Shown: positions 1 to 55,825, numbered from the stretch's first letter. The stretch: DNA of 55,825 nucleotides from an uncultured Eubacteriales bacterium (GCA_964448455.1 CAYUWQ010000001.1:1-55825); one strand, 5' to 3'. Notes: generated by a model not told the origin, from the sequence alone. Made by a program: numbers and translations.

Positions 1-362
1 GAATCGCAAACCGGCTGCTCAAACGGGCAAGAGATTTTGCTCAGGTAATCGGGGACGGCGTTATTTCGCACGACAGCGCGAAGCATGCGCTGGACAGGAT
101 GGAAATTGACGCGCTCGGGCTTGACTCAATAGACCGTCTGATTCTAACTTCTATGATAAAAAACTATAATGGCGGGCCTGTCGGGCTTGATACCATTGCT
201 GCCGCCATCGGTGAGGAATCCATTACAATCGAAGATGTGTATGAACCCTATCTTATGCAGGTTGGGTTTTTAAGCCGTACCCCCCGCGGCAGGATGGTTA
301 CGCCCGCTGGTTACGCGCATGTGGGTATTCCGATGAGCGGGCAGCAGCGGCTCGATGTCTGA
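1..362 (+). CDS. ruvB: Holliday junction branch-migration helicase RuvB, C-terminal fragment (5' end lies outside the window)
   Basis: Frame 3 is open from the window edge. The translation [15 protein letters not shown]...[10 protein letters not shown]...[39 protein letters not shown] matches the conserved RuvB C-terminal winged-helix region. Stop is TGA at 360-362. Confidence 0.9.
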
Positions 363-404
363 ACACACAACACACAACGACTCAATGATGAAAGGCAGAT
401 ATTA

Positions 405-1754
405 ATGGGCAGATTATTTGGTACAGACGGCGTGCGCGGTGTCGCGAACAGTGAGCTGACATGTGAATTGGCGATGAAAATAGGCCGCGCCGCGGCAATG
501 GTTTTAACGGAAGAAGTCAGCGCAAGGCCCAAAGTGCTTATCGGAATGGATACAAGAATATCCTCGGATATGCTTGAATCGGCGATTTCGGCCGGTCTTT
601 GCTCTGTGGGTGTGGATGTTTTGCTTTTGGGTATGGTCCCGACGCCGGCTGTCGCGTTTCTTGTAAAAAAGTACGGGTATGACGCGGGCATTATGATATC
701 GGCGTCGCACAACCCTTGCGAGTATAACGGCATTAAGATATTTCAAGCGGACGGATATAAGCTGCCGGATGCTTTGGAAGAGAGAATTGAGAAGATCATT
801 CTTGACGATACCGCGATTCCTCCGGTAATCATCGGTGCGGATGTCGGCAGAATATTCACATCCGAAATGCCTATTTTTGACTATATCGAACATATTGCGT
901 CAACGGTCGACATAACTTTTGAAGGCATGAAAATAGCGCTCGACTGCGCGAACGGTTCGGCTTCGATCACGGCGCCCGAACTGTTTATGCGCCTTGGCGC
1001 CGAATGCGGCGTCATTTGCGCAGAACCGGATGGCACAAATATCAATGAGGACTGCGGTTCGACCAACCTGGACGCGCTGAAAAAATATGTTATTAAAAAC
1101 AAGTATATGGCCGGGTTTGCGTTTGACGGCGATGCGGACAGACTCCTTGCGGTTGATGAAAACGGCGATACTGTCGACGGAGATAAAATCATCGCCATAT
1201 GTGCCGAAGGCCTGAAAAACAACGGTAAACTGCACGATGACACCGCGGTTGTCACCGTTATGAGCAATATGGGCTTTTACAAATTCTGCAGCGAACGAGG
1301 TATTCATTACGAAACAACCAAGGTGGGTGACCGCTATGTGCTGGAAAGAATGCTTGAAAAAGGCTATAACATCGGCGGTGAACAGTCGGGTCATGTAATT
1401 TTTCTTGACTATGCCACCACCGGAGACGGCCAGCTGACTGCGCTTAAACTCCTTGAAGTTATGAAAGCAACGGGCAAAAGCCTGGCACAGCTGGCAGCAA
1501 GTATGCAGGTCTACCCCCAGGTGATGGTTAATGTCAAAGTGTCTAATCTCGGGAAAGTCCGCTATTCGTCCGATGAGGAGATTAAGAAAGCCATATTCGA
1601 AGCGGAGCAGGAATTAAACGGCGACGGACGGGTTCTGGTTCGCGTTTCAGGCACGGAGCCGCTTGTCCGTGTGATGCTGGAAGGCAAAGACAAACAGCTC
1701 ATTACAAAACTTGCGGAAGAAATTGCCGAAGTTGTACGGGAAAGACTGATATAG
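405..1754 (+). CDS. glmM: Phosphoglucosamine mutase
   Basis: 449 aa. N-terminus is MGRLFGTDGVRGVAN. The active-site serine loop is ISASHNPCEYNGIKIF, the Mg site is FDGDADR and the sugar loop is GGEQSGH. Confidence 0.95.
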   Translation: MGRLFGTDGVRGVANSELTCELAMKIGRAAAMVLTEEVSARPKVLIGMDTRISSDMLESAISAGLCSVGVDVLLLGMVPTPAVAFLVKKYGYDAGIMISASHNPCEYNGIKIFQADGYKLPDALEERIEKIILDDTAIPPVIIGADVGRIFTSEMPIFDYIEHIASTVDITFEGMKIALDCANGSASITAPELFMRLGAECGVICAEPDGTNINEDCGSTNLDALKKYVIKNKYMAGFAFDGDADRLLAVDENGDTVDGDKIIAICAEGLKNNGKLHDDTAVVTVMSNMGFYKFCSERGIHYETTKVGDRYVLERMLEKGYNIGGEQSGHVIFLDYATTGDGQLTALKLLEVMKATGKSLAQLAASMQVYPQVMVNVKVSNLGKVRYSSDEEIKKAIFEAEQELNGDGRVLVRVSGTEPLVRVMLEGKDKQLITKLAEEIAEVVRERLI

Positions 1755-1782
1755 ACGACTATTTGTTATTGGACGGTGTGCG

Positions 1783-2649
1783 ATGAGGGTTGCCTGCGGT
1801 TGGGAGGATTACGAACTGCTCGACTGTTCCGACGGGGAACGGCTGGAACGGTGGGGGCGTGTTATCCTAATTCGTCCAGATCCCCAGGTGATTTGGAAGA
1901 CCGAAAGAAAGCATGTGTTGTGGGATGATCCCCATGCCAAATATCTTCGCTCATCCTCCGGCGGCGGCAACTGGGATTTTTACAAAAAAACGCCGGATTC
2001 CTGGCGAATTGCCTATCAAGATTATACTTTTTCTATAAAAACAACGGGGTTTAAGCATACCGGTATCTTTCCGGAACAGGCAGTCAATTGGACGCTGCTG
2101 TCGGATGTGATAAAAAATGCCGGCCGGCCGGTGAATGTGCTGAACCTTTTTGCCTATACAGGGGCGGCTACGGTCGCATGTTTAAAAGCGGGCGCCCAAA
2201 CGGTGCATGTGGACGCGGCAAAGGGCATGGTTGCCTGGGCAAAAGAAAACGCGGCGGCATCCTCGGCAGCGGAACAATCGGTTCGCTGGATAGTGGACGA
2301 CTGCGCCAAGTTTGTTCAGCGGGAAATCCGGCGCGGCAACAGGTATGACATTATTACAATGGATCCCCCCTCGTACGGAAGAGGCCCCGGCGGGGAGATT
2401 TGGAAACTTGAAGATGAAATATTCCGGCTGGTTAAGCTTTGCAGGGATCTCCTGCATGAAAAATCGTTGATGCTGATGATCAATTCCTACACCGCGGGTC
2501 TTTCGCCCTCCGTCATGCAATATATCCTGGGCGCCTCGGTGGTCCCGCAACTGGGCGGTACCGTAACGGCGGAGGAAATAGGGCTGCCGGTGTCGTCAAC
2601 GGGTTTGGTATTGCCTTGCGGCGCCACATCAATATGGAGAAATGTATAA
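1783..2649 (+). CDS. Class I SAM-dependent methyltransferase (RlmI/RlmK-like catalytic domain family)
   Basis: 288 aa. LNLFAYTGAATVACLKAGA is a SAM-binding motif I, followed by VHVDAAK and YDIITMDPPSYGRG (motif IV). The stop overlaps the next start (TAATG). Confidence 0.75.
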   Translation: MRVACGWEDYELLDCSDGERLERWGRVILIRPDPQVIWKTERKHVLWDDPHAKYLRSSSGGGNWDFYKKTPDSWRIAYQDYTFSIKTTGFKHTGIFPEQAVNWTLLSDVIKNAGRPVNVLNLFAYTGAATVACLKAGAQTVHVDAAKGMVAWAKENAAASSAAEQSVRWIVDDCAKFVQREIRRGNRYDIITMDPPSYGRGPGGEIWKLEDEIFRLVKLCRDLLHEKSLMLMINSYTAGLSPSVMQYILGASVVPQLGGTVTAEEIGLPVSSTGLVLPCGATSIWRNV

Positions 2650-3497
2650 TGAACGAACCTGTAATCCAGTTTGAAAATGTTTGTTTCACTTATGAAACAG
2701 AAGATAACAATTTGCACCACGCGGTGAACAACATTAATATTGATATTCATAAAGGTGAGTTTGTTGCTGTCTTGGGGCACAACGGTTCCGGTAAATCAAC
2801 ACTTGCCAAACTGACCAATGCCATTTTAACACCGGGAAAAGGGCGAGTGCTTGTTAACGGAATGGATACTTCGGATGAAAAACTGATCAACAAAATCCGG
2901 CAGACCGTCGGTATGGTATTTCAAAATCCGGACAACCAAATCGTTGCAACCATAGTCGAAGACGATGTCGCTTTCGGCCCGGAAAACCTCGGCGTTCCGC
3001 CCGCGGAAATTCGCGAACGCGTGGACAGCGCGCTCAGGGAAGTCGGTATGTATGAATACAGAAACCGGGAACCGCACAAGCTTTCCGGCGGGCAGAAACA
3101 GCGCGTAGCGATCGCCGGCATATTAGCCATGCGCACGGCTTGCATGGTGCTTGACGAGCCTACCGCCATGCTGGACCCGCGCGGGAGAGCGGAGGTCATC
3201 AAAACCGTTATGCGCCTGAACAGAGAACTTGGTATTACAGTGTTGTACATCACCCATTTTATGGATGAAGCCGTAAGGGCGGACAGGGTTTTGGTGATGA
3301 ATAACGGCGAAATTATTCTTGACAGCAACCCGCGGGAAGCATTTACCCGCGTTGAACTGATAAAATCTGTTGGGCTTGATGTTCCGCAAGCGTCGGAATT
3401 GTGTTATAAACTGAGGCTCGACGGTATTGAACTGCCTGAGGACATTCTCAATGAAGAGGAATGCATAGACGCTTTGGTAAAAGCGGCGGAGGGATAA
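2649..3497 (+). CDS. ecfA: Energy-coupling factor (ECF) transporter ATPase, first copy
   Basis: I moved the start to ATG 2649, which has GGAGA 8 nt upstream; the ATG at 2616 lies inside the previous gene. Walker A is GHNGSGKST, the signature is LSGGQKQR and Walker B is MVLDEPTAMLD. It is the first of two tandem ATPases followed by ecfT. Confidence 0.9.
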   Translation: MNEPVIQFENVCFTYETEDNNLHHAVNNINIDIHKGEFVAVLGHNGSGKSTLAKLTNAILTPGKGRVLVNGMDTSDEKLINKIRQTVGMVFQNPDNQIVATIVEDDVAFGPENLGVPPAEIRERVDSALREVGMYEYRNREPHKLSGGQKQRVAIAGILAMRTACMVLDEPTAMLDPRGRAEVIKTVMRLNRELGITVLYITHFMDEAVRADRVLVMNNGEIILDSNPREAFTRVELIKSVGLDVPQASELCYKLRLDGIELPEDILNEEECIDALVKAAEG

Positions 3498-3501
3498 ATT
3501 A

Positions 3502-4365
3502 ATGCCCGTTATTTCCACCCGCGGTTTGACTCATCTATACAGCAAAGGCACCCCTTTTGAAGTCGCCGCAATAAAAGACATCAGTATTGATATCGAAAAA
3601 GGCGAGCTCGTTGGCATCATTGGCCATACGGGCTCAGGTAAAAGTACACTGATCCAGCATCTTAACGGCATCTTAAAACCCGAACAAGGTACGGTCTTGC
3701 TCAACGGCAAAGACATTTGGGCCAGCAAGCAGAGCATCCGGGAAGCGCGGTTTCAGGTCGGGTTGTGCTTCCAGTATCCGGAATATCAGTTGTTTGAAGA
3801 AACCGTCTACAAAGACATTGCTTTCGGTCCCAAGAACATGAAGCTCGGCGAAGATGAAGTTGACCGCAGGGTTCGGGCGGCGGCGGAGTATGTGGGTCTG
3901 AAAGAAGAACTTTTGCAAAAATCACCTTTTGATCTTTCCGGCGGGGAAAAGAGGCGGGCGGCTATCGCGGGTGTGATGGCCATGGAACCTGCCGTACTGA
4001 TTTTGGACGAACCTACAGCGGGGCTGGACCCGCGCGGCAGTGACAAGATCCTTGATTTAATTAAAAACTACCGTGACAATACCGGCAGCACGGTTTTGCT
4101 CGTTTCCCACTGTATGGAGGATATCGCCCGGCTGGCGTCCAGGGTGCTTGTGCTGGAAAACGCTTCGGTCGCCATGTTCGGCTCGGTGCGTGAAGTGTAT
4201 TCAAGGGGTTCGGAATTGTTCGGCATGGGTTTGAATGTGCCGCAGGTAACGCGGATTTTTGAAGGTCTGCGCGACCGGGGTCTGAATGTATCAACCGGCA
4301 TTTTTACGGTTGAACAGGGGCGACAGGAATTGCTTCGTTTCTTCGGGAAGGGGGCGAAAGCATGA
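3502..4365 (+). CDS. ecfA: Energy-coupling factor (ECF) transporter ATPase, second copy
   Basis: Walker A is GHTGSGKST, the signature is LSGGEKRR and Walker B is LILDEPTAGLD. It has an ATGA overlap with ecfT. Confidence 0.9.
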   Translation: MPVISTRGLTHLYSKGTPFEVAAIKDISIDIEKGELVGIIGHTGSGKSTLIQHLNGILKPEQGTVLLNGKDIWASKQSIREARFQVGLCFQYPEYQLFEETVYKDIAFGPKNMKLGEDEVDRRVRAAAEYVGLKEELLQKSPFDLSGGEKRRAAIAGVMAMEPAVLILDEPTAGLDPRGSDKILDLIKNYRDNTGSTVLLVSHCMEDIARLASRVLVLENASVAMFGSVREVYSRGSELFGMGLNVPQVTRIFEGLRDRGLNVSTGIFTVEQGRQELLRFFGKGAKA

Positions 4366-5180
4366 TCAAAGATATTACAATCGGTCAATATTTTCCGGGC
4401 CGGTCAATTCTTCACCGCATGGACGCCCGGATGAAGATTGTCCTGACCTTCGTGATTATTGTACTGATATTTTTGTGTAAAAGTTTTTTTTCAATGGGCT
4501 TAATGGTAGCTTTTGTTATTGCGCTTGTTTTTGCTTCAAGGGTTCCCTTGAAAACGGTTTTAAAGAGCCTGAAACCAATATTTTTCATTGTCATCTTTAC
4601 CGCGGTGCTGAATATATTTTATACAACCGGCGGCGCGTGGACAATCAGTATTTGGGTGTTTAAAATCAGCGAAAAAGGTGTTTTTACCGCGCTGTTCATG
4701 GCTGTCAGAATCATTTGCCTTGTCGTTGTCAGCTCGTTGTTAACCTATACGACAACGCCCACCGGTCTGACGGACGCGCTCGAACGCCTGCTTTCGCCGC
4801 TGAAGATTTTTAAAATCGAAGTCCACACCATCGCGATGATGATGACGCTGGCACTGCGCTTTATACCCACGCTCATAGAAGAGATTGACCGCATTATGAG
4901 CGCGCAGAAGGCAAGGGGTGCTGATTGGGAAAGCGGCTCGCTGCTCAGCCGCGCCAAAGCACTGGTGCCTGTGCTGGTTCCTCTTTTTGTCTCGTCCTTC
5001 CGCCGTGCTTATGAGCTTGCCTTCGCGATGGAATGCCGCTGTTACACCGGGGGGAAAGGACGCACCAGGATGAAGCAAATGAAACTCCGCGTCATTGACT
5101 TCGTATCAATGACGGTAACCGCCGTATTACTCGCCGGTGTTATTGTGCTGAACCTGTATTTTGACAAGGTGATAGCATGA
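4362..5180 (+). CDS. ecfT: ECF transporter transmembrane (T) component
   Basis: 272-aa polytopic membrane protein placed directly after the two ECF ATPases. It carries the conserved coupling helices with Ala-Arg-Gly type motifs (TLALRFIPTL, SAQKARGAD). It has an ATGA overlap with truA. Confidence 0.9.
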   Translation: MIKDITIGQYFPGRSILHRMDARMKIVLTFVIIVLIFLCKSFFSMGLMVAFVIALVFASRVPLKTVLKSLKPIFFIVIFTAVLNIFYTTGGAWTISIWVFKISEKGVFTALFMAVRIICLVVVSSLLTYTTTPTGLTDALERLLSPLKIFKIEVHTIAMMMTLALRFIPTLIEEIDRIMSAQKARGADWESGSLLSRAKALVPVLVPLFVSSFRRAYELAFAMECRCYTGGKGRTRMKQMKLRVIDFVSMTVTAVLLAGVIVLNLYFDKVIA

Positions 5181-5929
5181 GAAACATTTTATTCACCATT
5201 GCTTATGACGGCACTGCCTATCACGGCTGGCAGGTGCAGGTAAACGGAGTCTCTGTACAGCAAACGATACAGGACGCGCTGGAAAAAGTTGTCGGCGCGC
5301 GTGAAAACATTATCGGGTGCTCCCGCACAGATGCCGGTGTGCATGCAAACATGTACTGTTTTAATATGAGGACGGGGACCGCGCTTGCCTGCGGCCGACT
5401 TGCCGGCGCGCTGAACGCGCATCTTCCGTTTGACATTTCGGTACTTTCCTGCCAGGAGGTTTTCTATGAATTTCATGCGCGCTACCACTGTGTGTCAAAA
5501 GAGTATATTTACAAAATATGGAACTCGCCGGTTAGAAACCCGTTTCAAAACGGCTATAGTTTGCACTATAAATATCCGCTTGACGAAAAAGCGATTGAAC
5601 ACGAAGCTGAGTCATTTTTAGGCAGTCATGACTTTGCGAGCTTTTGTTCCGCGCACAGTAAGATAAAGAGCACGGTGCGCAATGTTAGCGCGGTTACTGT
5701 CAGCCGGCGCGGTGACGAGTTGCTCTTTTCCGTTGAAGCGGATGGATTTTTGTATAACATGGTCCGCATTATGGTTGGGACACTGCTCAGGATTGAGCAG
5801 GGTAAAATCGAACGGGGCGCTATTCCCGCGATACTTGCCGCAGGGGACCGTTCGCGTGCCGGGATTACGGCGCCTGCCCACGGTCTGTATCTAAACAAGG
5901 TCAACTATCCCTCCGAAATAATCGGATAA
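5177..5929 (+). CDS. truA: tRNA pseudouridine(38-40) synthase
   Basis: 250 aa. YDGTAYHGWQ is present, along with the catalytic Asp motif CSRTDAGVHA and GFLYNMVRIMVGTL. The ecfAA'T-truA order is the classical Firmicute arrangement. Confidence 0.95.
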   Translation: MRNILFTIAYDGTAYHGWQVQVNGVSVQQTIQDALEKVVGARENIIGCSRTDAGVHANMYCFNMRTGTALACGRLAGALNAHLPFDISVLSCQEVFYEFHARYHCVSKEYIYKIWNSPVRNPFQNGYSLHYKYPLDEKAIEHEAESFLGSHDFASFCSAHSKIKSTVRNVSAVTVSRRGDELLFSVEADGFLYNMVRIMVGTLLRIEQGKIERGAIPAILAAGDRSRAGITAPAHGLYLNKVNYPSEIIG

Positions 5930-5983
5930 CCGTTCAAAATGAACATTTTCCCAAATCCCGATTGACGCAAGGAGCGTGAAAGC

Positions 5984-7240
5984 ATGTCAGACAGAAAAAA
6001 AGCCGCTAAAACAAAACCCTTTAAAAAAGCAAAAAGCGCTTCCGATAGAATGCAGGAGAAATCATCTGCTGCACCGCCAAACAAACACCCGGCAAGGAAA
6101 AGCGGTAAAAAGAGACTTGCATTTCTGATTTTTATCGTGCTGGTAGTTGCCGCGGGCGGTGTGACCGCCGCTGCTAAATTCGGCGGAACAACTTTTACAG
6201 GCATTTCCGCGGATATAAAGGGTTTCTTTTCAAGCTTCGGCAACGGTGGGGGATACCCATACAATTTGTCCGATTCCACTATCATTTCCGCGGGAAAAAT
6301 CGGGTCGGGGATTATGGTCTTAGACAATGATTCACTGAGCATTTTGAACGCAACAGCGAAAGAAATTGCCGGGGTTCAGCATACTTTTCCGAACCCCGCG
6401 ACAAATACAAGCAACGGGCGCGTGGTGCTGTTTGACAGAGCCTCCGGCCGTTTTAAGGTTATCAGTCCATCCGGTATACTTTTTGAAAAAGATATGGAAC
6501 GCAACATCCTCGCCGCGGCGTTGGGTAAAAAGGGGAATGTGGCTGTTGCCGCAAAGTCGTTGAACGCGCAGAGCGATCTGACAGTATTTGACAAAAATAA
6601 AAAAGAAATATTTGCCTGGGAATGTGCAAACGAAAGGATTTCCGCCGTCGCGCTGTCCGCAAACGGCAAAAGTGCCGCAGCCGCGGTCATTGGCGCGAAC
6701 AATGCTGAAATCTATTCGAAAGTTTTTGTATTTGACTTTGACAAAAATGAACCCGTTGCGGTTTTTGATTATCCCGCGACAGCATTGATAGACCTTAAAT
6801 TCGGAAGCGGCAATACGCTTATCGCCGCCGGCGATAATTCGATCAGCGTCATATCACTCGATAGCGGCACAAAACAGGACTATTCCTTTGGTACGGGACA
6901 GCTCAACTGCTTATATGTTCACGAAAACGGCAAAACAGCTGTTGTGCTGTCCGCCTTCGGCAACGAGTTAAAAAACGATTTGAGGGTTTACAGCGCAAAG
7001 GGTGCGCTCATTTTCGAAAAGAGCTTTGATCAAGCCGTGCGGCGGGTTTCCTGCGATGAAAATTATGTCAGTATTCTGTTCGACAATGAGGTGCAGACTT
7101 TTAACGAAAAAGGCCGTCAAATGGGCAGCGTTACGGCGGACAAATACACCGAACGGATCATATCCGCCGGCAAAAACACCTATCTCATCGAAAAAAGTTC
7201 AATTGCCAAGCATTCCGCGGTAGGCATGAATAATTCGTAA
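5984..7240 (+). CDS. Hypothetical membrane-anchored protein (Lys-rich cytoplasmic tail, one TM helix, beta-rich repeat ectodomain)
   Basis: AAGGAG lies upstream of the ATG. The N-terminus MSDRKKAAKTKPFKKAK...KSGKKR is followed by the hydrophobic stretch LAFLIFIVLVVAAGGVTAAA. After that come about 340 aa of recurring short beta-strand-like segments. I recognise no catalytic motif. Confidence 0.6.
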   Translation: MSDRKKAAKTKPFKKAKSASDRMQEKSSAAPPNKHPARKSGKKRLAFLIFIVLVVAAGGVTAAAKFGGTTFTGISADIKGFFSSFGNGGGYPYNLSDSTIISAGKIGSGIMVLDNDSLSILNATAKEIAGVQHTFPNPATNTSNGRVVLFDRASGRFKVISPSGILFEKDMERNILAAALGKKGNVAVAAKSLNAQSDLTVFDKNKKEIFAWECANERISAVALSANGKSAAAAVIGANNAEIYSKVFVFDFDKNEPVAVFDYPATALIDLKFGSGNTLIAAGDNSISVISLDSGTKQDYSFGTGQLNCLYVHENGKTAVVLSAFGNELKNDLRVYSAKGALIFEKSFDQAVRRVSCDENYVSILFDNEVQTFNEKGRQMGSVTADKYTERIISAGKNTYLIEKSSIAKHSAVGMNNS

Positions 7241-7255
7241 ACAATTTTCAAAGTC

Positions 7256-7283
7256 TTTAATTATGCTGTGACTGTGGTATAAT
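7256..7283 (+). promoter_or_regulatory. Putative sigma-A promoter with extended -10 (TTTAAT, 16 nt spacer, TGgTATAAT)
   Basis: TATAAT is at 7278-7283 and is preceded by TG at 7275-7276. It lies 24 nt upstream of the cvpA-like start. Confidence 0.45.
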
Positions 7284-7306
7284 AATCCTGTAGGGAGGGT
7301 AAAAAT

Positions 7307-8014
7307 ATGGCGTATGTTGTGGATATTTTACTTTTGCTTGTGTTTGCCGGGATGGTGCTGGTTGGTGTCGTAAAAGGCTTTGTTAAGTCTGTACTCGGCA
7401 TGGTGGCCATCATGGCCGCATTTCTGATTGCCTATCAGTTGAGCCCGGTTCTGGCCCCTGCCGTATATGATACTTTTTTAAGTGAAAGAGTTTATGAAAC
7501 CATTGAAACAAAACTTGCCGATGCCCCCGGAGCGACTCAAGCCGCCGGCCAGGTTTCAGCCGTGCTTGCGTCCATACCCGAGTATGTAAAGAGTATTGCA
7601 TCCTCCATTGGAATTGATACCGCCGGCATTACCGATAAAGTCAACAGCTTGGATAATTCAAGCGCCGCTATCGCGAGAGAACTGGCGGATAATGTCGCAA
7701 AGCCGGTAATCACAGCCGTTACACAGGCTATTCTTTTTGTCCTGCTGCTTATCATTTCCTATATTTTACTCATGATCGTTGTCAAACTGATTGATAAATT
7801 CTTCAAACTGCCTGTTCTAAAAACAGCTAACAAAATATTGGGCGGGGCGTCAGGCGCCGTAAAGGGCGTAATACTTGTCTTTCTGCTTTGCGTTATTCTT
7901 GAAATATTTTTTGGCTCCGGCAACGATTCGTTTATGTCCGGCGCTGTCGAATCATCGAAGATCATTGAATTTGTTCGCGGCAACAATTTCGTAGCGGACA
8001 GATTTTCTGCCTGA
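7307..8014 (+). CDS. CvpA (colicin V production) family membrane protein
   Basis: The N-terminus VVDILLLLVFAGMVLVGVVKGFVKSVLGMVAIMAAFLIAYQL is typical of CvpA-family proteins. Several TM helices are present. Confidence 0.75.
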   Translation: MAYVVDILLLLVFAGMVLVGVVKGFVKSVLGMVAIMAAFLIAYQLSPVLAPAVYDTFLSERVYETIETKLADAPGATQAAGQVSAVLASIPEYVKSIASSIGIDTAGITDKVNSLDNSSAAIARELADNVAKPVITAVTQAILFVLLLIISYILLMIVVKLIDKFFKLPVLKTANKILGGASGAVKGVILVFLLCVILEIFFGSGNDSFMSGAVESSKIIEFVRGNNFVADRFSA

Positions 8015-8049
8015 GTTAAACGATTTTAACCTGAAAGGAAATTGTTTTC

Positions 8050-8694
8050 ATGAAAGATTTGTTCAAAGGGAGTCTCACGGTGCCGAATTTGCTGACGGTT
8101 GTCAGAATTATTTTAATTCCTGTTTTTGCAGTGCTGTTTTACAACGATCAACTGATTTGGGCTGTTTTTGTTCTGTTTTTGTCGGGACTTACTGATTTTT
8201 TAGACGGTAAAATCGCCAGGCGTTTCAATCAAATCAGTGAACTCGGTAAAATTCTTGACCCGATTGCGGACAAACTTACGCAGATCACAATCGCAGTGAT
8301 GCTCTTCTTCGAGTTCCGCGGCGCGGAAAGCGGCGTTTTAAGAGCATTCAGCTGGGTGTTTTTATTCTTCCTTTTCAAGGAAGGGGTCATGGTAATCGGC
8401 GGCGCGGTTATGCTCTCGAAAGGCATACGCCCCGGTGCCTCGGAGATATTGGGCAAAGTTGCCACTTTTGTGTTTTACGGCTCAATGCTGTTAATCATTG
8501 CCTTCGGTCCGGGTGTCGGCGCCTTTGTTGGCAACGCTGCGGATTCCGCCCTGGAACTGCCGAATTGGGCTGTAATGGGTTTAGTGATTGTCTCCGCGGC
8601 ATTGACACTCGCCGCGTTTTTAAGTTATATGCCTGAAACATTCCGCCAGTTTAAAGAACACGCGGCGGCAAAAAAAGCAAAGAACCCAAAATAA
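8050..8694 (+). CDS. CDP-alcohol phosphatidyltransferase family protein (PgsA-like)
   Basis: The family signature D-x2-D-G-x2-A-R-x8-G-x3-D-x3-D is seen as DFLDGKIARRFNQISELGKILDPIADK. It is a polytopic membrane protein of 214 aa. Confidence 0.8.
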   Translation: MKDLFKGSLTVPNLLTVVRIILIPVFAVLFYNDQLIWAVFVLFLSGLTDFLDGKIARRFNQISELGKILDPIADKLTQITIAVMLFFEFRGAESGVLRAFSWVFLFFLFKEGVMVIGGAVMLSKGIRPGASEILGKVATFVFYGSMLLIIAFGPGVGAFVGNAADSALELPNWAVMGLVIVSAALTLAAFLSYMPETFRQFKEHAAAKKAKNPK

Positions 8695-8726
8695 AGTGCC
8701 CGAAAAAATAAGGAGCAAGTTAAATC

Positions 8727-11060
8727 ATGAAGCAAGTTGTATGCGTAAAATGCAAAGTCAGGCCTGCCGTTTTTTTCGTAACCCGGGTGGAAGGTGAAAA
8801 AAACATGCAGGAGGGGTTCTGCATGAAATGCGCGATGGATTTAAATATCGGTCCCGTCAAGCAGATTATGCAAAGTATGGGCATTTCGGAAGAAGAATTC
8901 GAGGAAATGAGCAATCAGTTCAACAGTTTTATCGAAAACGCCGACGGCACCGGATTTACGCCCGGCGGCGCCGGAACAGTGCCGTTTCTCCAATCGCTCG
9001 GTCAAATGAACTTAGGCGAGTTTAAACCCGAAGAGTCATCTGCGTTTGAGGATGTACCGGACGAACCCCTGGACGGGCAGCCGACCAGGAAAGAAGAACG
9101 GATACCGGGTAAAAAAAGAAGCAGAAACAAAGAAGGGGACGAGAATAAGCGCAAGTTCTTACCCCTTTATTGCACGGATTTGACAGCAAAGGCGAGGGCC
9201 GGTCAAATTGACAGAATCATCGGACGGGAAAATGAAATATACAGAACCGTTCAAATTCTTTGCAGGCGTTCAAAAAACAACCCCTGCCTTATCGGTGAAC
9301 CGGGTGTCGGTAAAACAGCCATTGCCGAAGGGCTCGCGCTGCGCATCGCTAGCGGTGATGTGCCGGCTAAACTCGCGAAAAAGGAGATTCATCTTCTTGA
9401 TTTGACAGCGCTCGTCGCGGGCACTCAGTTCCGTGGACAGTTTGAAAGCCGCATCAAAGGACTTGTCGACGAGGTTAAAGCGGAAGGCAACATCATTCTG
9501 TTTATTGATGAGGTTCACAATCTTGTCGGTTCCGGTGATGCCGAAGGTTCCATGAACGCCGCGAATATTCTAAAGCCCTCACTGTCAAGGGGAGAGGTTC
9601 AGATCATCGGCGCGACGACCTTCAACGAGTACCGCAAGTATATTGAAAAAGACGCGGCGCTTGAACGGCGCCTTCAGCCGGTTAAAATTGAAGAACCATC
9701 GGTGGAAGACACTTACAAAATGCTCCTTGGCATCAAGGATTATTATGAGAACTATCACAGGGTCGCCATCAGCGACTCCCTGATTTACAGAGCGGTCATC
9801 CTGTCAGAACGGTATATCAACGACCGTTTCCTGCCGGATAAAGCGATCGATTTACTGGACGAAGCCTGCACCTGCGCGAATTTGAGAAACAAGCATATCA
9901 GCGAGTGGGAAGTGGCGGAAAGTAAACTCACGGAACTCATATCCGCACATAAGTCGGCTGCGGAAAATGTTGATGATGTTGATTTTGAAGAAATCGCGCG
10001 GCTCAAAGCCGAAATATCCGCGCTTGAAAACAATATGGACAACCTCAAAGAACTGGCCTCCGATAACGCTGTGACAGAAGAAGATCTGGCGAAGGTGATA
10101 CAGCTTTGGACAGGTATACCCGCGCAGAAAGTGATTGAAAGCGATTTACGCAGACTCGCGGATTTGGAAAGCAAGCTGAAGCGGAAAATTATCGGGCAGG
10201 ATGCCGCCGTTGAACTCGTCGCCGCCGCAATCCGGCGCGGGCGTGTGCAGATTAATCCGAGGCGCCGTCCGTCATCCTTCATTTTTGTCGGGCCGACCGG
10301 CGTGGGTAAAACCGAGCTTGTAAAGCAGCTTGCCTGCGAACTGTTTGATACACCGGAAACGCTTATCCGGCTTGATATGTCAGAGTTTATGGAAAAACAC
10401 TCCGTTTCGCGCATTATCGGTTCGCCGCCGGGCTATGTCGGTTATGACGAGGCGGGGCAGCTGACTGAAAAAGTGCGGCGAAAACCTTATTCGGTTCTGC
10501 TTTTTGATGAGATTGAAAAAGCGCATCCCGATGTGATGAACATTCTGCTGCAAATCCTTGATGAGGGCAGAATTACCGATGCGCAAGGCAGAACGGTCAG
10601 TTTTGAAAACACCGTGATTATTATGACCTCAAACGCCGGCAGTGATAAAAAAGAAGGCGCGCTCGGTTTTACCAAGAGCAAGGGCGACGCCTCAAAAGAA
10701 AAGGTTCTTAAAGCCCTGTCGGACTTTCTTCGTCCGGAGTTTATCGGGCGTGTTGACGAAATCGCGGTTTTCAACGAACTTTCCGTTGAGGATTATGAGC
10801 GAATCGCGGTGCTGATGCTTGAAGAGCTCGTTGAGCCTCTGCGCGACAAGGGAATTTTGTTTTCCTGGGGCACCGATATCCCGGCCGCCCTTGCACAGCT
10901 TTCGGTTGGCGGTGCGAGAGGCGCGAGGGACCTGCGCAATGTGATTCGCCGCAAAGTTGAGGATAAAATAGCGTCGCTCATTGTTGAGAGCATGGGCAGT
11001 CCGATAAAAACAGTAACACTTGCGCTCAACGCGGAAGAGATTGTACTGCTATCCGCCTGA
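8727..11060 (+). CDS. Class I (two-ring) Clp/Hsp100 AAA+ unfoldase, ClpC-like, with an atypical N-terminal 4-Cys zinc ribbon
   Basis: AAGGAG RBS. D1 Walker A is [15 protein letters not shown] and Walker B is ILFIDEVH. D2 Walker A is [15 protein letters not shown] and Walker B is [11 protein letters not shown]. There is a short coiled-coil middle region and a ClpP-docking-like loop (GALGFT). The N-terminus has C6-x2-C9...C32-x2-C35 instead of Clp_N repeats. Confidence 0.9.
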
Positions 11061-11095
11061 AAACCCGTTTGTGACCCTGCAAATCGCAAAAAAAG

Positions 11096-11140
11096 ACAAA
11101 CAGTAAGAATCGCGGTTTAGGGCGATCCTTACTGTTTGTT
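11096..11140. terminator. Bidirectional Rho-independent terminator (long hairpin) between convergent genes
   Basis: acaaacagtaagaatcgc / gcgatccttactgtttgt forms a stem of about 16 bp with one mismatch. It is flanked by an A-run on the left and a T-rich tail on the right. Confidence 0.7.
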
Positions 11141-11158
11141 TATTAACTGAATTACGCG

Positions 11159-11575
11159 CTAATTGCCGTCTGCGTCAAAGTCTTGGTCAAAGTCACCCAT
11201 GAGTTCGCCTGACCTGAAACGCATGCGCAGTCTCTCATTCTCCACCCGCTCATCAAGCACGGTTTTGAAAGCGGCACAATGCTTGATATTGCGTATTTCC
11301 AGCGTCGGATTGGTTTTATCGGACGACCGGATAAGCAGCGTGCCGAGTCCTGCCATTTTTTGAAATAGAGTCCGCTTGATGGAAACATCCATTACTCTGA
11401 ACAAAAGAAGGTCTTCCTGCGTTGAAGTCAGCAAACCTTTGTTCATTTGCAGGCTTTTCGGCGTAAGTGTGTACTTGGTGAAGGTGAAAGGCAAACCGAA
11501 AAACAGCCAGCGTTTTCTCTCCTTATAGACCTTCGCGTCAAGCATGGTATCGCTTGTCTGGGTATTTTCGCTCAT
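11159..11575 (-). CDS. Bacterial PH-domain (bPH_2 / YdbS-YdbT-like) protein
   Basis: GAAGGAGGA RBS. 138 aa. The pattern ...YTLTPKSLQMNKGLLTSTQEDLLLFRVMDVSIKRTLFQKMAGLGTLLI... is typical of the DUF304/bPH_2 fold. Confidence 0.7.
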   Translation of the reverse strand: MSENTQTSDTMLDAKVYKERKRWLFFGLPFTFTKYTLTPKSLQMNKGLLTSTQEDLLLFRVMDVSIKRTLFQKMAGLGTLLIRSSDKTNPTLEIRNIKHCAAFKTVLDERVENERLRMRFRSGELMGDFDQDFDADGN

Positions 11576-11631
11576 CTAAAATCCTCCTTCAATGTTTCAA
11601 CATTCTTGCAGGCAAGCCGGCTCTGCCGGTA

Positions 11632-12549
11632 TCAGTACATCTCTTCGTCATCGTCGGTAATCCGTTTTTTAATTTCGTTTAGCAATTCTTCCAGAATATC
11701 CAGCTGATTTTTAGCGATTCTGCTGAAGTTCGGATACCCGTTTATCAGCCGGTTGATTTTTTCTCTGTTCTTTTTCTTATCCGCCTTTTTACCGCGCACC
11801 GCGAAGCCGAAAGGTTCCACTATTTCACTCATCTGCTTTGCCATATCGCCCCGCCATGCCGCGAATCTTTCGACCCGTTTTGCCGCGGAGGCTTGAATTC
11901 CGTCAAATCTTACCTCCACATTGCTCTTGATATCGTTAGCGACATTGGTTATCGTATCGGTCAATTTGTGAACTTTATCCATCACTTTTTTTACATCCAT
12001 TGCGTTGCGAACGGCGTTGATGATATCAAGCACAAAGATTATCAGGATGATCGAAATTAAAATATATATTTTTTTCGGCTGTGCCGCAGGGAAAAGGTTT
12101 TCGGCATACCGGGAAAAAAACGGGTGAATCAAATAAACAAAAACCAGCGAGGCGATGCCCCAATACAGGGTATGCTGCAGACAAATCCGCCCTTGAATAT
12201 TGAACGGCTTCTCGCTGTAATCCCACCATCGGGCGTGAAACAGCTTTTCCATGGCCAGACTCGTGATAAATTCGACGATGTCGGCAAGTATCATGCCCAC
12301 GATGAAAACAAGCAGGGGAGTAAGTGACACCCCGAACACGCTGACCGGGGCGGGCGTCATCTCTTTGAGCGGTTTGAGGAAAACAATCATCACCAGCGCC
12401 CCCGCGCCGTAAATCGGGCACAGCGGTCCGGTTAAAAATCCACGGTTTATCCACTTATGTTCACCAAGGGAACAATAAATAGATTCGGCCAGCCAACCCA
12501 GCGCGCTGTAGAAAAAATAATAGACAGCCAGCAATGATACAGTATACAT
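11632..12549 (-). CDS. Membrane protein of the 'putative ABC-transporter type IV' (PF06541-like) family
   Basis: The N-terminal hallmark is FFYSALGWLAESIYCSLGEHKWINRGFLTGPLCPIYGAGALV. I chose the ATG at 12549 as the start because GGAG lies 7 nt upstream; the ATG at 12555 is only 1 nt from the SD. Confidence 0.75.
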   Translation of the reverse strand: MYTVSLLAVYYFFYSALGWLAESIYCSLGEHKWINRGFLTGPLCPIYGAGALVMIVFLKPLKEMTPAPVSVFGVSLTPLLVFIVGMILADIVEFITSLAMEKLFHARWWDYSEKPFNIQGRICLQHTLYWGIASLVFVYLIHPFFSRYAENLFPAAQPKKIYILISIILIIFVLDIINAVRNAMDVKKVMDKVHKLTDTITNVANDIKSNVEVRFDGIQASAAKRVERFAAWRGDMAKQMSEIVEPFGFAVRGKKADKKKNREKINRLINGYPNFSRIAKNQLDILEELLNEIKKRITDDDEEMY

Positions 12550-12578
12550 AAGCATGCTCCAAATCCGCGAAGATTGAT

Positions 12579-13121
12579 TTATTTGCTCTTTTCGATTTGT
12601 GTGTAAAAGCGTTTTCTGTATTTTCGTGAAAGGGAAATCTGCAGTTCTTTGGTCGCACAGTATTTATCGGCCAGGCTGACGATAATTGCTTCTTTGTATC
12701 GGGGCGGCAAAGGAGTCAGCGGCCACATATGCCTAATTATAATATTTTCTGTTTTCTTGTCAAGCTCACCGCACAGCGCCCGGGCGTTCTTTAAGGCAAA
12801 ACGGGGGTGCAGATAACCGTGCGGCCGGTGGCTCCAATCATTTTCACGCCAGTCATAATAAAACAAGTCGTGCAGTATGCCCCCTCTGGCGGCTGTTGCC
12901 CAGTCCAAGCCGAGCCTCCTGCACATGCGAAAACTCAAATACGAAACACTTGTAATGTGCTGCAGACGGTTGATTTGCAGATGCTGTTCAAAATCCTGTA
13001 AGCTTTTTACTTCCGGGGCGTTATAGAGCGCTGAGATACAAGCCATGAAAGCGGTGCCTTCCAGCTTTTCCGGATGGTAAGAAAGCAGATATGCATAATA
13101 AAGCTTGCCCAGTCGTTTCAC
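12579..13121 (-). CDS. HD-domain metal-dependent phosphohydrolase
   Basis: RLQHITSVSY...GGILHDLFYYDW shows the H...HD motif. 180 aa from GTG 13121. The start is uncertain; an alternative ATG lies at 13046. Confidence 0.7.
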   Translation of the reverse strand: MKRLGKLYYAYLLSYHPEKLEGTAFMACISALYNAPEVKSLQDFEQHLQINRLQHITSVSYLSFRMCRRLGLDWATAARGGILHDLFYYDWRENDWSHRPHGYLHPRFALKNARALCGELDKKTENIIIRHMWPLTPLPPRYKEAIIVSLADKYCATKELQISLSRKYRKRFYTQIEKSK

Positions 13122-13131
13122 CCCGTATTCG

Positions 13132-13168
13132 AAAAAATAAGCCGCCGTATCAAGTTGATTCGGCGGCT
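13132..13168 (-). terminator. Rho-independent terminator downstream of tRNA-Ser
   Basis: On the minus strand: agccgccg, a 13-nt loop, cggcggct, then TTATTTTTT. Confidence 0.6.
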
Positions 13169-13179
13169 CCGGTGCCTTG

Positions 13180-13271
13180 TGGCGGAGAGCAAGGGATTCG
13201 AACCCTCGAAGCCGTTTTGCGACTTACACGATTTCCAGTCGTGCTCCTTAGACCAACTCGGACAACTCTCC
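13180..13271 (-). tRNA. tRNA-Ser (anticodon GGA), class II with long variable arm, encoded CCA
   Basis: The reverse complement is GGAGAGTTGTCCGAGTTGGTCTAAGGAGCACGACTGGAAATCGTGTAAGTCGCAAAACGGCTTCGAGGGTTCGAATCCCTTGCTCTCCGCCA. The anticodon stem is CACGA/TCGTG and the loop is CTGGAAA. Confidence 0.9.
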
Positions 13272-13304
13272 CTATGGCAGACTCTGCGATTTTGGCACCT
13301 GCCT

Positions 13305-13333
13305 ATTATAGCCAAAGCGTGTGTCAAAATCAA
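13305..13333 (-). promoter_or_regulatory. Putative promoter for tRNA-Ser (TTGATT, 17 nt spacer, TATAAT)
   Basis: On the minus strand, TTGATT is at 13333-13328 and TATAAT at 13310-13305. It lies about 30 nt upstream of the tRNA 5' end. Confidence 0.5.
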
Positions 13334-13492
13334 GCTATTTTTTTTCAATTCCCGCGTAATGTAAAAATGTCCGGCTGAATGATAATACAGATGTATGTCG
13401 GTCGCTGAAAAAACTCATACTGGACTAATCGTAAGTTTGCTCTTATCATAATTGAATAAGATAAAAAATCAAAGAAATAAACAAAAAATTTA

Positions 13493-13520
13493 TTGACATT
13501 TGCCATGCATTTAATATATA
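13493..13520 (+). promoter_or_regulatory. Putative promoter (TTGACA, 16 nt spacer, TATATA) for the dockerin-protein gene
   Basis: TTGACA is at 13493-13498 and TATATA at 13515-13520, within an AT-rich intergenic region. This leaves a leader of about 120 nt. Confidence 0.45.
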
Positions 13521-13646
13521 CTAACAATGGAGTATGGGAAAATGCAGTTAGTTTTTTGTTTGACCGGCTGCAGAACCAAATTTCACGAAAAATGGTTCCT
13601 TATACATTTGTAAGCAATTGCCTATTTATTTTGGAGGTGCATTTTA

Positions 13647-16600
13647 ATGAAGCAATCAAAACGGATTCTCAGCGTGCTCATGGCAGTGGTAATGCTGCTC
13701 ACGGCGGTCCAAATCAATGCTTTCGCGGCTCACACAAGCTATGTGAACGCGGGCGGGTATGATATCTTGGACAATCCTTATGTTACGCCGGCTCAAGCAG
13801 CGTCCATGCTGTTGGACATGGTTGACGCGATGCTTGCCGAAGAGGACATGACAATACCTGTCGATATTTATGTCGGCAGCAAGACCATTGACTTAAGGTC
13901 GATTGACAAAGCAACAACATCAATTGACGACTTTTGGAATTGGACGTGGATTGACATTGCCTTTGGCGTTCTCAACTTCGCCGACATTGAAGACATGAAC
14001 ATGACCTGGATTGAGAATTGCCCGCTTAGAACAGATGCCGGCAAAACAGACCTCGATGTTGTTCTCGCGCTTACCCGGTTTTTGAAAGACAATAACGAAC
14101 GCATCGGCAAAATTATTGATGACACCTTTGATTACGGCTTTGTCGAAACTGTTACAGATTTACCGGACACCATACATGATGTTCCGGGAACGCTCAAAGC
14201 CTCTATCTTGGAAACTCTAAACGATGGTGTCGCGCCTCCCGCAGGCACAACGGTTGACAGCCTTGTTCAAAAGCTTGTTGACAGCGCAATTATCGGCGAA
14301 CTTGACCCGGAAACCGGCAAATATGACGGCGCCCTGCCCGGATTGCTTGGTAAAACCAATATCAGTACCACCAGTGTTTACACACTCTTTACCGATGCTA
14401 TTAACGCCGGAATTGAAGAACTTGTTGTTCCCGGTCTTTCAACATTGCTTTTAGGACTTGCCGGTGTTGAGATTACACCGGAATACCCAGGCGGCAATCC
14501 GGAAGGCGCGGAGAATCTGGATATGGTAATTGGTTTGCTGTCCGAAATCGGCGGCGATATACCTTATACACCTGAGGATTTGGAGACTCCGCTTGCCCAA
14601 ATGAATGCCGCGCTCACTTATATGCTTGTTGAAGGCGGTATGGATGTTTATTTCTATCTTGACGATACGGGGCTTCATATTACACCCGCCTTTGTGGAGT
14701 TGTTTGACGGGTTGGTTAGGGTTGCGTTGACACTTATTCCGAACCTCGGCTTTTTGGAGAATACGAAAGTGTTCAAAACCGAAGAAGAAGTGATGGCAAT
14801 GTCAACGCCGGACTGCTACGCATATCTTGCCCGTTTGCTGCTCAACGAATTCGTCGAGTTTGCTGACATACCGGAAACCGCATCTACCGTCAGGTCTGTA
14901 TTTACCTATCTGCTTATCAGTTTGGCAAAAGATGTTTTACCGGACAACAATTTTGAGCAAATGGTCGCGGCCGGCACACTCAACCCCTTTACTGACGGTA
15001 TCTTTGTTGTTGCCGCTCCGCTTATGCGCTACTATCTCAACGGTCTGTTGCCGATTGACATTCCGGCCGGGTTGAATTTTGAGCAGACCATCGGGTTTGT
15101 GTTTGACTGGTTCCTCGGCAAATACGGCGGGCTGTTCTATACAGGCAGTATCCTGCCTACAGATACCGTATGGCAGAAGATTGACAAGGTTCTTTTCAGT
15201 ATTATTCCGCTCAACTGGCTGCCTGCGCAGTTTACCGGTTCCAAATACCTGGTGATGGATTGGTTCCTCGGAAATATTCTTGATTTTAACTATGTCGGGC
15301 TGTTCAGCATTGTTAAAAGGAACCCGAACTCAGAACTGAACAACAGTGTTGTCAAGGTACTGCTGAACACGGTTGCCCGTTTTCTCAAGAGCATGCTTGG
15401 CAACAATGTAATCCTTCCGATGAATCTTCCGTCTCTGGATGCCATATTCACCAAACCAAATCTCCGTTCAACCATTCAACAGCTTTGCAGGTATCTGTAC
15501 GACAACGGCAACAGTCTGCTGGGCACCCTCTTCCCGCTGGTCACGCAAGTCATGGGCATATGGACAAAAGAAACCTATATCCGCAAAGCACCGGCGGGCG
15601 CGCCGCTGGTCAGCATTCCTGCGCTGCAAAGTCTGCTGGATTCCTATACACCGCGTAACTTAAATGCGAATTTGCAGTATTATGAGACTGGTTATAACTT
15701 CTTCGGAGCAGAAGACTTCACAGAACTGCGCAACTACTTTAACTACAAACAGGCAAAAACCGAAGTGCAGGGCTTGCTTGACGCGTACGCTGAAGATCCC
15801 GAAACGCTTGATCTCCAGAAGAATACCGACGCTGCTTACCGGGTTACCTTCTATTACAACCGCCTGGTGAAGAGGACTCCCCTGAGTACCACACAATTGT
15901 TGCTGGAGATGAAAAAAGCCCTTGAGCAAAATGAGTATCTGCAGGAGGACTATACCGCAAAGAGCTGGGCGGTGTATCAAACCGCGCTTCAGTTTGCGGA
16001 AAAAGTACGCGTTGGCGTCGTCTTGGGTGAGTCGTGGATTCGGCAGTCCACCATATCGGCTGCAAGGCAAAATCTATTTAAGGCCGTTAAAGGTCTGACA
16101 GATTTTGTTCCGTATGCTGATTATACACAGCTTGACATGTACATTGCCGAAGCGGTAAACAGGCTGGCCAGCCTACCTGCCGGTATTTTCACACCGGAAA
16201 GCATTCAGGATTTACGGGATGCCATTACCGCGGCGCAAGGCATCGATCGATTTGTTTCTTATGAGGAACAAACAATTGTGGATGATGTTGCGGCTCAGCT
16301 TTATACTGCGATGTATGGCCTTGTTTATATTCTGGCTCCCGCGATCAACCCGATTCCCTATTCCGTAAACGATTTCTGGGGTAATCCTATAACGCCGGTT
16401 GTAAATACGACAAGACGATTTATCTACGGTTTGGCTCCGGGCGGGTTTAGTTTAAGTTTCTTCGATTTGGTTGGCGGCGCTTCCGCTTCACTCATATTCA
16501 CACAGCAGGGTAAGGGTACCGGCACCAGGGTTAGACTGATGTCCGGCGGTTCTCTGATTGCGACTTACACAGTTGTAATCTTTGGCGATGTGAACGGTGA

Positions 16601-16808
16601 CGGCAATATTGATGACGGTGACAGCGGTCAAATCGTTGATTATGAAAACTACCTGTACAACTGGGCAGGCAGTCCTGACAAACGCTTTGCCGCGGATGTC
16701 AACGGCGACGGCACTATCGACTCCATCGATGCCGGCGTCGTAACGGATGTTCTGAATTACATGAAAACTGTTGATCAGGTTACCGGTTTAGCCCTCCCTG
16801 TGGCTTGA
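13647..16808 (+). CDS. Large secreted protein of unknown function with FIVAR-like helical repeats and a C-terminal type I dockerin
   Basis: GGAGGTG RBS. The signal peptide is MKQSKRILSVLMAVVMLLTAVQINAFA. About 700 aa have no motif I can name. Then come helical repeats (YTAKSWAVYQTALQFAEKV, FTPESIQDLRDAITAAQGI), a small beta domain and the dockerin repeats DVNGDGNIDDGD and DVNGDGTIDSID. Confidence 0.85.
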   Translation: MKQSKRILSVLMAVVMLLTAVQINAFAAHTSYVNAGGYDILDNPYVTPAQAASMLLDMVDAMLAEEDMTIPVDIYVGSKTIDLRSIDKATTSIDDFWNWTWIDIAFGVLNFADIEDMNMTWIENCPLRTDAGKTDLDVVLALTRFLKDNNERIGKIIDDTFDYGFVETVTDLPDTIHDVPGTLKASILETLNDGVAPPAGTTVDSLVQKLVDSAIIGELDPETGKYDGALPGLLGKTNISTTSVYTLFTDAINAGIEELVVPGLSTLLLGLAGVEITPEYPGGNPEGAENLDMVIGLLSEIGGDIPYTPEDLETPLAQMNAALTYMLVEGGMDVYFYLDDTGLHITPAFVELFDGLVRVALTLIPNLGFLENTKVFKTEEEVMAMSTPDCYAYLARLLLNEFVEFADIPETASTVRSVFTYLLISLAKDVLPDNNFEQMVAAGTLNPFTDGIFVVAAPLMRYYLNGLLPIDIPAGLNFEQTIGFVFDWFLGKYGGLFYTGSILPTDTVWQKIDKVLFSIIPLNWLPAQFTGSKYLVMDWFLGNILDFNYVGLFSIVKRNPNSELNNSVVKVLLNTVARFLKSMLGNNVILPMNLPSLDAIFTKPNLRSTIQQLCRYLYDNGNSLLGTLFPLVTQVMGIWTKETYIRKAPAGAPLVSIPALQSLLDSYTPRNLNANLQYYETGYNFFGAEDFTELRNYFNYKQAKTEVQGLLDAYAEDPETLDLQKNTDAAYRVTFYYNRLVKRTPLSTTQLLLEMKKALEQNEYLQEDYTAKSWAVYQTALQFAEKVRVGVVLGESWIRQSTISAARQNLFKAVKGLTDFVPYADYTQLDMYIAEAVNRLASLPAGIFTPESIQDLRDAITAAQGIDRFVSYEEQTIVDDVAAQLYTAMYGLVYILAPAINPIPYSVNDFWGNPITPVVNTTRRFIYGLAPGGFSLSFFDLVGGASASLIFTQQGKGTGTRVRLMSGGSLIATYTVVIFGDVNGDGNIDDGDSGQIVDYENYLYNWAGSPDKRFAADVNGDGTIDSIDAGVVTDVLNYMKTVDQVTGLALPVA
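16584..16763 (+). other. Dockerin module (duplicated Ca-binding loop-helix repeats) inside the CDS 13647-16808
   Basis: The sequence is GDVNGDGNIDDGDSGQIVDY...ADVNGDGTIDSIDAGVVTDVLNYM. This is two copies of the DxNxDGxIDxxD F-hand motif about 35 residues apart. Confidence 0.85.
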
Positions 16809-16875
16809 TTCATCCGAGCCACCCGGGTTAGGCGACTTCGACACATTCATTAATTCAGCTGAATTCATCAAAAAT

Positions 16876-16910
16876 GCCCGTCCGGCGTTCTGCCGGGCGG
16901 GCAAAAATTT
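16876..16910 (+). terminator. Rho-independent terminator
   Basis: gcccgtccggc, loop gttct, gccgggcgggc gives an 11-bp GC-rich stem with one G-U pair. It is followed by AAAAATTTT. Confidence 0.6.
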
Positions 16911-16995
16911 TACTGTTTTTGCCTTGCGGATGTTACTTTCATTATGATATAATCGTTAGGCGGTAACACCCAATTAATTTCGAGGAGTTGTCTGT

Positions 16996-17841
16996 ATGTT
17001 TAACTTTCCCATAGGCGTAATTATTGACAGTTTCAGAACAGATATTCCGGCAGCGGTAAAAAAAGCAGCTGCGGTAGGCGCTCAGGGCATCCAGGTTTAT
17101 TCCACCTATGGCGAAATGGCGCCGGAGAATCTTTCAACAGCCAAGCGTAAAGAGTTTGCCGCGTTGGTGGCAGACAGTGGCCTTCAAATATCCGCGCTTT
17201 GCGGGGACCTGGGAGGCGGAGGCTTCACCAAAAAAAAGATGAACAAAGAAAAGGTTAACCGCTCAAAAGAAATTCTAAATCTAGCCAAAGAACTTGGCAC
17301 GGATGTTGTCACCACTCACATCGGTGTGGTTCCGGACGACCCGGACAACGATCGATACAAGATTATGCAGGAAGCCTGCCGTGAACTGGCCGAATATGCT
17401 GATACGCTTGACGCGCATTTCGCAATAGAAACGGGCCCGGAAACATCTTTTGTATTAAAAGGGTTTTTAGATACATTAAATTCAAAAGGCGTTGCGGTTA
17501 ATCTTGACCCGGCGAACCTTGTCATGGTAACCGGTGACGATCCCGTCAAAGCGGTTTACAACTTAAAGGACTACATTGTACATACGCACGCTAAAGACGG
17601 CAAGCAATTATTTTATAAAGACCCCGAAATTGTCTATGGCATGAAAAAGTCTGTTATTATAACTGCCAGTTCCTTCGAAGAGGTGCCGCTGGGTGAAGGG
17701 CAGGTTGACTGGCCTAAATATTTAGCGGCACTCGATGATATCGGCTATAAGGGATTTTTGACAATCGAGCGTGAAGTCGGCAAAAATCCCGAAGAAGATA
17801 TCCGCAACGCAGTACAGTTTTTGAAAAAATTAATGCTATAG
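16996..17841 (+). CDS. Sugar phosphate isomerase/epimerase (xylose isomerase-like TIM barrel, AP_endonuc_2 fold)
   Basis: 281 aa. The pattern ...AIETGPE...NLDPANL...HTHAKDG...GFLTIEREV... contains the metal-ligand E/D/H/E positions typical of this family. Confidence 0.8.
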   Translation: MFNFPIGVIIDSFRTDIPAAVKKAAAVGAQGIQVYSTYGEMAPENLSTAKRKEFAALVADSGLQISALCGDLGGGGFTKKKMNKEKVNRSKEILNLAKELGTDVVTTHIGVVPDDPDNDRYKIMQEACRELAEYADTLDAHFAIETGPETSFVLKGFLDTLNSKGVAVNLDPANLVMVTGDDPVKAVYNLKDYIVHTHAKDGKQLFYKDPEIVYGMKKSVIITASSFEEVPLGEGQVDWPKYLAALDDIGYKGFLTIEREVGKNPEEDIRNAVQFLKKLML

Positions 17842-17857
17842 AGGGGGCAGATTGACG

Positions 17858-18733
17858 ATGAAAACATGTGTAAGCAGTTACAGCTTTAATAAGCTGTTGA
17901 AGTCCGGCGAATACACGCAGTTGACTTTGATTAAAGAAGTTAAAAGCATGGGCTTTGACGCGATTGAATTTACAAATCTCGACCCGCCGGAGGGCATAAG
18001 CATGATTGATTTTGCGCAGATGATTCGCTCGGAAAGCGACACCCGTAAGCTGCCGGTTGCCAACTACACTATCGGTGCGGAACTGCTCAACTGCGCGAAC
18101 CTTGATGACGAGGTCGCACGCTTGTGCGAACAGGTCGACATTGCCGTTATTCTTGGCGCAAAAGGCATGCGGCACGACGCTACCGGGGGATATAAAGGCG
18201 TTGAGAAAAGCTATAAAAGTTTTGACCAGGCACTGCGCGCGCTTATTGAAGGCTGCAGGCGTGTTACCGAATATGCCGGCGAAAAAGGCATCAAAACCAT
18301 GGTGGAAAACCACGGTTTCTTTTGCCAGGAAAGTGAGAGAATAGAAAAACTCGTCACCGGTGTCGGTAAAGAAAACTTCGGCGTCTTGCTGGATATGGGC
18401 AACTTTCTTTGCGCGGACGAGGCGCCCGAACTTGCCACAGGCAGGCTCGCGCCGTTCGTGAAACATGTACACTGCAAAGATTTTCATGTAAAAAGCGGGC
18501 AGGGCGTCAATCCCGGCGGCGGCTTTTTTACCAGCAGGGCAGGCAATTTCCTGCGCGGTGCCATTGTCGGCCATGGTGATGTGCCCGTGCTGCAATGCCT
18601 TTCAATCCTTAATAAAAACGGGTACGACGGGTATGTCAGTATTGAGTTTGAAGGCATTGAAGAAAACATGATGGCCATCGAAACAGGCCTTAACAACCTG
18701 GAACGGTTTATAGAAATGGCAGAGATGTTTTAG
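17858..18733 (+). CDS. Sugar phosphate isomerase/epimerase (xylose isomerase-like TIM barrel), second tandem copy
   Basis: I set the start at ATG 17858, with GAGGGGG 10 nt upstream; the track's TTG at 17852 is less likely. The motifs are MVENHG...LLDMGNF...HVHCKD...YVSIEFEG. Confidence 0.8.
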   Translation: MKTCVSSYSFNKLLKSGEYTQLTLIKEVKSMGFDAIEFTNLDPPEGISMIDFAQMIRSESDTRKLPVANYTIGAELLNCANLDDEVARLCEQVDIAVILGAKGMRHDATGGYKGVEKSYKSFDQALRALIEGCRRVTEYAGEKGIKTMVENHGFFCQESERIEKLVTGVGKENFGVLLDMGNFLCADEAPELATGRLAPFVKHVHCKDFHVKSGQGVNPGGGFFTSRAGNFLRGAIVGHGDVPVLQCLSILNKNGYDGYVSIEFEGIEENMMAIETGLNNLERFIEMAEMF

Positions 18734-18935
18734 GACATAAATCGGCAGGGGGCTACCGGCGAAAATAGGTTTGCCGGCAGCCTTCCAGGATGAACCCGTT
18801 GATATAATTACTCGTCTGCACAGGAGATAACTTAGCGGTAAGATACCGTGTTTTTGTAAATCCAACTCAAAGACACAATACTGTGAAGCCGGCGGCGTAA
18901 ATCAAGTAAATCAATGCAAAAATGATGAAAAGTGA

Positions 18936-18964
18936 TTGACAAGGAGCAGGCGATTTGTTATTAT
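18936..18964 (+). promoter_or_regulatory. Putative promoter for the tRNA pair (TTGACA, 17 nt spacer, TATTAT)
   Basis: TTGACA is at 18936-18941 and TATTAT at 18959-18964. It lies about 70 nt upstream of the first tRNA. Confidence 0.55.
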
Positions 18965-19033
18965 ACATCTGCTCGTTTTTTTGCAGTCAAGAGAAGAACG
19001 AGAAAATTGAATATCAGCTATATTCACCGACAC

Positions 19034-19110
19034 GGGCCATTAGCTCAGTTGGTTAGAGCAACCGGCTCATAACCGGTTGGTCCGGGGTTCGAGTCCCTGA
19101 TGGCCCACCA
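19034..19110 (+). tRNA. tRNA with anticodon CAU (elongator Met or lysidine-modified Ile2; not an initiator)
   Basis: The sequence is GGGCCATTAGCTCAGTTGGTTAGAGCAACCGGCTCATAACCGGTTGGTCCGGGGTTCGAGTCCCTGATGGCCCACCA. It folds as a cloverleaf with the loop CTCATAA. It lacks the 3 G-C anticodon-stem pairs and the 1-72 mismatch of an initiator. Confidence 0.9.
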
Positions 19111-19115
19111 TTTAT

Positions 19116-19191
19116 AGGGGTATAGCTCAGTTGGTAGAGCAGCGGTCTCCAAAACCGCGTGTCGAGGGTTCAAATCCTTCTGCCCCTGCCA
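19116..19191 (+). tRNA. tRNA-Trp (anticodon CCA)
   Basis: The sequence is AGGGGTATAGCTCAGTTGGTAGAGCAGCGGTCTCCAAAACCGCGTGTCGAGGGTTCAAATCCTTCTGCCCCTGCCA. The loop is CTCCAAA, and it has the typical Trp acceptor AGGGG.../...CCCCT with G73. Confidence 0.9.
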
Positions 19192-19198
19192 GGTTAAG

Positions 19199-19235
19199 AA
19201 TGTTCTCTGCTTTCGATGCAGGGAACATTTTTCTC
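19199..19235 (+). terminator. Rho-independent terminator after the tRNA pair
   Basis: aatgttctctgc, loop tttcgat, gcagggaacatt gives a 12-bp stem with one G-U pair. It is followed by TTTTTCTC. Confidence 0.7.
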
Positions 19236-19276
19236 AGTTGAAACAAGTGTATTTTAAAAGCGATGAGGTTATTATA

Positions 19277-20774
19277 ATGGAAAATAGATCACAATACGAT
19301 CTCATCATCATCGGCGCAGGCGTCAACGGTCTGTCCGCCGGGCTTGCTTATGCCCTGAACATTGATATGTCACAAAAAAAAGTACTGATCATCGAAAAGG
19401 GGCATGTCTGCGGCGGGTATGTAACCTCATATGCAAGAAAGGGCTATAATTTCGATACCTGCCAGATGATATCCAATGTTTCCGAAATCTTGGATTACTT
19501 TGGCGTTGAACTCCAATGGAAGGAGTTTAAGGATGACTTTGTCCGCATCTTCAAAGCGGAGTCAGGACATCGCGAGCCTGTGTTGTTTGAACTGTGTGCG
19601 GGTCAGCAGGCGTTCAGGCAGAGAATGCTGTCAATATTCCCGGCGGATGCCGCCAAACTCGAAAAACTGTTTGACTACTCGGATGCGATGTTTGCCGAAC
19701 TCTACGGTCTGAAATACGCGCCGAGTCCTGCTGAAATCGTCAGAATGCTTATTGCCTGCCCCAAAGTCATTAAAAACGCCTCGAAAACTTTTGACGAATA
19801 TCTCGGTCAGTTTGGAATTGACAATCCTGATATTAAGCTTGTATTTCAAACCTTTTCGGGCTTGTGCGGCTTGCCAAACGATAAGATAGCCGCGCTGCTG
19901 ACGGTTGGGGTGCTCGATTCTCTGCTTGAAAAGGCGTACAGACCAGATGATCAGTTTATCGAATTGCCGCGCAAAATGGAACAGCGTTTTGTCGAACTGG
20001 GCGGTGAAATCCTGTATAAGACCGAAGCGGAAAAGATACTGATGAGTAACGGTAAGGCGTACGGATGTGAAGGCTACTTTCGGCAGTTTGATCAGCATAG
20101 ATGAACTACGCGCAATCAACCGCCGATATGCCAACCGGATCGAAAATATGGAAATGACAACATCTGCCTTTACCGTTAACCTCGGCCTTGACAGTGAAAA
20201 TATCCCCGGTCTTGAAAAGCTTCAATGCGGTTATGCGATCCTGACAAGCGGGAATGAAGCGTTTTCCCGGCTATGTGAAGCGTATAGAAAGAATGAAATC
20301 GCGCTGAGCGAAAACTGCTTTTATTTGGGGTTCTCATATCAGACCGGTCAGGGTAGAGGAAAACCCGCATTATCCATTCAGGCAGTTCCCGCGCCAATAT
20401 TGAACTGGAAAGAACTGCGTGCCTCGGACAGAAAACAATACATCGCCGAGAAAGAAAACAAAGCCGATTTGATCATTAAAATCGTTGAAAAACACTTGAT
20501 TCCCTCCTTGAGTAAACATGTAGTTGTCAAGGATATATCCACCCCGGCGACCTATTCCAGGTACTCCGGTTCATCAAACGGCTCAATTTACGACATGGCT
20601 TCTGTTCCAAAAAACTTCGGCAGAAACCGTTTGCCGGTATTAACACCAGTGAAGGAGCTTATGATGCCCAAATTTGCTCACGGTGTGTTTGGCGCTATGA
20701 ACAGCGGACTGCAGGCGGTTGACATTTTGCTCGATGGTGCAGTGATGAATGGGAACTCGCGTTTTGGAAAGTAA
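19277..20774 (+). pseudogene. FAD-dependent oxidoreductase (phytoene desaturase/CrtI-like family) interrupted by a +1 frameshift near 20064-20068
   Basis: The N-terminal dinucleotide fold is YDLIIIGAGVNGLSAGLAYA...LIIEKGHVCGG. ORF 1 ends ...NGKAYGCEGYFRQFDQHR*. The family-typical continuation (G)VKATFGSLISIDE...SAFTVNLGLD runs on in the +1 frame to 20774. Skipping one nucleotide (t at 20066) restores a single product of about 499 aa. Confidence 0.6.
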
Positions 20775-20865
20775 TAGGGGCTAAGCAGTCCATCAGCCGG
20801 CTTAGCGATTTGCACATGCCTGGCGGGTAGTTGTGTATTTTGAATATGTCGTCTGCTTGTGCTGG

Positions 20866-20894
20866 TTGAAAAATTCATAATTCAGTGCTATAAT
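20866..20894 (+). promoter_or_regulatory. Putative promoter for the activase-GRE fusion gene (TTGAAA, 17 nt spacer, TATAAT)
   Basis: TTGAAA is at 20866-20871 and TATAAT at 20889-20894. The leader is AT-rich and about 95 nt long. I recognise no riboswitch-like conserved core in it. Confidence 0.55.
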
Positions 20895-20996
20895 GATTAA
20901 AAATATTAACATCATACACTATATCACTATTTTTTATTCTATTCCATGTGATATTGGGATCAAGCTAACGGCATACCTTTTCAAGAGGGTGATAAA

Positions 20997-23900
20997 GTGC
21001 AAAAAGTCCAAATGCAAACAGAAATGAAACAAAGAAACGAGGATTGCGCCGGAGCGCTGAAGGCGGTAAAAATTCAGCGTACCTGTGTTCATGACGGACC
21101 CGGGTTGCGCACCACCATCTTTTTTCAAGGGTGCGGACTGAATTGCCTGTGGTGCCAGAACCCGGAGACCTTATCGGCTAATATCAGCAAAACCGAAAAT
21201 TGTGCCTGTTCGATTGATAGTATTGCTGAAATCGTCCTGCGGGACAAAGAATACTACCGGGCAGCCGGCGGCGGAGTGACACTCAGCGGCGGCGAACCCT
21301 TTTTGCAGCATACCGAAAACCTTGTTAAACTGCTTCAGATTCTGAAGGCGGAAGGTATTGGCATTACTGCCGAGACGGCGCTATTTGTACCATGGGAAAG
21401 AATCGCGGCAGTCCTTCCGCTCATTGACTTATTCCTTATTGACTTGAAAGCTGTCGGTGAAGACGCGCTTCATAAAAAACTCACCGGGCAGGACGGCGCG
21501 CTTATACGCGAAAACATTGATCGATTGCTTGCGTCCAATGCCAATGTGCATTTTCGTATGGTGATGGTACCGGGGTTGAATGACAGCGATGAAAATATCA
21601 AGGCTACGGCCGCTTTTTTACAGTCAAAAGGGTTTAATTCAATTGAACTCTTAAAATACCATAATATGTATGAGGACAAAGCAAAACGACTCGGCCTGGC
21701 ATTTGAAAAACTAAATATCGGCGCCGAAAAAAGTCTCCTGTCGCTTAATAACGGCGTTGAATTATTCCGGCAATACGGCATAAAAGCAACAAACTCCGAC
21801 CTCGACTCACCACCCGAACCCGCGGAATTCACGCAGCGGGTATTGAATATCCAAAAAGCCATCCGCGAAAGTAAGCGGGCACTCTGTTTTGAAGTTTCCA
21901 GACTTAAGACGAAGTATTACAAGAAGAACGGGTTTAATAAACCGACCCCGATTCACAGAGCAGAGCGGCTTGCGTATGTGTTAAAAAACAAAACCGTAAA
22001 AGTCTATCCGGAAGAACTGCTTGTCGGCAATTTCACCTCAAAAAGAGTGGCCGGTCAGGTTTGGGAAGAGCAGTACGGTGTGCTTGATATTACTTTTTTA
22101 TATAAAATAAACCGTCAAAAACCCGTATCCTTCCAGTGCTCTCGCAAGGAAAGACTGTATTTCTATGCCCATATATTCCCATTCTGGATGAAGCATAGTT
22201 TGCTTAGAAAAGTGAATCCTAAATTGTCGGACTTTAAGATGATGATTGCCCGATCTTCCGAAATGATTGCGGGATTCAATAACAATATGGCGGCGATTGC
22301 CCACTTTATTGTGAACTTCGACAGAATGCTTGAACTGGGTACAACCGGTATTATTGAGGAAATCAGACAAAAACAAATAGAAAAGCCGGACAACAATCAG
22401 GACTTTTATAACGGAGCGGTTATCGCACTGAAAGGTCTGGAAGATTTTGCGCAAAACTATGCCGACTATCTCCTGCAAACGAGTAAAGAAGAACAGGATC
22501 CCGTCCGCCGGCAGGAACTGGCCGACATGGCGCGGATATGCGCGCATGTACCGAAAAATCCGGCGCGGACTTTCCATGAAGCGCTGCAATGTATGACATT
22601 TTTACAAATCGCGCTTTGCATTGAAGCGTATGAAAATGCCGTTTCTTTCGGGCGTGTTGATCAACTGCTTTATCCCTACTATAAACGGGATGTCGAGGCG
22701 GGGATCATCACTTACGAAAAAGCAAAGGAATTGCTGTGTCTGTTTATACTGAAAATGGATGAGTGTATCCTGGTGAATGACGGAGATTCTTACCTGAATG
22801 TCAGCAAACTGTTTGAAACGCTTTCAACCGACCAGTCGCTGACTTTCGGCGGAGTTGACAAAGAGGGTAAGGACGCAACAAACGACATAACCTATATGCT
22901 CATTGATGCCTGTGAGCTGCAGCCCCTTGCCGTTAACATGACCGCGCGGGTTCATCAAGGCAGTCCGCAGCGTTATCTGGACAGGTTGGCGGAAATCTAT
23001 ATAAACGGTTGTCCCATGCCCGAACTGTTTAGTGATGAGATTTATATTGAAACGATTATGCGGCATTATCCAACCACGCTTGAAAACGCCCGAAACTACT
23101 CGATCGTCGGCTGCGTTGAACCGGTTGCGTCGGATGATCATTTCGGGAACACGGACTGCGCCAATATGAACCTTGCGCTGCCCCTGCTGCAGGCGATCAA
23201 AGGGCATGAACATGATTTGTGGAATTTTGGCAAGGAAGACCGGAACGAAAAGATAATAACAAAATTTTTAGACTATACTCTCAAAGGCGAAAATGCTCTG
23301 TCAAAGTCTATACTGGCAAGGCACAAAAAGAAAGTTGAAAAGCTGAATACCGGGAAAGGCTTGTACATATATAATCCGCCGGCGGATATGGACGAGCTGC
23401 TGGCACGCTTTCAGACCCGGTTAAATAAATTAGCCGCCGGGGTGCTCGCTGACCATCAACGCATAGAAAAAGTTCTGCGCGAAAACTTTACGACACCGCT
23501 TGCATCCTCTCTCTATAAAGGTTGTGTTGAAAGGGGACTGGATGCCTATGAAGGCGGTACGGATTACAACAGCTCCGGTATTCAGGCGGTGGGCGTTACC
23601 GATGTTGCTGACTCTCTGCACGCAATCAACGAAGTTGTTTACAAACAGGGATTGTACACCATGCAAGATATTATTACGGCAATCGACAGTAATTTTGAAG
23701 GGGAGAAAAATCGGGATATACACGCCGCGCTTCTTGCTGTGCCGAAGTTTGGCGATGATTCCTCCGGTGAAGCCGCCCGGTGGGTCACAAAAGTAATGGG
23801 GATTTATAACAACGCACTGGCCTCAGTACCCAACTGTCCGCGCAACGGCGTCTATTCGGCAGGCTACTACGCGTTAAATGTCAGTGACAGATACGGTAAA

Positions 23901-24314
23901 AAAACGCAGGCACTGCCTTCCGGGAGACTCAACGGGGTTCCGCTGGCCAACAGTGTCACACCGCATTACGGGATGGAAGCGACGGACCTGTTCTCCTCGC
24001 TAAATGCTGTTTCACAAGTGGACTTCACTTCATACGCGGCAAACGGATCAACGGTTACCTTTACAATCGATTCCGCGCTTTTCCAGGGAACGGAAGGCGT
24101 AAAGAATCTTGGCGGTATTTTCAAAACCTTCCTTTCAAAGGGCGGTATGCAGTTTCAGCCCAATGTGATTAACCGTGCAATTTTGCTGGAAGCCTACAAG
24201 AATCCGGAAAAGTACAAGTATTTAATGGTGCGTGTCGCAGGCTACTGCGCATACTTTAACGAGCTTTCGGACGAACTTAAACAGATCATCATTAACAGAA
24301 CTTGTTACGCATGA
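20997..24314 (+). CDS. Single-polypeptide fusion: PflA-type glycyl-radical-enzyme activase (radical SAM, about aa 1-265) plus PFL2/eliminase-type glycyl radical enzyme (about aa 275-1105)
   Basis: GTG start with AGAGGGTGA 7 nt upstream. The activase part shows VHDGPGLRTTIFFQGCGLNCLWCQNPE (C46/C50/C53), GGGVTLSGGEP and MVMVPGLNDSDENI. The linker is SDLDSPPEPAEF. The GRE part shows the PFL2-like N-terminus (PTPIHRAERLAYVLKNKTVKVYPEELLVGN), the Cys loop YSIVGC706VE708P and the glycyl fingerprint MVRVAG1082YCAYFNEL...IINRT. Confidence 0.9.
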   Translation: MQKVQMQTEMKQRNEDCAGALKAVKIQRTCVHDGPGLRTTIFFQGCGLNCLWCQNPETLSANISKTENCACSIDSIAEIVLRDKEYYRAAGGGVTLSGGEPFLQHTENLVKLLQILKAEGIGITAETALFVPWERIAAVLPLIDLFLIDLKAVGEDALHKKLTGQDGALIRENIDRLLASNANVHFRMVMVPGLNDSDENIKATAAFLQSKGFNSIELLKYHNMYEDKAKRLGLAFEKLNIGAEKSLLSLNNGVELFRQYGIKATNSDLDSPPEPAEFTQRVLNIQKAIRESKRALCFEVSRLKTKYYKKNGFNKPTPIHRAERLAYVLKNKTVKVYPEELLVGNFTSKRVAGQVWEEQYGVLDITFLYKINRQKPVSFQCSRKERLYFYAHIFPFWMKHSLLRKVNPKLSDFKMMIARSSEMIAGFNNNMAAIAHFIVNFDRMLELGTTGIIEEIRQKQIEKPDNNQDFYNGAVIALKGLEDFAQNYADYLLQTSKEEQDPVRRQELADMARICAHVPKNPARTFHEALQCMTFLQIALCIEAYENAVSFGRVDQLLYPYYKRDVEAGIITYEKAKELLCLFILKMDECILVNDGDSYLNVSKLFETLSTDQSLTFGGVDKEGKDATNDITYMLIDACELQPLAVNMTARVHQGSPQRYLDRLAEIYINGCPMPELFSDEIYIETIMRHYPTTLENARNYSIVGCVEPVASDDHFGNTDCANMNLALPLLQAIKGHEHDLWNFGKEDRNEKIITKFLDYTLKGENALSKSILARHKKKVEKLNTGKGLYIYNPPADMDELLARFQTRLNKLAAGVLADHQRIEKVLRENFTTPLASSLYKGCVERGLDAYEGGTDYNSSGIQAVGVTDVADSLHAINEVVYKQGLYTMQDIITAIDSNFEGEKNRDIHAALLAVPKFGDDSSGEAARWVTKVMGIYNNALASVPNCPRNGVYSAGYYALNVSDRYGKKTQALPSGRLNGVPLANSVTPHYGMEATDLFSSLNAVSQVDFTSYAANGSTVTFTIDSALFQGTEGVKNLGGIFKTFLSKGGMQFQPNVINRAILLEAYKNPEKYKYLMVRVAGYCAYFNELSDELKQIIINRTCYA

Positions 24315-24340
24315 ACGGCTATTAAACATCATCAAATGAA

Positions 24341-24370
24341 AGGCCGCTTACCATTCCGATAAGCGGTCTT
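24341..24370 (+). terminator. Weak hairpin downstream of the fusion gene (possible terminator or attenuator)
   Basis: aggccgctta, a 9-nt loop, taagcggtct gives 10 bp with one G-U pair. No clean T-run follows. Confidence 0.35.
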
Positions 24371-24384
24371 CTAAACGCGAATGC

Positions 24385-24396
24385 GGGAATATTCCC
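24385..24396. promoter_or_regulatory. Perfect 12-bp palindrome GGGAATATTCCC just upstream of the -35 of the GDPD-like gene (candidate operator)
   Basis: Read directly: gcGGGAATATTCCCcgc at 24383-24399. It ends 8 nt before TTGAAA at 24405. Confidence 0.25.
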
Positions 24397-24404
24397 CGCA
24401 AACC

Positions 24405-24433
24405 TTGAAAATGAGTCAGCATAAGGCGATAAT
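24405..24433 (+). promoter_or_regulatory. Putative promoter (TTGAAA, 17 nt spacer, GATAAT) for the GDPD-like gene
   Basis: TTGAAA is at 24405-24410 and GATAAT at 24428-24433. Confidence 0.4.
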
Positions 24434-24471
24434 ACATGCAGTATGTTATTACATGTCGGAGGAAACATTTA

Positions 24472-25449
24472 ATGGATTTGAAAAGCAAACACAATCTTTT
24501 TTTTATTGCGCACAGAATGAATGTCGGCAGCCCTTCAAACGAGGCGTATAACCATGTCGACAACGGCATGGAAGCCCTGGATGCGGTGTTGGAGATCAAT
24601 TCTGACAAGGAAAAGTATCAGCATATGAAAGGGTTTGAATGTGATGTCAGGCTGACGGGAGACAACCAGCTTGTCGTCGTGCACGACGCGAATGCAAAAA
24701 CGATGACAACAAACAAGTACAACAAAAACATCGGCGAAATGACATACAAAGAACTGCAGTGCCTTGAAATCAGAAACGCCGGTCTCTACTACAGCGGCTT
24801 AAAAAAGAGGGCGCTAATATTGCCGGACTCAAAGCGGATCAGAAATATCATCAACCAACGGCTTCAAAACAAGACGGTAGTGCCCAGAGCATTTGAAATG
24901 TTTGAGTATTTAGCCGCCCAAAAATATAGCGGTGAGATTGTGCTGGAGATAAAAGATGCCGTTGACAAGACTCGTGACGCAACGGTTGAGCTTGTAAACA
25001 GCTTTAAAAATCAATTGAATATCGTTGTAAAAAGTTATGATATAAGACGCACGATTGAAATCGGGGAAAAAACGGGCGTAAAAACCGGTTTGCTCGAAGC
25101 TGTAAGACTGGTCAATAAAAGGGGTCCGATTGACGGAAAGTTTATCAAAGACATGCCGTTTGATTTTTACTCGATTTTGTGGTCAAAAGTCAACAATAGC
25201 ATCATGAGTTCTTTGGTTGAAAACGGTAAAGATTTGTATATGTGGACAATTGACAGCGCAGCGCATATGTTTGCTGCATTGAAAAGATTGGAAAATTATT
25301 ATGACCAATTCGGTTTACTGCCCGAAAACACTCATTTTATAACGAACTTGCCTATTCTACTGGAGGAATATATCAGCGGTCAAAAGAATAATGTTCCGTT
25401 TGTAAAATCCACCTTCAATCGTTATACAAAGCTGTTTGGATTAAATTAG
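24472..25449 (+). CDS. Glycerophosphodiester phosphodiesterase (GDPD)-like protein, apparently cytoplasmic
   Basis: I set the start at ATG 24472, with GGAGGA 6-7 nt upstream. FFIAHRMN..., ...DNGMEAL..., GFECDVRLTGDNQLVVVHD follow the GDPD pattern HR...E/D-N...E-x-D-V...HD. No signal peptide is present. Confidence 0.7.
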   Translation: MDLKSKHNLFFIAHRMNVGSPSNEAYNHVDNGMEALDAVLEINSDKEKYQHMKGFECDVRLTGDNQLVVVHDANAKTMTTNKYNKNIGEMTYKELQCLEIRNAGLYYSGLKKRALILPDSKRIRNIINQRLQNKTVVPRAFEMFEYLAAQKYSGEIVLEIKDAVDKTRDATVELVNSFKNQLNIVVKSYDIRRTIEIGEKTGVKTGLLEAVRLVNKRGPIDGKFIKDMPFDFYSILWSKVNNSIMSSLVENGKDLYMWTIDSAAHMFAALKRLENYYDQFGLLPENTHFITNLPILLEEYISGQKNNVPFVKSTFNRYTKLFGLN

Positions 25450-25475
25450 AATGAATGGATTATCCATGATATTTT

Positions 25476-25511
25476 AAAACCGCAAGCCGTCGTTTGAGCG
25501 CTTGCGGTTTT
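25476..25511. terminator. Bidirectional Rho-independent terminator between convergent genes
   Basis: aaaaccgcaagc, a 12-nt loop, gcttgcggtttt forms a stem flanked by A- and T-runs on both sides. Confidence 0.75.
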
Positions 25512-25553
25512 CGATTGCCGGCTTATGCTGTGCAGCATTCATTTTTATGTCGA

Positions 25554-27041
25554 CTATTTCGAGATACCGCCCCACAAATCCGTTTTTTTAGATCCGGTTA
25601 CTGCCAATACATCACCCAATTCGTCCGTCGGCAAAGCGTCAATACTTCCGTTCATTCGAAACAGTGCAATTGCTTTTTGAACAGCGTCATAACGCTTTTT
25701 GCTGATCTTGTTTGTTATTGCGAAGAAAAGACAGACAGACATGAGGATAACCGGGATAATAATGAACATCCATTTGATGCCAAATACAACATCGGTTTTC
25801 GCGTACGAGGCGGGATCAAAATCCGACGCGGTTGCCTTTAACAGGTTGTATTGGTTTTGATCAAAACCCAATGCTTTCAGACCGATACCCAACAGAAGAA
25901 TGGCCACCCCGCTTGAAGCTTTTCTCAAAAAAGTGGTTATTCCGCTGTATAAACCCTCTCTGCGTTTGCCGGTCATAACCTCATCAACATCATAAATATC
26001 GGTGAGCATAGACCAGGTGGACAAGTTGCCGGAAGATGACCCGACAGCTATCAGCATTGCGAATATGCAAAATATAAAGACGGGGGTGCCTTGGTTAGCC
26101 GGGATAAACGCGAGCATTGTTAAAATCCAAACCGGCAATCCGATATAAAGCGGGAATGCTTTGCCCTTGCTTTTCGCAAGCGCACCCATAACGGCCATCA
26201 GTCCCATAGAGCATACCAGTAAAATGCCGACTATCAGCTCATAGCTTTTATACTTCAAAACAACAACATCAATGTAGAAAATCAGCAGCGCAAGCATTAA
26301 GTCGATAGCGATTTGATACATTAGGAATATACCCAAGAAGTTAAGATAAGATTTGTTATTGAAAACAGATAGCCAGCCTTTCAGGGTCGTTTTTTCAGGT
26401 TCCGGCAGGTCTTTCTTTTCTTTTGTACCGAGAAATGTGAACAGCCAGCACAAGGCAAAAATGGCGCCAAGCAGTACCGCCATAACGAGGTACCCGGTTT
26501 TTTGTTGCGGTCCGTTGATGTCTCCCCCCATTGTTTTGATGATGATGCCGGGGATAACGGCGCAAAAGAGAGAAGCACCGCCCGAGAATATCATCCGGAC
26601 AGTCGTAAAACTCGTTCTTTCGTTATAATCGGATGTGATGTCCGAGAGAATGGCGTTGTACGGCACCATAACAATCGTAAACGCCGTACCGAAGAACATA
26701 TAGGCAAACATATGATAGATGATTTTTGCGGTCATATTTTCAATACCAAACGAATAAAACAGCATAATGAAAGAGAGGAAAACCGGGGCTATCCCAATCA
26801 GAAAAAAGAATCGTCTGCGTCCGAATTTCGAGCGGGTTTTATCGGATATTCTGCCGACAATCGGATCGGTTATTGCGTCCCAAAACTTGCCTGTCAGGAT
26901 GATCATTGTTGTAAAAATAATTGGCAGCCCTTCAACAAGAACCAGGAAGTTCATATACAGCAGGCTGAATACGAGGAACGCACCGCCCCCGTATACATCG
27001 CCGAAGCCGTAGCCGAGCTTTGCTTTTAGATTACTTTTCAT
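25554..27041 (-). CDS. Glycoside-pentoside-hexuronide (GPH):cation symporter family (MelB/YihO-like) transporter
   Basis: LGYGFGDVYGGGAFLVFSLLYMNFL...KFWDAITDPIVGRISDKTRSKFGRRRFFFLIG is the GPH N-terminal signature. About 12 TM segments are present. I prefer the ATG at 27041, which has AGAGAGGA 9 nt upstream. The track's GTG at 27092 would overlap the upstream stop codon. Confidence 0.85.
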   Translation of the reverse strand: MKSNLKAKLGYGFGDVYGGGAFLVFSLLYMNFLVLVEGLPIIFTTMIILTGKFWDAITDPIVGRISDKTRSKFGRRRFFFLIGIAPVFLSFIMLFYSFGIENMTAKIIYHMFAYMFFGTAFTIVMVPYNAILSDITSDYNERTSFTTVRMIFSGGASLFCAVIPGIIIKTMGGDINGPQQKTGYLVMAVLLGAIFALCWLFTFLGTKEKKDLPEPEKTTLKGWLSVFNNKSYLNFLGIFLMYQIAIDLMLALLIFYIDVVVLKYKSYELIVGILLVCSMGLMAVMGALAKSKGKAFPLYIGLPVWILTMLAFIPANQGTPVFIFCIFAMLIAVGSSSGNLSTWSMLTDIYDVDEVMTGKRREGLYSGITTFLRKASSGVAILLLGIGLKALGFDQNQYNLLKATASDFDPASYAKTDVVFGIKWMFIIIPVILMSVCLFFAITNKISKKRYDAVQKAIALFRMNGSIDALPTDELGDVLAVTGSKKTDLWGGISK

Positions 27042-27088
27042 GTCTGCAAATCCTCTCTTTTTTACTTGTTGCGATGAAAGACTTTTTG

Positions 27089-27994
27089 TCACTCGAAATT
27101 GCTTTGGATTGTTTTTACAAGCTGATCGTTTGCCGGGAAGTCAAAACAAATCCAACCGTATTTATTCCGCTTAAGTAAGGGATAAGTATTAAACTTTGAA
27201 TTAACATATTTAGAATTGAAGCGCGGGATAAACGGCATGCCGGCAGTACTCAGAAAATGAATCGCTATTGTGTTGTCCGCCGGAGCAAAATGATCAAGCG
27301 CAGGCTTAGCCGCTTTTTTCCATTTCTGCACAGGGTTCAACATGAAGCTGTCTTGAATAACGGCGTAGTATTCCAGGCTTTTGGGGTCTGTTACGGCAAC
27401 AAGACCGGGCAGAGGCAGTCCGTCTGAGGAAAGAGGAGAATCAAAACTGTTTGTAAAGTTTAACCCGGAATTACTGTCATTGAAAGAATGGCAAGACTTG
27501 CCTGTTGTGCAACGGCGCAATAATACCATTTTACCCCTGCATTCGTCTAAAACGGGGATTCTGTTTTCCAAAAACCAGCGTGAAACATTTTTTTCAATAA
27601 ACTGTTCATAGAATGCGGGGAAAAATTCATCAGTATTGTTGCCTCTGTCTGTTTTTACGGCAACTATAATGGTTTCGGATTGATATTGATCAAGGAAACT
27701 TACCATGTCATTGAAAATATCTTGAAAAAGCAGCAAGGGTGACCTTTTGCTTTTTGAAGTCCGGCAGTTTGCAATACCATGTACCGCATAGAATACGGAA
27801 TTCCGAAGCTCAAGTCTGATATCAAGAAATCTGATGCCGTTTTCAAGCTGTTGCCGGATGTTTGTATCCTGACATCTGCTGAACAGAGAAAGGGAGACAA
27901 ATTGTGTTGAACTGTCGTGCGTACCCGGCAGATTGATGAGCGATATCGGTACGGTTCCCGGAATCGACTTTTGCCAGTTTGTCACATCCATCAT
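27089..27994 (-). CDS. Phosphatidylinositol-specific phospholipase C X-domain (PI-PLC-like) protein without a signal peptide
   Basis: INLPGTHDSS (catalytic His), NGIRFLDIRLEL (Arg) and FYAVHGI (second His) follow the bacterial PI-PLC catalytic pattern. I placed the start at ATG 27994 or 27991, because the track's GTG at 28045 lies upstream of the predicted -10 element. Confidence 0.7.
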   Translation of the reverse strand: MMDVTNWQKSIPGTVPISLINLPGTHDSSTQFVSLSLFSRCQDTNIRQQLENGIRFLDIRLELRNSVFYAVHGIANCRTSKSKRSPLLLFQDIFNDMVSFLDQYQSETIIVAVKTDRGNNTDEFFPAFYEQFIEKNVSRWFLENRIPVLDECRGKMVLLRRCTTGKSCHSFNDSNSGLNFTNSFDSPLSSDGLPLPGLVAVTDPKSLEYYAVIQDSFMLNPVQKWKKAAKPALDHFAPADNTIAIHFLSTAGMPFIPRFNSKYVNSKFNTYPLLKRNKYGWICFDFPANDQLVKTIQSNFE

Positions 27995-28034
27995 ATTCCC
28001 CCAGAAATCTAATAGAATTTGTTTCTCAATAAAT

Positions 28035-28063
28035 AGTTTAAACACATTTCAACACGGTGTCAA
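28035..28063 (-). promoter_or_regulatory. Putative promoter for the PI-PLC-like/GPH pair (TTGACA, 17 nt spacer, TAAACT)
   Basis: On the minus strand, TTGACA is at 28063-28058 and TAAACT at 28040-28035. Confidence 0.45.
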
Positions 28064-28099
28064 ATTTTATATTTTATGTTAACCGCCACGCAAAAATTA

Positions 28100-28128
28100 T
28101 TGACTTTTTCGGATGCAAAGTATAAAAT
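28100..28128 (+). promoter_or_regulatory. Putative promoter for the TM2 gene (TTGACT, 17 nt spacer, TAAAAT)
   Basis: TTGACT is at 28100-28105 and TAAAAT at 28123-28128. It is divergent from the promoter above. Confidence 0.45.
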
Positions 28129-28196
28129 AAAGCAGATGACGAATAATATCAGTATCGGCAACCATATCTCGTCATATTATAAGGAGGAGGATATTC

Positions 28197-28589
28197 ATGT
28201 TTTGTAAGAATTGCGCCAACCCGCTTGATCCCGCGGCAGTTGTCTGTGTGAAGTGCGGATGCCCGAAGGGCCAGGGTGCCGCGTATTGCCACAATTGTGC
28301 CGCGCCAACACCGCCGGGTGCAGTAGTCTGCACAAATTGCGGAGCTCCTTTGGCTGCGCCTGTGCAAGGTGTGCAAAAGTCAAAAATGACAGCAGGGCTG
28401 TTGGGTATTTTCGTCGGTTCGATTGGCGTTCACAATTTCTATCTTGGTTTTACAAACAGAGCGATTCTGCAAATTGTATTGACCATCGTTACCTGCGGTG
28501 CTGCAGGGCTTTGGGGCTTTATTGAAGGGATTATGATTTTAACCGGTTCGATCAATAAAGATGCCAACGGCGTTCCTCTTGCTGATTAA
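28197..28589 (+). CDS. Double zinc-ribbon plus TM2-domain membrane protein
   Basis: AGGAGGAGGA RBS. There are four CxxC pairs: C3/C6, C17/C20, C31/C34 and C45/C48. These are followed by the TM2 pattern KSKMTAGLLGIFVGSIGVHNFYLGFTNRAILQIVLTIVTCGAAGLWGFIEGIMIL. Confidence 0.8.
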   Translation: MFCKNCANPLDPAAVVCVKCGCPKGQGAAYCHNCAAPTPPGAVVCTNCGAPLAAPVQGVQKSKMTAGLLGIFVGSIGVHNFYLGFTNRAILQIVLTIVTCGAAGLWGFIEGIMILTGSINKDANGVPLAD

Positions 28590-28604
28590 CCTTACAATAT
28601 GCTG

Positions 28605-28637
28605 AAAATCTCCCGGCCAAAAGGCCGGGAGATTTTT
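28605..28637. terminator. Bidirectional Rho-independent terminator
   Basis: aaaATCTCCCGGCC aaaa GGCCGGGAGATtttt gives an 11-bp perfect stem and a 4-nt loop, flanked by A- and T-runs. Confidence 0.85.
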
Positions 28638-28669
28638 GTCATACAGCGTCAAATATTTATAGTAACGGA

Positions 28670-29134
28670 CTATTCCACAAAGATTCTTTTTATAGCCGCA
28701 ACGGTGTTTTCCAAATCCGCTTTGACAACAAGCAATGATATATCGGTTTCGGAAGTGGTGATCATCCGTATATCGGTGTTGGCTGAAGATGCTGCCGCGA
28801 AAACCTTGGCTGCGACACCGGGTTTGCCGCGCATGGATTCGCCAAATAAGGATATCTTGCAGTTGCCGCTGCTCACATTAAGTTTAAGTTCCGGGTTCAG
28901 CTGCCTTAATGCCGCCGCGATTTCCAGTATTCTGCCGAAGTCATCATCGCCTACGGTAAAGGAAAGGCTCGAGTGCGCGCCGTTGGGGGGCGTTTGTGAT
29001 ATCATATCCACATCAATGCCGGCCTGCGATATCATTTCGAATATTTTTGAAATCAGTTTAATATCAGCAGGGGAGTCGCTCAGTGATATCAGCGTAACAT
29101 CCTCATTGACGGTTAATATTTCAATTGTATTCAT
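28670..29134 (-). CDS. Free-standing tandem ACT-domain protein (aspartokinase regulatory-domain-like)
   Basis: 154 aa with two ACT-like units: ...VTLISLSDSPADIKLISKIFEMISQAGIDVDMISQ... and ...KISLFGESMRGKPGVAAKVFAAASSANTDIRMITTSETDISLLV.... It is the last gene of the asd-dapA-dapB string. Confidence 0.7.
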   Translation of the reverse strand: MNTIEILTVNEDVTLISLSDSPADIKLISKIFEMISQAGIDVDMISQTPPNGAHSSLSFTVGDDDFGRILEIAAALRQLNPELKLNVSSGNCKISLFGESMRGKPGVAAKVFAAASSANTDIRMITTSETDISLLVVKADLENTVAAIKRIFVE

Positions 29135-29153
29135 TGATATTCCAACCTTTCTC

Positions 29154-29909
29154 CTATTCCGTGACTAAATCTTTCATCGCGTAAAGACCTGCCGGCTTGG
29201 TTTTGATAAAAACTGCCGCGTTTACCGCGCCGGCGGCAAAAATCTGTTTGCTCCGTGCGCTGTGGCTGATTGTTACGATTTCATCATGCCCCGCGAAGAT
29301 GATCTCGTGCTCACCGGTTATCGTGCCGCCGCGGACAGCGTGAATACCGATTTCATTTTTGCCGCGCGGGGCTCTTTTAGCATGCCTGTCATATTCATAA
29401 TCCGGTGCTTTTTCAAGTTCCGCGGATATGGCATTTGCAAGCATCAGCGCTGTACCGCTTGGCGCGTCGATTTTTTGATTGTGATGCTTTTCCACAATTT
29501 CGATATCAAAACTGCCGCCCAGTACGCGTGCCGCTTTCTCAGCGAGTTCGGTTATTAAACTGACGCCGATGGACATATTGGCACTAAAAAAAACCGGAAT
29601 TCTATCTGATGCGGTATGGATTAAATCAAGCTGATCCTGACCCAAACCGGTTGTTGCGATCACCGCGGGGGTTTGAGACCCCACTGCGTAACGCAACAGT
29701 GGTTCAACGGCTGACGGGTGTGAAAAATCAATGATCACATCCGCCTTGCCCGTGAATTCGGCGGCAGCAGCAAAAATCGGGAAACCGATGTTTGCGTCAG
29801 TGCTTAAATCAACGCCGGCGATAACTTGACAGTCGTCTCTCTTCGCCGCTAATTCCGTTACAACACGCCCCATTTTCCCTGTGCAGCCGCATAATAAAAT
29901 ATTTGTCAT
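29154..29909 (-). CDS. dapB: 4-hydroxy-tetrahydrodipicolinate reductase
   Basis: The N-terminus ILLCGCTGKMGRVV is a Rossmann fold. EIVEKHHNQKIDAPSGTA is the DapB signature E-x-HH-x-K-x-DAPSGTA. Confidence 0.9.
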   Translation of the reverse strand: MTNILLCGCTGKMGRVVTELAAKRDDCQVIAGVDLSTDANIGFPIFAAAAEFTGKADVIIDFSHPSAVEPLLRYAVGSQTPAVIATTGLGQDQLDLIHTASDRIPVFFSANMSIGVSLITELAEKAARVLGGSFDIEIVEKHHNQKIDAPSGTALMLANAISAELEKAPDYEYDRHAKRAPRGKNEIGIHAVRGGTITGEHEIIFAGHDEIVTISHSARSKQIFAAGAVNAAVFIKTKPAGLYAMKDLVTE

Positions 29910-29977
29910 AATAGATACATAGCCCTTCTATCGTATATAAACAGGCGCTCCCATTGATAATTAACGATTAATAGCTT

Positions 29978-30865
29978 TTAAATCAGTCCGTGCCTTTTGA
30001 GTGTGGCGGCAAGTGTCGCTCTGTTCTTGTCATTGAGCGCGACAAGCGGTAAACGGCATTCGCCTACCGGCCAGCCCATCATTTTCATTGCTTCCTTGAT
30101 ACAAATCGGATTAACATCGATAAACAAGTCGGTGCAGATATCAAAATATTTCAGCTGAAGCTCGGCGCTGCCCGCAGCGTCCCCTGCAAGATACTTCGCA
30201 GCCATATCGTGCGTTTCTTTGGGCAGAATATTCGCCAGAACGGAAATAACTCCTTTGGCACCCAGAGACATCAATGCCGTTATCTGGTCATCATTGCCGG
30301 AGTAAAACGGCATATCATCCCCGCAAAGGCTTACCATTTTTGCAATAGCGGATATGTCTCCGCTGGCTTCCTTGGTGCCGATAATCTTCGGGTTGCGGGA
30401 GAGCTCATAATAGGTTTCCGGTTTAATTGTCATACCGGTTCTGCCCGGCACATTGTACAATATGATTGGCGTGCTGACTCTGTCCGCAATAAAATTGTAA
30501 TGCGCGACCAGACCGTCCTGGGATGTTTTGTTATAGTAAGGTGTAACCAGTAAAAGCCCGTCGACACCGGCCGATTCCGCGTCATTGGAAAGCTTAATTG
30601 CATAGGCCGTTTCGTTGCTGCCGGTGCCGGCAATGACGGGAACCCTGCCGCCGACATATTCCACAGTATGCTTAATGGCCATAACATGTTCTTCGTCCGA
30701 AAGTGTGGAACTTTCGCCTGTTGTGCCGCAGATAACAATGGCATCCGTACCGTTTTCAATCTGAAAGTCGATGAGTTTTTCAAGCAGCGCATAATTCACT
30801 TGATCGTTATCATCAAAAGGTGTAACGATGGCAACACCCGAACCTGTAAATAAAACTTTTTTCAT
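29978..30865 (-). CDS. dapA: 4-hydroxy-tetrahydrodipicolinate synthase
   Basis: The motifs are GSGVAIVTPF, ICGTTGESSTLSDEEH, LLLVTPYYNK and YNVPGRTG, plus the catalytic Lys region IGTKEASGD. I set the start at MKKVLF (30865). Confidence 0.9.
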   Translation of the reverse strand: MKKVLFTGSGVAIVTPFDDNDQVNYALLEKLIDFQIENGTDAIVICGTTGESSTLSDEEHVMAIKHTVEYVGGRVPVIAGTGSNETAYAIKLSNDAESAGVDGLLLVTPYYNKTSQDGLVAHYNFIADRVSTPIILYNVPGRTGMTIKPETYYELSRNPKIIGTKEASGDISAIAKMVSLCGDDMPFYSGNDDQITALMSLGAKGVISVLANILPKETHDMAAKYLAGDAAGSAELQLKYFDICTDLFIDVNPICIKEAMKMMGWPVGECRLPLVALNDKNRATLAATLKRHGLI

Positions 30866-30934
30866 TATATTCCGTGTCCTTTCCTTTACACATAAAAACA
30901 AATCTTTTTCGAACCATCGGCCGCGGCAGTGCTT

Positions 30935-32014
30935 CTATTCCATATATCCCTGCGCACAAAGCTGCTCGGCCATCAGTACGGCACCGCCTGCGGCGCCCCT
31001 GAGCGTGTTGTGGGACAGACAAACAAATTTGTAATCGTACTGGTTGTCCTCTCTCAAACGACCAATTGAAACGGCCATGCCGTTTTCCAGGTCACGCTGC
31101 AGCTTGGTTTGCGGCATGTTGTCTTCGTAAAAATAATTGAGGAACTGTTTTGGGGCGCTGGGGAGCTCCAGTTCCTGCGATATTCCTTTAAACCCTTTCC
31201 AAATATCAATCATATCTTCTTTTGATGGTTTGTTCTCAAACCGTACAAACACAGCTGCGAGATGTCCGTTGGAAACTGGAACCCGGATGCACTGCGCCGT
31301 AAACGCGGGGGAGTCGGCACAAATTATCTCGCCATTTAGGGCTTTGCCCCAAATTTTTAAAGGCTCCCTTTCAGACTTTTCTTCCTCACCGCCGATAAAA
31401 GGAATCACATTATCAATCATTTCAGGCCAGGTGTCAAATGTTTTGCCGGCGCCGGATATAGCCTGGTAAGTGCAGACAAGAACATCTTTGATACCGAACC
31501 GGGACAGTGGATAAAGCGCCGGCACATAACTTTGCAGGGAACAATTTGATTTAACGGCGATGAAGCCGCGCTTTGTACCCAACCGTTTTCGCTGGAACGG
31601 GATTACCTGTGCGTGCTCGTCATTGAGCTCCGGTATCAGCATGGGGACATCGGGTGTGAAACGGTGCGCGCTGTTGTTGGATATCACCGGGCATTCAGCC
31701 TTCGCATAAGCCTCTTCAAGCGCTTTTATCTCGTCCTTTTTCATATCGACCGCGCAAAAAACAAAATCAACTGAAGCGGCTATTTTGGCGATATCCGCAG
31801 TCGCGTCCATCACAATTAAGTCTGCCATGTTTTTGGGCAGCTCTATTGGCATGCACCAGCGTCCGCCAACGGCGTCTTTGTATTTTAATCCGGCTGAACG
31901 GGGGCTGGCGGCCACAACCGCAACCTCAAACCACGGATGATGCTCAAGCAGCTGCGCAAATCGCTGCCCGACCATCCCGGTTGCCCCGATAATTCCGACT
32001 TTAAATTGTTTCAT
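30935..32014 (-). CDS. asd: Aspartate-semialdehyde dehydrogenase
   Basis: KVGIIGATGMVGQRF is the NADP-binding site. The active-site Cys context is VKSNCSLQ. The C-terminus is SHNTLRGAAGGAVL. I set the start at MKQFKV (32014), with AAGGA upstream. Confidence 0.9.
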   Translation of the reverse strand: MKQFKVGIIGATGMVGQRFAQLLEHHPWFEVAVVAASPRSAGLKYKDAVGGRWCMPIELPKNMADLIVMDATADIAKIAASVDFVFCAVDMKKDEIKALEEAYAKAECPVISNNSAHRFTPDVPMLIPELNDEHAQVIPFQRKRLGTKRGFIAVKSNCSLQSYVPALYPLSRFGIKDVLVCTYQAISGAGKTFDTWPEMIDNVIPFIGGEEEKSEREPLKIWGKALNGEIICADSPAFTAQCIRVPVSNGHLAAVFVRFENKPSKEDMIDIWKGFKGISQELELPSAPKQFLNYFYEDNMPQTKLQRDLENGMAVSIGRLREDNQYDYKFVCLSHNTLRGAAGGAVLMAEQLCAQGYME

Positions 32015-32183
32015 TTTTAATACCATCCTTGCATTTTATTGATAAATAACGGTTGTAATGCTCCGGTCGATGCAATATAATAAAAAAGCCAACTCGTTTG
32101 TCAAGATTGGCAAAATACTATAATCAATGAAATTATAACATTGTGTCTATATCAAGTCAAATATTTTTTCCAGAGGTTATTGC

Positions 32184-33215
32184 ATGAAAAAGAGCCTATT
32201 CCACTATGATTTGCCCAAAGAGTTAATTGCCCAGCACCCCGCGCAGCCCAGAAGCAGTTCAAGACTGTTAGCGGCAGACAGAAACAACGGCGAGATGTTT
32301 CACAAGGTGTTTTCCGACATAACCGGGCTGCTGAAATCCGGCGACTGTCTGATTCTCAACGATACACGAGTACTGCCTGCAAGGCTTTACGGCAATAAAG
32401 AGGATACCGGCGCGGAGGTCGAGTTTTTACTGTTGAATCAGCGGACGCCGGACACATGGGAAGCGTTAACGGGGCCTGGCAAACGCGCAAAAGAGGGTGC
32501 CCGCTTTATTTTCAATAAAGGACTGCTTCGCGCCGAAATCATACAAGTGCTTGAAGATGGCAACCGTTTGGTCAGGTTCGATTTTAAAGGCAGCTTTTAT
32601 GATGTGTTGGACAAAATCGGGGAAATGCCGCTGCCTCACTATATTACAGAGAAACTGACGGATAAGGAACGCTATCAGACGGTCTACGCCAGGGAATCCG
32701 GCAGTGCCGCCGCGCCGACCGCCGGGCTGCATTTCACACCGGAATTGCTAAAGGAAATTGAAGCTGCGGGCGTCAGCATCGGCTATGTGACACTGCATGT
32801 GGGGCTTGGTACATTCCGGCCTGTGAAGGCGGAAAATATTGAGGAGCATCTCATGCACGCGGAGCATTATTCATTGCCGGAAGAAACCGCGCGGATGATC
32901 AACAGGACAAAGCAAAACGGCGGGCGTGTAATTGCAGTCGGGACAACCTGCTGCCGCACGCTTGAATCGGTGATGGCTGAAAAAGGCGCTATATGCGCGC
33001 ATGAGGCATGGACGGATATCTTTATCTACCCCGGTTACCGGTTCCGGTGCGTCGATGCGTTGCTGACCAATTTTCACTTGCCGGAGAGCACACTGATTAT
33101 GCTGGTTTGCGCATTTTTCGGTATGGAAAAAACAATGAAGGCTTACGAAACGGCCGTAAATGAAAAATATCGTTTCTTTAGTTTCGGGGATGCAATGTTT
33201 ATCGCCGATTTGTAA
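32184..33215 (+). CDS. queA: S-adenosylmethionine:tRNA ribosyltransferase-isomerase
   Basis: The motifs are [26 protein letters not shown]...[25 protein letters not shown] and GTT..RTLES. Confidence 0.95.
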
Positions 33216-33262
33216 AAAAGTGCAAAATAAAATGAATTTAACAGGGGCGGGAGAACGGAGAT

Positions 33263-34390
33263 TTGAAGATAACTGTAACAACCGGCAAAGCGCGCAGAGG
33301 CGAAATAGAAACCGTTCACGGTAAGGTTCAAACACCGGCTTTTATGAATGTCGCCACACAAGGCGCCATAAAAGGCGCGTTGTCGGCGTATGACTTGGCC
33401 GAAATATCGTGTCAGGTGCAGCTGTGCAACACATACCACCTTCATCTGCGTCCGGGCGACCGGCTTGTGCGGGAAATGGGCGGTTTGCATGAGTTCACCG
33501 GCTGGCAGGGTCCGATTCTTACGGACAGCGGCGGGTTTCAAGTATTTTCGCTGGCTGCTTTGCGCAAAATCAAAGAAGAAGGCGTATATTTTTCTTCGCA
33601 CATTGACGGCAGACATATTTTTATGGGACCGGAAGAAAGTATGCAAATCCAATCAAACTTAGCCTCAACAATAGCCATGGCTTTTGATGAATGTGTTGAG
33701 AACCCGGCCGCAATGAGCTATGCAAGGGATTCCTGCGCGCGTACTGTACGCTGGCTTTACCGCTGCAAAGAAGAAATAGAGCGTCTCAACGCGCTGAGCG
33801 ACACACTCAACAAAAAGCAGCTTCTTTTCGGTATCAACCAAGGCTGTACATTTGATGACCTTCGCATCGAAAATATGCAAAGAATTACCGAACTTGACCT
33901 GGATGGATATGCCATCGGCGGGCTTGCCGTCGGCGAACCCAAAGAAGATATGTATAGAATCATCTCTGTTGTGGAACCCTTCATGCCCAAAGATAAACCG
34001 CGCTACCTCATGGGCGTTGGTACACCCGGCAATATATTGGAAAGCGCAAGCAGGGGCGTTGACCTGTTTGACTGTGTTATGCCCAGCAGAAACGCGCGGC
34101 ACGGACACCTGTTTACCTGGCAAGGAATACTCAATCTCAATAACGCGAAGTACGAAAAAGACCCGAGCCCGATCGACACGGCATGCGACTGCCCGGTCTG
34201 CAAAAGGCACTCCAGGGCGTACATTCATCATCTCTTCAAGGCGAAAGAAATGCTCGCCATGCGCCTTTGTGTGATGCATAATCTTTATTTCTACAACAAT
34301 TTCATGCAAAGGATACGCGATGAACTTGACGGAGAAACCTTTGATGCGTTTAAAGCACGGTATGTTGATATGCTTGACAAGCGGATTTAG
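33263..34390 (+). CDS. tgt: Queuine tRNA-ribosyltransferase
   Basis: TPAFMNVATQGAIKG, ILTDSGGFQVFSL and GYAIGGLAVGE are present. The zinc site is CDCPVC..HSRAYIHHL. The start is TTG at 33263. Confidence 0.95.
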   Translation: MKITVTTGKARRGEIETVHGKVQTPAFMNVATQGAIKGALSAYDLAEISCQVQLCNTYHLHLRPGDRLVREMGGLHEFTGWQGPILTDSGGFQVFSLAALRKIKEEGVYFSSHIDGRHIFMGPEESMQIQSNLASTIAMAFDECVENPAAMSYARDSCARTVRWLYRCKEEIERLNALSDTLNKKQLLFGINQGCTFDDLRIENMQRITELDLDGYAIGGLAVGEPKEDMYRIISVVEPFMPKDKPRYLMGVGTPGNILESASRGVDLFDCVMPSRNARHGHLFTWQGILNLNNAKYEKDPSPIDTACDCPVCKRHSRAYIHHLFKAKEMLAMRLCVMHNLYFYNNFMQRIRDELDGETFDAFKARYVDMLDKRI

Positions 34391-34406
34391 ACGGGTAAAA
34401 AATAGC

Positions 34407-34434
34407 TTGCATATTAAGCCCTTTATGTTATAAT
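34407..34434 (+). promoter_or_regulatory. Putative promoter for yajC (TTGCAT, 16 nt spacer, TATAAT)
   Basis: TTGCAT is at 34407-34412 and TATAAT at 34429-34434. Confidence 0.5.
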
Positions 34435-34465
34435 TAACACATCACTTTTTGGAGGTTTTTTATTA

Positions 34466-34918
34466 ATGGATTTTTACACCCTTTTAACAACTGCGGGCAC
34501 AACGGGCGCAGCCGGCGGTAAAAGCAACTTTTCGCTTATCTTTTTAATGGGCGGTATGTTCGCCATCATGTACTTTGTCATGATCAGACCGCAGAAAAAA
34601 AAGCAGGCGGCCGAGAAGGAGATGCGCGAAAGCCTTCAGGTTGGCGATGAAATAACAACAATCGGCGGTATCGTCGGCAGAGTCGTCACGGTTAAAGACG
34701 ATTCCCTGATTATCGAAACCGGCGCGGACAGAAATAAAATCAAGATTACCCGCTGGGCAATCAGCACCAACAACACCGCGACCGAGAAGGCCGAGGCTGA
34801 AAGGCAAGCCGCCAAAGACGCACAGGAAGCGGAAAGAGCAGCCAAGATGGAAGAAAGCCGCGAAAGCAGCAAAGCAAGACGAAAAAAGAGCAAGAAAAAC
34901 AGCGACAACGACGAATAA
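34466..34918 (+). CDS. yajC: Preprotein translocase subunit YajC with a long charged C-terminal tail
   Basis: The YajC core is FLMGGMFAIMYFVMIRPQKKKQAAEKEMRESLQVGDEITTIGGIVGRVVTV. An extra tail of about 45 aa rich in Ala, Glu and Lys follows. Confidence 0.85.
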   Translation: MDFYTLLTTAGTTGAAGGKSNFSLIFLMGGMFAIMYFVMIRPQKKKQAAEKEMRESLQVGDEITTIGGIVGRVVTVKDDSLIIETGADRNKIKITRWAISTNNTATEKAEAERQAAKDAQEAERAAKMEESRESSKARRKKSKKNSDNDE

Positions 34919-34928
34919 GAATCAGTCA

Positions 34929-34972
34929 GCCCCCTCATCTTCAATTATAGTTGATATGCGGGGGTTTTGTTT
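34929..34972 (+). terminator. Probable Rho-independent terminator after yajC (imperfect stem)
   Basis: gccccctcatc...gatatgcggggg is followed by TTTTGTTTT. Confidence 0.45.
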
Positions 34973-35007
34973 TATGTTGGAATGACGCTCAACGGGAGGA
35001 ACATAGT

Positions 35008-36123
35008 ATGAAAAGGCGTTTCAAATCAATTCTATGCGTAATGCTTGCGCTGGTAATGACAGCAGCAGTCGCCGCGCCGGTTTCGGCTGCGTACCCCTCC
35101 GCGGATGAATCGCTGCGGTTTCGGCCGGACGGCTCTTTTACGATTTTGCAGTTTACCGACACGCAGGATACGCAGTGGCCGTCACCCAATCTTCTCACCC
35201 TGATACAAAAGGCAATTGATACAAGCAAACCGGACTTGGTGGTGTTCACCGGTGATCAATTAAAAAATTACGACTCCGATTACGGCAAAAATGGTCATGA
35301 TTGGAAAGTTAAAAAAGCGCTCCACGCGATCATTCAACCTGCTGTTGCACGGGGGATTCCGTTTGCCTTTGCTTTCGGCAACCATGACTCTCAGTTGTCT
35401 TTTACGCTCGAAGAACAGGTGGCTTTTCTCCAAAAGTATAAAGGATGCCTTGTTAAAGATGAAGGGCCAACAATCAGCGGTTGCGGGAACTACAATGTTC
35501 CGGTACTTGGCAGTTCCGGCGATGCGGCAGCGTTTAACTTGTATTTTCTTGACTCGAACCAATCAAAAGTTCTGCCCGATCAAATTGACTGGTATATAGC
35601 CAAAAGCAGCGAACTGAAAGTGAATAACGGCGGTGCGCCCGTCCCTTCCATCGAGTTTCAGCACATTGTACCTTACAATGATGACCTTGTCGGCGCATTT
35701 GCCGCGCAGGGGGATGTGAAGGCTTCGTTTTTTGGGCATAACCACTACAGGAGCGACAACTATAACTGGTTAGGTATTGAACTGTATTACACCCCGACAG
35801 CCGGATTCAACGAGTTCGCGCCCGGCAGGGATCGCGGAGCGCGGGTAATCAAACTCAATGAAAATGAGCCGGACTCAATTGAGACCTATATTTTGACCTT
35901 TAACGATTTATTTGATGACAACCCGATAACTGACTGCAGATATCTGTTGTTTACGCTTGGTGAAATTCAAGGTAACGCCTGGGAGAAGACGGTTTCCGTC
36001 CTTTCAAGCGTATCACAAGCGCTGCTTTACCTTGCTAAAATATCACAAGGCAATCCCGGTACCGTCATCAGTGAGCTTTTCGTTTTCTTCGGGTTTGACA
36101 GCGGACTGCGTGAATACCGTTGA
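35008..36123 (+). CDS. Secreted calcineurin-like metallophosphoesterase
   Basis: I set the start at ATG 35008, with GGGAGGA upstream. The signal peptide is MKRRFKSILCVMLALVMTAAVAAPVSA. The motifs are FTILQFTDTQD, VVFTGDQL, FAFGNHD, FQHIV and FFGHNHY. Confidence 0.8.
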   Translation: MKRRFKSILCVMLALVMTAAVAAPVSAAYPSADESLRFRPDGSFTILQFTDTQDTQWPSPNLLTLIQKAIDTSKPDLVVFTGDQLKNYDSDYGKNGHDWKVKKALHAIIQPAVARGIPFAFAFGNHDSQLSFTLEEQVAFLQKYKGCLVKDEGPTISGCGNYNVPVLGSSGDAAAFNLYFLDSNQSKVLPDQIDWYIAKSSELKVNNGGAPVPSIEFQHIVPYNDDLVGAFAAQGDVKASFFGHNHYRSDNYNWLGIELYYTPTAGFNEFAPGRDRGARVIKLNENEPDSIETYILTFNDLFDDNPITDCRYLLFTLGEIQGNAWEKTVSVLSSVSQALLYLAKISQGNPGTVISELFVFFGFDSGLREYR

Positions 36124-36142
36124 TCTGTTCGGGATATGATTA

Positions 36143-36190
36143 GACCCGCCGCGCGTCAAGCTTCAACTTGAAACACGGCGGGTTCTTTCG
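36143..36190 (+). terminator. Rho-independent terminator
   Basis: gacccgccg, a structured loop, cggcgggttc forms a GC-rich stem followed by TTTCGTT. Confidence 0.55.
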
Positions 36191-36315
36191 TTGGAAAAAC
36201 AGCCGTAACCTTGTTTCTGCTGCCTGACGATTGAAAAGAAACAACCTGTATGATATACTGATTCCCGAACTCGTGCCACCTTTAATAAAGTGATGATCGG
36301 AGCAGCGTTAAGTCA

Positions 36316-38706
36316 ATGACATCAAAAAATAAAAAAACTTATGTAAACATTATAACGGGGCTGCTTGCTGCGGTACTTGTGTTATGCTGTTTGTCCGCCT
36401 GTGAAAAGGGCGGTAAAAATATCAATACGCAATCCTTCCCGAAAGATGACATTGCTGATGTTTATCCTTCTAACACAAATACAAACCTTCATGTTTCGGA
36501 AGCCGGAAATTCAAATCTGAAGCTTGTCGCAAAATCCGGCCTTGTAGAAATTTATTTAGATACAACAACTTATGCGGTTGCGGTGCGCGAAACGCTCAAA
36601 GACGCTTATTGGTATTCGTTGCCGGTGGTGCCGGGGGAATACACGGGCCGTTACAACTTTTCTGCCTCTCCCATAAATATTACCCTTGTCAACGGAGCTA
36701 AAACCTACTATTTGAACTCGCAGGACAATGCTGTCGCGCAGGGTAATGCCTATTACAACATATTATACGATAATGTCGATAAACCGGTCGACACGAATTC
36801 GACCCCGGTCGGGGTACAGGTTTATTACTTCATTACACCGGATATCGAAACGGCTGAAAAAAAAGCATACAGTGAAACGGATATTGTTTTTTTAGTCAGC
36901 TTAACCTACACCCTGCAAGACGGCAGTCTGTATGTCAATTGCGAACACATTAACTTGACGGGCAACCCGAATGTCTTTATGAAAGATATTAGTCTGCTTG
37001 AATATTTCGGCGCTTCAGCATCCGCGCAGCCGGGCGATTTTCTGCTTGTTCCGGACAAGGGCGGCGCGCTCATTCATACCGCAGTGGAACAACCGTCCTT
37101 CAGCCCGATGACGCTGCAGGTTTACGGCGGCAATCAAAGCACGCAAACACCGGAGGATGAAAAGGCAGCGGTTGTGGCGGCATTCGGCATGAAAAAAGGT
37201 GAGAACGCGTTGGCCGTGATTGTTGAAGAAGGCGACGCGGTTGCGCGGATATCTGCCGACAGGGCAACCGGAAGCAGCGGCTTTAACAAGGTGGGTTCGT
37301 CTTTCACGATTACCGAAATGCAAGATGTTGAAAAAGGCAATAAAATTATCCGTACTGCCGCGCAGAATTCATTCAACGGTTCCGTAAAACTCTGTCTCCG
37401 GTTTTTATCGGGGGGTAACTCGACTTATTCGGGCATTGCGGCCGTGTGCCGGGAACAACTGATCCGTGATAACATCCTGTCAAAGAAAACGCTCGAGAGT
37501 ACAGAGAATTTACCCTTTCATCTGACGACTGTCGGCGCGGTTAAAACAAGTATCATCGATTTGATTCCCGTCAAATCAACAAAAAACCTGACAGCGTTCG
37601 ATCAGACGCAGGATATGGTTTCGCGGATGAAATCCAAAGGCGTCAACAACATTTCTTTGCGGTATACGGGTGCCCTCACCGGGGGATTGAATCAAGAGGA
37701 TATTTCAAAGGCAAGCATATTGCGTACACTTGGCGGCAAAACCGGGTTTGAAGAACTTAACACTTATATGAATTCGCAGAAGATGGATTTGTATTTGGAT
37801 ATCGGATTGCTTTCCTTCAAACAAGCACCGGTTTTCGACAAAGCAAAAACAATAACGACAGTAAGCCGGGGCAAAGGGTATACGCTGACAAAAAATGATA
37901 TCTCCGCTTATTCAGGCAATACGAGCTTCAAACAGAATCTGCGGCCGGTTGCCGGGCTTGACAACGCAGTGCTGAAAGTCCTTTCCGGCTTCAGAAACTC
38001 GTCTTTGGGCGGGTTTTGCCTCAATGATGCCGGCAGGATTCTTTACTCCGACTTTTCCGGCATTGGTTACAACCGTCAGGATACCGCCGAAGAGATCGAC
38101 AAACAGATCGCCGCTCTGTCAAACGGCAGAGAAATAATGCTGGATACCGGCAACTTCAGCGCGGTAAAGAATGCCGGCGTGATTGTGAATATGCCCATGC
38201 CCCCGGAAACCGGTGAGGGTGAAAACATTCCGTATCAGTATATTCCGTTCATTCAACTCATTCTTCATGGCATCGTCGATTACTCAGGCACCCCCATTAA
38301 CCTGTCATTTAACCCGGGTGACAGTACGATACAGTCCAAAGACCTGCTTTTTGCATCATTAACCGGACAAAAGCAGAAACCCATGAAGGACATGATGCTG
38401 AAATATATCGAATACGGCGCCTGCCCGAGTTATATATGGAGTTATAAACGGCTTGACGATCCGCCCAAAGTTATTGAAACATTCTATTATGATGACTGGA
38501 TTAACCAAGCGGTTGATTTTTATGCACAGGCAAACGCCGCGCTTTCCGACCTGCGCTCATTGAGAATGGTTCGGCATACCCAAATACTCCCCGGTGTTTT
38601 TCGCACCGAATATGAAGGCAGCAAATTGATTTATGTGAACTACAATAACACGGATGTCGATGTCGGCGGCATAACAGTGAAGGCAAGAGATTTCCTCAGG
38701 CTTTAA
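36316..38706 (+). CDS. Large lipoprotein of unknown function (796 aa)
   Basis: The signal peptide has a lipobox: ...LLAAVLVLCCLSAC. The mature part has no motif I can assign with confidence. Segments such as DFLLVPDKGGALI and YQYIPFIQLILHGIVDYSG are reminiscent of glycoside-hydrolase-like uncharacterised families, but this comes from memory only. Confidence 0.65.
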   Translation: MTSKNKKTYVNIITGLLAAVLVLCCLSACEKGGKNINTQSFPKDDIADVYPSNTNTNLHVSEAGNSNLKLVAKSGLVEIYLDTTTYAVAVRETLKDAYWYSLPVVPGEYTGRYNFSASPINITLVNGAKTYYLNSQDNAVAQGNAYYNILYDNVDKPVDTNSTPVGVQVYYFITPDIETAEKKAYSETDIVFLVSLTYTLQDGSLYVNCEHINLTGNPNVFMKDISLLEYFGASASAQPGDFLLVPDKGGALIHTAVEQPSFSPMTLQVYGGNQSTQTPEDEKAAVVAAFGMKKGENALAVIVEEGDAVARISADRATGSSGFNKVGSSFTITEMQDVEKGNKIIRTAAQNSFNGSVKLCLRFLSGGNSTYSGIAAVCREQLIRDNILSKKTLESTENLPFHLTTVGAVKTSIIDLIPVKSTKNLTAFDQTQDMVSRMKSKGVNNISLRYTGALTGGLNQEDISKASILRTLGGKTGFEELNTYMNSQKMDLYLDIGLLSFKQAPVFDKAKTITTVSRGKGYTLTKNDISAYSGNTSFKQNLRPVAGLDNAVLKVLSGFRNSSLGGFCLNDAGRILYSDFSGIGYNRQDTAEEIDKQIAALSNGREIMLDTGNFSAVKNAGVIVNMPMPPETGEGENIPYQYIPFIQLILHGIVDYSGTPINLSFNPGDSTIQSKDLLFASLTGQKQKPMKDMMLKYIEYGACPSYIWSYKRLDDPPKVIETFYYDDWINQAVDFYAQANAALSDLRSLRMVRHTQILPGVFRTEYEGSKLIYVNYNNTDVDVGGITVKARDFLRL

Positions 38707-38710
38707 AAAA

Positions 38711-38748
38711 CATCTCCGGAAAGTCAGACTTCCGGAGATGCTTTTTTT
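38711..38748. terminator. Bidirectional Rho-independent terminator
   Basis: aaaaaaCATCTCCGGAAgtcagacTTCCGGAGATGcttttttt gives an 11-bp perfect stem flanked by A- and T-runs. It lies between convergent genes. Confidence 0.85.
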
Positions 38749-38755
38749 GCTTTTT

Positions 38756-39670
38756 CTACAGTACACTAAGGTCATATGGTGTGCGCTGGTACACAAAATA
38801 ATTCAGCCAGTTGGAAAACAGAAGGCTTCCCGTTTCCCGCCAGGTCATCAAAGGCTTTTTACCGGGATCGTCACCGGGGAAGTAGTTGTAGGGGACTTTG
38901 ATCGGCAATCCCTTTTTCAGGTCGCGGAAGTATTCGTTCGCAAGGGTATTTCGGTCATACTCCGAATGGCCGGTTGTATAAAAGTTGCGGCAAGCCATAT
39001 CGGATACCAGGTGAACGCCGGACATATCGGAATAAGAGAGGATTTGCAAATCCTTGACCAACGCGATATCCCCGCGGCGGATTTCAGTGTGCCTTGACTG
39101 CGGAACATAAAATATATCGTCAAAACCCCTGAGCAACGGGTGGAATAAATCCAAGGGGCGGTGCGGAAAAACACCGAACATTTTTTCCTCAAGCTTGTAT
39201 TTCGGCAATCCGTAGTGGTAATACAAGCCCGCCTGAGCGCCCCAGCAGATGTAAAAGGTCGAATAGACATTTGTTTTAGCCCATTCAAAAATCTTGCAGA
39301 GTTCTTCCCAGTAGTCAACCGCTTCGAATTCCAGCAGTTCCACCGGCGCACCGGTGACAACCAACCCGTCATATCTGGAATCTTTGATATCGTCAAATGT
39401 GTTATAAAATTTAAGCATATGTTCCTGCGTGGTGTTTTTGGATGTGTGCGTTGCTGTTTGCAGCAGTTCAACCTCCACCTGTATGGGTGTATTGCTCAGC
39501 AGCCGGAGAATTTGCGTCTCCGTTTCGATTTTGGTCGGCATCAGGTTGAGCACAAGAATACGCAGGGGCCGGATATCCTGCTGCAGCGCGCGGGATTCGG
39601 TGATAACAAAAATATTCTCATCTTCAAGCGATTTGTGGGCAGGCAGCTGGTTGTCAATTTTAATCGGCAT
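38756..39670 (-). CDS. metA: Homoserine O-acyltransferase (MetA family; succinyl or acetyl)
   Basis: [11 protein letters not shown]...[38 protein letters not shown] is the canonical MetA N-terminus. [16 protein letters not shown] contains the active-site Cys. I set the start at ATG 39670, with GAGGTG upstream. Confidence 0.9.
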
Positions 39671-39732
39671 GGATTTCACCTCGCAACATGGATTAATCTG
39701 ATCGAATTCTATGTCATCTGTTGAACCCTTAT

Positions 39733-39761
39733 ATAATAACACGATGTGTTCTGTTGTTCAA
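39733..39761 (-). promoter_or_regulatory. Putative promoter for metA (TTGAAC, 17 nt spacer, TATTAT)
   Basis: On the minus strand, TTGAAC is at 39761-39756 and TATTAT at 39738-39733. The leader is about 55 nt. Confidence 0.5.
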
Positions 39762-39846
39762 GCATTTAAATTTCTATTAGCAATTATCGTGATGTAAGTT
39801 CAAACTAAACATAAGCAAACGCCAAGCAAAACAAAGAAAAAAATGC

Positions 39847-39875
39847 TTGACTTTGCAACCCTAATCATTTATTAT
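39847..39875 (+). promoter_or_regulatory. Putative promoter for tRNA-Lys (TTGACT, 17 nt spacer, TATTAT)
   Basis: TTGACT is at 39847-39852 and TATTAT at 39870-39875. Confidence 0.5.
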
Positions 39876-39901
39876 ATTCAAGTGCCAAATTTGGCAAATA
39901 T

Positions 39902-39977
39902 GATCCATTAGCTCAGTCGGTAGAGCACTTGACTTTTAATCAAGGTGTCCGGCGTTCGAATCGCCGATGGATCACCA
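39902..39977 (+). tRNA. tRNA-Lys (anticodon UUU)
   Basis: The sequence is GATCCATTAGCTCAGTCGGTAGAGCACTTGACTTTTAATCAAGGTGTCCGGCGTTCGAATCGCCGATGGATCACCA. The loop is CTTTTAA. Confidence 0.9.
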
Positions 39978-40013
39978 TTTTTCAAAAAGCCCCAAAAGTC
40001 CCGATATCTGGGC

Positions 40014-40334
40014 TTATGGGGTTTTGCTTTTATTCCATTGGTATTTTGCCAGGTCAATCCTGCCGTCGGCGTCAAATACGACACCCTCGCCGGTCAGCAG
40101 CTGAATCTGCATGTTTTCCCCACCGAATGCAAAGGCGCTTGAAACCTCCCCGAAACGGTTGACAACCCGATGGCAGGGGATTTTGCCGGGGGTTGGATTG
40201 ACATGCAGCGCGAACCCGACCACCCGTGACCAGCGAGGATTGCCGGCATAGGCTGCGACTTGGCCGTAGGTGGCAACCTGCCCCGGCGGGATGCTTTTTA
40301 CCACTTCATAAATCTTGTCAAAACTGTTTTCCAT
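40014..40334 (-). CDS. MGMT-family protein (methylated-DNA-protein-cysteine methyltransferase DNA-binding/active-site domain only)
   Basis: 106 aa. The motifs are IPPGQVATYGQVA, IPCHRVVN (the PCHRV active-site motif) and a C-terminal helix. There is no N-terminal Ada/Ogt domain. Confidence 0.8.
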   Translation of the reverse strand: MENSFDKIYEVVKSIPPGQVATYGQVAAYAGNPRWSRVVGFALHVNPTPGKIPCHRVVNRFGEVSSAFAFGGENMQIQLLTGEGVVFDADGRIDLAKYQWNKSKTP

Positions 40335-40363
40335 ATGCCACCGTTCCTTATTAAAAACTGGAG

Positions 40364-41023
40364 TTGCTCTATTTGAATACAGTAAAACCGAAATACACCC
40401 ATGTTTTGTGGGACTGGAACGGTACGCTGCTCAATGATGTCGGTGCGGCGCTTAAATCCGTCAATCAAATGCTCGAACGCCGGGGGCGGACGCCGATTAC
40501 TATGGCTCAGTACTATGAGTATATCGGCATCCCGATCCGGAAGTTCTACGAGAACATTTTTAATCTTGAACAAGAGGATTATGCCGGGATACTCAAAGAG
40601 TATAACGACGGATACGAGAACCTGCGGCATGAAACAACGCTGGCAAAGGGCGCGGGGGATGTGCTGTGCCATATACACCGCAGCGGTTTGCGGCAAATTG
40701 TCCTTTCATCCTGTGAGCAGAACCAGCTGAACAGTTATGTCGCGCATTATGAGCTTCAGGATTACTTTGACACCGTTATCGGCTCCCAAGACTTTTTCGC
40801 GGGCAGCAAAGTGGAGCGCGCAAAGCGACATTTGGCGGACAACGGCATTGACCCGAAAAGGGTGCTGGTGGTCGGTGACCTTGTGCATGATTATGAAATG
40901 GCACGGGAAATCGGCGCGGATTGTGTCTTAATCCCCAACGGTCACCAGAGCGCGCAGCAACTCGCAAGCAGCGGCGCGAAGGTTTTAGACACAATTATGC
41001 AGGTGCCGGATGAGTTGATTTAG
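40364..41023 (+). CDS. HAD-superfamily hydrolase (phosphoglycolate phosphatase-like subfamily IA)
   Basis: Motif I appears as VLWDWNGTL, with Asn in the second acidic position. Motif II is VLSS and motif IV is VVGDLVHD. The start could be TTG 40364 or TTG 40373; the latter has GGAG 9 nt upstream. Confidence 0.75.
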   Translation: MLYLNTVKPKYTHVLWDWNGTLLNDVGAALKSVNQMLERRGRTPITMAQYYEYIGIPIRKFYENIFNLEQEDYAGILKEYNDGYENLRHETTLAKGAGDVLCHIHRSGLRQIVLSSCEQNQLNSYVAHYELQDYFDTVIGSQDFFAGSKVERAKRHLADNGIDPKRVLVVGDLVHDYEMAREIGADCVLIPNGHQSAQQLASSGAKVLDTIMQVPDELI

Positions 41024-41046
41024 CAGCACTCTGATTGACTGAATCA

Positions 41047-41085
41047 CCGCAAAACCGGACATACCCGGATTTGCGGCGTTCTTTT
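41047..41085. terminator. Hairpin terminator between convergent genes
   Basis: ccgcaaa, inner ccgg/ccgg, tttgcgg is followed by CGTTCTTTT. Confidence 0.5.
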
Positions 41086-41104
41086 CATAGTACCGTTTGA
41101 ACGA

Positions 41105-42070
41105 TTAACCGGCGCCGTTCACCACATTGACGGGGCTGCCGTTTAAAAACGCGCGGAGATTTTCCGCCAAAATGCCGACAAGTCTTTTTCTTGTCTCAAA
41201 CCCGGCCCACGCGATATGCGGGGTAATAAAACATTTTTCGCAGTGCAGCAGCGGGTTGTCCGCCCCGGGCGGCTCAGTTGAGAGCACATCGACGCCGGCC
41301 CCTGCGATGATGCCGCTGTTGAGCGCGTGCGCGAGCGCCGTTTCATCAACAACACCACCGCGCGATGTGTTAATAAAAAACGCGGAGTTTTTCATTTTTG
41401 CAAAAAAATCGGCATTTGCCATCTTATCGGTTTCCGGTGTCAGCGGGCAGTGCATCGTGACGATATCGGATAGCTGAAGCAATTCGGCTAATTCGGCAAA
41501 TCTAAAGTTATTCCGTTGGCTTTCGCCGCCGGAATGCGGTGAATAAGCAATCACATTCATTTCCATCGCCTGCGCGATGTCCGCAACAGCCCGGCCGATT
41601 TTGCCAAAGCCGATGATGCCGAGCGTTTTTTGATAGAGTTCGACCAGCGGTGACTTCCAAAAGCAGAAGTTCCTGTTGGCGCTCCATTCGCCGTTTTTAA
41701 CGGCAGCATTATGCAGACCGACTTGATTGCATAACTCTAAAATATGCGCAAAGGTCATTTGCGCAACTGCCGATTTGCTGTAGGACGGAATGTTGGTAAC
41801 CGGAATACCGCGTTCTGCGGCGTATGGAAGATCTATCACATTGGTGCCGGTGCTCAGCAGGCCGATGTATTTTAATTTATGCAGACGGGCAAGAAGGTCT
41901 TTACCCAAAACGGTTTTGTTGGTAAAAACGATTTCACATTCCGCTGCTCTTTCCAAAACCTCATCGGGCTTTGTAAAGTCATAAACCGCGTATTCACCGA
42001 ATTCCGCGAGCCAATCCCATGACAAATCCCCCGGATTGGTTGTGTAGGCATCCAGTATTACAATTTTCAT
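41105..42070 (-). CDS. D-isomer-specific 2-hydroxyacid dehydrogenase (glycerate/hydroxypyruvate reductase-like)
   Basis: GIIGFGKIGRAVA is the NAD-binding GxGxxG. MHCPLT, NTSRGGVVDE and TPHIAW are also present. I set the start at MKIVILD (42070), with AAGGGA 9 nt upstream. Confidence 0.85.
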   Translation of the reverse strand: MKIVILDAYTTNPGDLSWDWLAEFGEYAVYDFTKPDEVLERAAECEIVFTNKTVLGKDLLARLHKLKYIGLLSTGTNVIDLPYAAERGIPVTNIPSYSKSAVAQMTFAHILELCNQVGLHNAAVKNGEWSANRNFCFWKSPLVELYQKTLGIIGFGKIGRAVADIAQAMEMNVIAYSPHSGGESQRNNFRFAELAELLQLSDIVTMHCPLTPETDKMANADFFAKMKNSAFFINTSRGGVVDETALAHALNSGIIAGAGVDVLSTEPPGADNPLLHCEKCFITPHIAWAGFETRKRLVGILAENLRAFLNGSPVNVVNGAG

Positions 42071-42102
42071 GCTGCAGTTTCCCTTCATAAACAGTTAAAC
42101 GA

Positions 42103-43437
42103 TTATTGCTTGGCGTTGAGTATGGCGGAACAGCAAAATAAAGCGGCACAGAAGACATCGGGCATCAATGATGCCACCAGCCAAAGCCGTCGCTTTTGCG
42201 CCTGCGACAGTTCATCTTCAAGCAGCAGTTGTAAACTAAAACCGAGAATCAGTTTTTTGTCCCAGTTTTTTACAATTGTTTTCAGCAAGTCAAAACTAAG
42301 TCCTTTGTCGAGCTGCCGAGTGATAAAGGCAATGGAATTTGCTGAATTGTCAGCAATAAGGGTTGCTGTTTCGAGGATCAGTTTTTCCGCCAAACTTTGG
42401 AGTGTGTAGATTTCCCGGGGGTTAAAATCAAATATTTCAGCCGCGAGCTCGGCACAGCCGAGCACATTGTTATTTGTTTCAAAAGGTCCTTGCTCGAACC
42501 CCTGCAGCATTTCAATTACATTTTGCCTGCCTATCCGGTCAAACCGGTTTTCGCTTGGTAAAACGCTGAAGATACGGTTGAATTTTTGTGCGCAAACACC
42601 CTCATAGGTGCTTACATGATAGCATTCGTACTTTTCAAAAGTATAGTAATAACCGTCAAAACGGTTAAAGGCTTTGCAGGTATCCAAATATCCCTGACGG
42701 ATATTGTTTAATGAAAGTTCCTTTTCAAAAATTGCCACACTGCCAAACTGACCGTCATTGAAGGGGCGTTTGTTGTGAACATAGTGGATAACCGCATTGT
42801 TTTCTTTTAACTTTTGCACAGGCATTTTGCCTATGTTAACGGCAACAACTTCTTCGGCGCCGCGGTCCAATGCCATTTGTATCGGCATATTATCTGAGTA
42901 ACCGCCGTCAATATATTTCGTTTGGCCTATTCTATACGACCTGACCAGGGGAAAAGCTGAAGCGCTCGCGATGATATAGTCAACCACTTCGCCGCGCGGA
43001 ATCTCGTCTATAAACCGCTGAACGCGCTTTTTATAGGGAAAGGTTGTGGTGACCAGACCAAAATCAATTGACGAGCTGCGCAAAGCGTCTTCGTCTAAAT
43101 AAGACAACATCAGCTTGCGCAACGGTGTATAATCGGCGCCGCCCTTTAAAACTGCTTCTTTCGCGAGTCTTTTTATAAAATCGCCTTGTTTCGATTCTTC
43201 GTTGTTTACGGCTTCGGCAAACTGGGTAAAGACCATGCCCATGCTCATGTTTTCCCACATGTGAAGAGCTTCTTTGTATTTGTCCGAAACCATCAGGGCA
43301 CCGTTGAACGCGCCGACCGAAGTGCCTGTAACAATGTCAGGTGAATAATTCAGCTCACGCAGAGCCTGCCAGGCACCGATTTGGTAACCGCCCTTAGCCC
43401 CGCCGCCGCTGAACACAACAGCTCGCTTGCCGGCCAA
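42103..43437 (-). CDS. Patatin-like phospholipase with a C-terminal extension of about 240 aa
   Basis: The start is TTG with GGAGGGA 7 nt upstream. FSGGGAKGGYQIGA is the oxyanion GGGxxG. GTSVGAFNG carries the GxSxG nucleophile. IDGGYSDN is the catalytic DGG. Confidence 0.85.
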   Translation of the reverse strand: MAGKRAVVFSGGGAKGGYQIGAWQALRELNYSPDIVTGTSVGAFNGALMVSDKYKEALHMWENMSMGMVFTQFAEAVNNEESKQGDFIKRLAKEAVLKGGADYTPLRKLMLSYLDEDALRSSSIDFGLVTTTFPYKKRVQRFIDEIPRGEVVDYIIASASAFPLVRSYRIGQTKYIDGGYSDNMPIQMALDRGAEEVVAVNIGKMPVQKLKENNAVIHYVHNKRPFNDGQFGSVAIFEKELSLNNIRQGYLDTCKAFNRFDGYYYTFEKYECYHVSTYEGVCAQKFNRIFSVLPSENRFDRIGRQNVIEMLQGFEQGPFETNNNVLGCAELAAEIFDFNPREIYTLQSLAEKLILETATLIADNSANSIAFITRQLDKGLSFDLLKTIVKNWDKKLILGFSLQLLLEDELSQAQKRRLWLVASLMPDVFCAALFCCSAILNAKQ

Positions 43438-43620
43438 AAAAATCCCTCCGTTAACTGGTTTTGAACTGATGATGTTTTATGCTACCAATTGTGAAGTATT
43501 ATATCATATAAGCAAGCAAAATTAAACAGATATTTAGCCTTAACCGTCCAATAAAGTTGACCAGCAGTCAAAAATGATATACAATAATTTGGTTAGAATT
43601 CATATAGAACAGGTGAAGAG

Positions 43621-44385
43621 TTGGCTGTCAGAAAACACGGTTTCGGTAGATATGTTATGGATATAACAGGTCTGACTTTGCTCCTCGCGGCGGCAGGGTG
43701 TTACGCTTTGTTGTATATTGTCAAGATGGAAAAAGTAGCATTTTGGTATTCAGGCGTTCAATCAAAACTGCTGGCGTTTGAGGAGATCATTGAGTCAATC
43801 GAGCAGTGGTGGATATTTTTGCTTGTAATAGCATTGATTTACAGCGTAAAAAGCATACTGCCGATTCTATCTACTTCGGTTGTCTGTATTATCACGGGTG
43901 TTGTTTTACCGGTCTACATTGCTTTTTTTGTTAATATTATCGGTCTGACTTTGATTTTTTCTATTCGTTACTATATGGGCAGACGGTTCGGCGGCGGCAA
44001 TACGCAAAAATTGGTTTATAGAAATAAGAGGGTCAGAGCAATTATGGAACACGGCGGCAAGGGCAATCCGTGGTTGCTGATTGTATTCAGAGTATTTCCG
44101 ACTTTTCCGATTAACAGTGTCAGCCAGCTTTACGGTCAAATGAGATTCAAATATGTGAACTTTATTTTGTTGTCGCTGCTCGGATATGCGCCAAAGCTCC
44201 TGTCCTATACCTTTATCGGGCGTAATGTGTACAACCCGCTTTCCGCGGCATTCTTAACACCGATTATCTTGCTGCTTACACTATCGGGTATTTCACTGCT
44301 TTCCATCAATATAATTTGGAAATTTGTCGGGGACAGGCGCCACATAGCCCAAGGTAAAAAGAATGTCGAACAAAACGAAACCTGA
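43621..44385 (+). CDS. TVP38/TMEM64 (DedA-related, VTT-domain) family membrane protein
   Basis: It is polytopic. PILSTSVVCIITGVVLPVYIAFFVNIIGLTLIFSIRYYMGRRFG and RVFPTFPINSVSQLYGQMRFKY resemble the VTT-domain pattern. The start is uncertain, either TTG 43621 or ATG 43657. Confidence 0.7.
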   Translation: MAVRKHGFGRYVMDITGLTLLLAAAGCYALLYIVKMEKVAFWYSGVQSKLLAFEEIIESIEQWWIFLLVIALIYSVKSILPILSTSVVCIITGVVLPVYIAFFVNIIGLTLIFSIRYYMGRRFGGGNTQKLVYRNKRVRAIMEHGGKGNPWLLIVFRVFPTFPINSVSQLYGQMRFKYVNFILLSLLGYAPKLLSYTFIGRNVYNPLSAAFLTPIILLLTLSGISLLSINIIWKFVGDRRHIAQGKKNVEQNET

Positions 44386-44422
44386 CCGTCAGTAAACAGA
44401 CGGCAATGAAACGGAGTTGGAG

Positions 44423-45706
44423 ATGGAGAACCTTTTATTAATAAGAGATAAACTGGCTGCCGGATTTCTTTCGAAGGAATTATTAGCGGTATATGTTACA
44501 GATGCAGAGGTTGCACAGCAAAAACTGCGAATAACAAAACTAATTGACAACTTTGGTCTGCTCTTTGGAACGGACAGAAGCGTCGGGCTTTTCAGCGCGC
44601 CCGGGCGCACCGAAATCGGCGGCAATCATACAGACCACAACCACGGCAGAGTCCTGGCGGCAAGTATTAATTTGGACGCGGTAGCGGCCACCGCGGGCAA
44701 TAATGAAAACATTGTTCGTGTAAAATCGGACGGTTATTCCATGGATGTCGTCAACCTTGAAGATCTCGGTGTGATGCCGCAGGAGCGTCACCGTTCTGCT
44801 GCGCTTGTTCGCGGTGTATGCGCAGGGTTTAAACTGCGTGGCTATCAAATCGGAGGGTTTGACGCAGCAACCGCTTCTGATGTCCTGACCGGTTCCGGTT
44901 TATCCTCTTCGGCGGCATTTGAAGTGCTGTTGGGCACTATATTGAATCACCTCTACAACGAAGGGCGCGTCAGCGCGGTTGAAATTGCCCAAATCGCCCA
45001 GTATGCCGAAAACGAGTATTTCGGCAAGCCCTGCGGACTAATGGACCAAACGGCAAGTTCCGTCGGCGGGTTTGTCACGATTGATTTTAAAAACCCAAAA
45101 ACACCGGTTATTGAAAAGGTGGATTTCGATTTTTCCGCCTGCGGACACAGCCTTTGTATTGTTGACACAAAAGGCAGCCATTCCGGGTTGACGGAAGAAT
45201 ACGCCGCTGTCAGGGAAGAAATGGAGTCCGTTGCGGCCGATTTCGGCAAAGAGACACTGCGGGATGTCCCGCAGGGAGAGTTTGAGAAAGAACTTCATGA
45301 CCTTCGCCCGCGTGTGGGCGACAGAGCCGTTTTGCGCGCCATGCATTTTTACGCGGATAACGAAAGGGTTCTTCGTCAGGCGAAAGCCCTTGCTCAAGGG
45401 GATTTTGACACCTTTAAGGCGGCGGTTATTGAGAGCGGGCAGTCGTCGTTTATGTACAACCAGAATGTATACCTTTCAGCCACTCCGGAATTCCAGCCTG
45501 TTTCGATTGCGCTGTGTTTGAGCGAAAAAATACTCAAAGGCAAAGGCGCTTGGCGCGTGCACGGCGGCGGTTTCGCGGGGACAATCCAAGCGTTTGTGCC
45601 GAAAGATCTGCTTGGCGCATACAAGAACGCGATGAATGCTGTTTTTGGCGACAATTCCTGCCATGTGCTGTCGGTTCGTCCGATTGGCGGCGTAAAAATA
45701 TACTGA
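44423..45706 (+). CDS. GHMP sugar-1-kinase of the galactokinase family (divergent signature)
   Basis: The galactokinase signature region reads APGRTEIGGNHTDHNHG; the classical form is GR-x-NLIGEHTDY. The GHMP ATP motif is LTGSGLSSSAAFEV and the C-terminus has RVHGGGFAGT. I set the start at ATG 44423, with GGAG 6 nt upstream. Confidence 0.8.
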   Translation: MENLLLIRDKLAAGFLSKELLAVYVTDAEVAQQKLRITKLIDNFGLLFGTDRSVGLFSAPGRTEIGGNHTDHNHGRVLAASINLDAVAATAGNNENIVRVKSDGYSMDVVNLEDLGVMPQERHRSAALVRGVCAGFKLRGYQIGGFDAATASDVLTGSGLSSSAAFEVLLGTILNHLYNEGRVSAVEIAQIAQYAENEYFGKPCGLMDQTASSVGGFVTIDFKNPKTPVIEKVDFDFSACGHSLCIVDTKGSHSGLTEEYAAVREEMESVAADFGKETLRDVPQGEFEKELHDLRPRVGDRAVLRAMHFYADNERVLRQAKALAQGDFDTFKAAVIESGQSSFMYNQNVYLSATPEFQPVSIALCLSEKILKGKGAWRVHGGGFAGTIQAFVPKDLLGAYKNAMNAVFGDNSCHVLSVRPIGGVKIY

Positions 45707-45742
45707 GTAAAATTTATATTCCACAATCTGAAATGAGTTGAA

Positions 45743-46780
45743 ATGATGCAAAATTATAAAGAACTGCGGGAACTTGTATTCGCCTTGTCCAATACAAACG
45801 GTGTCGCGGGTGACGAGTCTGCCGCGGCAGAAAAGGCGGGGAAAGAGCTCGCGAAATATATGCCCGTGACGATTGACGCGCTTGGCAATATATCAGGCAA
45901 AACCACAGGTGCCGGGCATCATATCCTACTGGATGCCCACATTGACCAAATCGGTATGATTGTGACAGCGGTGGATGAAGACGGGTTTGTTAAAGTTGAC
46001 AAATGCGGCGGTATGGATATCCGGGTTTTGTCTGCGCACGAGGTGACGGTCTGGGGTAAGGAGCCGCTATTTGGTGTTATTACATCAACTCCGCCCCACT
46101 TAGCCCAAAAGGAAGACGGCAAGAAAGCAAAAGGATTTGACGAGATCGCCATTGATATCGGTCTGCCGGGGAAAAAGGCGTCCGAACTCGTCCGTCCGGG
46201 CGACCGGGTAACACTCAACGGCAAGCAAATCAGACTTTTGAATGACCGGATTTGCAGCCCCGCCCTTGATGACAGAGCGGGGGTGGCAGCAATTCTGCGC
46301 TGCCTTCAGATTTTGCATGACAAAAAGCATCAATGCCGGCTTTCCGTGCTGTTCTCCGTTCAGGAAGAAACGGGCGGCAGCGGCGCACAAACGGGCGGGT
46401 TTACGGCGGCTGCAGATGAATCGATAGCCGTCGATGTCAGTTTCGCGATGGCACCCGGTATGCCGCGTGAAAAATGCGCCGATTTGGGCAAGGGTACCAT
46501 GATTGGTATTTCGCCGGTGCTGGATCGCAAAATGAGCACAATGCTCGAACGAATTGCGAAAGATAAAAATATTCCGTATCAGTTGGAAGTAATGGGCGGA
46601 AAAACGGGAACCAATGCGGATGCGATTCAGGTTTCCGGCAAAGGCGTAAAATCAGCCTTGCTTTCTATCCCGCTTAAGAATATGCATACGGGCGTTGAAA
46701 TGTTGGACCTGGCGGATGTAGAAAGCACCGCAAGACTGATGGCGGAATACATTATGGAAAGGGGCGGGGCAGATGTATAA
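45743..46780 (+). CDS. M42 family metallopeptidase (glutamyl aminopeptidase/FrvX-like)
   Basis: LLDAHIDQIGMIVT, ALDDRAGVA, FSVQEETGGSGA and IPLKNMHT are present. Confidence 0.85.
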   Translation: MMQNYKELRELVFALSNTNGVAGDESAAAEKAGKELAKYMPVTIDALGNISGKTTGAGHHILLDAHIDQIGMIVTAVDEDGFVKVDKCGGMDIRVLSAHEVTVWGKEPLFGVITSTPPHLAQKEDGKKAKGFDEIAIDIGLPGKKASELVRPGDRVTLNGKQIRLLNDRICSPALDDRAGVAAILRCLQILHDKKHQCRLSVLFSVQEETGGSGAQTGGFTAAADESIAVDVSFAMAPGMPREKCADLGKGTMIGISPVLDRKMSTMLERIAKDKNIPYQLEVMGGKTGTNADAIQVSGKGVKSALLSIPLKNMHTGVEMLDLADVESTARLMAEYIMERGGADV

Positions 46781-47792
46781 AGAACTGGAAACCCTCTGCT
46801 CGATCCCCGGCGTTTCCGGCAGAGAGGACAAAGTGCGGGACTGTCTTATTACGCTTATAGGCGGATCAGCCGAATATAATATTGACCCGCTGGGCAACCT
46901 GATTGTTTTTAAAAAAGGCGTCAAAACACCAAAAAACAAAGTGATGCTTGCCGCCCACATGGACGAAGTGGGCTTTATAGTAACTTACATAACAGATGAC
47001 GGTTATCTCAAATTTTCCGCCGTGGGCGGTGTTGATACCCGTGTTATGCTTGGCAGACCGGTAATTGTCGGCGAAAAAAGCATACCGGGTGTAATCGGTA
47101 TAAAACCGGTGCACATGGTTACAGACGATGAAAAGGCCGCTGTTCCGGATCAAGACAATCTCTATATTGATATCGGTGCAAACAGCCGCGAAGAAGCCGG
47201 GAAAGTTGTAAGCCCCGGTGATACGGTCAGTTTTGATTCGCATCCGGTTCGTTTTGGCGAAGGCAGGATAAAAGCAAAAGCACTTGATGACAGGGCGGGC
47301 TGTTTGATTTTAGTAAATCTGATAAAAAGCGAGCTGCCCTGCGATATGCACTTCGTTTTTACCGTGCAGGAAGAAGTGGGGTTAAGAGGCGCAAAATCGG
47401 CGGCATTTTCGGTTGCGCCGGACTATGCGATTGTTGTGGAAACAACAACAGCAGCGGATATTGCCGGTGTTCCGAAAGAAAAGCAGGTTTGCAAACTCGG
47501 TTCGGGCGCTGTCATATCATTTATGGACCGGAGCACCGTATATAACAGGAAACTGTATGATCTGGCTTTCGCGCTTGCGAAAAAAAACGGAATAACAGTT
47601 CAGCCTAAAACAATGGTTGCCGGCGGCAATGACGCCGGTTCGATTCACACGAGCCGGAGCGGCGTGCGTACACTGACCGTTTCCCTGCCTTGCCGGTATC
47701 TGCATTCACCCTCATGCGTGATTTGCGATGATGACATTAAACAAGTGCGAAAAATCGTGCTGGCTTTGGCGGAGGAATGCGCCAATGCTTAG
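46773..47792 (+). CDS. M42 family metallopeptidase, second paralogue
   Basis: MLAAHMDEVGFIVT, ALDDRAGC, FTVQEEVGLRGA and LPCRYLHSP are present. It overlaps the upstream gene by 8 nt. Confidence 0.85.
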   Translation: MYKELETLCSIPGVSGREDKVRDCLITLIGGSAEYNIDPLGNLIVFKKGVKTPKNKVMLAAHMDEVGFIVTYITDDGYLKFSAVGGVDTRVMLGRPVIVGEKSIPGVIGIKPVHMVTDDEKAAVPDQDNLYIDIGANSREEAGKVVSPGDTVSFDSHPVRFGEGRIKAKALDDRAGCLILVNLIKSELPCDMHFVFTVQEEVGLRGAKSAAFSVAPDYAIVVETTTAADIAGVPKEKQVCKLGSGAVISFMDRSTVYNRKLYDLAFALAKKNGITVQPKTMVAGGNDAGSIHTSRSGVRTLTVSLPCRYLHSPSCVICDDDIKQVRKIVLALAEECANA

Positions 47793-48537
47793 ATTACAGG
47801 AGGAAAAAGACAACCGCTTAACAAGCTTTTGCGAAAGAGATGTTTTCGGCACCAGAATATCGGCCTGTATGACGGTTTACTCAACTGAATATCCCTTTGC
47901 TTTGTTTTATTTGCAGGAAATTGGGGAACAGGTTACAGCCGCCCTGTGTAAAATTGACGGAGCGATGACAATCTGCTGCGCGGAAAATGCCGATTTTGAG
48001 GAGCTGTCGCAGTTTGTCAAAGCTGTGGGTTTCGACAGTCTGTTATGCGATGCGTCAGCCTGCAGCCGTCTCTGTTTGGAAGCAAAGAAAAACGGTTTAA
48101 TTGTTGAATACGGCGGTATGAAAATAAAGTATGACAATCAAAGCGCTTTATTTGCAGCGGGATTTGAGTTGTCGGATGTTTATGATATACTGAAGCGTTC
48201 AAACTTTGACGGATTGGGCAATCGCGCGCAGTGGCTTTCGGATGTCTCTTTCCGGGTGAACCGGGGAGCTGCAAAAGCGGCGGCGGTTCAAGAAGACGGC
48301 GATTTAGCCGCCTGCGCCATGGTGTTGTTTGAGACGCAAGCGGCCGCGCTCATCGGCGCGGTTGCGACTTTGCCGGCTTACCGCGGCAAAGGCTACGCCG
48401 GCGCACTTGTCACTTCGCTTGCGCGTGAGAAAAAGGCAGCGAATAAAAGGGTTGAATTGCTTTGCGCAAGCAACGGTATTGTCGATTTTTATCAAAAACT
48501 CGGATTTAGAATAACCGGTGAATGGACGCTGGTGTAA
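47785..48537 (+). CDS. GNAT-family N-acetyltransferase with an uncharacterised N-terminal half
   Basis: The C-terminal half has the acetyl-CoA motif IGAVATLPAYRGKGYAGALV...FYQKLGF. I set the start at ATG 47785, which overlaps the upstream stop (ATGCTTAG). Confidence 0.65.
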   Translation: MLRLQEEKDNRLTSFCERDVFGTRISACMTVYSTEYPFALFYLQEIGEQVTAALCKIDGAMTICCAENADFEELSQFVKAVGFDSLLCDASACSRLCLEAKKNGLIVEYGGMKIKYDNQSALFAAGFELSDVYDILKRSNFDGLGNRAQWLSDVSFRVNRGAAKAAAVQEDGDLAACAMVLFETQAAALIGAVATLPAYRGKGYAGALVTSLAREKKAANKRVELLCASNGIVDFYQKLGFRITGEWTLV

Positions 48538-48554
48538 AGCAGGTAATTTATGTG

Positions 48555-49814
48555 AAGCAGCAATTTTTTAAAATAGACGATAAAATATGCCGGTGCAGCG
48601 AAAAAGCAATGGCGAAAATTGCTGTGCCCATTAAAAGAATTGAAGAAATAACCGAGCACAACCAGTTAAAAGTATTATCGGCTTTTATTAAAAACGGTGT
48701 CAGTGAAAGCCATTTTTCGGAAAGTACCGGTTATGGCTACGGGGACAGGGGACGCGCAGTGCTGGACAGGGTGTTCGCGAATGCTCTCGGCGCCGAGGAT
48801 GCCCTTGTAAGGCACAGTTTTGCCTGCGGTACACATACCATTGCCGTCGCGCTGTTCGGGCTGCTGCGCCCCGGCGAAACCATGCTGTGCGTAACAGGTA
48901 CTCCGTATGACACCATTCATCCCGTCATTGGCCTTAAAGGTGAAGGGCAGGGATCATTAAAAGATTTTGGGATTCATTACGAGCAGGTTGAGTTGGATAA
49001 AAACGGCAAACCGGATATGCCCGCAATCCGGGAAGCGCTCAAACGGGATATTCGCTTGGTTTATATTCAGCGCTCCGGTGGCTACGCGCCGCGCCCGAGC
49101 CTCTCCGTGCAGGAAATCGGGGTGATAGCGAACCTCGTGAAAGCCCGTAGCAACGCGTTGATTTTTGTGGACAACTGTTACGGTGAATTTGTGCAAACAC
49201 AGGAACCGCCGGAATTCGGGGCGGATGTTATCGCAGGCTCGTTAATTAAAAATCCCGGCGGCGGCATCGCGAAAAACGGCGGCTATATTGCGGGCAAATC
49301 GGATTTGATCGAATTGTGCGCGTACAGGATGACAACACCCGGGCTTGGCAGGGAAGTAGGCGCGACACTCGGACAAAACCGCGGGATGTTTATGGGGATG
49401 TTCAACGCACCGCATGTTACGGGTGAGGCGCTGAAAGCGGCTGTATTTACGGCGGCGCTTTTTGAAGAACTTGGCTTTGATGTCTCGCCGGCAAGCGGGG
49501 ATGAACGCTTTGATATTGTTCAATCCGTATTTCTGCACGATTCCGAATCCCTAATAGCCTTCTGCCGGGGGATGCAGCGCGGCGCCCCAGTTGATTCTTT
49601 TGTGTTGCCGGAACCATGGGATATGCCGGGTTACGACAACAAAGTGATTATGGCTGCGGGTGCCTTTACCATGGGGTCTTCCATCGAATTGTCGGCCGAC
49701 GCACCGCTCAGGGAACCCTTTGCCGCGTGGATGCAGGGCGGACTCAATTTTCATAGCGCGAAAATGGGTATTATGCTGGCCGCCCAAACGATGCTCGAAA
49801 AGGGTAAATTGTGA
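48555..49814 (+). CDS. YnbB / 'aluminium resistance' family PLP-dependent C-S lyase-like protein
   Basis: EHNQLKVLSAFIKNGVSESHFSESTGYGYGDRGRAVLDRVFANALGAEDALVR is the characteristic N-terminal block. SLIKNPGGG is also present. I prefer the GTG at 48555 because it does not overlap the upstream gene and gives an N-terminal length similar to B. subtilis YnbB as I recall it. The ATG at 48522 is also possible. Confidence 0.75.
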   Translation, partial: KQQFFKIDDKICRCSEKAMAKIAVPIKRIEEITEHNQLKVLSAFIKNGVSESHFSESTGYGYGDRGRAVLDRVFANALGAEDALVRHSFACGTHTIAVALFGLLRPGETMLCVTGTPYDTIHPVIGLKGEGQGSLKDFGIHYEQVELDKNGKPDMPAIREALKRDIRLVYIQRSGGYAPRPSLSVQEIGVIANLVKARSNALIFVDNCYGEFVQTQEPPEFGADVIAGSLIKNPGGGIAKNGGYIAGKSDLIELCAYRMTTPGLGREVGATLGQNRGMFMGMFNAPHVTGEALKAAVFTAALFEELGFDVSPASGDERFDIVQSVFLHDSESLIAFCRGMQRGAPVDSFVLPEPWDMPGYDNKVIMAAGAFTMGSSIELSADAPLREPFAAWMQGGLNFHSAKMGIMLAAQTMLEKGKL

Positions 49815-50518
49815 TGAAGAATTATGACGGAATTACGGGCGAAGCATTTTGGCTGCTCGGACAAAACAAGTTCAACAATTCAAAAGAGTTTTATGAAGCG
49901 AATAAAGAGCAAATTGTTCGCCTTGCTATAAAGCCCATGCGGCAGATTGCGGAAATTATTGCGGCGGACATGGAAAAGATTGACGACAGGATGAATCTTG
50001 TTCCGACAAAAATGGTTTCTCGAGTCCGGCGCGATACGCGGTTTTCAAAAGACAAGCGACTTTACCGCGAGAATGTTTGGATTATGTTTATGCGCCCGAA
50101 AGCCGAGTGGCCGACATATCCCTGTTTTTGGTTTGAAATTCAGCCGTCGGGTTATTCCTATGGCGTCAGCTGTTTTGAAACAACGCCGGCGTTTATGCAA
50201 ATTTACCGTCAACTCTTGTTGGAGCGGCCGGACGAGTTTTTGCAAGCGGTTAAAAAAGCAGAAAAAGCCGGAGCGGGTTTTTACGCAGACAGCTACAAAA
50301 AAGAAAAGAAACCGGATGTTCCGGAAAATATAAAAATGTATTATAATGTCAAAAGCATGTATTTTATGGTGAAATCAAGCGACTTAAGCGTGCTTGAAAG
50401 CGATGCGGTTATCGCAGAGCTGAAAGCAGCTTACAAGAACTTCACGCCGATGTACCTTTTTTTAAAAAGGGCAGCGGACAGATATATAGCACTGGGTCAG
50501 GTGGATAACGATGCTTGA
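49814..50518 (+). CDS. DUF2461 (TIGR02453-like) family protein
   Basis: ...FYEANKEQ...MVSRVRRDTRFSKDKRLYRENVWIMF... is the pattern of this conserved hypothetical family. The start overlaps the upstream stop (TGATG). Confidence 0.7.
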   Translation: MKNYDGITGEAFWLLGQNKFNNSKEFYEANKEQIVRLAIKPMRQIAEIIAADMEKIDDRMNLVPTKMVSRVRRDTRFSKDKRLYRENVWIMFMRPKAEWPTYPCFWFEIQPSGYSYGVSCFETTPAFMQIYRQLLLERPDEFLQAVKKAEKAGAGFYADSYKKEKKPDVPENIKMYYNVKSMYFMVKSSDLSVLESDAVIAELKAAYKNFTPMYLFLKRAADRYIALGQVDNDA

Positions 50519-52037
50519 AGACGGATGGAAAATATTCAAAAGCGGCAGCGATATCAGAGGGTATGGTATCGCCTGCGGCAGTGAACCGCTTTATCTGAGT
50601 GAGTACATTGTTGCTCAAATCACATACGGTTTTGCCTGCTGGCTTAGTGAAAAACTGACAACAGATTTGGACAGGCTTGTCGTTTCGGTTGGCCATGATT
50701 CAAGGATTTCCGCACCGCATTTAAAAAAATGGGTGATTGAAACTTTAACGGGCGCGGGCGTGTATGTAATTGACTGCGGTCTTTCCTCAACACCCGCCAT
50801 GTTTATGACAACGGTGGATTTGAAGTGCGGCGGTGCCGTCCAGATAACCGCAAGCCATCATCCGTATGACCGCAACGGCTTTAAGTATTTTACGCCATCC
50901 GGCGGACTGGAGGGCGAAAACATTGAAGAAATACTCGAAATTGCCCAACATAACCAACCTGCCGCTTCAACCTCGACGGGTGTGGTTGAAACGGTCGATT
51001 ATATGGACATGTATGCCGCTAAACTCAGAGCGATGATCTGCCGTGAAGTGGATGACGATACGGATTATGGAAAGCCTTTGCGCGGATATAAAATTGTCGT
51101 GGATGCTGGCAATGGTGTCGGCGGTTTTTACGCGTCAAAGGTATTGGCGCCGCTGGGTGCCGATGTCGGCGGCAGTCAATTCCTTGACCCGGACGGCACT
51201 TTTCCGAACCATAGGCCAAACCCGGAAAATAAAGAAGCAATGGATTCCGTCAGCGCTGCTGTGAGAAATACGGATGCCGACCTTGGTGTGATATTTGACA
51301 CCGATGTGGACCGGGCGGGCTGCGTGGGCAAAGGCGGGTTGGAAATCAACCGCAACCGCTTGGTGGCGCTCGCCGCCGCAATAACGCTGGAAAATAATGC
51401 CGGCGCGACAATTGTGACAGACAGCATCACCTCGGACGGATTAACGGCATTTATTGAGGCGCAAGGCGGGAAACACCTGCGCTATATGCGCGGTTATAAG
51501 AATGTTATAAACAAACAAATCGAGTTGAATGGCAACGGAGTCAACTGCCCGCTGGCAATCGAAACATCGGGTCACGCAGCGTTTAAAGACAATTATTATC
51601 TGGATGACGGCGCTTATCTGGTAACCAAACTGATCATCAAAATGGCGGTGCTGGGCAGACAAAATAAGCGGTTGAATCATCTCATTGACCGGTTGGAAGA
51701 ACCGTTGGAAGATATCGAAGTCCGGTTCCAAATTAAAGGAAATGATTTTAAGCATTACGGCGAACAGGTTATTGACGCGATTAAACACGCGGCGGAAAGC
51801 CGTAATGGCTGGCAGCCCGCTGAGAAAAACTATGAGGGTATCAGGGTGTCTACCGCGCATGGCGAGGGCGACGGCTGGTTTCTTTTACGGTTGAGTGTAC
51901 ATGATCCCGTTATGGTGCTTAATGCCGAAAGCAATTCCGCCGGCGGTGTAAAAAAGATGCTTGCGGGGCTTTCCGGGGTGTTTGGGCAATTTGAACTGCT
52001 GGATACTGCCGGGCTGGAAAACGCAATGAATGGGTAG
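50511..52037 (+). CDS. Alpha-D-phosphohexomutase (phosphoglucomutase/phosphomannomutase family)
   Basis: The active-site loop is VQITASHHPYDRNGFKYF, with His where most members have SHNP. The Mg site is FDTDVDR and the sugar loop is AIETSGHAAF. Confidence 0.85.
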   Translation: MLEDGWKIFKSGSDIRGYGIACGSEPLYLSEYIVAQITYGFACWLSEKLTTDLDRLVVSVGHDSRISAPHLKKWVIETLTGAGVYVIDCGLSSTPAMFMTTVDLKCGGAVQITASHHPYDRNGFKYFTPSGGLEGENIEEILEIAQHNQPAASTSTGVVETVDYMDMYAAKLRAMICREVDDDTDYGKPLRGYKIVVDAGNGVGGFYASKVLAPLGADVGGSQFLDPDGTFPNHRPNPENKEAMDSVSAAVRNTDADLGVIFDTDVDRAGCVGKGGLEINRNRLVALAAAITLENNAGATIVTDSITSDGLTAFIEAQGGKHLRYMRGYKNVINKQIELNGNGVNCPLAIETSGHAAFKDNYYLDDGAYLVTKLIIKMAVLGRQNKRLNHLIDRLEEPLEDIEVRFQIKGNDFKHYGEQVIDAIKHAAESRNGWQPAEKNYEGIRVSTAHGEGDGWFLLRLSVHDPVMVLNAESNSAGGVKKMLAGLSGVFGQFELLDTAGLENAMNG

Positions 52038-52097
52038 TTGTGCCGTAAAAAACGGCTGAAATAGTATAAAAAATACCGGAATAGAAGGAGCAAAATA

Positions 52098-53078
52098 ATG
52101 TTGAATGTTGCGATGCTGAGCAAGTGGCATGTACACGCGGAAGGATATGCCAGGCAAATCAAGGAATACGGCGCGAAAATTACCTGCGTTTGGGATGAAA
52201 ATGCCGAAAGGGGAGCGGAATGGGCAAAACAGCTTGAAGCGGACTTTGAGCCGGACCTCGACCGGCTTCTGTCCAGGGCGGATGTTGAGGCGGTTGCGTG
52301 TTGCGCGCCGACCGCGATGCACAAGGATGTTCTCGTAAAAGCCGCCAATGCCGGCAAGCATATTTTCACCGAAAAAGCGCTTGCGCCAACGGTTGCCGAA
52401 TGCGATGAAATCGCCGCGGCGGTGAAAGCAAACAATGCAAAGTTTCTCATCTCCATGCCTTGGCGATGCAAGCCGGAGCTGCTCTACGCAAAAAAAGTAA
52501 TTGAAGAGGGCCTTTTGGGCGACCTGACAATGGTCCGTATCCGCAACGCCCATAACGGCGCGACCGCGAACTGGTTACCGGCGTATTGGTATGACGAAAA
52601 GATGGCTTGCGGAGGCGCAATGATGGATTTGGGCTGTCACCCCATGTATGAGGCGAGTTATTTGTGCGGCAGACCTGCAAGAGTAACATCAATTTTTAAC
52701 ACCATTACCGGCAGAGAAGTTGACGACAACGCTGTCAGCGTTATCGAGTTTAAAAATAAATGCATAGCAGTACTCGAAACTGCACTTGTCAGCTTTAATT
52801 CGCCATCGGCATTTGAACTGTACGGTACGGAAGGCACCTTGATAGAAAGAGACGGCAGTTTCAGGATCGCAAGCGCTCATCTTGAAAACTCGGGGTTTGA
52901 ACCCATAAAAGAAATGCCAAATGAATTGCCGAGTCCGATTGTTATGTTCCTGGATGCCTGCACAAAGGGAACGCCAATTGAATTCGGCCTTGAAGCCGCG
53001 CGCGACCTGTCCGAATTGCTTGAAATGGCGTACATTGCACACAAACAAAACACAGTCGAGGGATTTGATGAGGTATAA
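52098..53078 (+). CDS. Gfo/Idh/MocA family NAD(P)-dependent oxidoreductase
   Basis: The N-terminal Rossmann region is VAMLSKWHVHAEGYA. The consensus EKP-type motif appears as HIFTEKALA. The C-terminal alpha/beta domain is present. Confidence 0.85.
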   Translation: MLNVAMLSKWHVHAEGYARQIKEYGAKITCVWDENAERGAEWAKQLEADFEPDLDRLLSRADVEAVACCAPTAMHKDVLVKAANAGKHIFTEKALAPTVAECDEIAAAVKANNAKFLISMPWRCKPELLYAKKVIEEGLLGDLTMVRIRNAHNGATANWLPAYWYDEKMACGGAMMDLGCHPMYEASYLCGRPARVTSIFNTITGREVDDNAVSVIEFKNKCIAVLETALVSFNSPSAFELYGTEGTLIERDGSFRIASAHLENSGFEPIKEMPNELPSPIVMFLDACTKGTPIEFGLEAARDLSELLEMAYIAHKQNTVEGFDEV

Positions 53079-53961
53079 GAACAAAACATTGATTTCCGAG
53101 CTCAGTTTGCTCGGCATTGCATTTATTTGGGGCGCCGGGTTCATTGTTGTTAAAAACTCACTTGAGTCCATCACCCCGTTGTGGCTTATGGCGGCGAGGT
53201 TTTTGGTAGCTGCCGTTGCGATTTCGGTTGTATTTTACAAAAAAATTAAAATGATAGATAAAGGCAGTCTAAAGGCAGGCATTCTATGCGGTGTTTTTAT
53301 CTATTTTGCTTTTGCGTTTCAAACAGTGGCCATTCAATATACAACGGCCAGCAAAAACGCGTTGTTGACGGCAACCTATGTTGTTTTCGTGCCGTTCATT
53401 TTCTGGGTACTTATTAAGACAAAACCAAAGGTTACACAGATTGCCGCGGCGTTTCTCTGCTTTGCCGGTATTTTTATGCTAATGTTCAACGGCACTTTCG
53501 GCAATGTGAATTTAGGCGATGTATTAACGGTTATATGCGGATTGTTGTTTGCGTTTCAAATTGCTCTTTTGGGTATTTATTCAAAGAAATATGATACCAT
53601 TGTGCTGACCATTGTCCAAATGGCTACCTGCGCCGTAATCGGCCTGGTGCTCGCTTTGGTTTTCGATGAGGTGCCCAAACAAGTGAGCGGCTCAACGGTG
53701 GGTTCAGTTTTGTATTTGGGTCTGCTGAGCACTTGCCTTGCCTACCTTGTGCAGACCGTGGCGCAGAAATATACGACGCCTTCGCACACCTCGCTGATTA
53801 TGAGTATGGAGTGTGCCATCGGCTGCATCCTTTCGGTTATCATTTTTAAGGATGTTTTCACCCCGCTGATGTGGGCGGGCAGTGTGCTGACATTCGGCTC
53901 GGTCATTTTATCCCAGCGCAGCAGCAGAAAAGAGCTTTCAAAAGCGATATTAAGTGAGTAA
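53068..53961 (+). CDS. DMT superfamily (EamA-like) transporter
   Basis: I set the start at ATG 53068, overlapping the upstream stop. It has ten predicted TM helices in two EamA repeats, with LLGIAFIWGAGFIVVK near the N-terminus. Confidence 0.85.
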   Translation: MRYKNKTLISELSLLGIAFIWGAGFIVVKNSLESITPLWLMAARFLVAAVAISVVFYKKIKMIDKGSLKAGILCGVFIYFAFAFQTVAIQYTTASKNALLTATYVVFVPFIFWVLIKTKPKVTQIAAAFLCFAGIFMLMFNGTFGNVNLGDVLTVICGLLFAFQIALLGIYSKKYDTIVLTIVQMATCAVIGLVLALVFDEVPKQVSGSTVGSVLYLGLLSTCLAYLVQTVAQKYTTPSHTSLIMSMECAIGCILSVIIFKDVFTPLMWAGSVLTFGSVILSQRSSRKELSKAILSE

Positions 53962-53981
53962 TCATTTATACAAGAAAGAAG

Positions 53982-55160
53982 ATGGGAACTGTGAGAAAAA
54001 GGATTAAAACGGTTATTGCGGTTGCGCTGGTTTTTCTGCTGATGAGCTCTTTCGTCAGCCTGCCGTTCGCGAAAGATGTAAGCGGGGAGGCCGGGGACTT
54101 GCGATTTAATTCAAACGGTAAGTTTACAATTATGCAAATTGCCGATCCGCAGGATAATGAAAACCCGCGCAAGGCGATGCTGGATATGCTCAATGCCGCG
54201 TATGACAAAGTGGAACCGGACCTGGTCATTTTCACCGGGGATAACATGCTCGGCAGAATTGCGGAAAACAAGAGCGCACAAAAGGCATACGAAGTTGTTG
54301 AAGAAGCGCTCGGCTATCTAATCCGGCCGCTGGAAGACAGGGGAATACCCTTTGCTGTAACTTTCGGCAATCATGATGACCAATGCGGGATTTCTAAAGA
54401 AGAGCAGGTTAAAATCTATCGCCGCTATTCAAACTGTGTCGGGTTCAATGATGCGGACCCTTCCATAGGCCGCAGTACCTTTAATCTGCCGGTTTGGAGT
54501 TCCGATGGACAAAAAGTATTCTATAATCTTTGGCTGATGGAATCCGGCGGGTTGGATGAAAACGGGAATTACTTTGAATATGTCAGCACGGCGGCGCTGG
54601 ATTGGTACAAGGCAAAAAGCAATGAAATGAAAGCAGCAAACGGCGGAGAGCCGATCATGTCGCTGATGTTTCAGCACATACCTGTAACCGAGACTTACGA
54701 ATTACTCAGTGAGGTTGGCAAAGGTACGAAGGGCGCTGTTGCCAAGGATGGCAAATACTATATACTCAATAAGGCATTAGCAAACGGGTTTCTTGGCGAG
54801 AGCCCGTGTGTAACTCAGCAGAATTTTGGGCAGTTTGACACAATAGCCGCGCAGAGTGATGTCAAAGCCATTGTCTTTGGCCATGACCATGTCAATTCGT
54901 TTATCGGCAACCTGCGCGGCGTGGACATTATTCAAACGCCCGGCGCTTCTTTCCGGTCATACGGCAATGATTTACGGGGCGTTAGAGTATTTGAAATTGA
55001 CGAGAACGATACGCAAAACTATCAAACCTATACCTTGGATTTCTATGATTTAATGGGGAATGGTTTAAAACAAAAACTTCAATTCATCTTCAGCGCTGAT
55101 GAGAAAATACCGCTTAGAATCGCCGTATGCCTTTTCCCGGTAATCATGCTTTTTCTCTAA
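53982..55160 (+). CDS. Secreted calcineurin-like metallophosphoesterase with a C-terminal hydrophobic anchor (paralogue of 35008-36123)
   Basis: The N-terminus has a signal/anchor VIAVALVFLLMSSFVSLPFA. The motifs are FTIMQIADPQD, VIFTGDNM, VTFGNHDD, FQHIP and VFGHDHV. The C-terminus is LRIAVCLFPVIMLFL. Confidence 0.8.
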   Translation: MGTVRKRIKTVIAVALVFLLMSSFVSLPFAKDVSGEAGDLRFNSNGKFTIMQIADPQDNENPRKAMLDMLNAAYDKVEPDLVIFTGDNMLGRIAENKSAQKAYEVVEEALGYLIRPLEDRGIPFAVTFGNHDDQCGISKEEQVKIYRRYSNCVGFNDADPSIGRSTFNLPVWSSDGQKVFYNLWLMESGGLDENGNYFEYVSTAALDWYKAKSNEMKAANGGEPIMSLMFQHIPVTETYELLSEVGKGTKGAVAKDGKYYILNKALANGFLGESPCVTQQNFGQFDTIAAQSDVKAIVFGHDHVNSFIGNLRGVDIIQTPGASFRSYGNDLRGVRVFEIDENDTQNYQTYTLDFYDLMGNGLKQKLQFIFSADEKIPLRIAVCLFPVIMLFL

Positions 55161-55200
55161 AGATTTATAGAAAATCTTAACACATCGCTCAAAAATAAAA

Positions 55201-55233
55201 AGCCGCCAATTATAAAAAATTGACGGCTTTTTT
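55201..55233. terminator. Bidirectional hairpin terminator
   Basis: aaaaaGCCGCCAATTataaaaAATTGACGGCtttttt gives a 10-bp stem with one mismatch. Confidence 0.65.
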
Positions 55234-55308
55234 GGTCCGAGTGACAAGACTTGAACTTGCGGCCTCTTGACCCCCAGTCAAGCGCGCTACCAGCTGCGCC
55301 ACACCCGG
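55233..55308 (-). tRNA. tRNA-Pro (anticodon GGG)
   Basis: The reverse complement is CCGGGTGTGGCGCAGCTGGTAGCGCGCTTGACTGGGGGTCAAGAGGCCGCAAGTTCAAGTCTTGTCACTCGGACCA. The loop is CTGGGGG. The C1-G72 pair and A73 are typical of bacterial tRNA-Pro. Confidence 0.9.
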
Positions 55309-55320
55309 ATAACGCTCAAA

Positions 55321-55349
55321 ATAATAACACAGATGCCGGGTTTTTGCAA
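55321..55349 (-). promoter_or_regulatory. Putative promoter for tRNA-Pro (TTGCAA, 17 nt spacer, TATTAT)
   Basis: On the minus strand, TTGCAA is at 55349-55344 and TATTAT at 55326-55321. It lies about 12 nt upstream of the tRNA 5' end. Confidence 0.5.
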
Positions 55350-55487
55350 GCAGATTGTCCTATATTATACAAAATATTTTATTCTTGAAAATATAGCTTA
55401 AAACAGAGTAAATCAAAGAAAAACAGTGAAAACAAGAGTATACGCAATCTAATATGCGATTATGCTTGGTTTTATGCTGACTTTTGC

Positions 55488-55516
55488 AAAAAATATATTG
55501 ACATTTGGGCGAAATC
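55488..55516 (+). promoter_or_regulatory. Putative promoter (TTGACA, 17 nt spacer, TATATT) for the ABC transporter gene
   Basis: TTGACA is at 55488-55493 and TATATT at 55511-55516. Confidence 0.55.
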
Positions 55517-55591
55517 AATTTATATTTGTATCTGTTGCATTGTTATTTATTTAATATATGCCGTCAAAAAGTTGCGAAAGGGGCTGCATAA

Positions 55592-55825
55592 TTGGAAGAA
55601 AACATCATCATTGACCTTAAAAATATTTCAATAAAATTTGGCGACGAACAGGTTTTAACGGATTTAAATCTGTTTATCCGTGATAAAGAGTTTGTTACAT
55701 TGCTCGGCCCCTCCGGCTGCGGCAAAACCACCACCCTGCGAATCATTGGAGGTTTTTTAGAGCCTGACAGCGGCGAAGTAATTTTTGAAAATAAAAACAT
55801 CAATGGTGTTCCGCCTCATAAAAGG
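55592..55825 (+). CDS. ABC transporter ATP-binding protein, N-terminal fragment (PotA/MalK-type importer ATPase; 3' end lies outside the window)
   Basis: The frame is open to the window edge and is not in the ORF track because there is no stop. It starts at TTG 55592 with AAAGGGG upstream. The translation is (M)EENIIIDLKNISIKFGDEQVLTDLNLFIRDKEFVTLLGPSGCGKTTTLRIIGGFLEPDSGEVIFENKNINGVPPHKR. Confidence 0.85.
   Translation, partial: MEENIIIDLKNISIKFGDEQVLTDLNLFIRDKEFVTLLGPSGCGKTTTLRIIGGFLEPDSGEVIFENKNINGVPPHKR

Follow-up and report, generated by a model that had tools for sequence, protein, structure and literature searches.

The locus studied here lies in a 55,825-nt stretch of DNA from an uncultured Eubacteriales bacterium (the window). 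It raises the question of whether a glycyl radical enzyme (GRE) and its radical-SAM activase are truly encoded as one protein and, if so, to which classes the two parts belong and what reaction they might catalyse together.

Architecture of the fusion gene

The fusion gene is a single unbroken reading frame of 3.3 kb (Table 1), as a sequence-only reading of this DNA had proposed, and every motif named in that reading was recovered where it had been placed. Profile searches (Pfam and NCBIfam) supported a complete activase domain, with the SAM motifs present, followed by a complete GRE domain, so that the claim of both activities in one polypeptide holds. With an ORF of this length and four significant domain matches, a chance origin is not a concern. 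A GAGGG Shine-Dalgarno-like sequence ends 8 nt 5' of the GTG. The promoter-like site further upstream does no more than hint at a promoter of the gene's own; such sites are as frequent in the region as expected from shuffled sequence. The inverted repeat beyond the stop codon was assigned to the minus strand by the scan.

The two domains are joined by a junction of variable sequence and fixed length, which includes SDLDSPPEPAEF (residues 267–278, nt 21795–21830). The spacing from F257 to F278 is 20 residues in 168 of the 175 family members, with a range of 19–21, and residues 263–279 are on average 44% identical to those of the window protein. In the AF2 model, residues 271–279 are predicted to form a coil that leads from the last elements of the activase to the first helix of the GRE.

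Table 1. Features of the fusion gene and its flanks in the window (aa, residues of the fusion protein).
Feature	Position (nt)	Strand	Basis
CrtI-family FAD oxidoreductase, directly upstream, frameshifted in the window	19238..20774	+	orthologue comparison
Promoter-like site TTGAAA-17-TATAAT, TG extension, 11/12, ~100 nt 5' of start	20866..20894	+	consensus scan
Activase-GRE fusion ORF, 1105 aa, GTG start, stop included	20997..24314	+	ORF list
Radical-SAM GRE-activating domain, aa 25–265	21069..21791	+	Pfam, NCBIfam, alignment to 3c8f
C46-x3-C50-x2-C53, predicted ligands of the SAM-binding [4Fe-4S] cluster	21132..21155	+	100% conserved, 175 members
Short stretch, aa 58–82, in place of the ~55-aa ferredoxin-like insert of other PFLE_PFLC activases	21168..21242	+	alignment
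Junction, ~aa 266–279, ~14 residues, sequence variable, length fixed	21792..21833	+	family alignment
PFL2-type GRE domain, aa 280–1105	21834..24311	+	PF02901, PF01228
Cys loop IVGC706-V-E708-P, single Cys then x-Glu	23103..23123	+	motif position
Family-specific insert of ~51 aa (aa 743–793) after the Cys loop, predicted helical hairpin	23223..23375	+	alignments, AF2
Glycyl radical fingerprint RVAG1082Y	24231..24245	+	Pfam, motif position
Inverted repeat, 10-bp stem, 30 nt past the fusion stop, possible terminator	24344..24366	.	pattern match only
GPH-family (MFS_2) cation symporter, candidate substrate importer	25554..27092	-	Pfam, NCBIfam TIGR00792

The activase domain

The activase domain carries the Gly-loop-binding DGPG motif, CX3CX2C, GGE (SAM) and DxK, together with R187 and H222, and these motif residues are invariant or nearly so among 37 to 175 family members. 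VHDGPG occupies residues 31–36, GGGVTLSGGEP residues 91–101, and VPGLNDSDENI residues 191–201; the Pfam families Radical_SAM and Fer4_12 match at residues 41–201 and 33–121, respectively. The isolated domain passed the PFLE_PFLC model TIGR02494 (218.7 bits, cut-off 174.35) and failed the PFLA equivalog TIGR02493 (155.9 bits, cut-off 231.75). On these profile scores, the fused activase belongs to the PFLE_PFLC subfamily, the usual partner class of PFL2-type GREs. Two points of the sequence-only reading have to be revised in this light: the activase, described there as PflA-type, is PflA-like in its shortness only, and the mismatch proposed between activase class and GRE class gives way to a normal partnership.

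The domain is collinear with E. coli PflA (3C8F/3CB8), residues 31–242 corresponding to residues 14–222 of PFL-AE, and the two proteins have the DGPG, CX3CX2C, GGE, DxK and H motifs in common as well as the lack of a ferredoxin-like domain. Unlike E. coli PflA, the fused activase falls to PFLE_PFLC instead of PFLA, and is covalently tethered to its partner, which is a Cys-x-Glu GRE and not PFL. PflA is the sole activase with a solved structure, and PflA and RNR-AE are the only two activase types described as a radical-SAM domain alone (2026 GRE review).

The PFLE_PFLC profile aligns in two pieces, passing over approximately positions 50–104, and just 25 residues separate E57 from D83. Where other activases have an insert bearing CX2CX2CX3C, the fusion family of the window has a gap in the alignment. 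The equivalent of residues 58–82 is 21–31 residues long across the family and Cys-free in 121 of 175 members; C69 and C71, the sole cysteines of this stretch in the window protein, are not conserved. The profile gap, the alignment and the lack of conserved Cys bear out the earlier claim that the auxiliary-cluster insert is absent. Such an insert, with eight Cys and up to two auxiliary [4Fe-4S] clusters, is typical of TIGR02494 without being required by the model. Stand-alone activases of 250–267 aa that lack it also score best with PFLE_PFLC, indicating that insert loss is recurrent. In HPAD, a lasting radical was reported to depend on the ferredoxin-like domain (2026 GRE review); this dependence is a contrary point, as the fusion family of the window manages without such a domain.

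The GRE domain

The C-terminal part of the protein passed PF02901 (PFL-like, from residue 280; 448 bits, cut-off 24.3) and PF01228 (Gly_radical, residues 984–1088; 70.1 bits, cut-off 22.2). Residues G705, C706, V707, E708 and P709 of the Cys loop are invariant in the family, as are V1078, R1079, A1081, G1082, Y1083 and C1084 of the glycyl radical region, with G1082 located 24 residues from the C-terminus. The Pfam domains and the invariance of C706, E708 and G1082 agree with the complete Cys-x-Glu GRE recognized earlier. The Cys-x-Glu motif is kept in all characterised GRE eliminases and isomerases (2026 review).

The domain aligns end to end with A. fulgidus PFL2, propanediol dehydratase and glycerol dehydratase. 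Among solved structures, 2f3o, 5i2a, 9rco and 1r8w are the closest in sequence, and matches of the PFL and succinate-synthase types fall far behind those to the PFL2 clade. By fold, the AF2 model comes closest to 5i2g, 9rco, 1r8w and 2f3o (target-normalised TM 0.88–0.91), and is predicted to adopt the same ten-stranded barrel as glycerol dehydratase (1R8W/1R9D), propanediol dehydratase (5I2A/5I2G, 9RCO) and A. fulgidus PFL2 (2F3O). The whole protein scored 492.8 bits against TIGR01774 (PFL2-3), below the cut-off of 678.2, and the substrate-specific or equivalog models (HpfG, HpsG, HypD, CutC and others) all scored far under their cut-offs. In common with PFL2-clade pairs, the fusion has the single-Cys Cys-x-Glu loop, a C-terminal RVxGY and a PFLE_PFLC activase, and conserves the equivalents of H164 and D447 of glycerol dehydratase. 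It differs from these pairs in the N-terminal position of the activase on the same polypeptide, the missing two-cluster ferredoxin-like insert, an identity of 25–29%, the Asn/Ala pair in place of glycerol dehydratase H281/S282 with an invariant E546, the 51-aa helical insert past the Cys loop, and the failure of every curated substrate-specific model.

The 51-aa insert breaks the PDB alignments into two pieces, and has a mean identity of 35% within the family. Helices are predicted at residues 746–761 and 767–786 (block pLDDT ~79–93). The full-length AF2 model has a pLDDT of 83.4 and a pTM of 0.85, but the Cys loop (704–707) and the Gly loop (1078–1085) fall below 50, whereas both loops lie in 10-residue blocks averaging ~80–86 in a GRE-only model built with the same 36 homologue sequences. 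This contrast could be a two-state signal or a limitation of the modelling.

Distribution and origin of the fusion

Full-length fusions make up more than 120 protein clusters at 64–99% identity (NCBI, JGI, ENA and Logan assemblies) and occur in at least 126 GTDB species of uncultured anaerobes, all 80 species loci listed being metagenome-assembled genomes; over clusters and species together, identity is 56–99%. The carriers comprise Clostridia, Spirochaetota, Smithella and other Thermodesulfobacteriota, Myxococcota, Promethearchaeota and Hadarchaeota. On average, the activase is 60% and the GRE 70% identical to the window protein. The clusters, the species, these mean identities and the fixed junction length together indicate that the fusion is real and under selection. 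The fusion is not a one-off. The sequence-only reading would have yielded to a fusion both common and already functionally described. The architecture is indeed common, and the literature search found no published description of it; the words 'fusion' and 'fused' are absent from the 2026 GRE review and from a 2024 aminoacyl-radical-enzyme paper.

A second fused family (P0154 type, ~1090 aa) occurs in Deltaproteobacteria, Acidobacteriota, Oligoflexia and the eukaryote Anaeramoeba flamelloides (KAJ6251211.1). It has the same domain order, a similar length and the Cys-x-Glu motif, and shares 35% identity with the window protein from end to end. Unlike the family of the window, it keeps a ferredoxin-like insert with CX2CX2CX3C and has no 51-aa GRE insert, which is absent from unfused relatives as well. 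Its close unfused relatives (50–58% identity) have an activase gene overlapping the GRE start. A GRE and a radical-SAM activase also share one frame in the eukaryotic class III RNR NrdD-NrdG fusions, an arrangement argued to ease horizontal transfer (Lundin et al. 2010, PMC3019208). In contrast to the fusion described here, those proteins belong to the RNR branch and not the PFL-like branch, place the GRE before the activase, and are confined to few eukaryotes.

Unfused relatives have the activase gene immediately 5' of the GRE gene, with an overlap of 4 or 20 nt at the GRE start. This arrangement explains the domain order, which had been taken for a reversal peculiar to the fusion. Judging from these sequences, the most likely origin of the fusion is that the stop codon between such an activase gene and the overlapping GRE gene was lost. 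The existence of such overlapping pairs would also suit an assembly or sequencing artefact, in which an indel or a lost stop merged two adjacent genes in the contig, and the sequence or locus is not error-free, given that the upstream CrtI-family gene is frameshifted in the window. In 5 related Clostridia loci, intact orthologues of that gene (~515 aa) precede the fusion gene, and the L007 orthologue aligns to the window in two frames that meet near 20052–20065. Against an artefact, however, stand the same open frame in more than 120 independent protein clusters and 126 species genomes, and the junction length fixed in 168 of 175 members. The 'short' versions are themselves artefacts, with out-of-frame tails in P0121, P0124 and P0127 and a scaffold gap plus frameshift in P0125/L090. 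The comparative data refute the artefact, which retains a negligible probability.

Gene neighbourhood and candidate reactions

Enrichment over 81 loci found no universal neighbour gene, and no second activase or GRE homologue was found within ~8–10 kb in 87 loci or in the 55.8-kb window. Recurring neighbours are lineage-specific only: a GPH symporter homologue no more than 8 kb from the fusion gene in 12 fetched loci and the window, all Clostridia-type (an association only), and a GntR/FadR-like regulator in Syntrophia-type bacteria. A FadR-like regulator lies upstream in 16 loci. An iron alcohol dehydrogenase gene immediately adjoins the fusion gene in 3 loci, and genes for GDPD-like and PI-PLC-X-like phosphodiesterases occur in the window and its two closest relatives. 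Upstream in the window and its relatives lie genes for two xylose-isomerase-like TIM-barrel proteins that weakly resemble IolE (53 vs a cut-off of 290). On one scaffold, genes for an IolD-like TPP enzyme, an aldehyde dehydrogenase and a GFO_IDH_MocA dehydrogenase adjoin the fusion gene; apart from this case, no aldehyde dehydrogenase and no microcompartment shell genes were found in the neighbourhoods.

The names given by the sources ('formate C-acetyltransferase', 'pyruvate formate lyase family protein', 'pyruvate-formate lyase/pyruvate-formate lyase-activating enzyme') would make the protein a PFL (formate C-acetyltransferase) with attached activase. This is extremely improbable: the Cys loop has a single Cys (G-C706-V-E), the two-cysteine loop being found in PFL and TdcE only (2026 review), TIGR01255 scored 109 bits against a cut-off of 994.2 over the C-terminal part only, and E. 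coli PFL scores near the bottom of the solved structures (95 bits vs 338 for 2f3o). An alkyl- or aryl-succinate synthase-like, hydrocarbon-activating enzyme would fit the presence in Smithella and Syntrophaceae, which make up many of the carriers, and the FadR-like regulator in 16 loci. It would also fit A. fulgidus PFL2 as the best solved sequence match; the function of that protein is debated between dehydratase and alkylsuccinate synthase (2026 review; Hermodarchaeota paper), and hydrocarbon activation has been proposed for A. fulgidus PflD and Asgard homologues. Among solved structures, however, MasD (134 bits) and BSS (109 bits) trail the eliminases (250–338 bits), no small accessory subunit genes adjoin the fusion gene, the FadR_C match overlaps the generic FCD domain with the FadR models under cut-off, and the invariant Glu of Cys-x-Glu is a hallmark of eliminases and isomerases, which together leave such an activity very unlikely.

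Propanediol and glycerol dehydratases are the best matches to the predicted fold, iron alcohol dehydrogenase is an immediate neighbour in 3 loci, and the phosphodiesterases could release glycerol derivatives, in line with a functional orthologue of the B12-independent glycerol/1,2-propanediol dehydratase that would convert glycerol, propanediol or ethylene glycol to the aldehyde. We take H164, H281, S282, E435 and D447 (1R9D numbering) to be the glycerol-binding residues. Glycerol dehydratase H164, C433, E435 and D447 are kept as H436, C706, E708 and D720, but H281/S282 are replaced by N547/A548 next to the extra invariant E546, so the substrate pocket appears unlike those of known dehydratases. 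The low identity to known enzymes, the family-specific insert after the Cys loop and the neighbourhoods devoid of shell and aldehyde dehydrogenase genes also count against a diol dehydratase, as does the GPH sugar-type transporter, which glycerol would not need, and we consider such an enzyme unlikely. Elimination or isomerisation of a sugar-, anhydro-sugar- or cyclitol-type substrate, as by YbiW/PflD on anhydrohexitol phosphates, can be put forward tentatively. It would accommodate the GPH (glycoside-pentoside-hexuronide) symporter of the Clostridia-type loci, the weakly IolE-like proteins, the IolD-like scaffold and the retention of Cys-x-Glu in GRE isomerases (2026 review). These neighbours are nevertheless confined to one lineage or one locus, with none universal among the 81 loci, the IolE-like scores lie far under cut-off, and similarity to YbiW/PflD (260–287 bits) is below that to the diol dehydratases.

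Proposed mechanism and significance

The best explanation, and a highly probable one, is that the fusion protein is a genuine, conserved, single-polypeptide 'self-activating' GRE. The Cys-x-Glu motif and the overall similarity point to the reaction class, most likely that of a self-activating eliminase or isomerase of the Cys-x-Glu type with a hydroxylated substrate; a polyol- or sugar-like compound, imported in Clostridia by the GPH transporter, is our best guess. By analogy with the established chemistry of the radical-SAM activase and GRE families, the reduced [4Fe-4S]+ cluster on C46/C50/C53 would cleave S-adenosylmethionine, and the 5'-deoxyadenosyl radical would take the C-alpha hydrogen of G1082, a step that would require the C-terminal glycyl radical domain to leave the barrel and enter the active site of the activase. 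After return of this domain, the glycyl radical would generate a thiyl radical on C706, which would take a hydrogen from the hydroxyl-bearing carbon of the substrate, and E708 would deprotonate the hydroxyl. The adjacent C-O (or C-N, C-S) bond would then break, giving a carbonyl product by 1,2-elimination or ring-opening isomerisation.

For a tethered activase-GRE, activation within one chain or across a dimer are both conceivable. In PFL, a 1:1 ratio of activase to GRE hastens radical loss as well as formation (2026 review), so a permanent 1:1 tether offers no obvious advantage. The fusion would make the activity a one-gene module, which fits the patchy spread over phyla of bacteria and archaea and the absence of a conserved partner gene, and the gene could serve to study how GREs are activated.

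Architecture and distribution of the fusion protein

The fusion gene is a single unbroken ORF that starts with GTG and encodes a protein of 1105 amino acids. A ribosome-binding-like GAGGG sequence ends 8 nt 5' of the start codon, a near-consensus promoter-like site is located 5' of the gene in the window, and a hairpin lies right behind its stop codon, the last two as pattern matches only. The Pfam domains follow along the ORF in the order Radical_SAM, Fer4_12, PFL-like and Gly_radical. The sequence-only reading had proposed that a complete radical-SAM activase and a complete glycyl radical enzyme (GRE) reside in one polypeptide. Translation of the ORF bears out all of its motif positions, and both domains are whole with their catalytic residues present.

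Positions of the motifs of the fusion protein, of its syntenic neighbours in the window, and of unfused activase and GRE genes at two other loci
Feature	Position	Strand	Remark
Fusion gene	nt 20997-24314	+	
C46/C50/C53	nt 21132-21155	+	ORF translation
GGGVTLSGGEP	aa 91-101	+	ORF translation
SDLDSPPEPAEF	aa 267-278	+	ORF translation; junction region
IVGC706VE708P, Cys loop	nt 23103-23123	+	ORF translation
RVAG1082Y, glycyl motif	nt 24231-24245	+	ORF translation
1053-aa protein with C-terminal type I dockerin domain	nt 13647-16808	+	Syntenic with L007 and L025
Xylose-isomerase-like TIM-barrel proteins	nt 16996-17841, 17852-18733	+	Tandem pair; weak IolE similarity
CrtI-family FAD oxidoreductase	nt 19238-20774	+	Two overlapping ORFs, break near 20052-20065
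GDPD-like phosphodiesterase	nt 24436-25449	+	
PI-PLC-X-like protein	nt 27089-28045	-	
L088, unfused activase / GRE	4064-5020 / 5001-7391		GRE start overlaps by 20 nt
L089, unfused activase / GRE	4096-5004 / 5001-7403		GRE start overlaps by 4 nt

A protein search with the fusion protein returned 560 matches at E <= 1e-10. The best 120 of these 560 are clusters of 1038-1146 aa with 64-99% identity to the query, and originate from independent NCBI, JGI, ENA and Logan assemblies. Query coverage is at least 90% throughout these 120 clusters and at least 98% in all except two, and the same four Pfam domains are present in all except two. The fused architecture is thus real and widespread, as it occurs in at least 120 clusters and, according to a scan of one genome per GTDB species, in 126 species.

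Loci were fetched for 80 of the 126 species (56-78% identity), all of them from metagenome-assembled genomes. Assigned by record title, about 23 belong to Clostridia/Bacillota, 27 to Thermodesulfobacteriota or 'Deltaproteobacteria' (Smithella, Syntrophaceae, Desulfomonilia, Desulfosudaceae), 9 to Spirochaetota, 9 to Myxococcota/Bacteriovoracaceae, 7 to archaea (Promethearchaeota, Sigynarchaeum, Hadarchaeota) and 5 to other taxa. The fusion proteins, among them HHT83538.1, PKL41305.1 and MHA1437809.1, carry generic database names such as 'pyruvate formate lyase family protein', 'radical SAM protein', 'formate C-acetyltransferase' or 'hypothetical protein'. The 264-aa protein P0125 was considered as a true split version and rejected, because it stems from a fused gene that a 217-N scaffold gap and a frameshift have interrupted; other short matches were rejected on account of their out-of-frame tails. 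The broken P0125 gene is found on locus L090 (JGI 2124908004 scaffold, 1-4750 and 5001-8612).

In an alignment of 175 non-identical fusion members, mean identity to the window protein is highest in the GRE domain (70%), lower in the activase domain (60%) and lowest in the junction between them (44%). The spacing between F257 and F278, however variable the sequence of the junction, amounts to 20 residues in 168 of the 175 members and ranges from 19 to 21 overall. Such variation in sequence at a constant length suggests that the two domains are held in a constrained geometry, and speaks against a loose linker.

The activase domain

The activase domain is collinear with the solved E. coli pyruvate formate-lyase activating enzyme (PFL-AE), with residues 31-242 aligning to residues 14-222 of the latter. 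The DGPG and GGE motifs and the residues C46, C50, W52, C53, D149, K151, R187 and H222 are invariant or nearly so in the family, and on account of this conservation the domain looks catalytically competent. The ferredoxin-like insert, a two-cluster stretch that follows the CX3CX2C motif in most GRE activases, had been reported missing by the sequence-only reading, and it is indeed absent: the corresponding stretch comprises 21-31 residues and is devoid of Cys in 121 of 175 members. The same reading described the activase as PflA-type and mismatched in class to its GRE, neither of which is supported. Despite the collinearity with PFL-AE, the domain is no orthologue of PflA: taken alone it fails the TIGR02493 PFLA model (155.9 bits; cut-off 231.75) and passes TIGR02494 PFLE_PFLC (218.7 bits; cut-off 174.35), whose members normally partner PFL2-type GREs.

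In a search of 1.84 billion representatives with the activase domain, the next-best relatives are stand-alone proteins of two kinds, one of about 300 aa that contains the insert (best 188 bits) and one of 250-267 aa that does not (best 170 bits). Both outrank the activase part of the P0154 type (162 bits), a second fused activase-GRE family. PFLE_PFLC is the top model for all four insert-less activases tested. Because the stand-alone insert-less activases and the fusion both fall into PFLE_PFLC, loss of the insert is recurrent within the class serving PFL2-type GREs. The 2026 GRE review states that a radical-SAM domain alone is true only of PFL-AE and RNR-AE; judged from their sequences, the fusion family and the stand-alone insert-less activases are exceptions. 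P0135, P0138, P0140 and P0146 are insert-less activases of the PFLE_PFLC subfamily that exist as separate proteins of 250-267 aa.

The GRE domain

A search of solved structures by sequence revealed A. fulgidus PFL2 (2f3o) as the top match, with 338 bits. Propanediol dehydratase (5i2a, 9rco) and glycerol dehydratase (1r8w) come after it among the best, followed by CutC, PflD, YbiW, HypD, sulfonate lyases and decarboxylases, and the succinate synthases (109-134 bits) and PFL (95 bits) are among the weakest. The whole protein reaches 492.8 bits to TIGR01774, below its cut-off of 678.2, and scores far under every substrate-specific NCBIfam model; no model covering the fusion family was found in the NCBIfam scan.

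The Cys loop G-C706-V-E708-P is invariant in the family. According to the 2026 GRE review, Cys-x-Glu is kept by all characterised eliminases and isomerases, whereas a loop with two cysteines occurs in PFL and TdcE only. H164 and D447 of glycerol dehydratase are kept in the fusion as H436 and D720, whereas its H281/S282 pair is replaced by N547/A548, next to the invariant E546. A similar Y-E-Q-A pattern is found at this site in A. fulgidus PFL2. Behind the Cys loop, residues 743-793 make up an insert of about 51 aa that is specific to the family, is confidently predicted as a helical hairpin and is missing from the P0154-type family and from the unfused relatives.

The fold of the full-length AlphaFold2 model (pLDDT 83.4, pTM 0.85) agrees with those of the diol dehydratases and 2f3o, at target-normalised TM-scores of 0.88-0.91. 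Five active-site segments fall below pLDDT 50 in this model, namely the Cys loop (aa 704-707), the Gly loop (aa 1078-1085) and aa 604-610, 960-964 and 991-995. In a model of the GRE part only, built with the same 36 homologue sequences, the 10-residue blocks containing the Cys and Gly loops average about 80-86, the Gly-loop hairpin is formed, and only aa 991-1001 stay below 50. This gap in loop confidence is in keeping with a glycyl radical domain that has two competing states, and may equally reflect a limit of the method.

Relatives and origin of the fusion

Proteins of the P0154 type (about 1090 aa) share 35% full-length identity with the window protein and, in contrast to the window family, retain the ferredoxin-like insert with its CX2CX2CX3C motifs. 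The family comprises about 60 clusters from Deltaproteobacteria, Acidobacteriota, Oligoflexia and Anaeramoeba flamelloides. In the latter, an anaerobic eukaryote, the fused protein is KAJ6251211.1 (P0335), which suggests that the fused gene was transferred into this eukaryote.

The nearest unfused relatives of the P0154 type have a GRE of about 800 aa (50-58% identity) and, directly upstream of its gene, a gene for a 302-318-aa activase that includes the insert. The usual order is GRE followed by activase, and loci L088 and L089 show the reverse, with overlapping genes. The upstream, overlapping position of the activase gene implies that activase-then-GRE is the native order in the part of the GRE tree to which the fusion belongs. 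A single stop-loss or frameshift would then create the fusion.

Genomic context

ORFs were clustered in 87 loci (86 fetched plus the window; 81 non-redundant), and Pfam domains were counted for the first and second neighbours of the fusion gene. The Christensenellales, Smithella and Promethearchaeota loci compared have no neighbour in common, and across the 81 non-redundant loci the recurrent neighbours are lineage-specific only. In 16 Syntrophia-type loci, the gene immediately upstream, on the same strand, encodes a GntR/FCD (FadR-like) regulator; 13 Clostridia-type loci, the window among them, have a GPH-family symporter (MFS_2) within 8 kb, and a CrtI-family FAD oxidoreductase is encoded upstream in 6 loci, namely the window and the closest Clostridia relatives. 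A TetR regulator recurs in 5 Myxococcota loci, and an iron alcohol dehydrogenase is the immediate neighbour in 3. Metallophos and 5'-nucleotidase matches were found in 6 first-neighbour and 4 second-neighbour proteins, a recurrence that was given no weight, as we suspect that it merely follows from shared gene order in related Smithella genomes. No second activase or GRE occurs within about 8-10 kb of the fusion at any locus compared, and no other homologue of either was found in the 55.8-kb window.

The two closest relatives, L007 and L025, share with the window a syntenic set made up of a dockerin protein, two TIM-barrel proteins, the oxidoreductase, the fusion, a GDPD-like protein, the GPH transporter and a PI-PLC-X-like protein. 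For the TIM-barrel pair, the GDPD-like and the PI-PLC-X-like genes, synteny is confined to these two relatives. The dockerin protein, whose FG-GAP-like repeat match (20.7 bits) is under the Pfam cut-off, suggests that the source organism is a cellulosome-bearing member of Clostridia. Aligned to the window, aa 5-268 of the intact L007 orthologue of the oxidoreductase fall into one reading frame and aa 283-522 into the following one, and the split gene is either a pseudogene or a sequence error. On the L090 scaffold, the broken fusion is located beside an IolD-like TPP enzyme, an aldehyde dehydrogenase, a GFO_IDH_MocA dehydrogenase and LacAB_rpiB, a set similar to gene clusters for inositol or sugar catabolism.

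Proposed mechanism and substrate

By analogy with the established chemistry of PFL-AE and the eliminases, SAM would be cleaved at the C46/C50/C53 cluster, and the glycyl radical domain would swing out of the barrel before hydrogen is abstracted from G1082. The radical would be handed from G1082 to C706, which would take the hydrogen at the substrate carbinol carbon; E708 would deprotonate the substrate hydroxyl, and the adjacent C-X bond would be broken. In GREs, according to the 2026 GRE review, the dimer interface is built from N-terminal helices and the glycyl radical domain sits at the periphery, so that the tethered activase may serve its own or the partner chain. A speculative and rather improbable extension would be that the fixed-length tether and the GRE hairpin took over the docking or radical-stabilising role of the lost ferredoxin-like domain, that the protein could, in a defined complex within one molecule or one dimer, install its own glycyl radical and restore it after quenching, that its substrate is new to GREs, and that the single gene spread horizontally among bacteria, Asgard and other archaea.

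Among the possible substrates, a sugar-, anhydro-sugar- or cyclitol-like compound has perhaps one chance in four, in line with the GPH transporter, a candidate importer, the TIM-barrel neighbours and one inositol-catabolism-like locus. Slightly less probable still is a small diol or glycerol-type substrate, which is suggested by the fold matches, by the conservation of H436 and D720 and by the alcohol dehydrogenase gene found next to the fusion at some loci. Hydrocarbon activation is very improbable, and PFL chemistry even more so. In Smithella, Spirochaetota and Promethearchaeota genomes the gene goes under the names 'pyruvate formate lyase' or 'formate C-acetyltransferase', although the two-cysteine motif of PFL is missing. 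Metabolic reconstructions would therefore be unsafe where they take it for a PFL that makes formate, or for an enzyme of hydrocarbon activation.

Significance

A PFL-like GRE fused to its own activase was not found described in the open full-text literature, subscription-only papers aside; the 2026 GRE review, the 2024 aminoacyl-radical-enzyme paper, the GRM review, the Pelobacter genome and the Hermodarchaeota papers do not describe one. The sole published precedent of a GRE-activase fusion is the eukaryotic class III RNR NrdD-NrdG (Lundin et al. 2010, PMC3019208), in which the domain order is opposite to that of the window fusion. The parts of the fusion are well known, and it is the conserved one-polypeptide architecture that sets the family apart, together with an eliminase-class activase without auxiliary clusters and the family-specific insert in the GRE domain. 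The family is of moderate to high interest, since it opens both the activation step and the function of the ferredoxin-like domain to direct test, with the limits that its sequences are already abundant in public databases and that its chemistry is probably conventional.

The 2026 GRE review notes that the sole structural view of activation is a complex with a 7-mer peptide, that the movement by which the glycyl radical domain flips out and returns still awaits an explanation, and that the role of the ferredoxin-like domain is unknown in the field. It names insoluble activases as the main bottleneck for characterising new GREs, and calls for more stable GRE:activase interfaces. A natural, strongly conserved fusion of fixed geometry represents a ready-made system for capturing the activation complex, and is suited to testing whether activation proceeds within one chain or across the dimer. 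The insert-less family and its insert-keeping P0154 sister, taken together, provide a direct test of the role of the ferredoxin-like domain.
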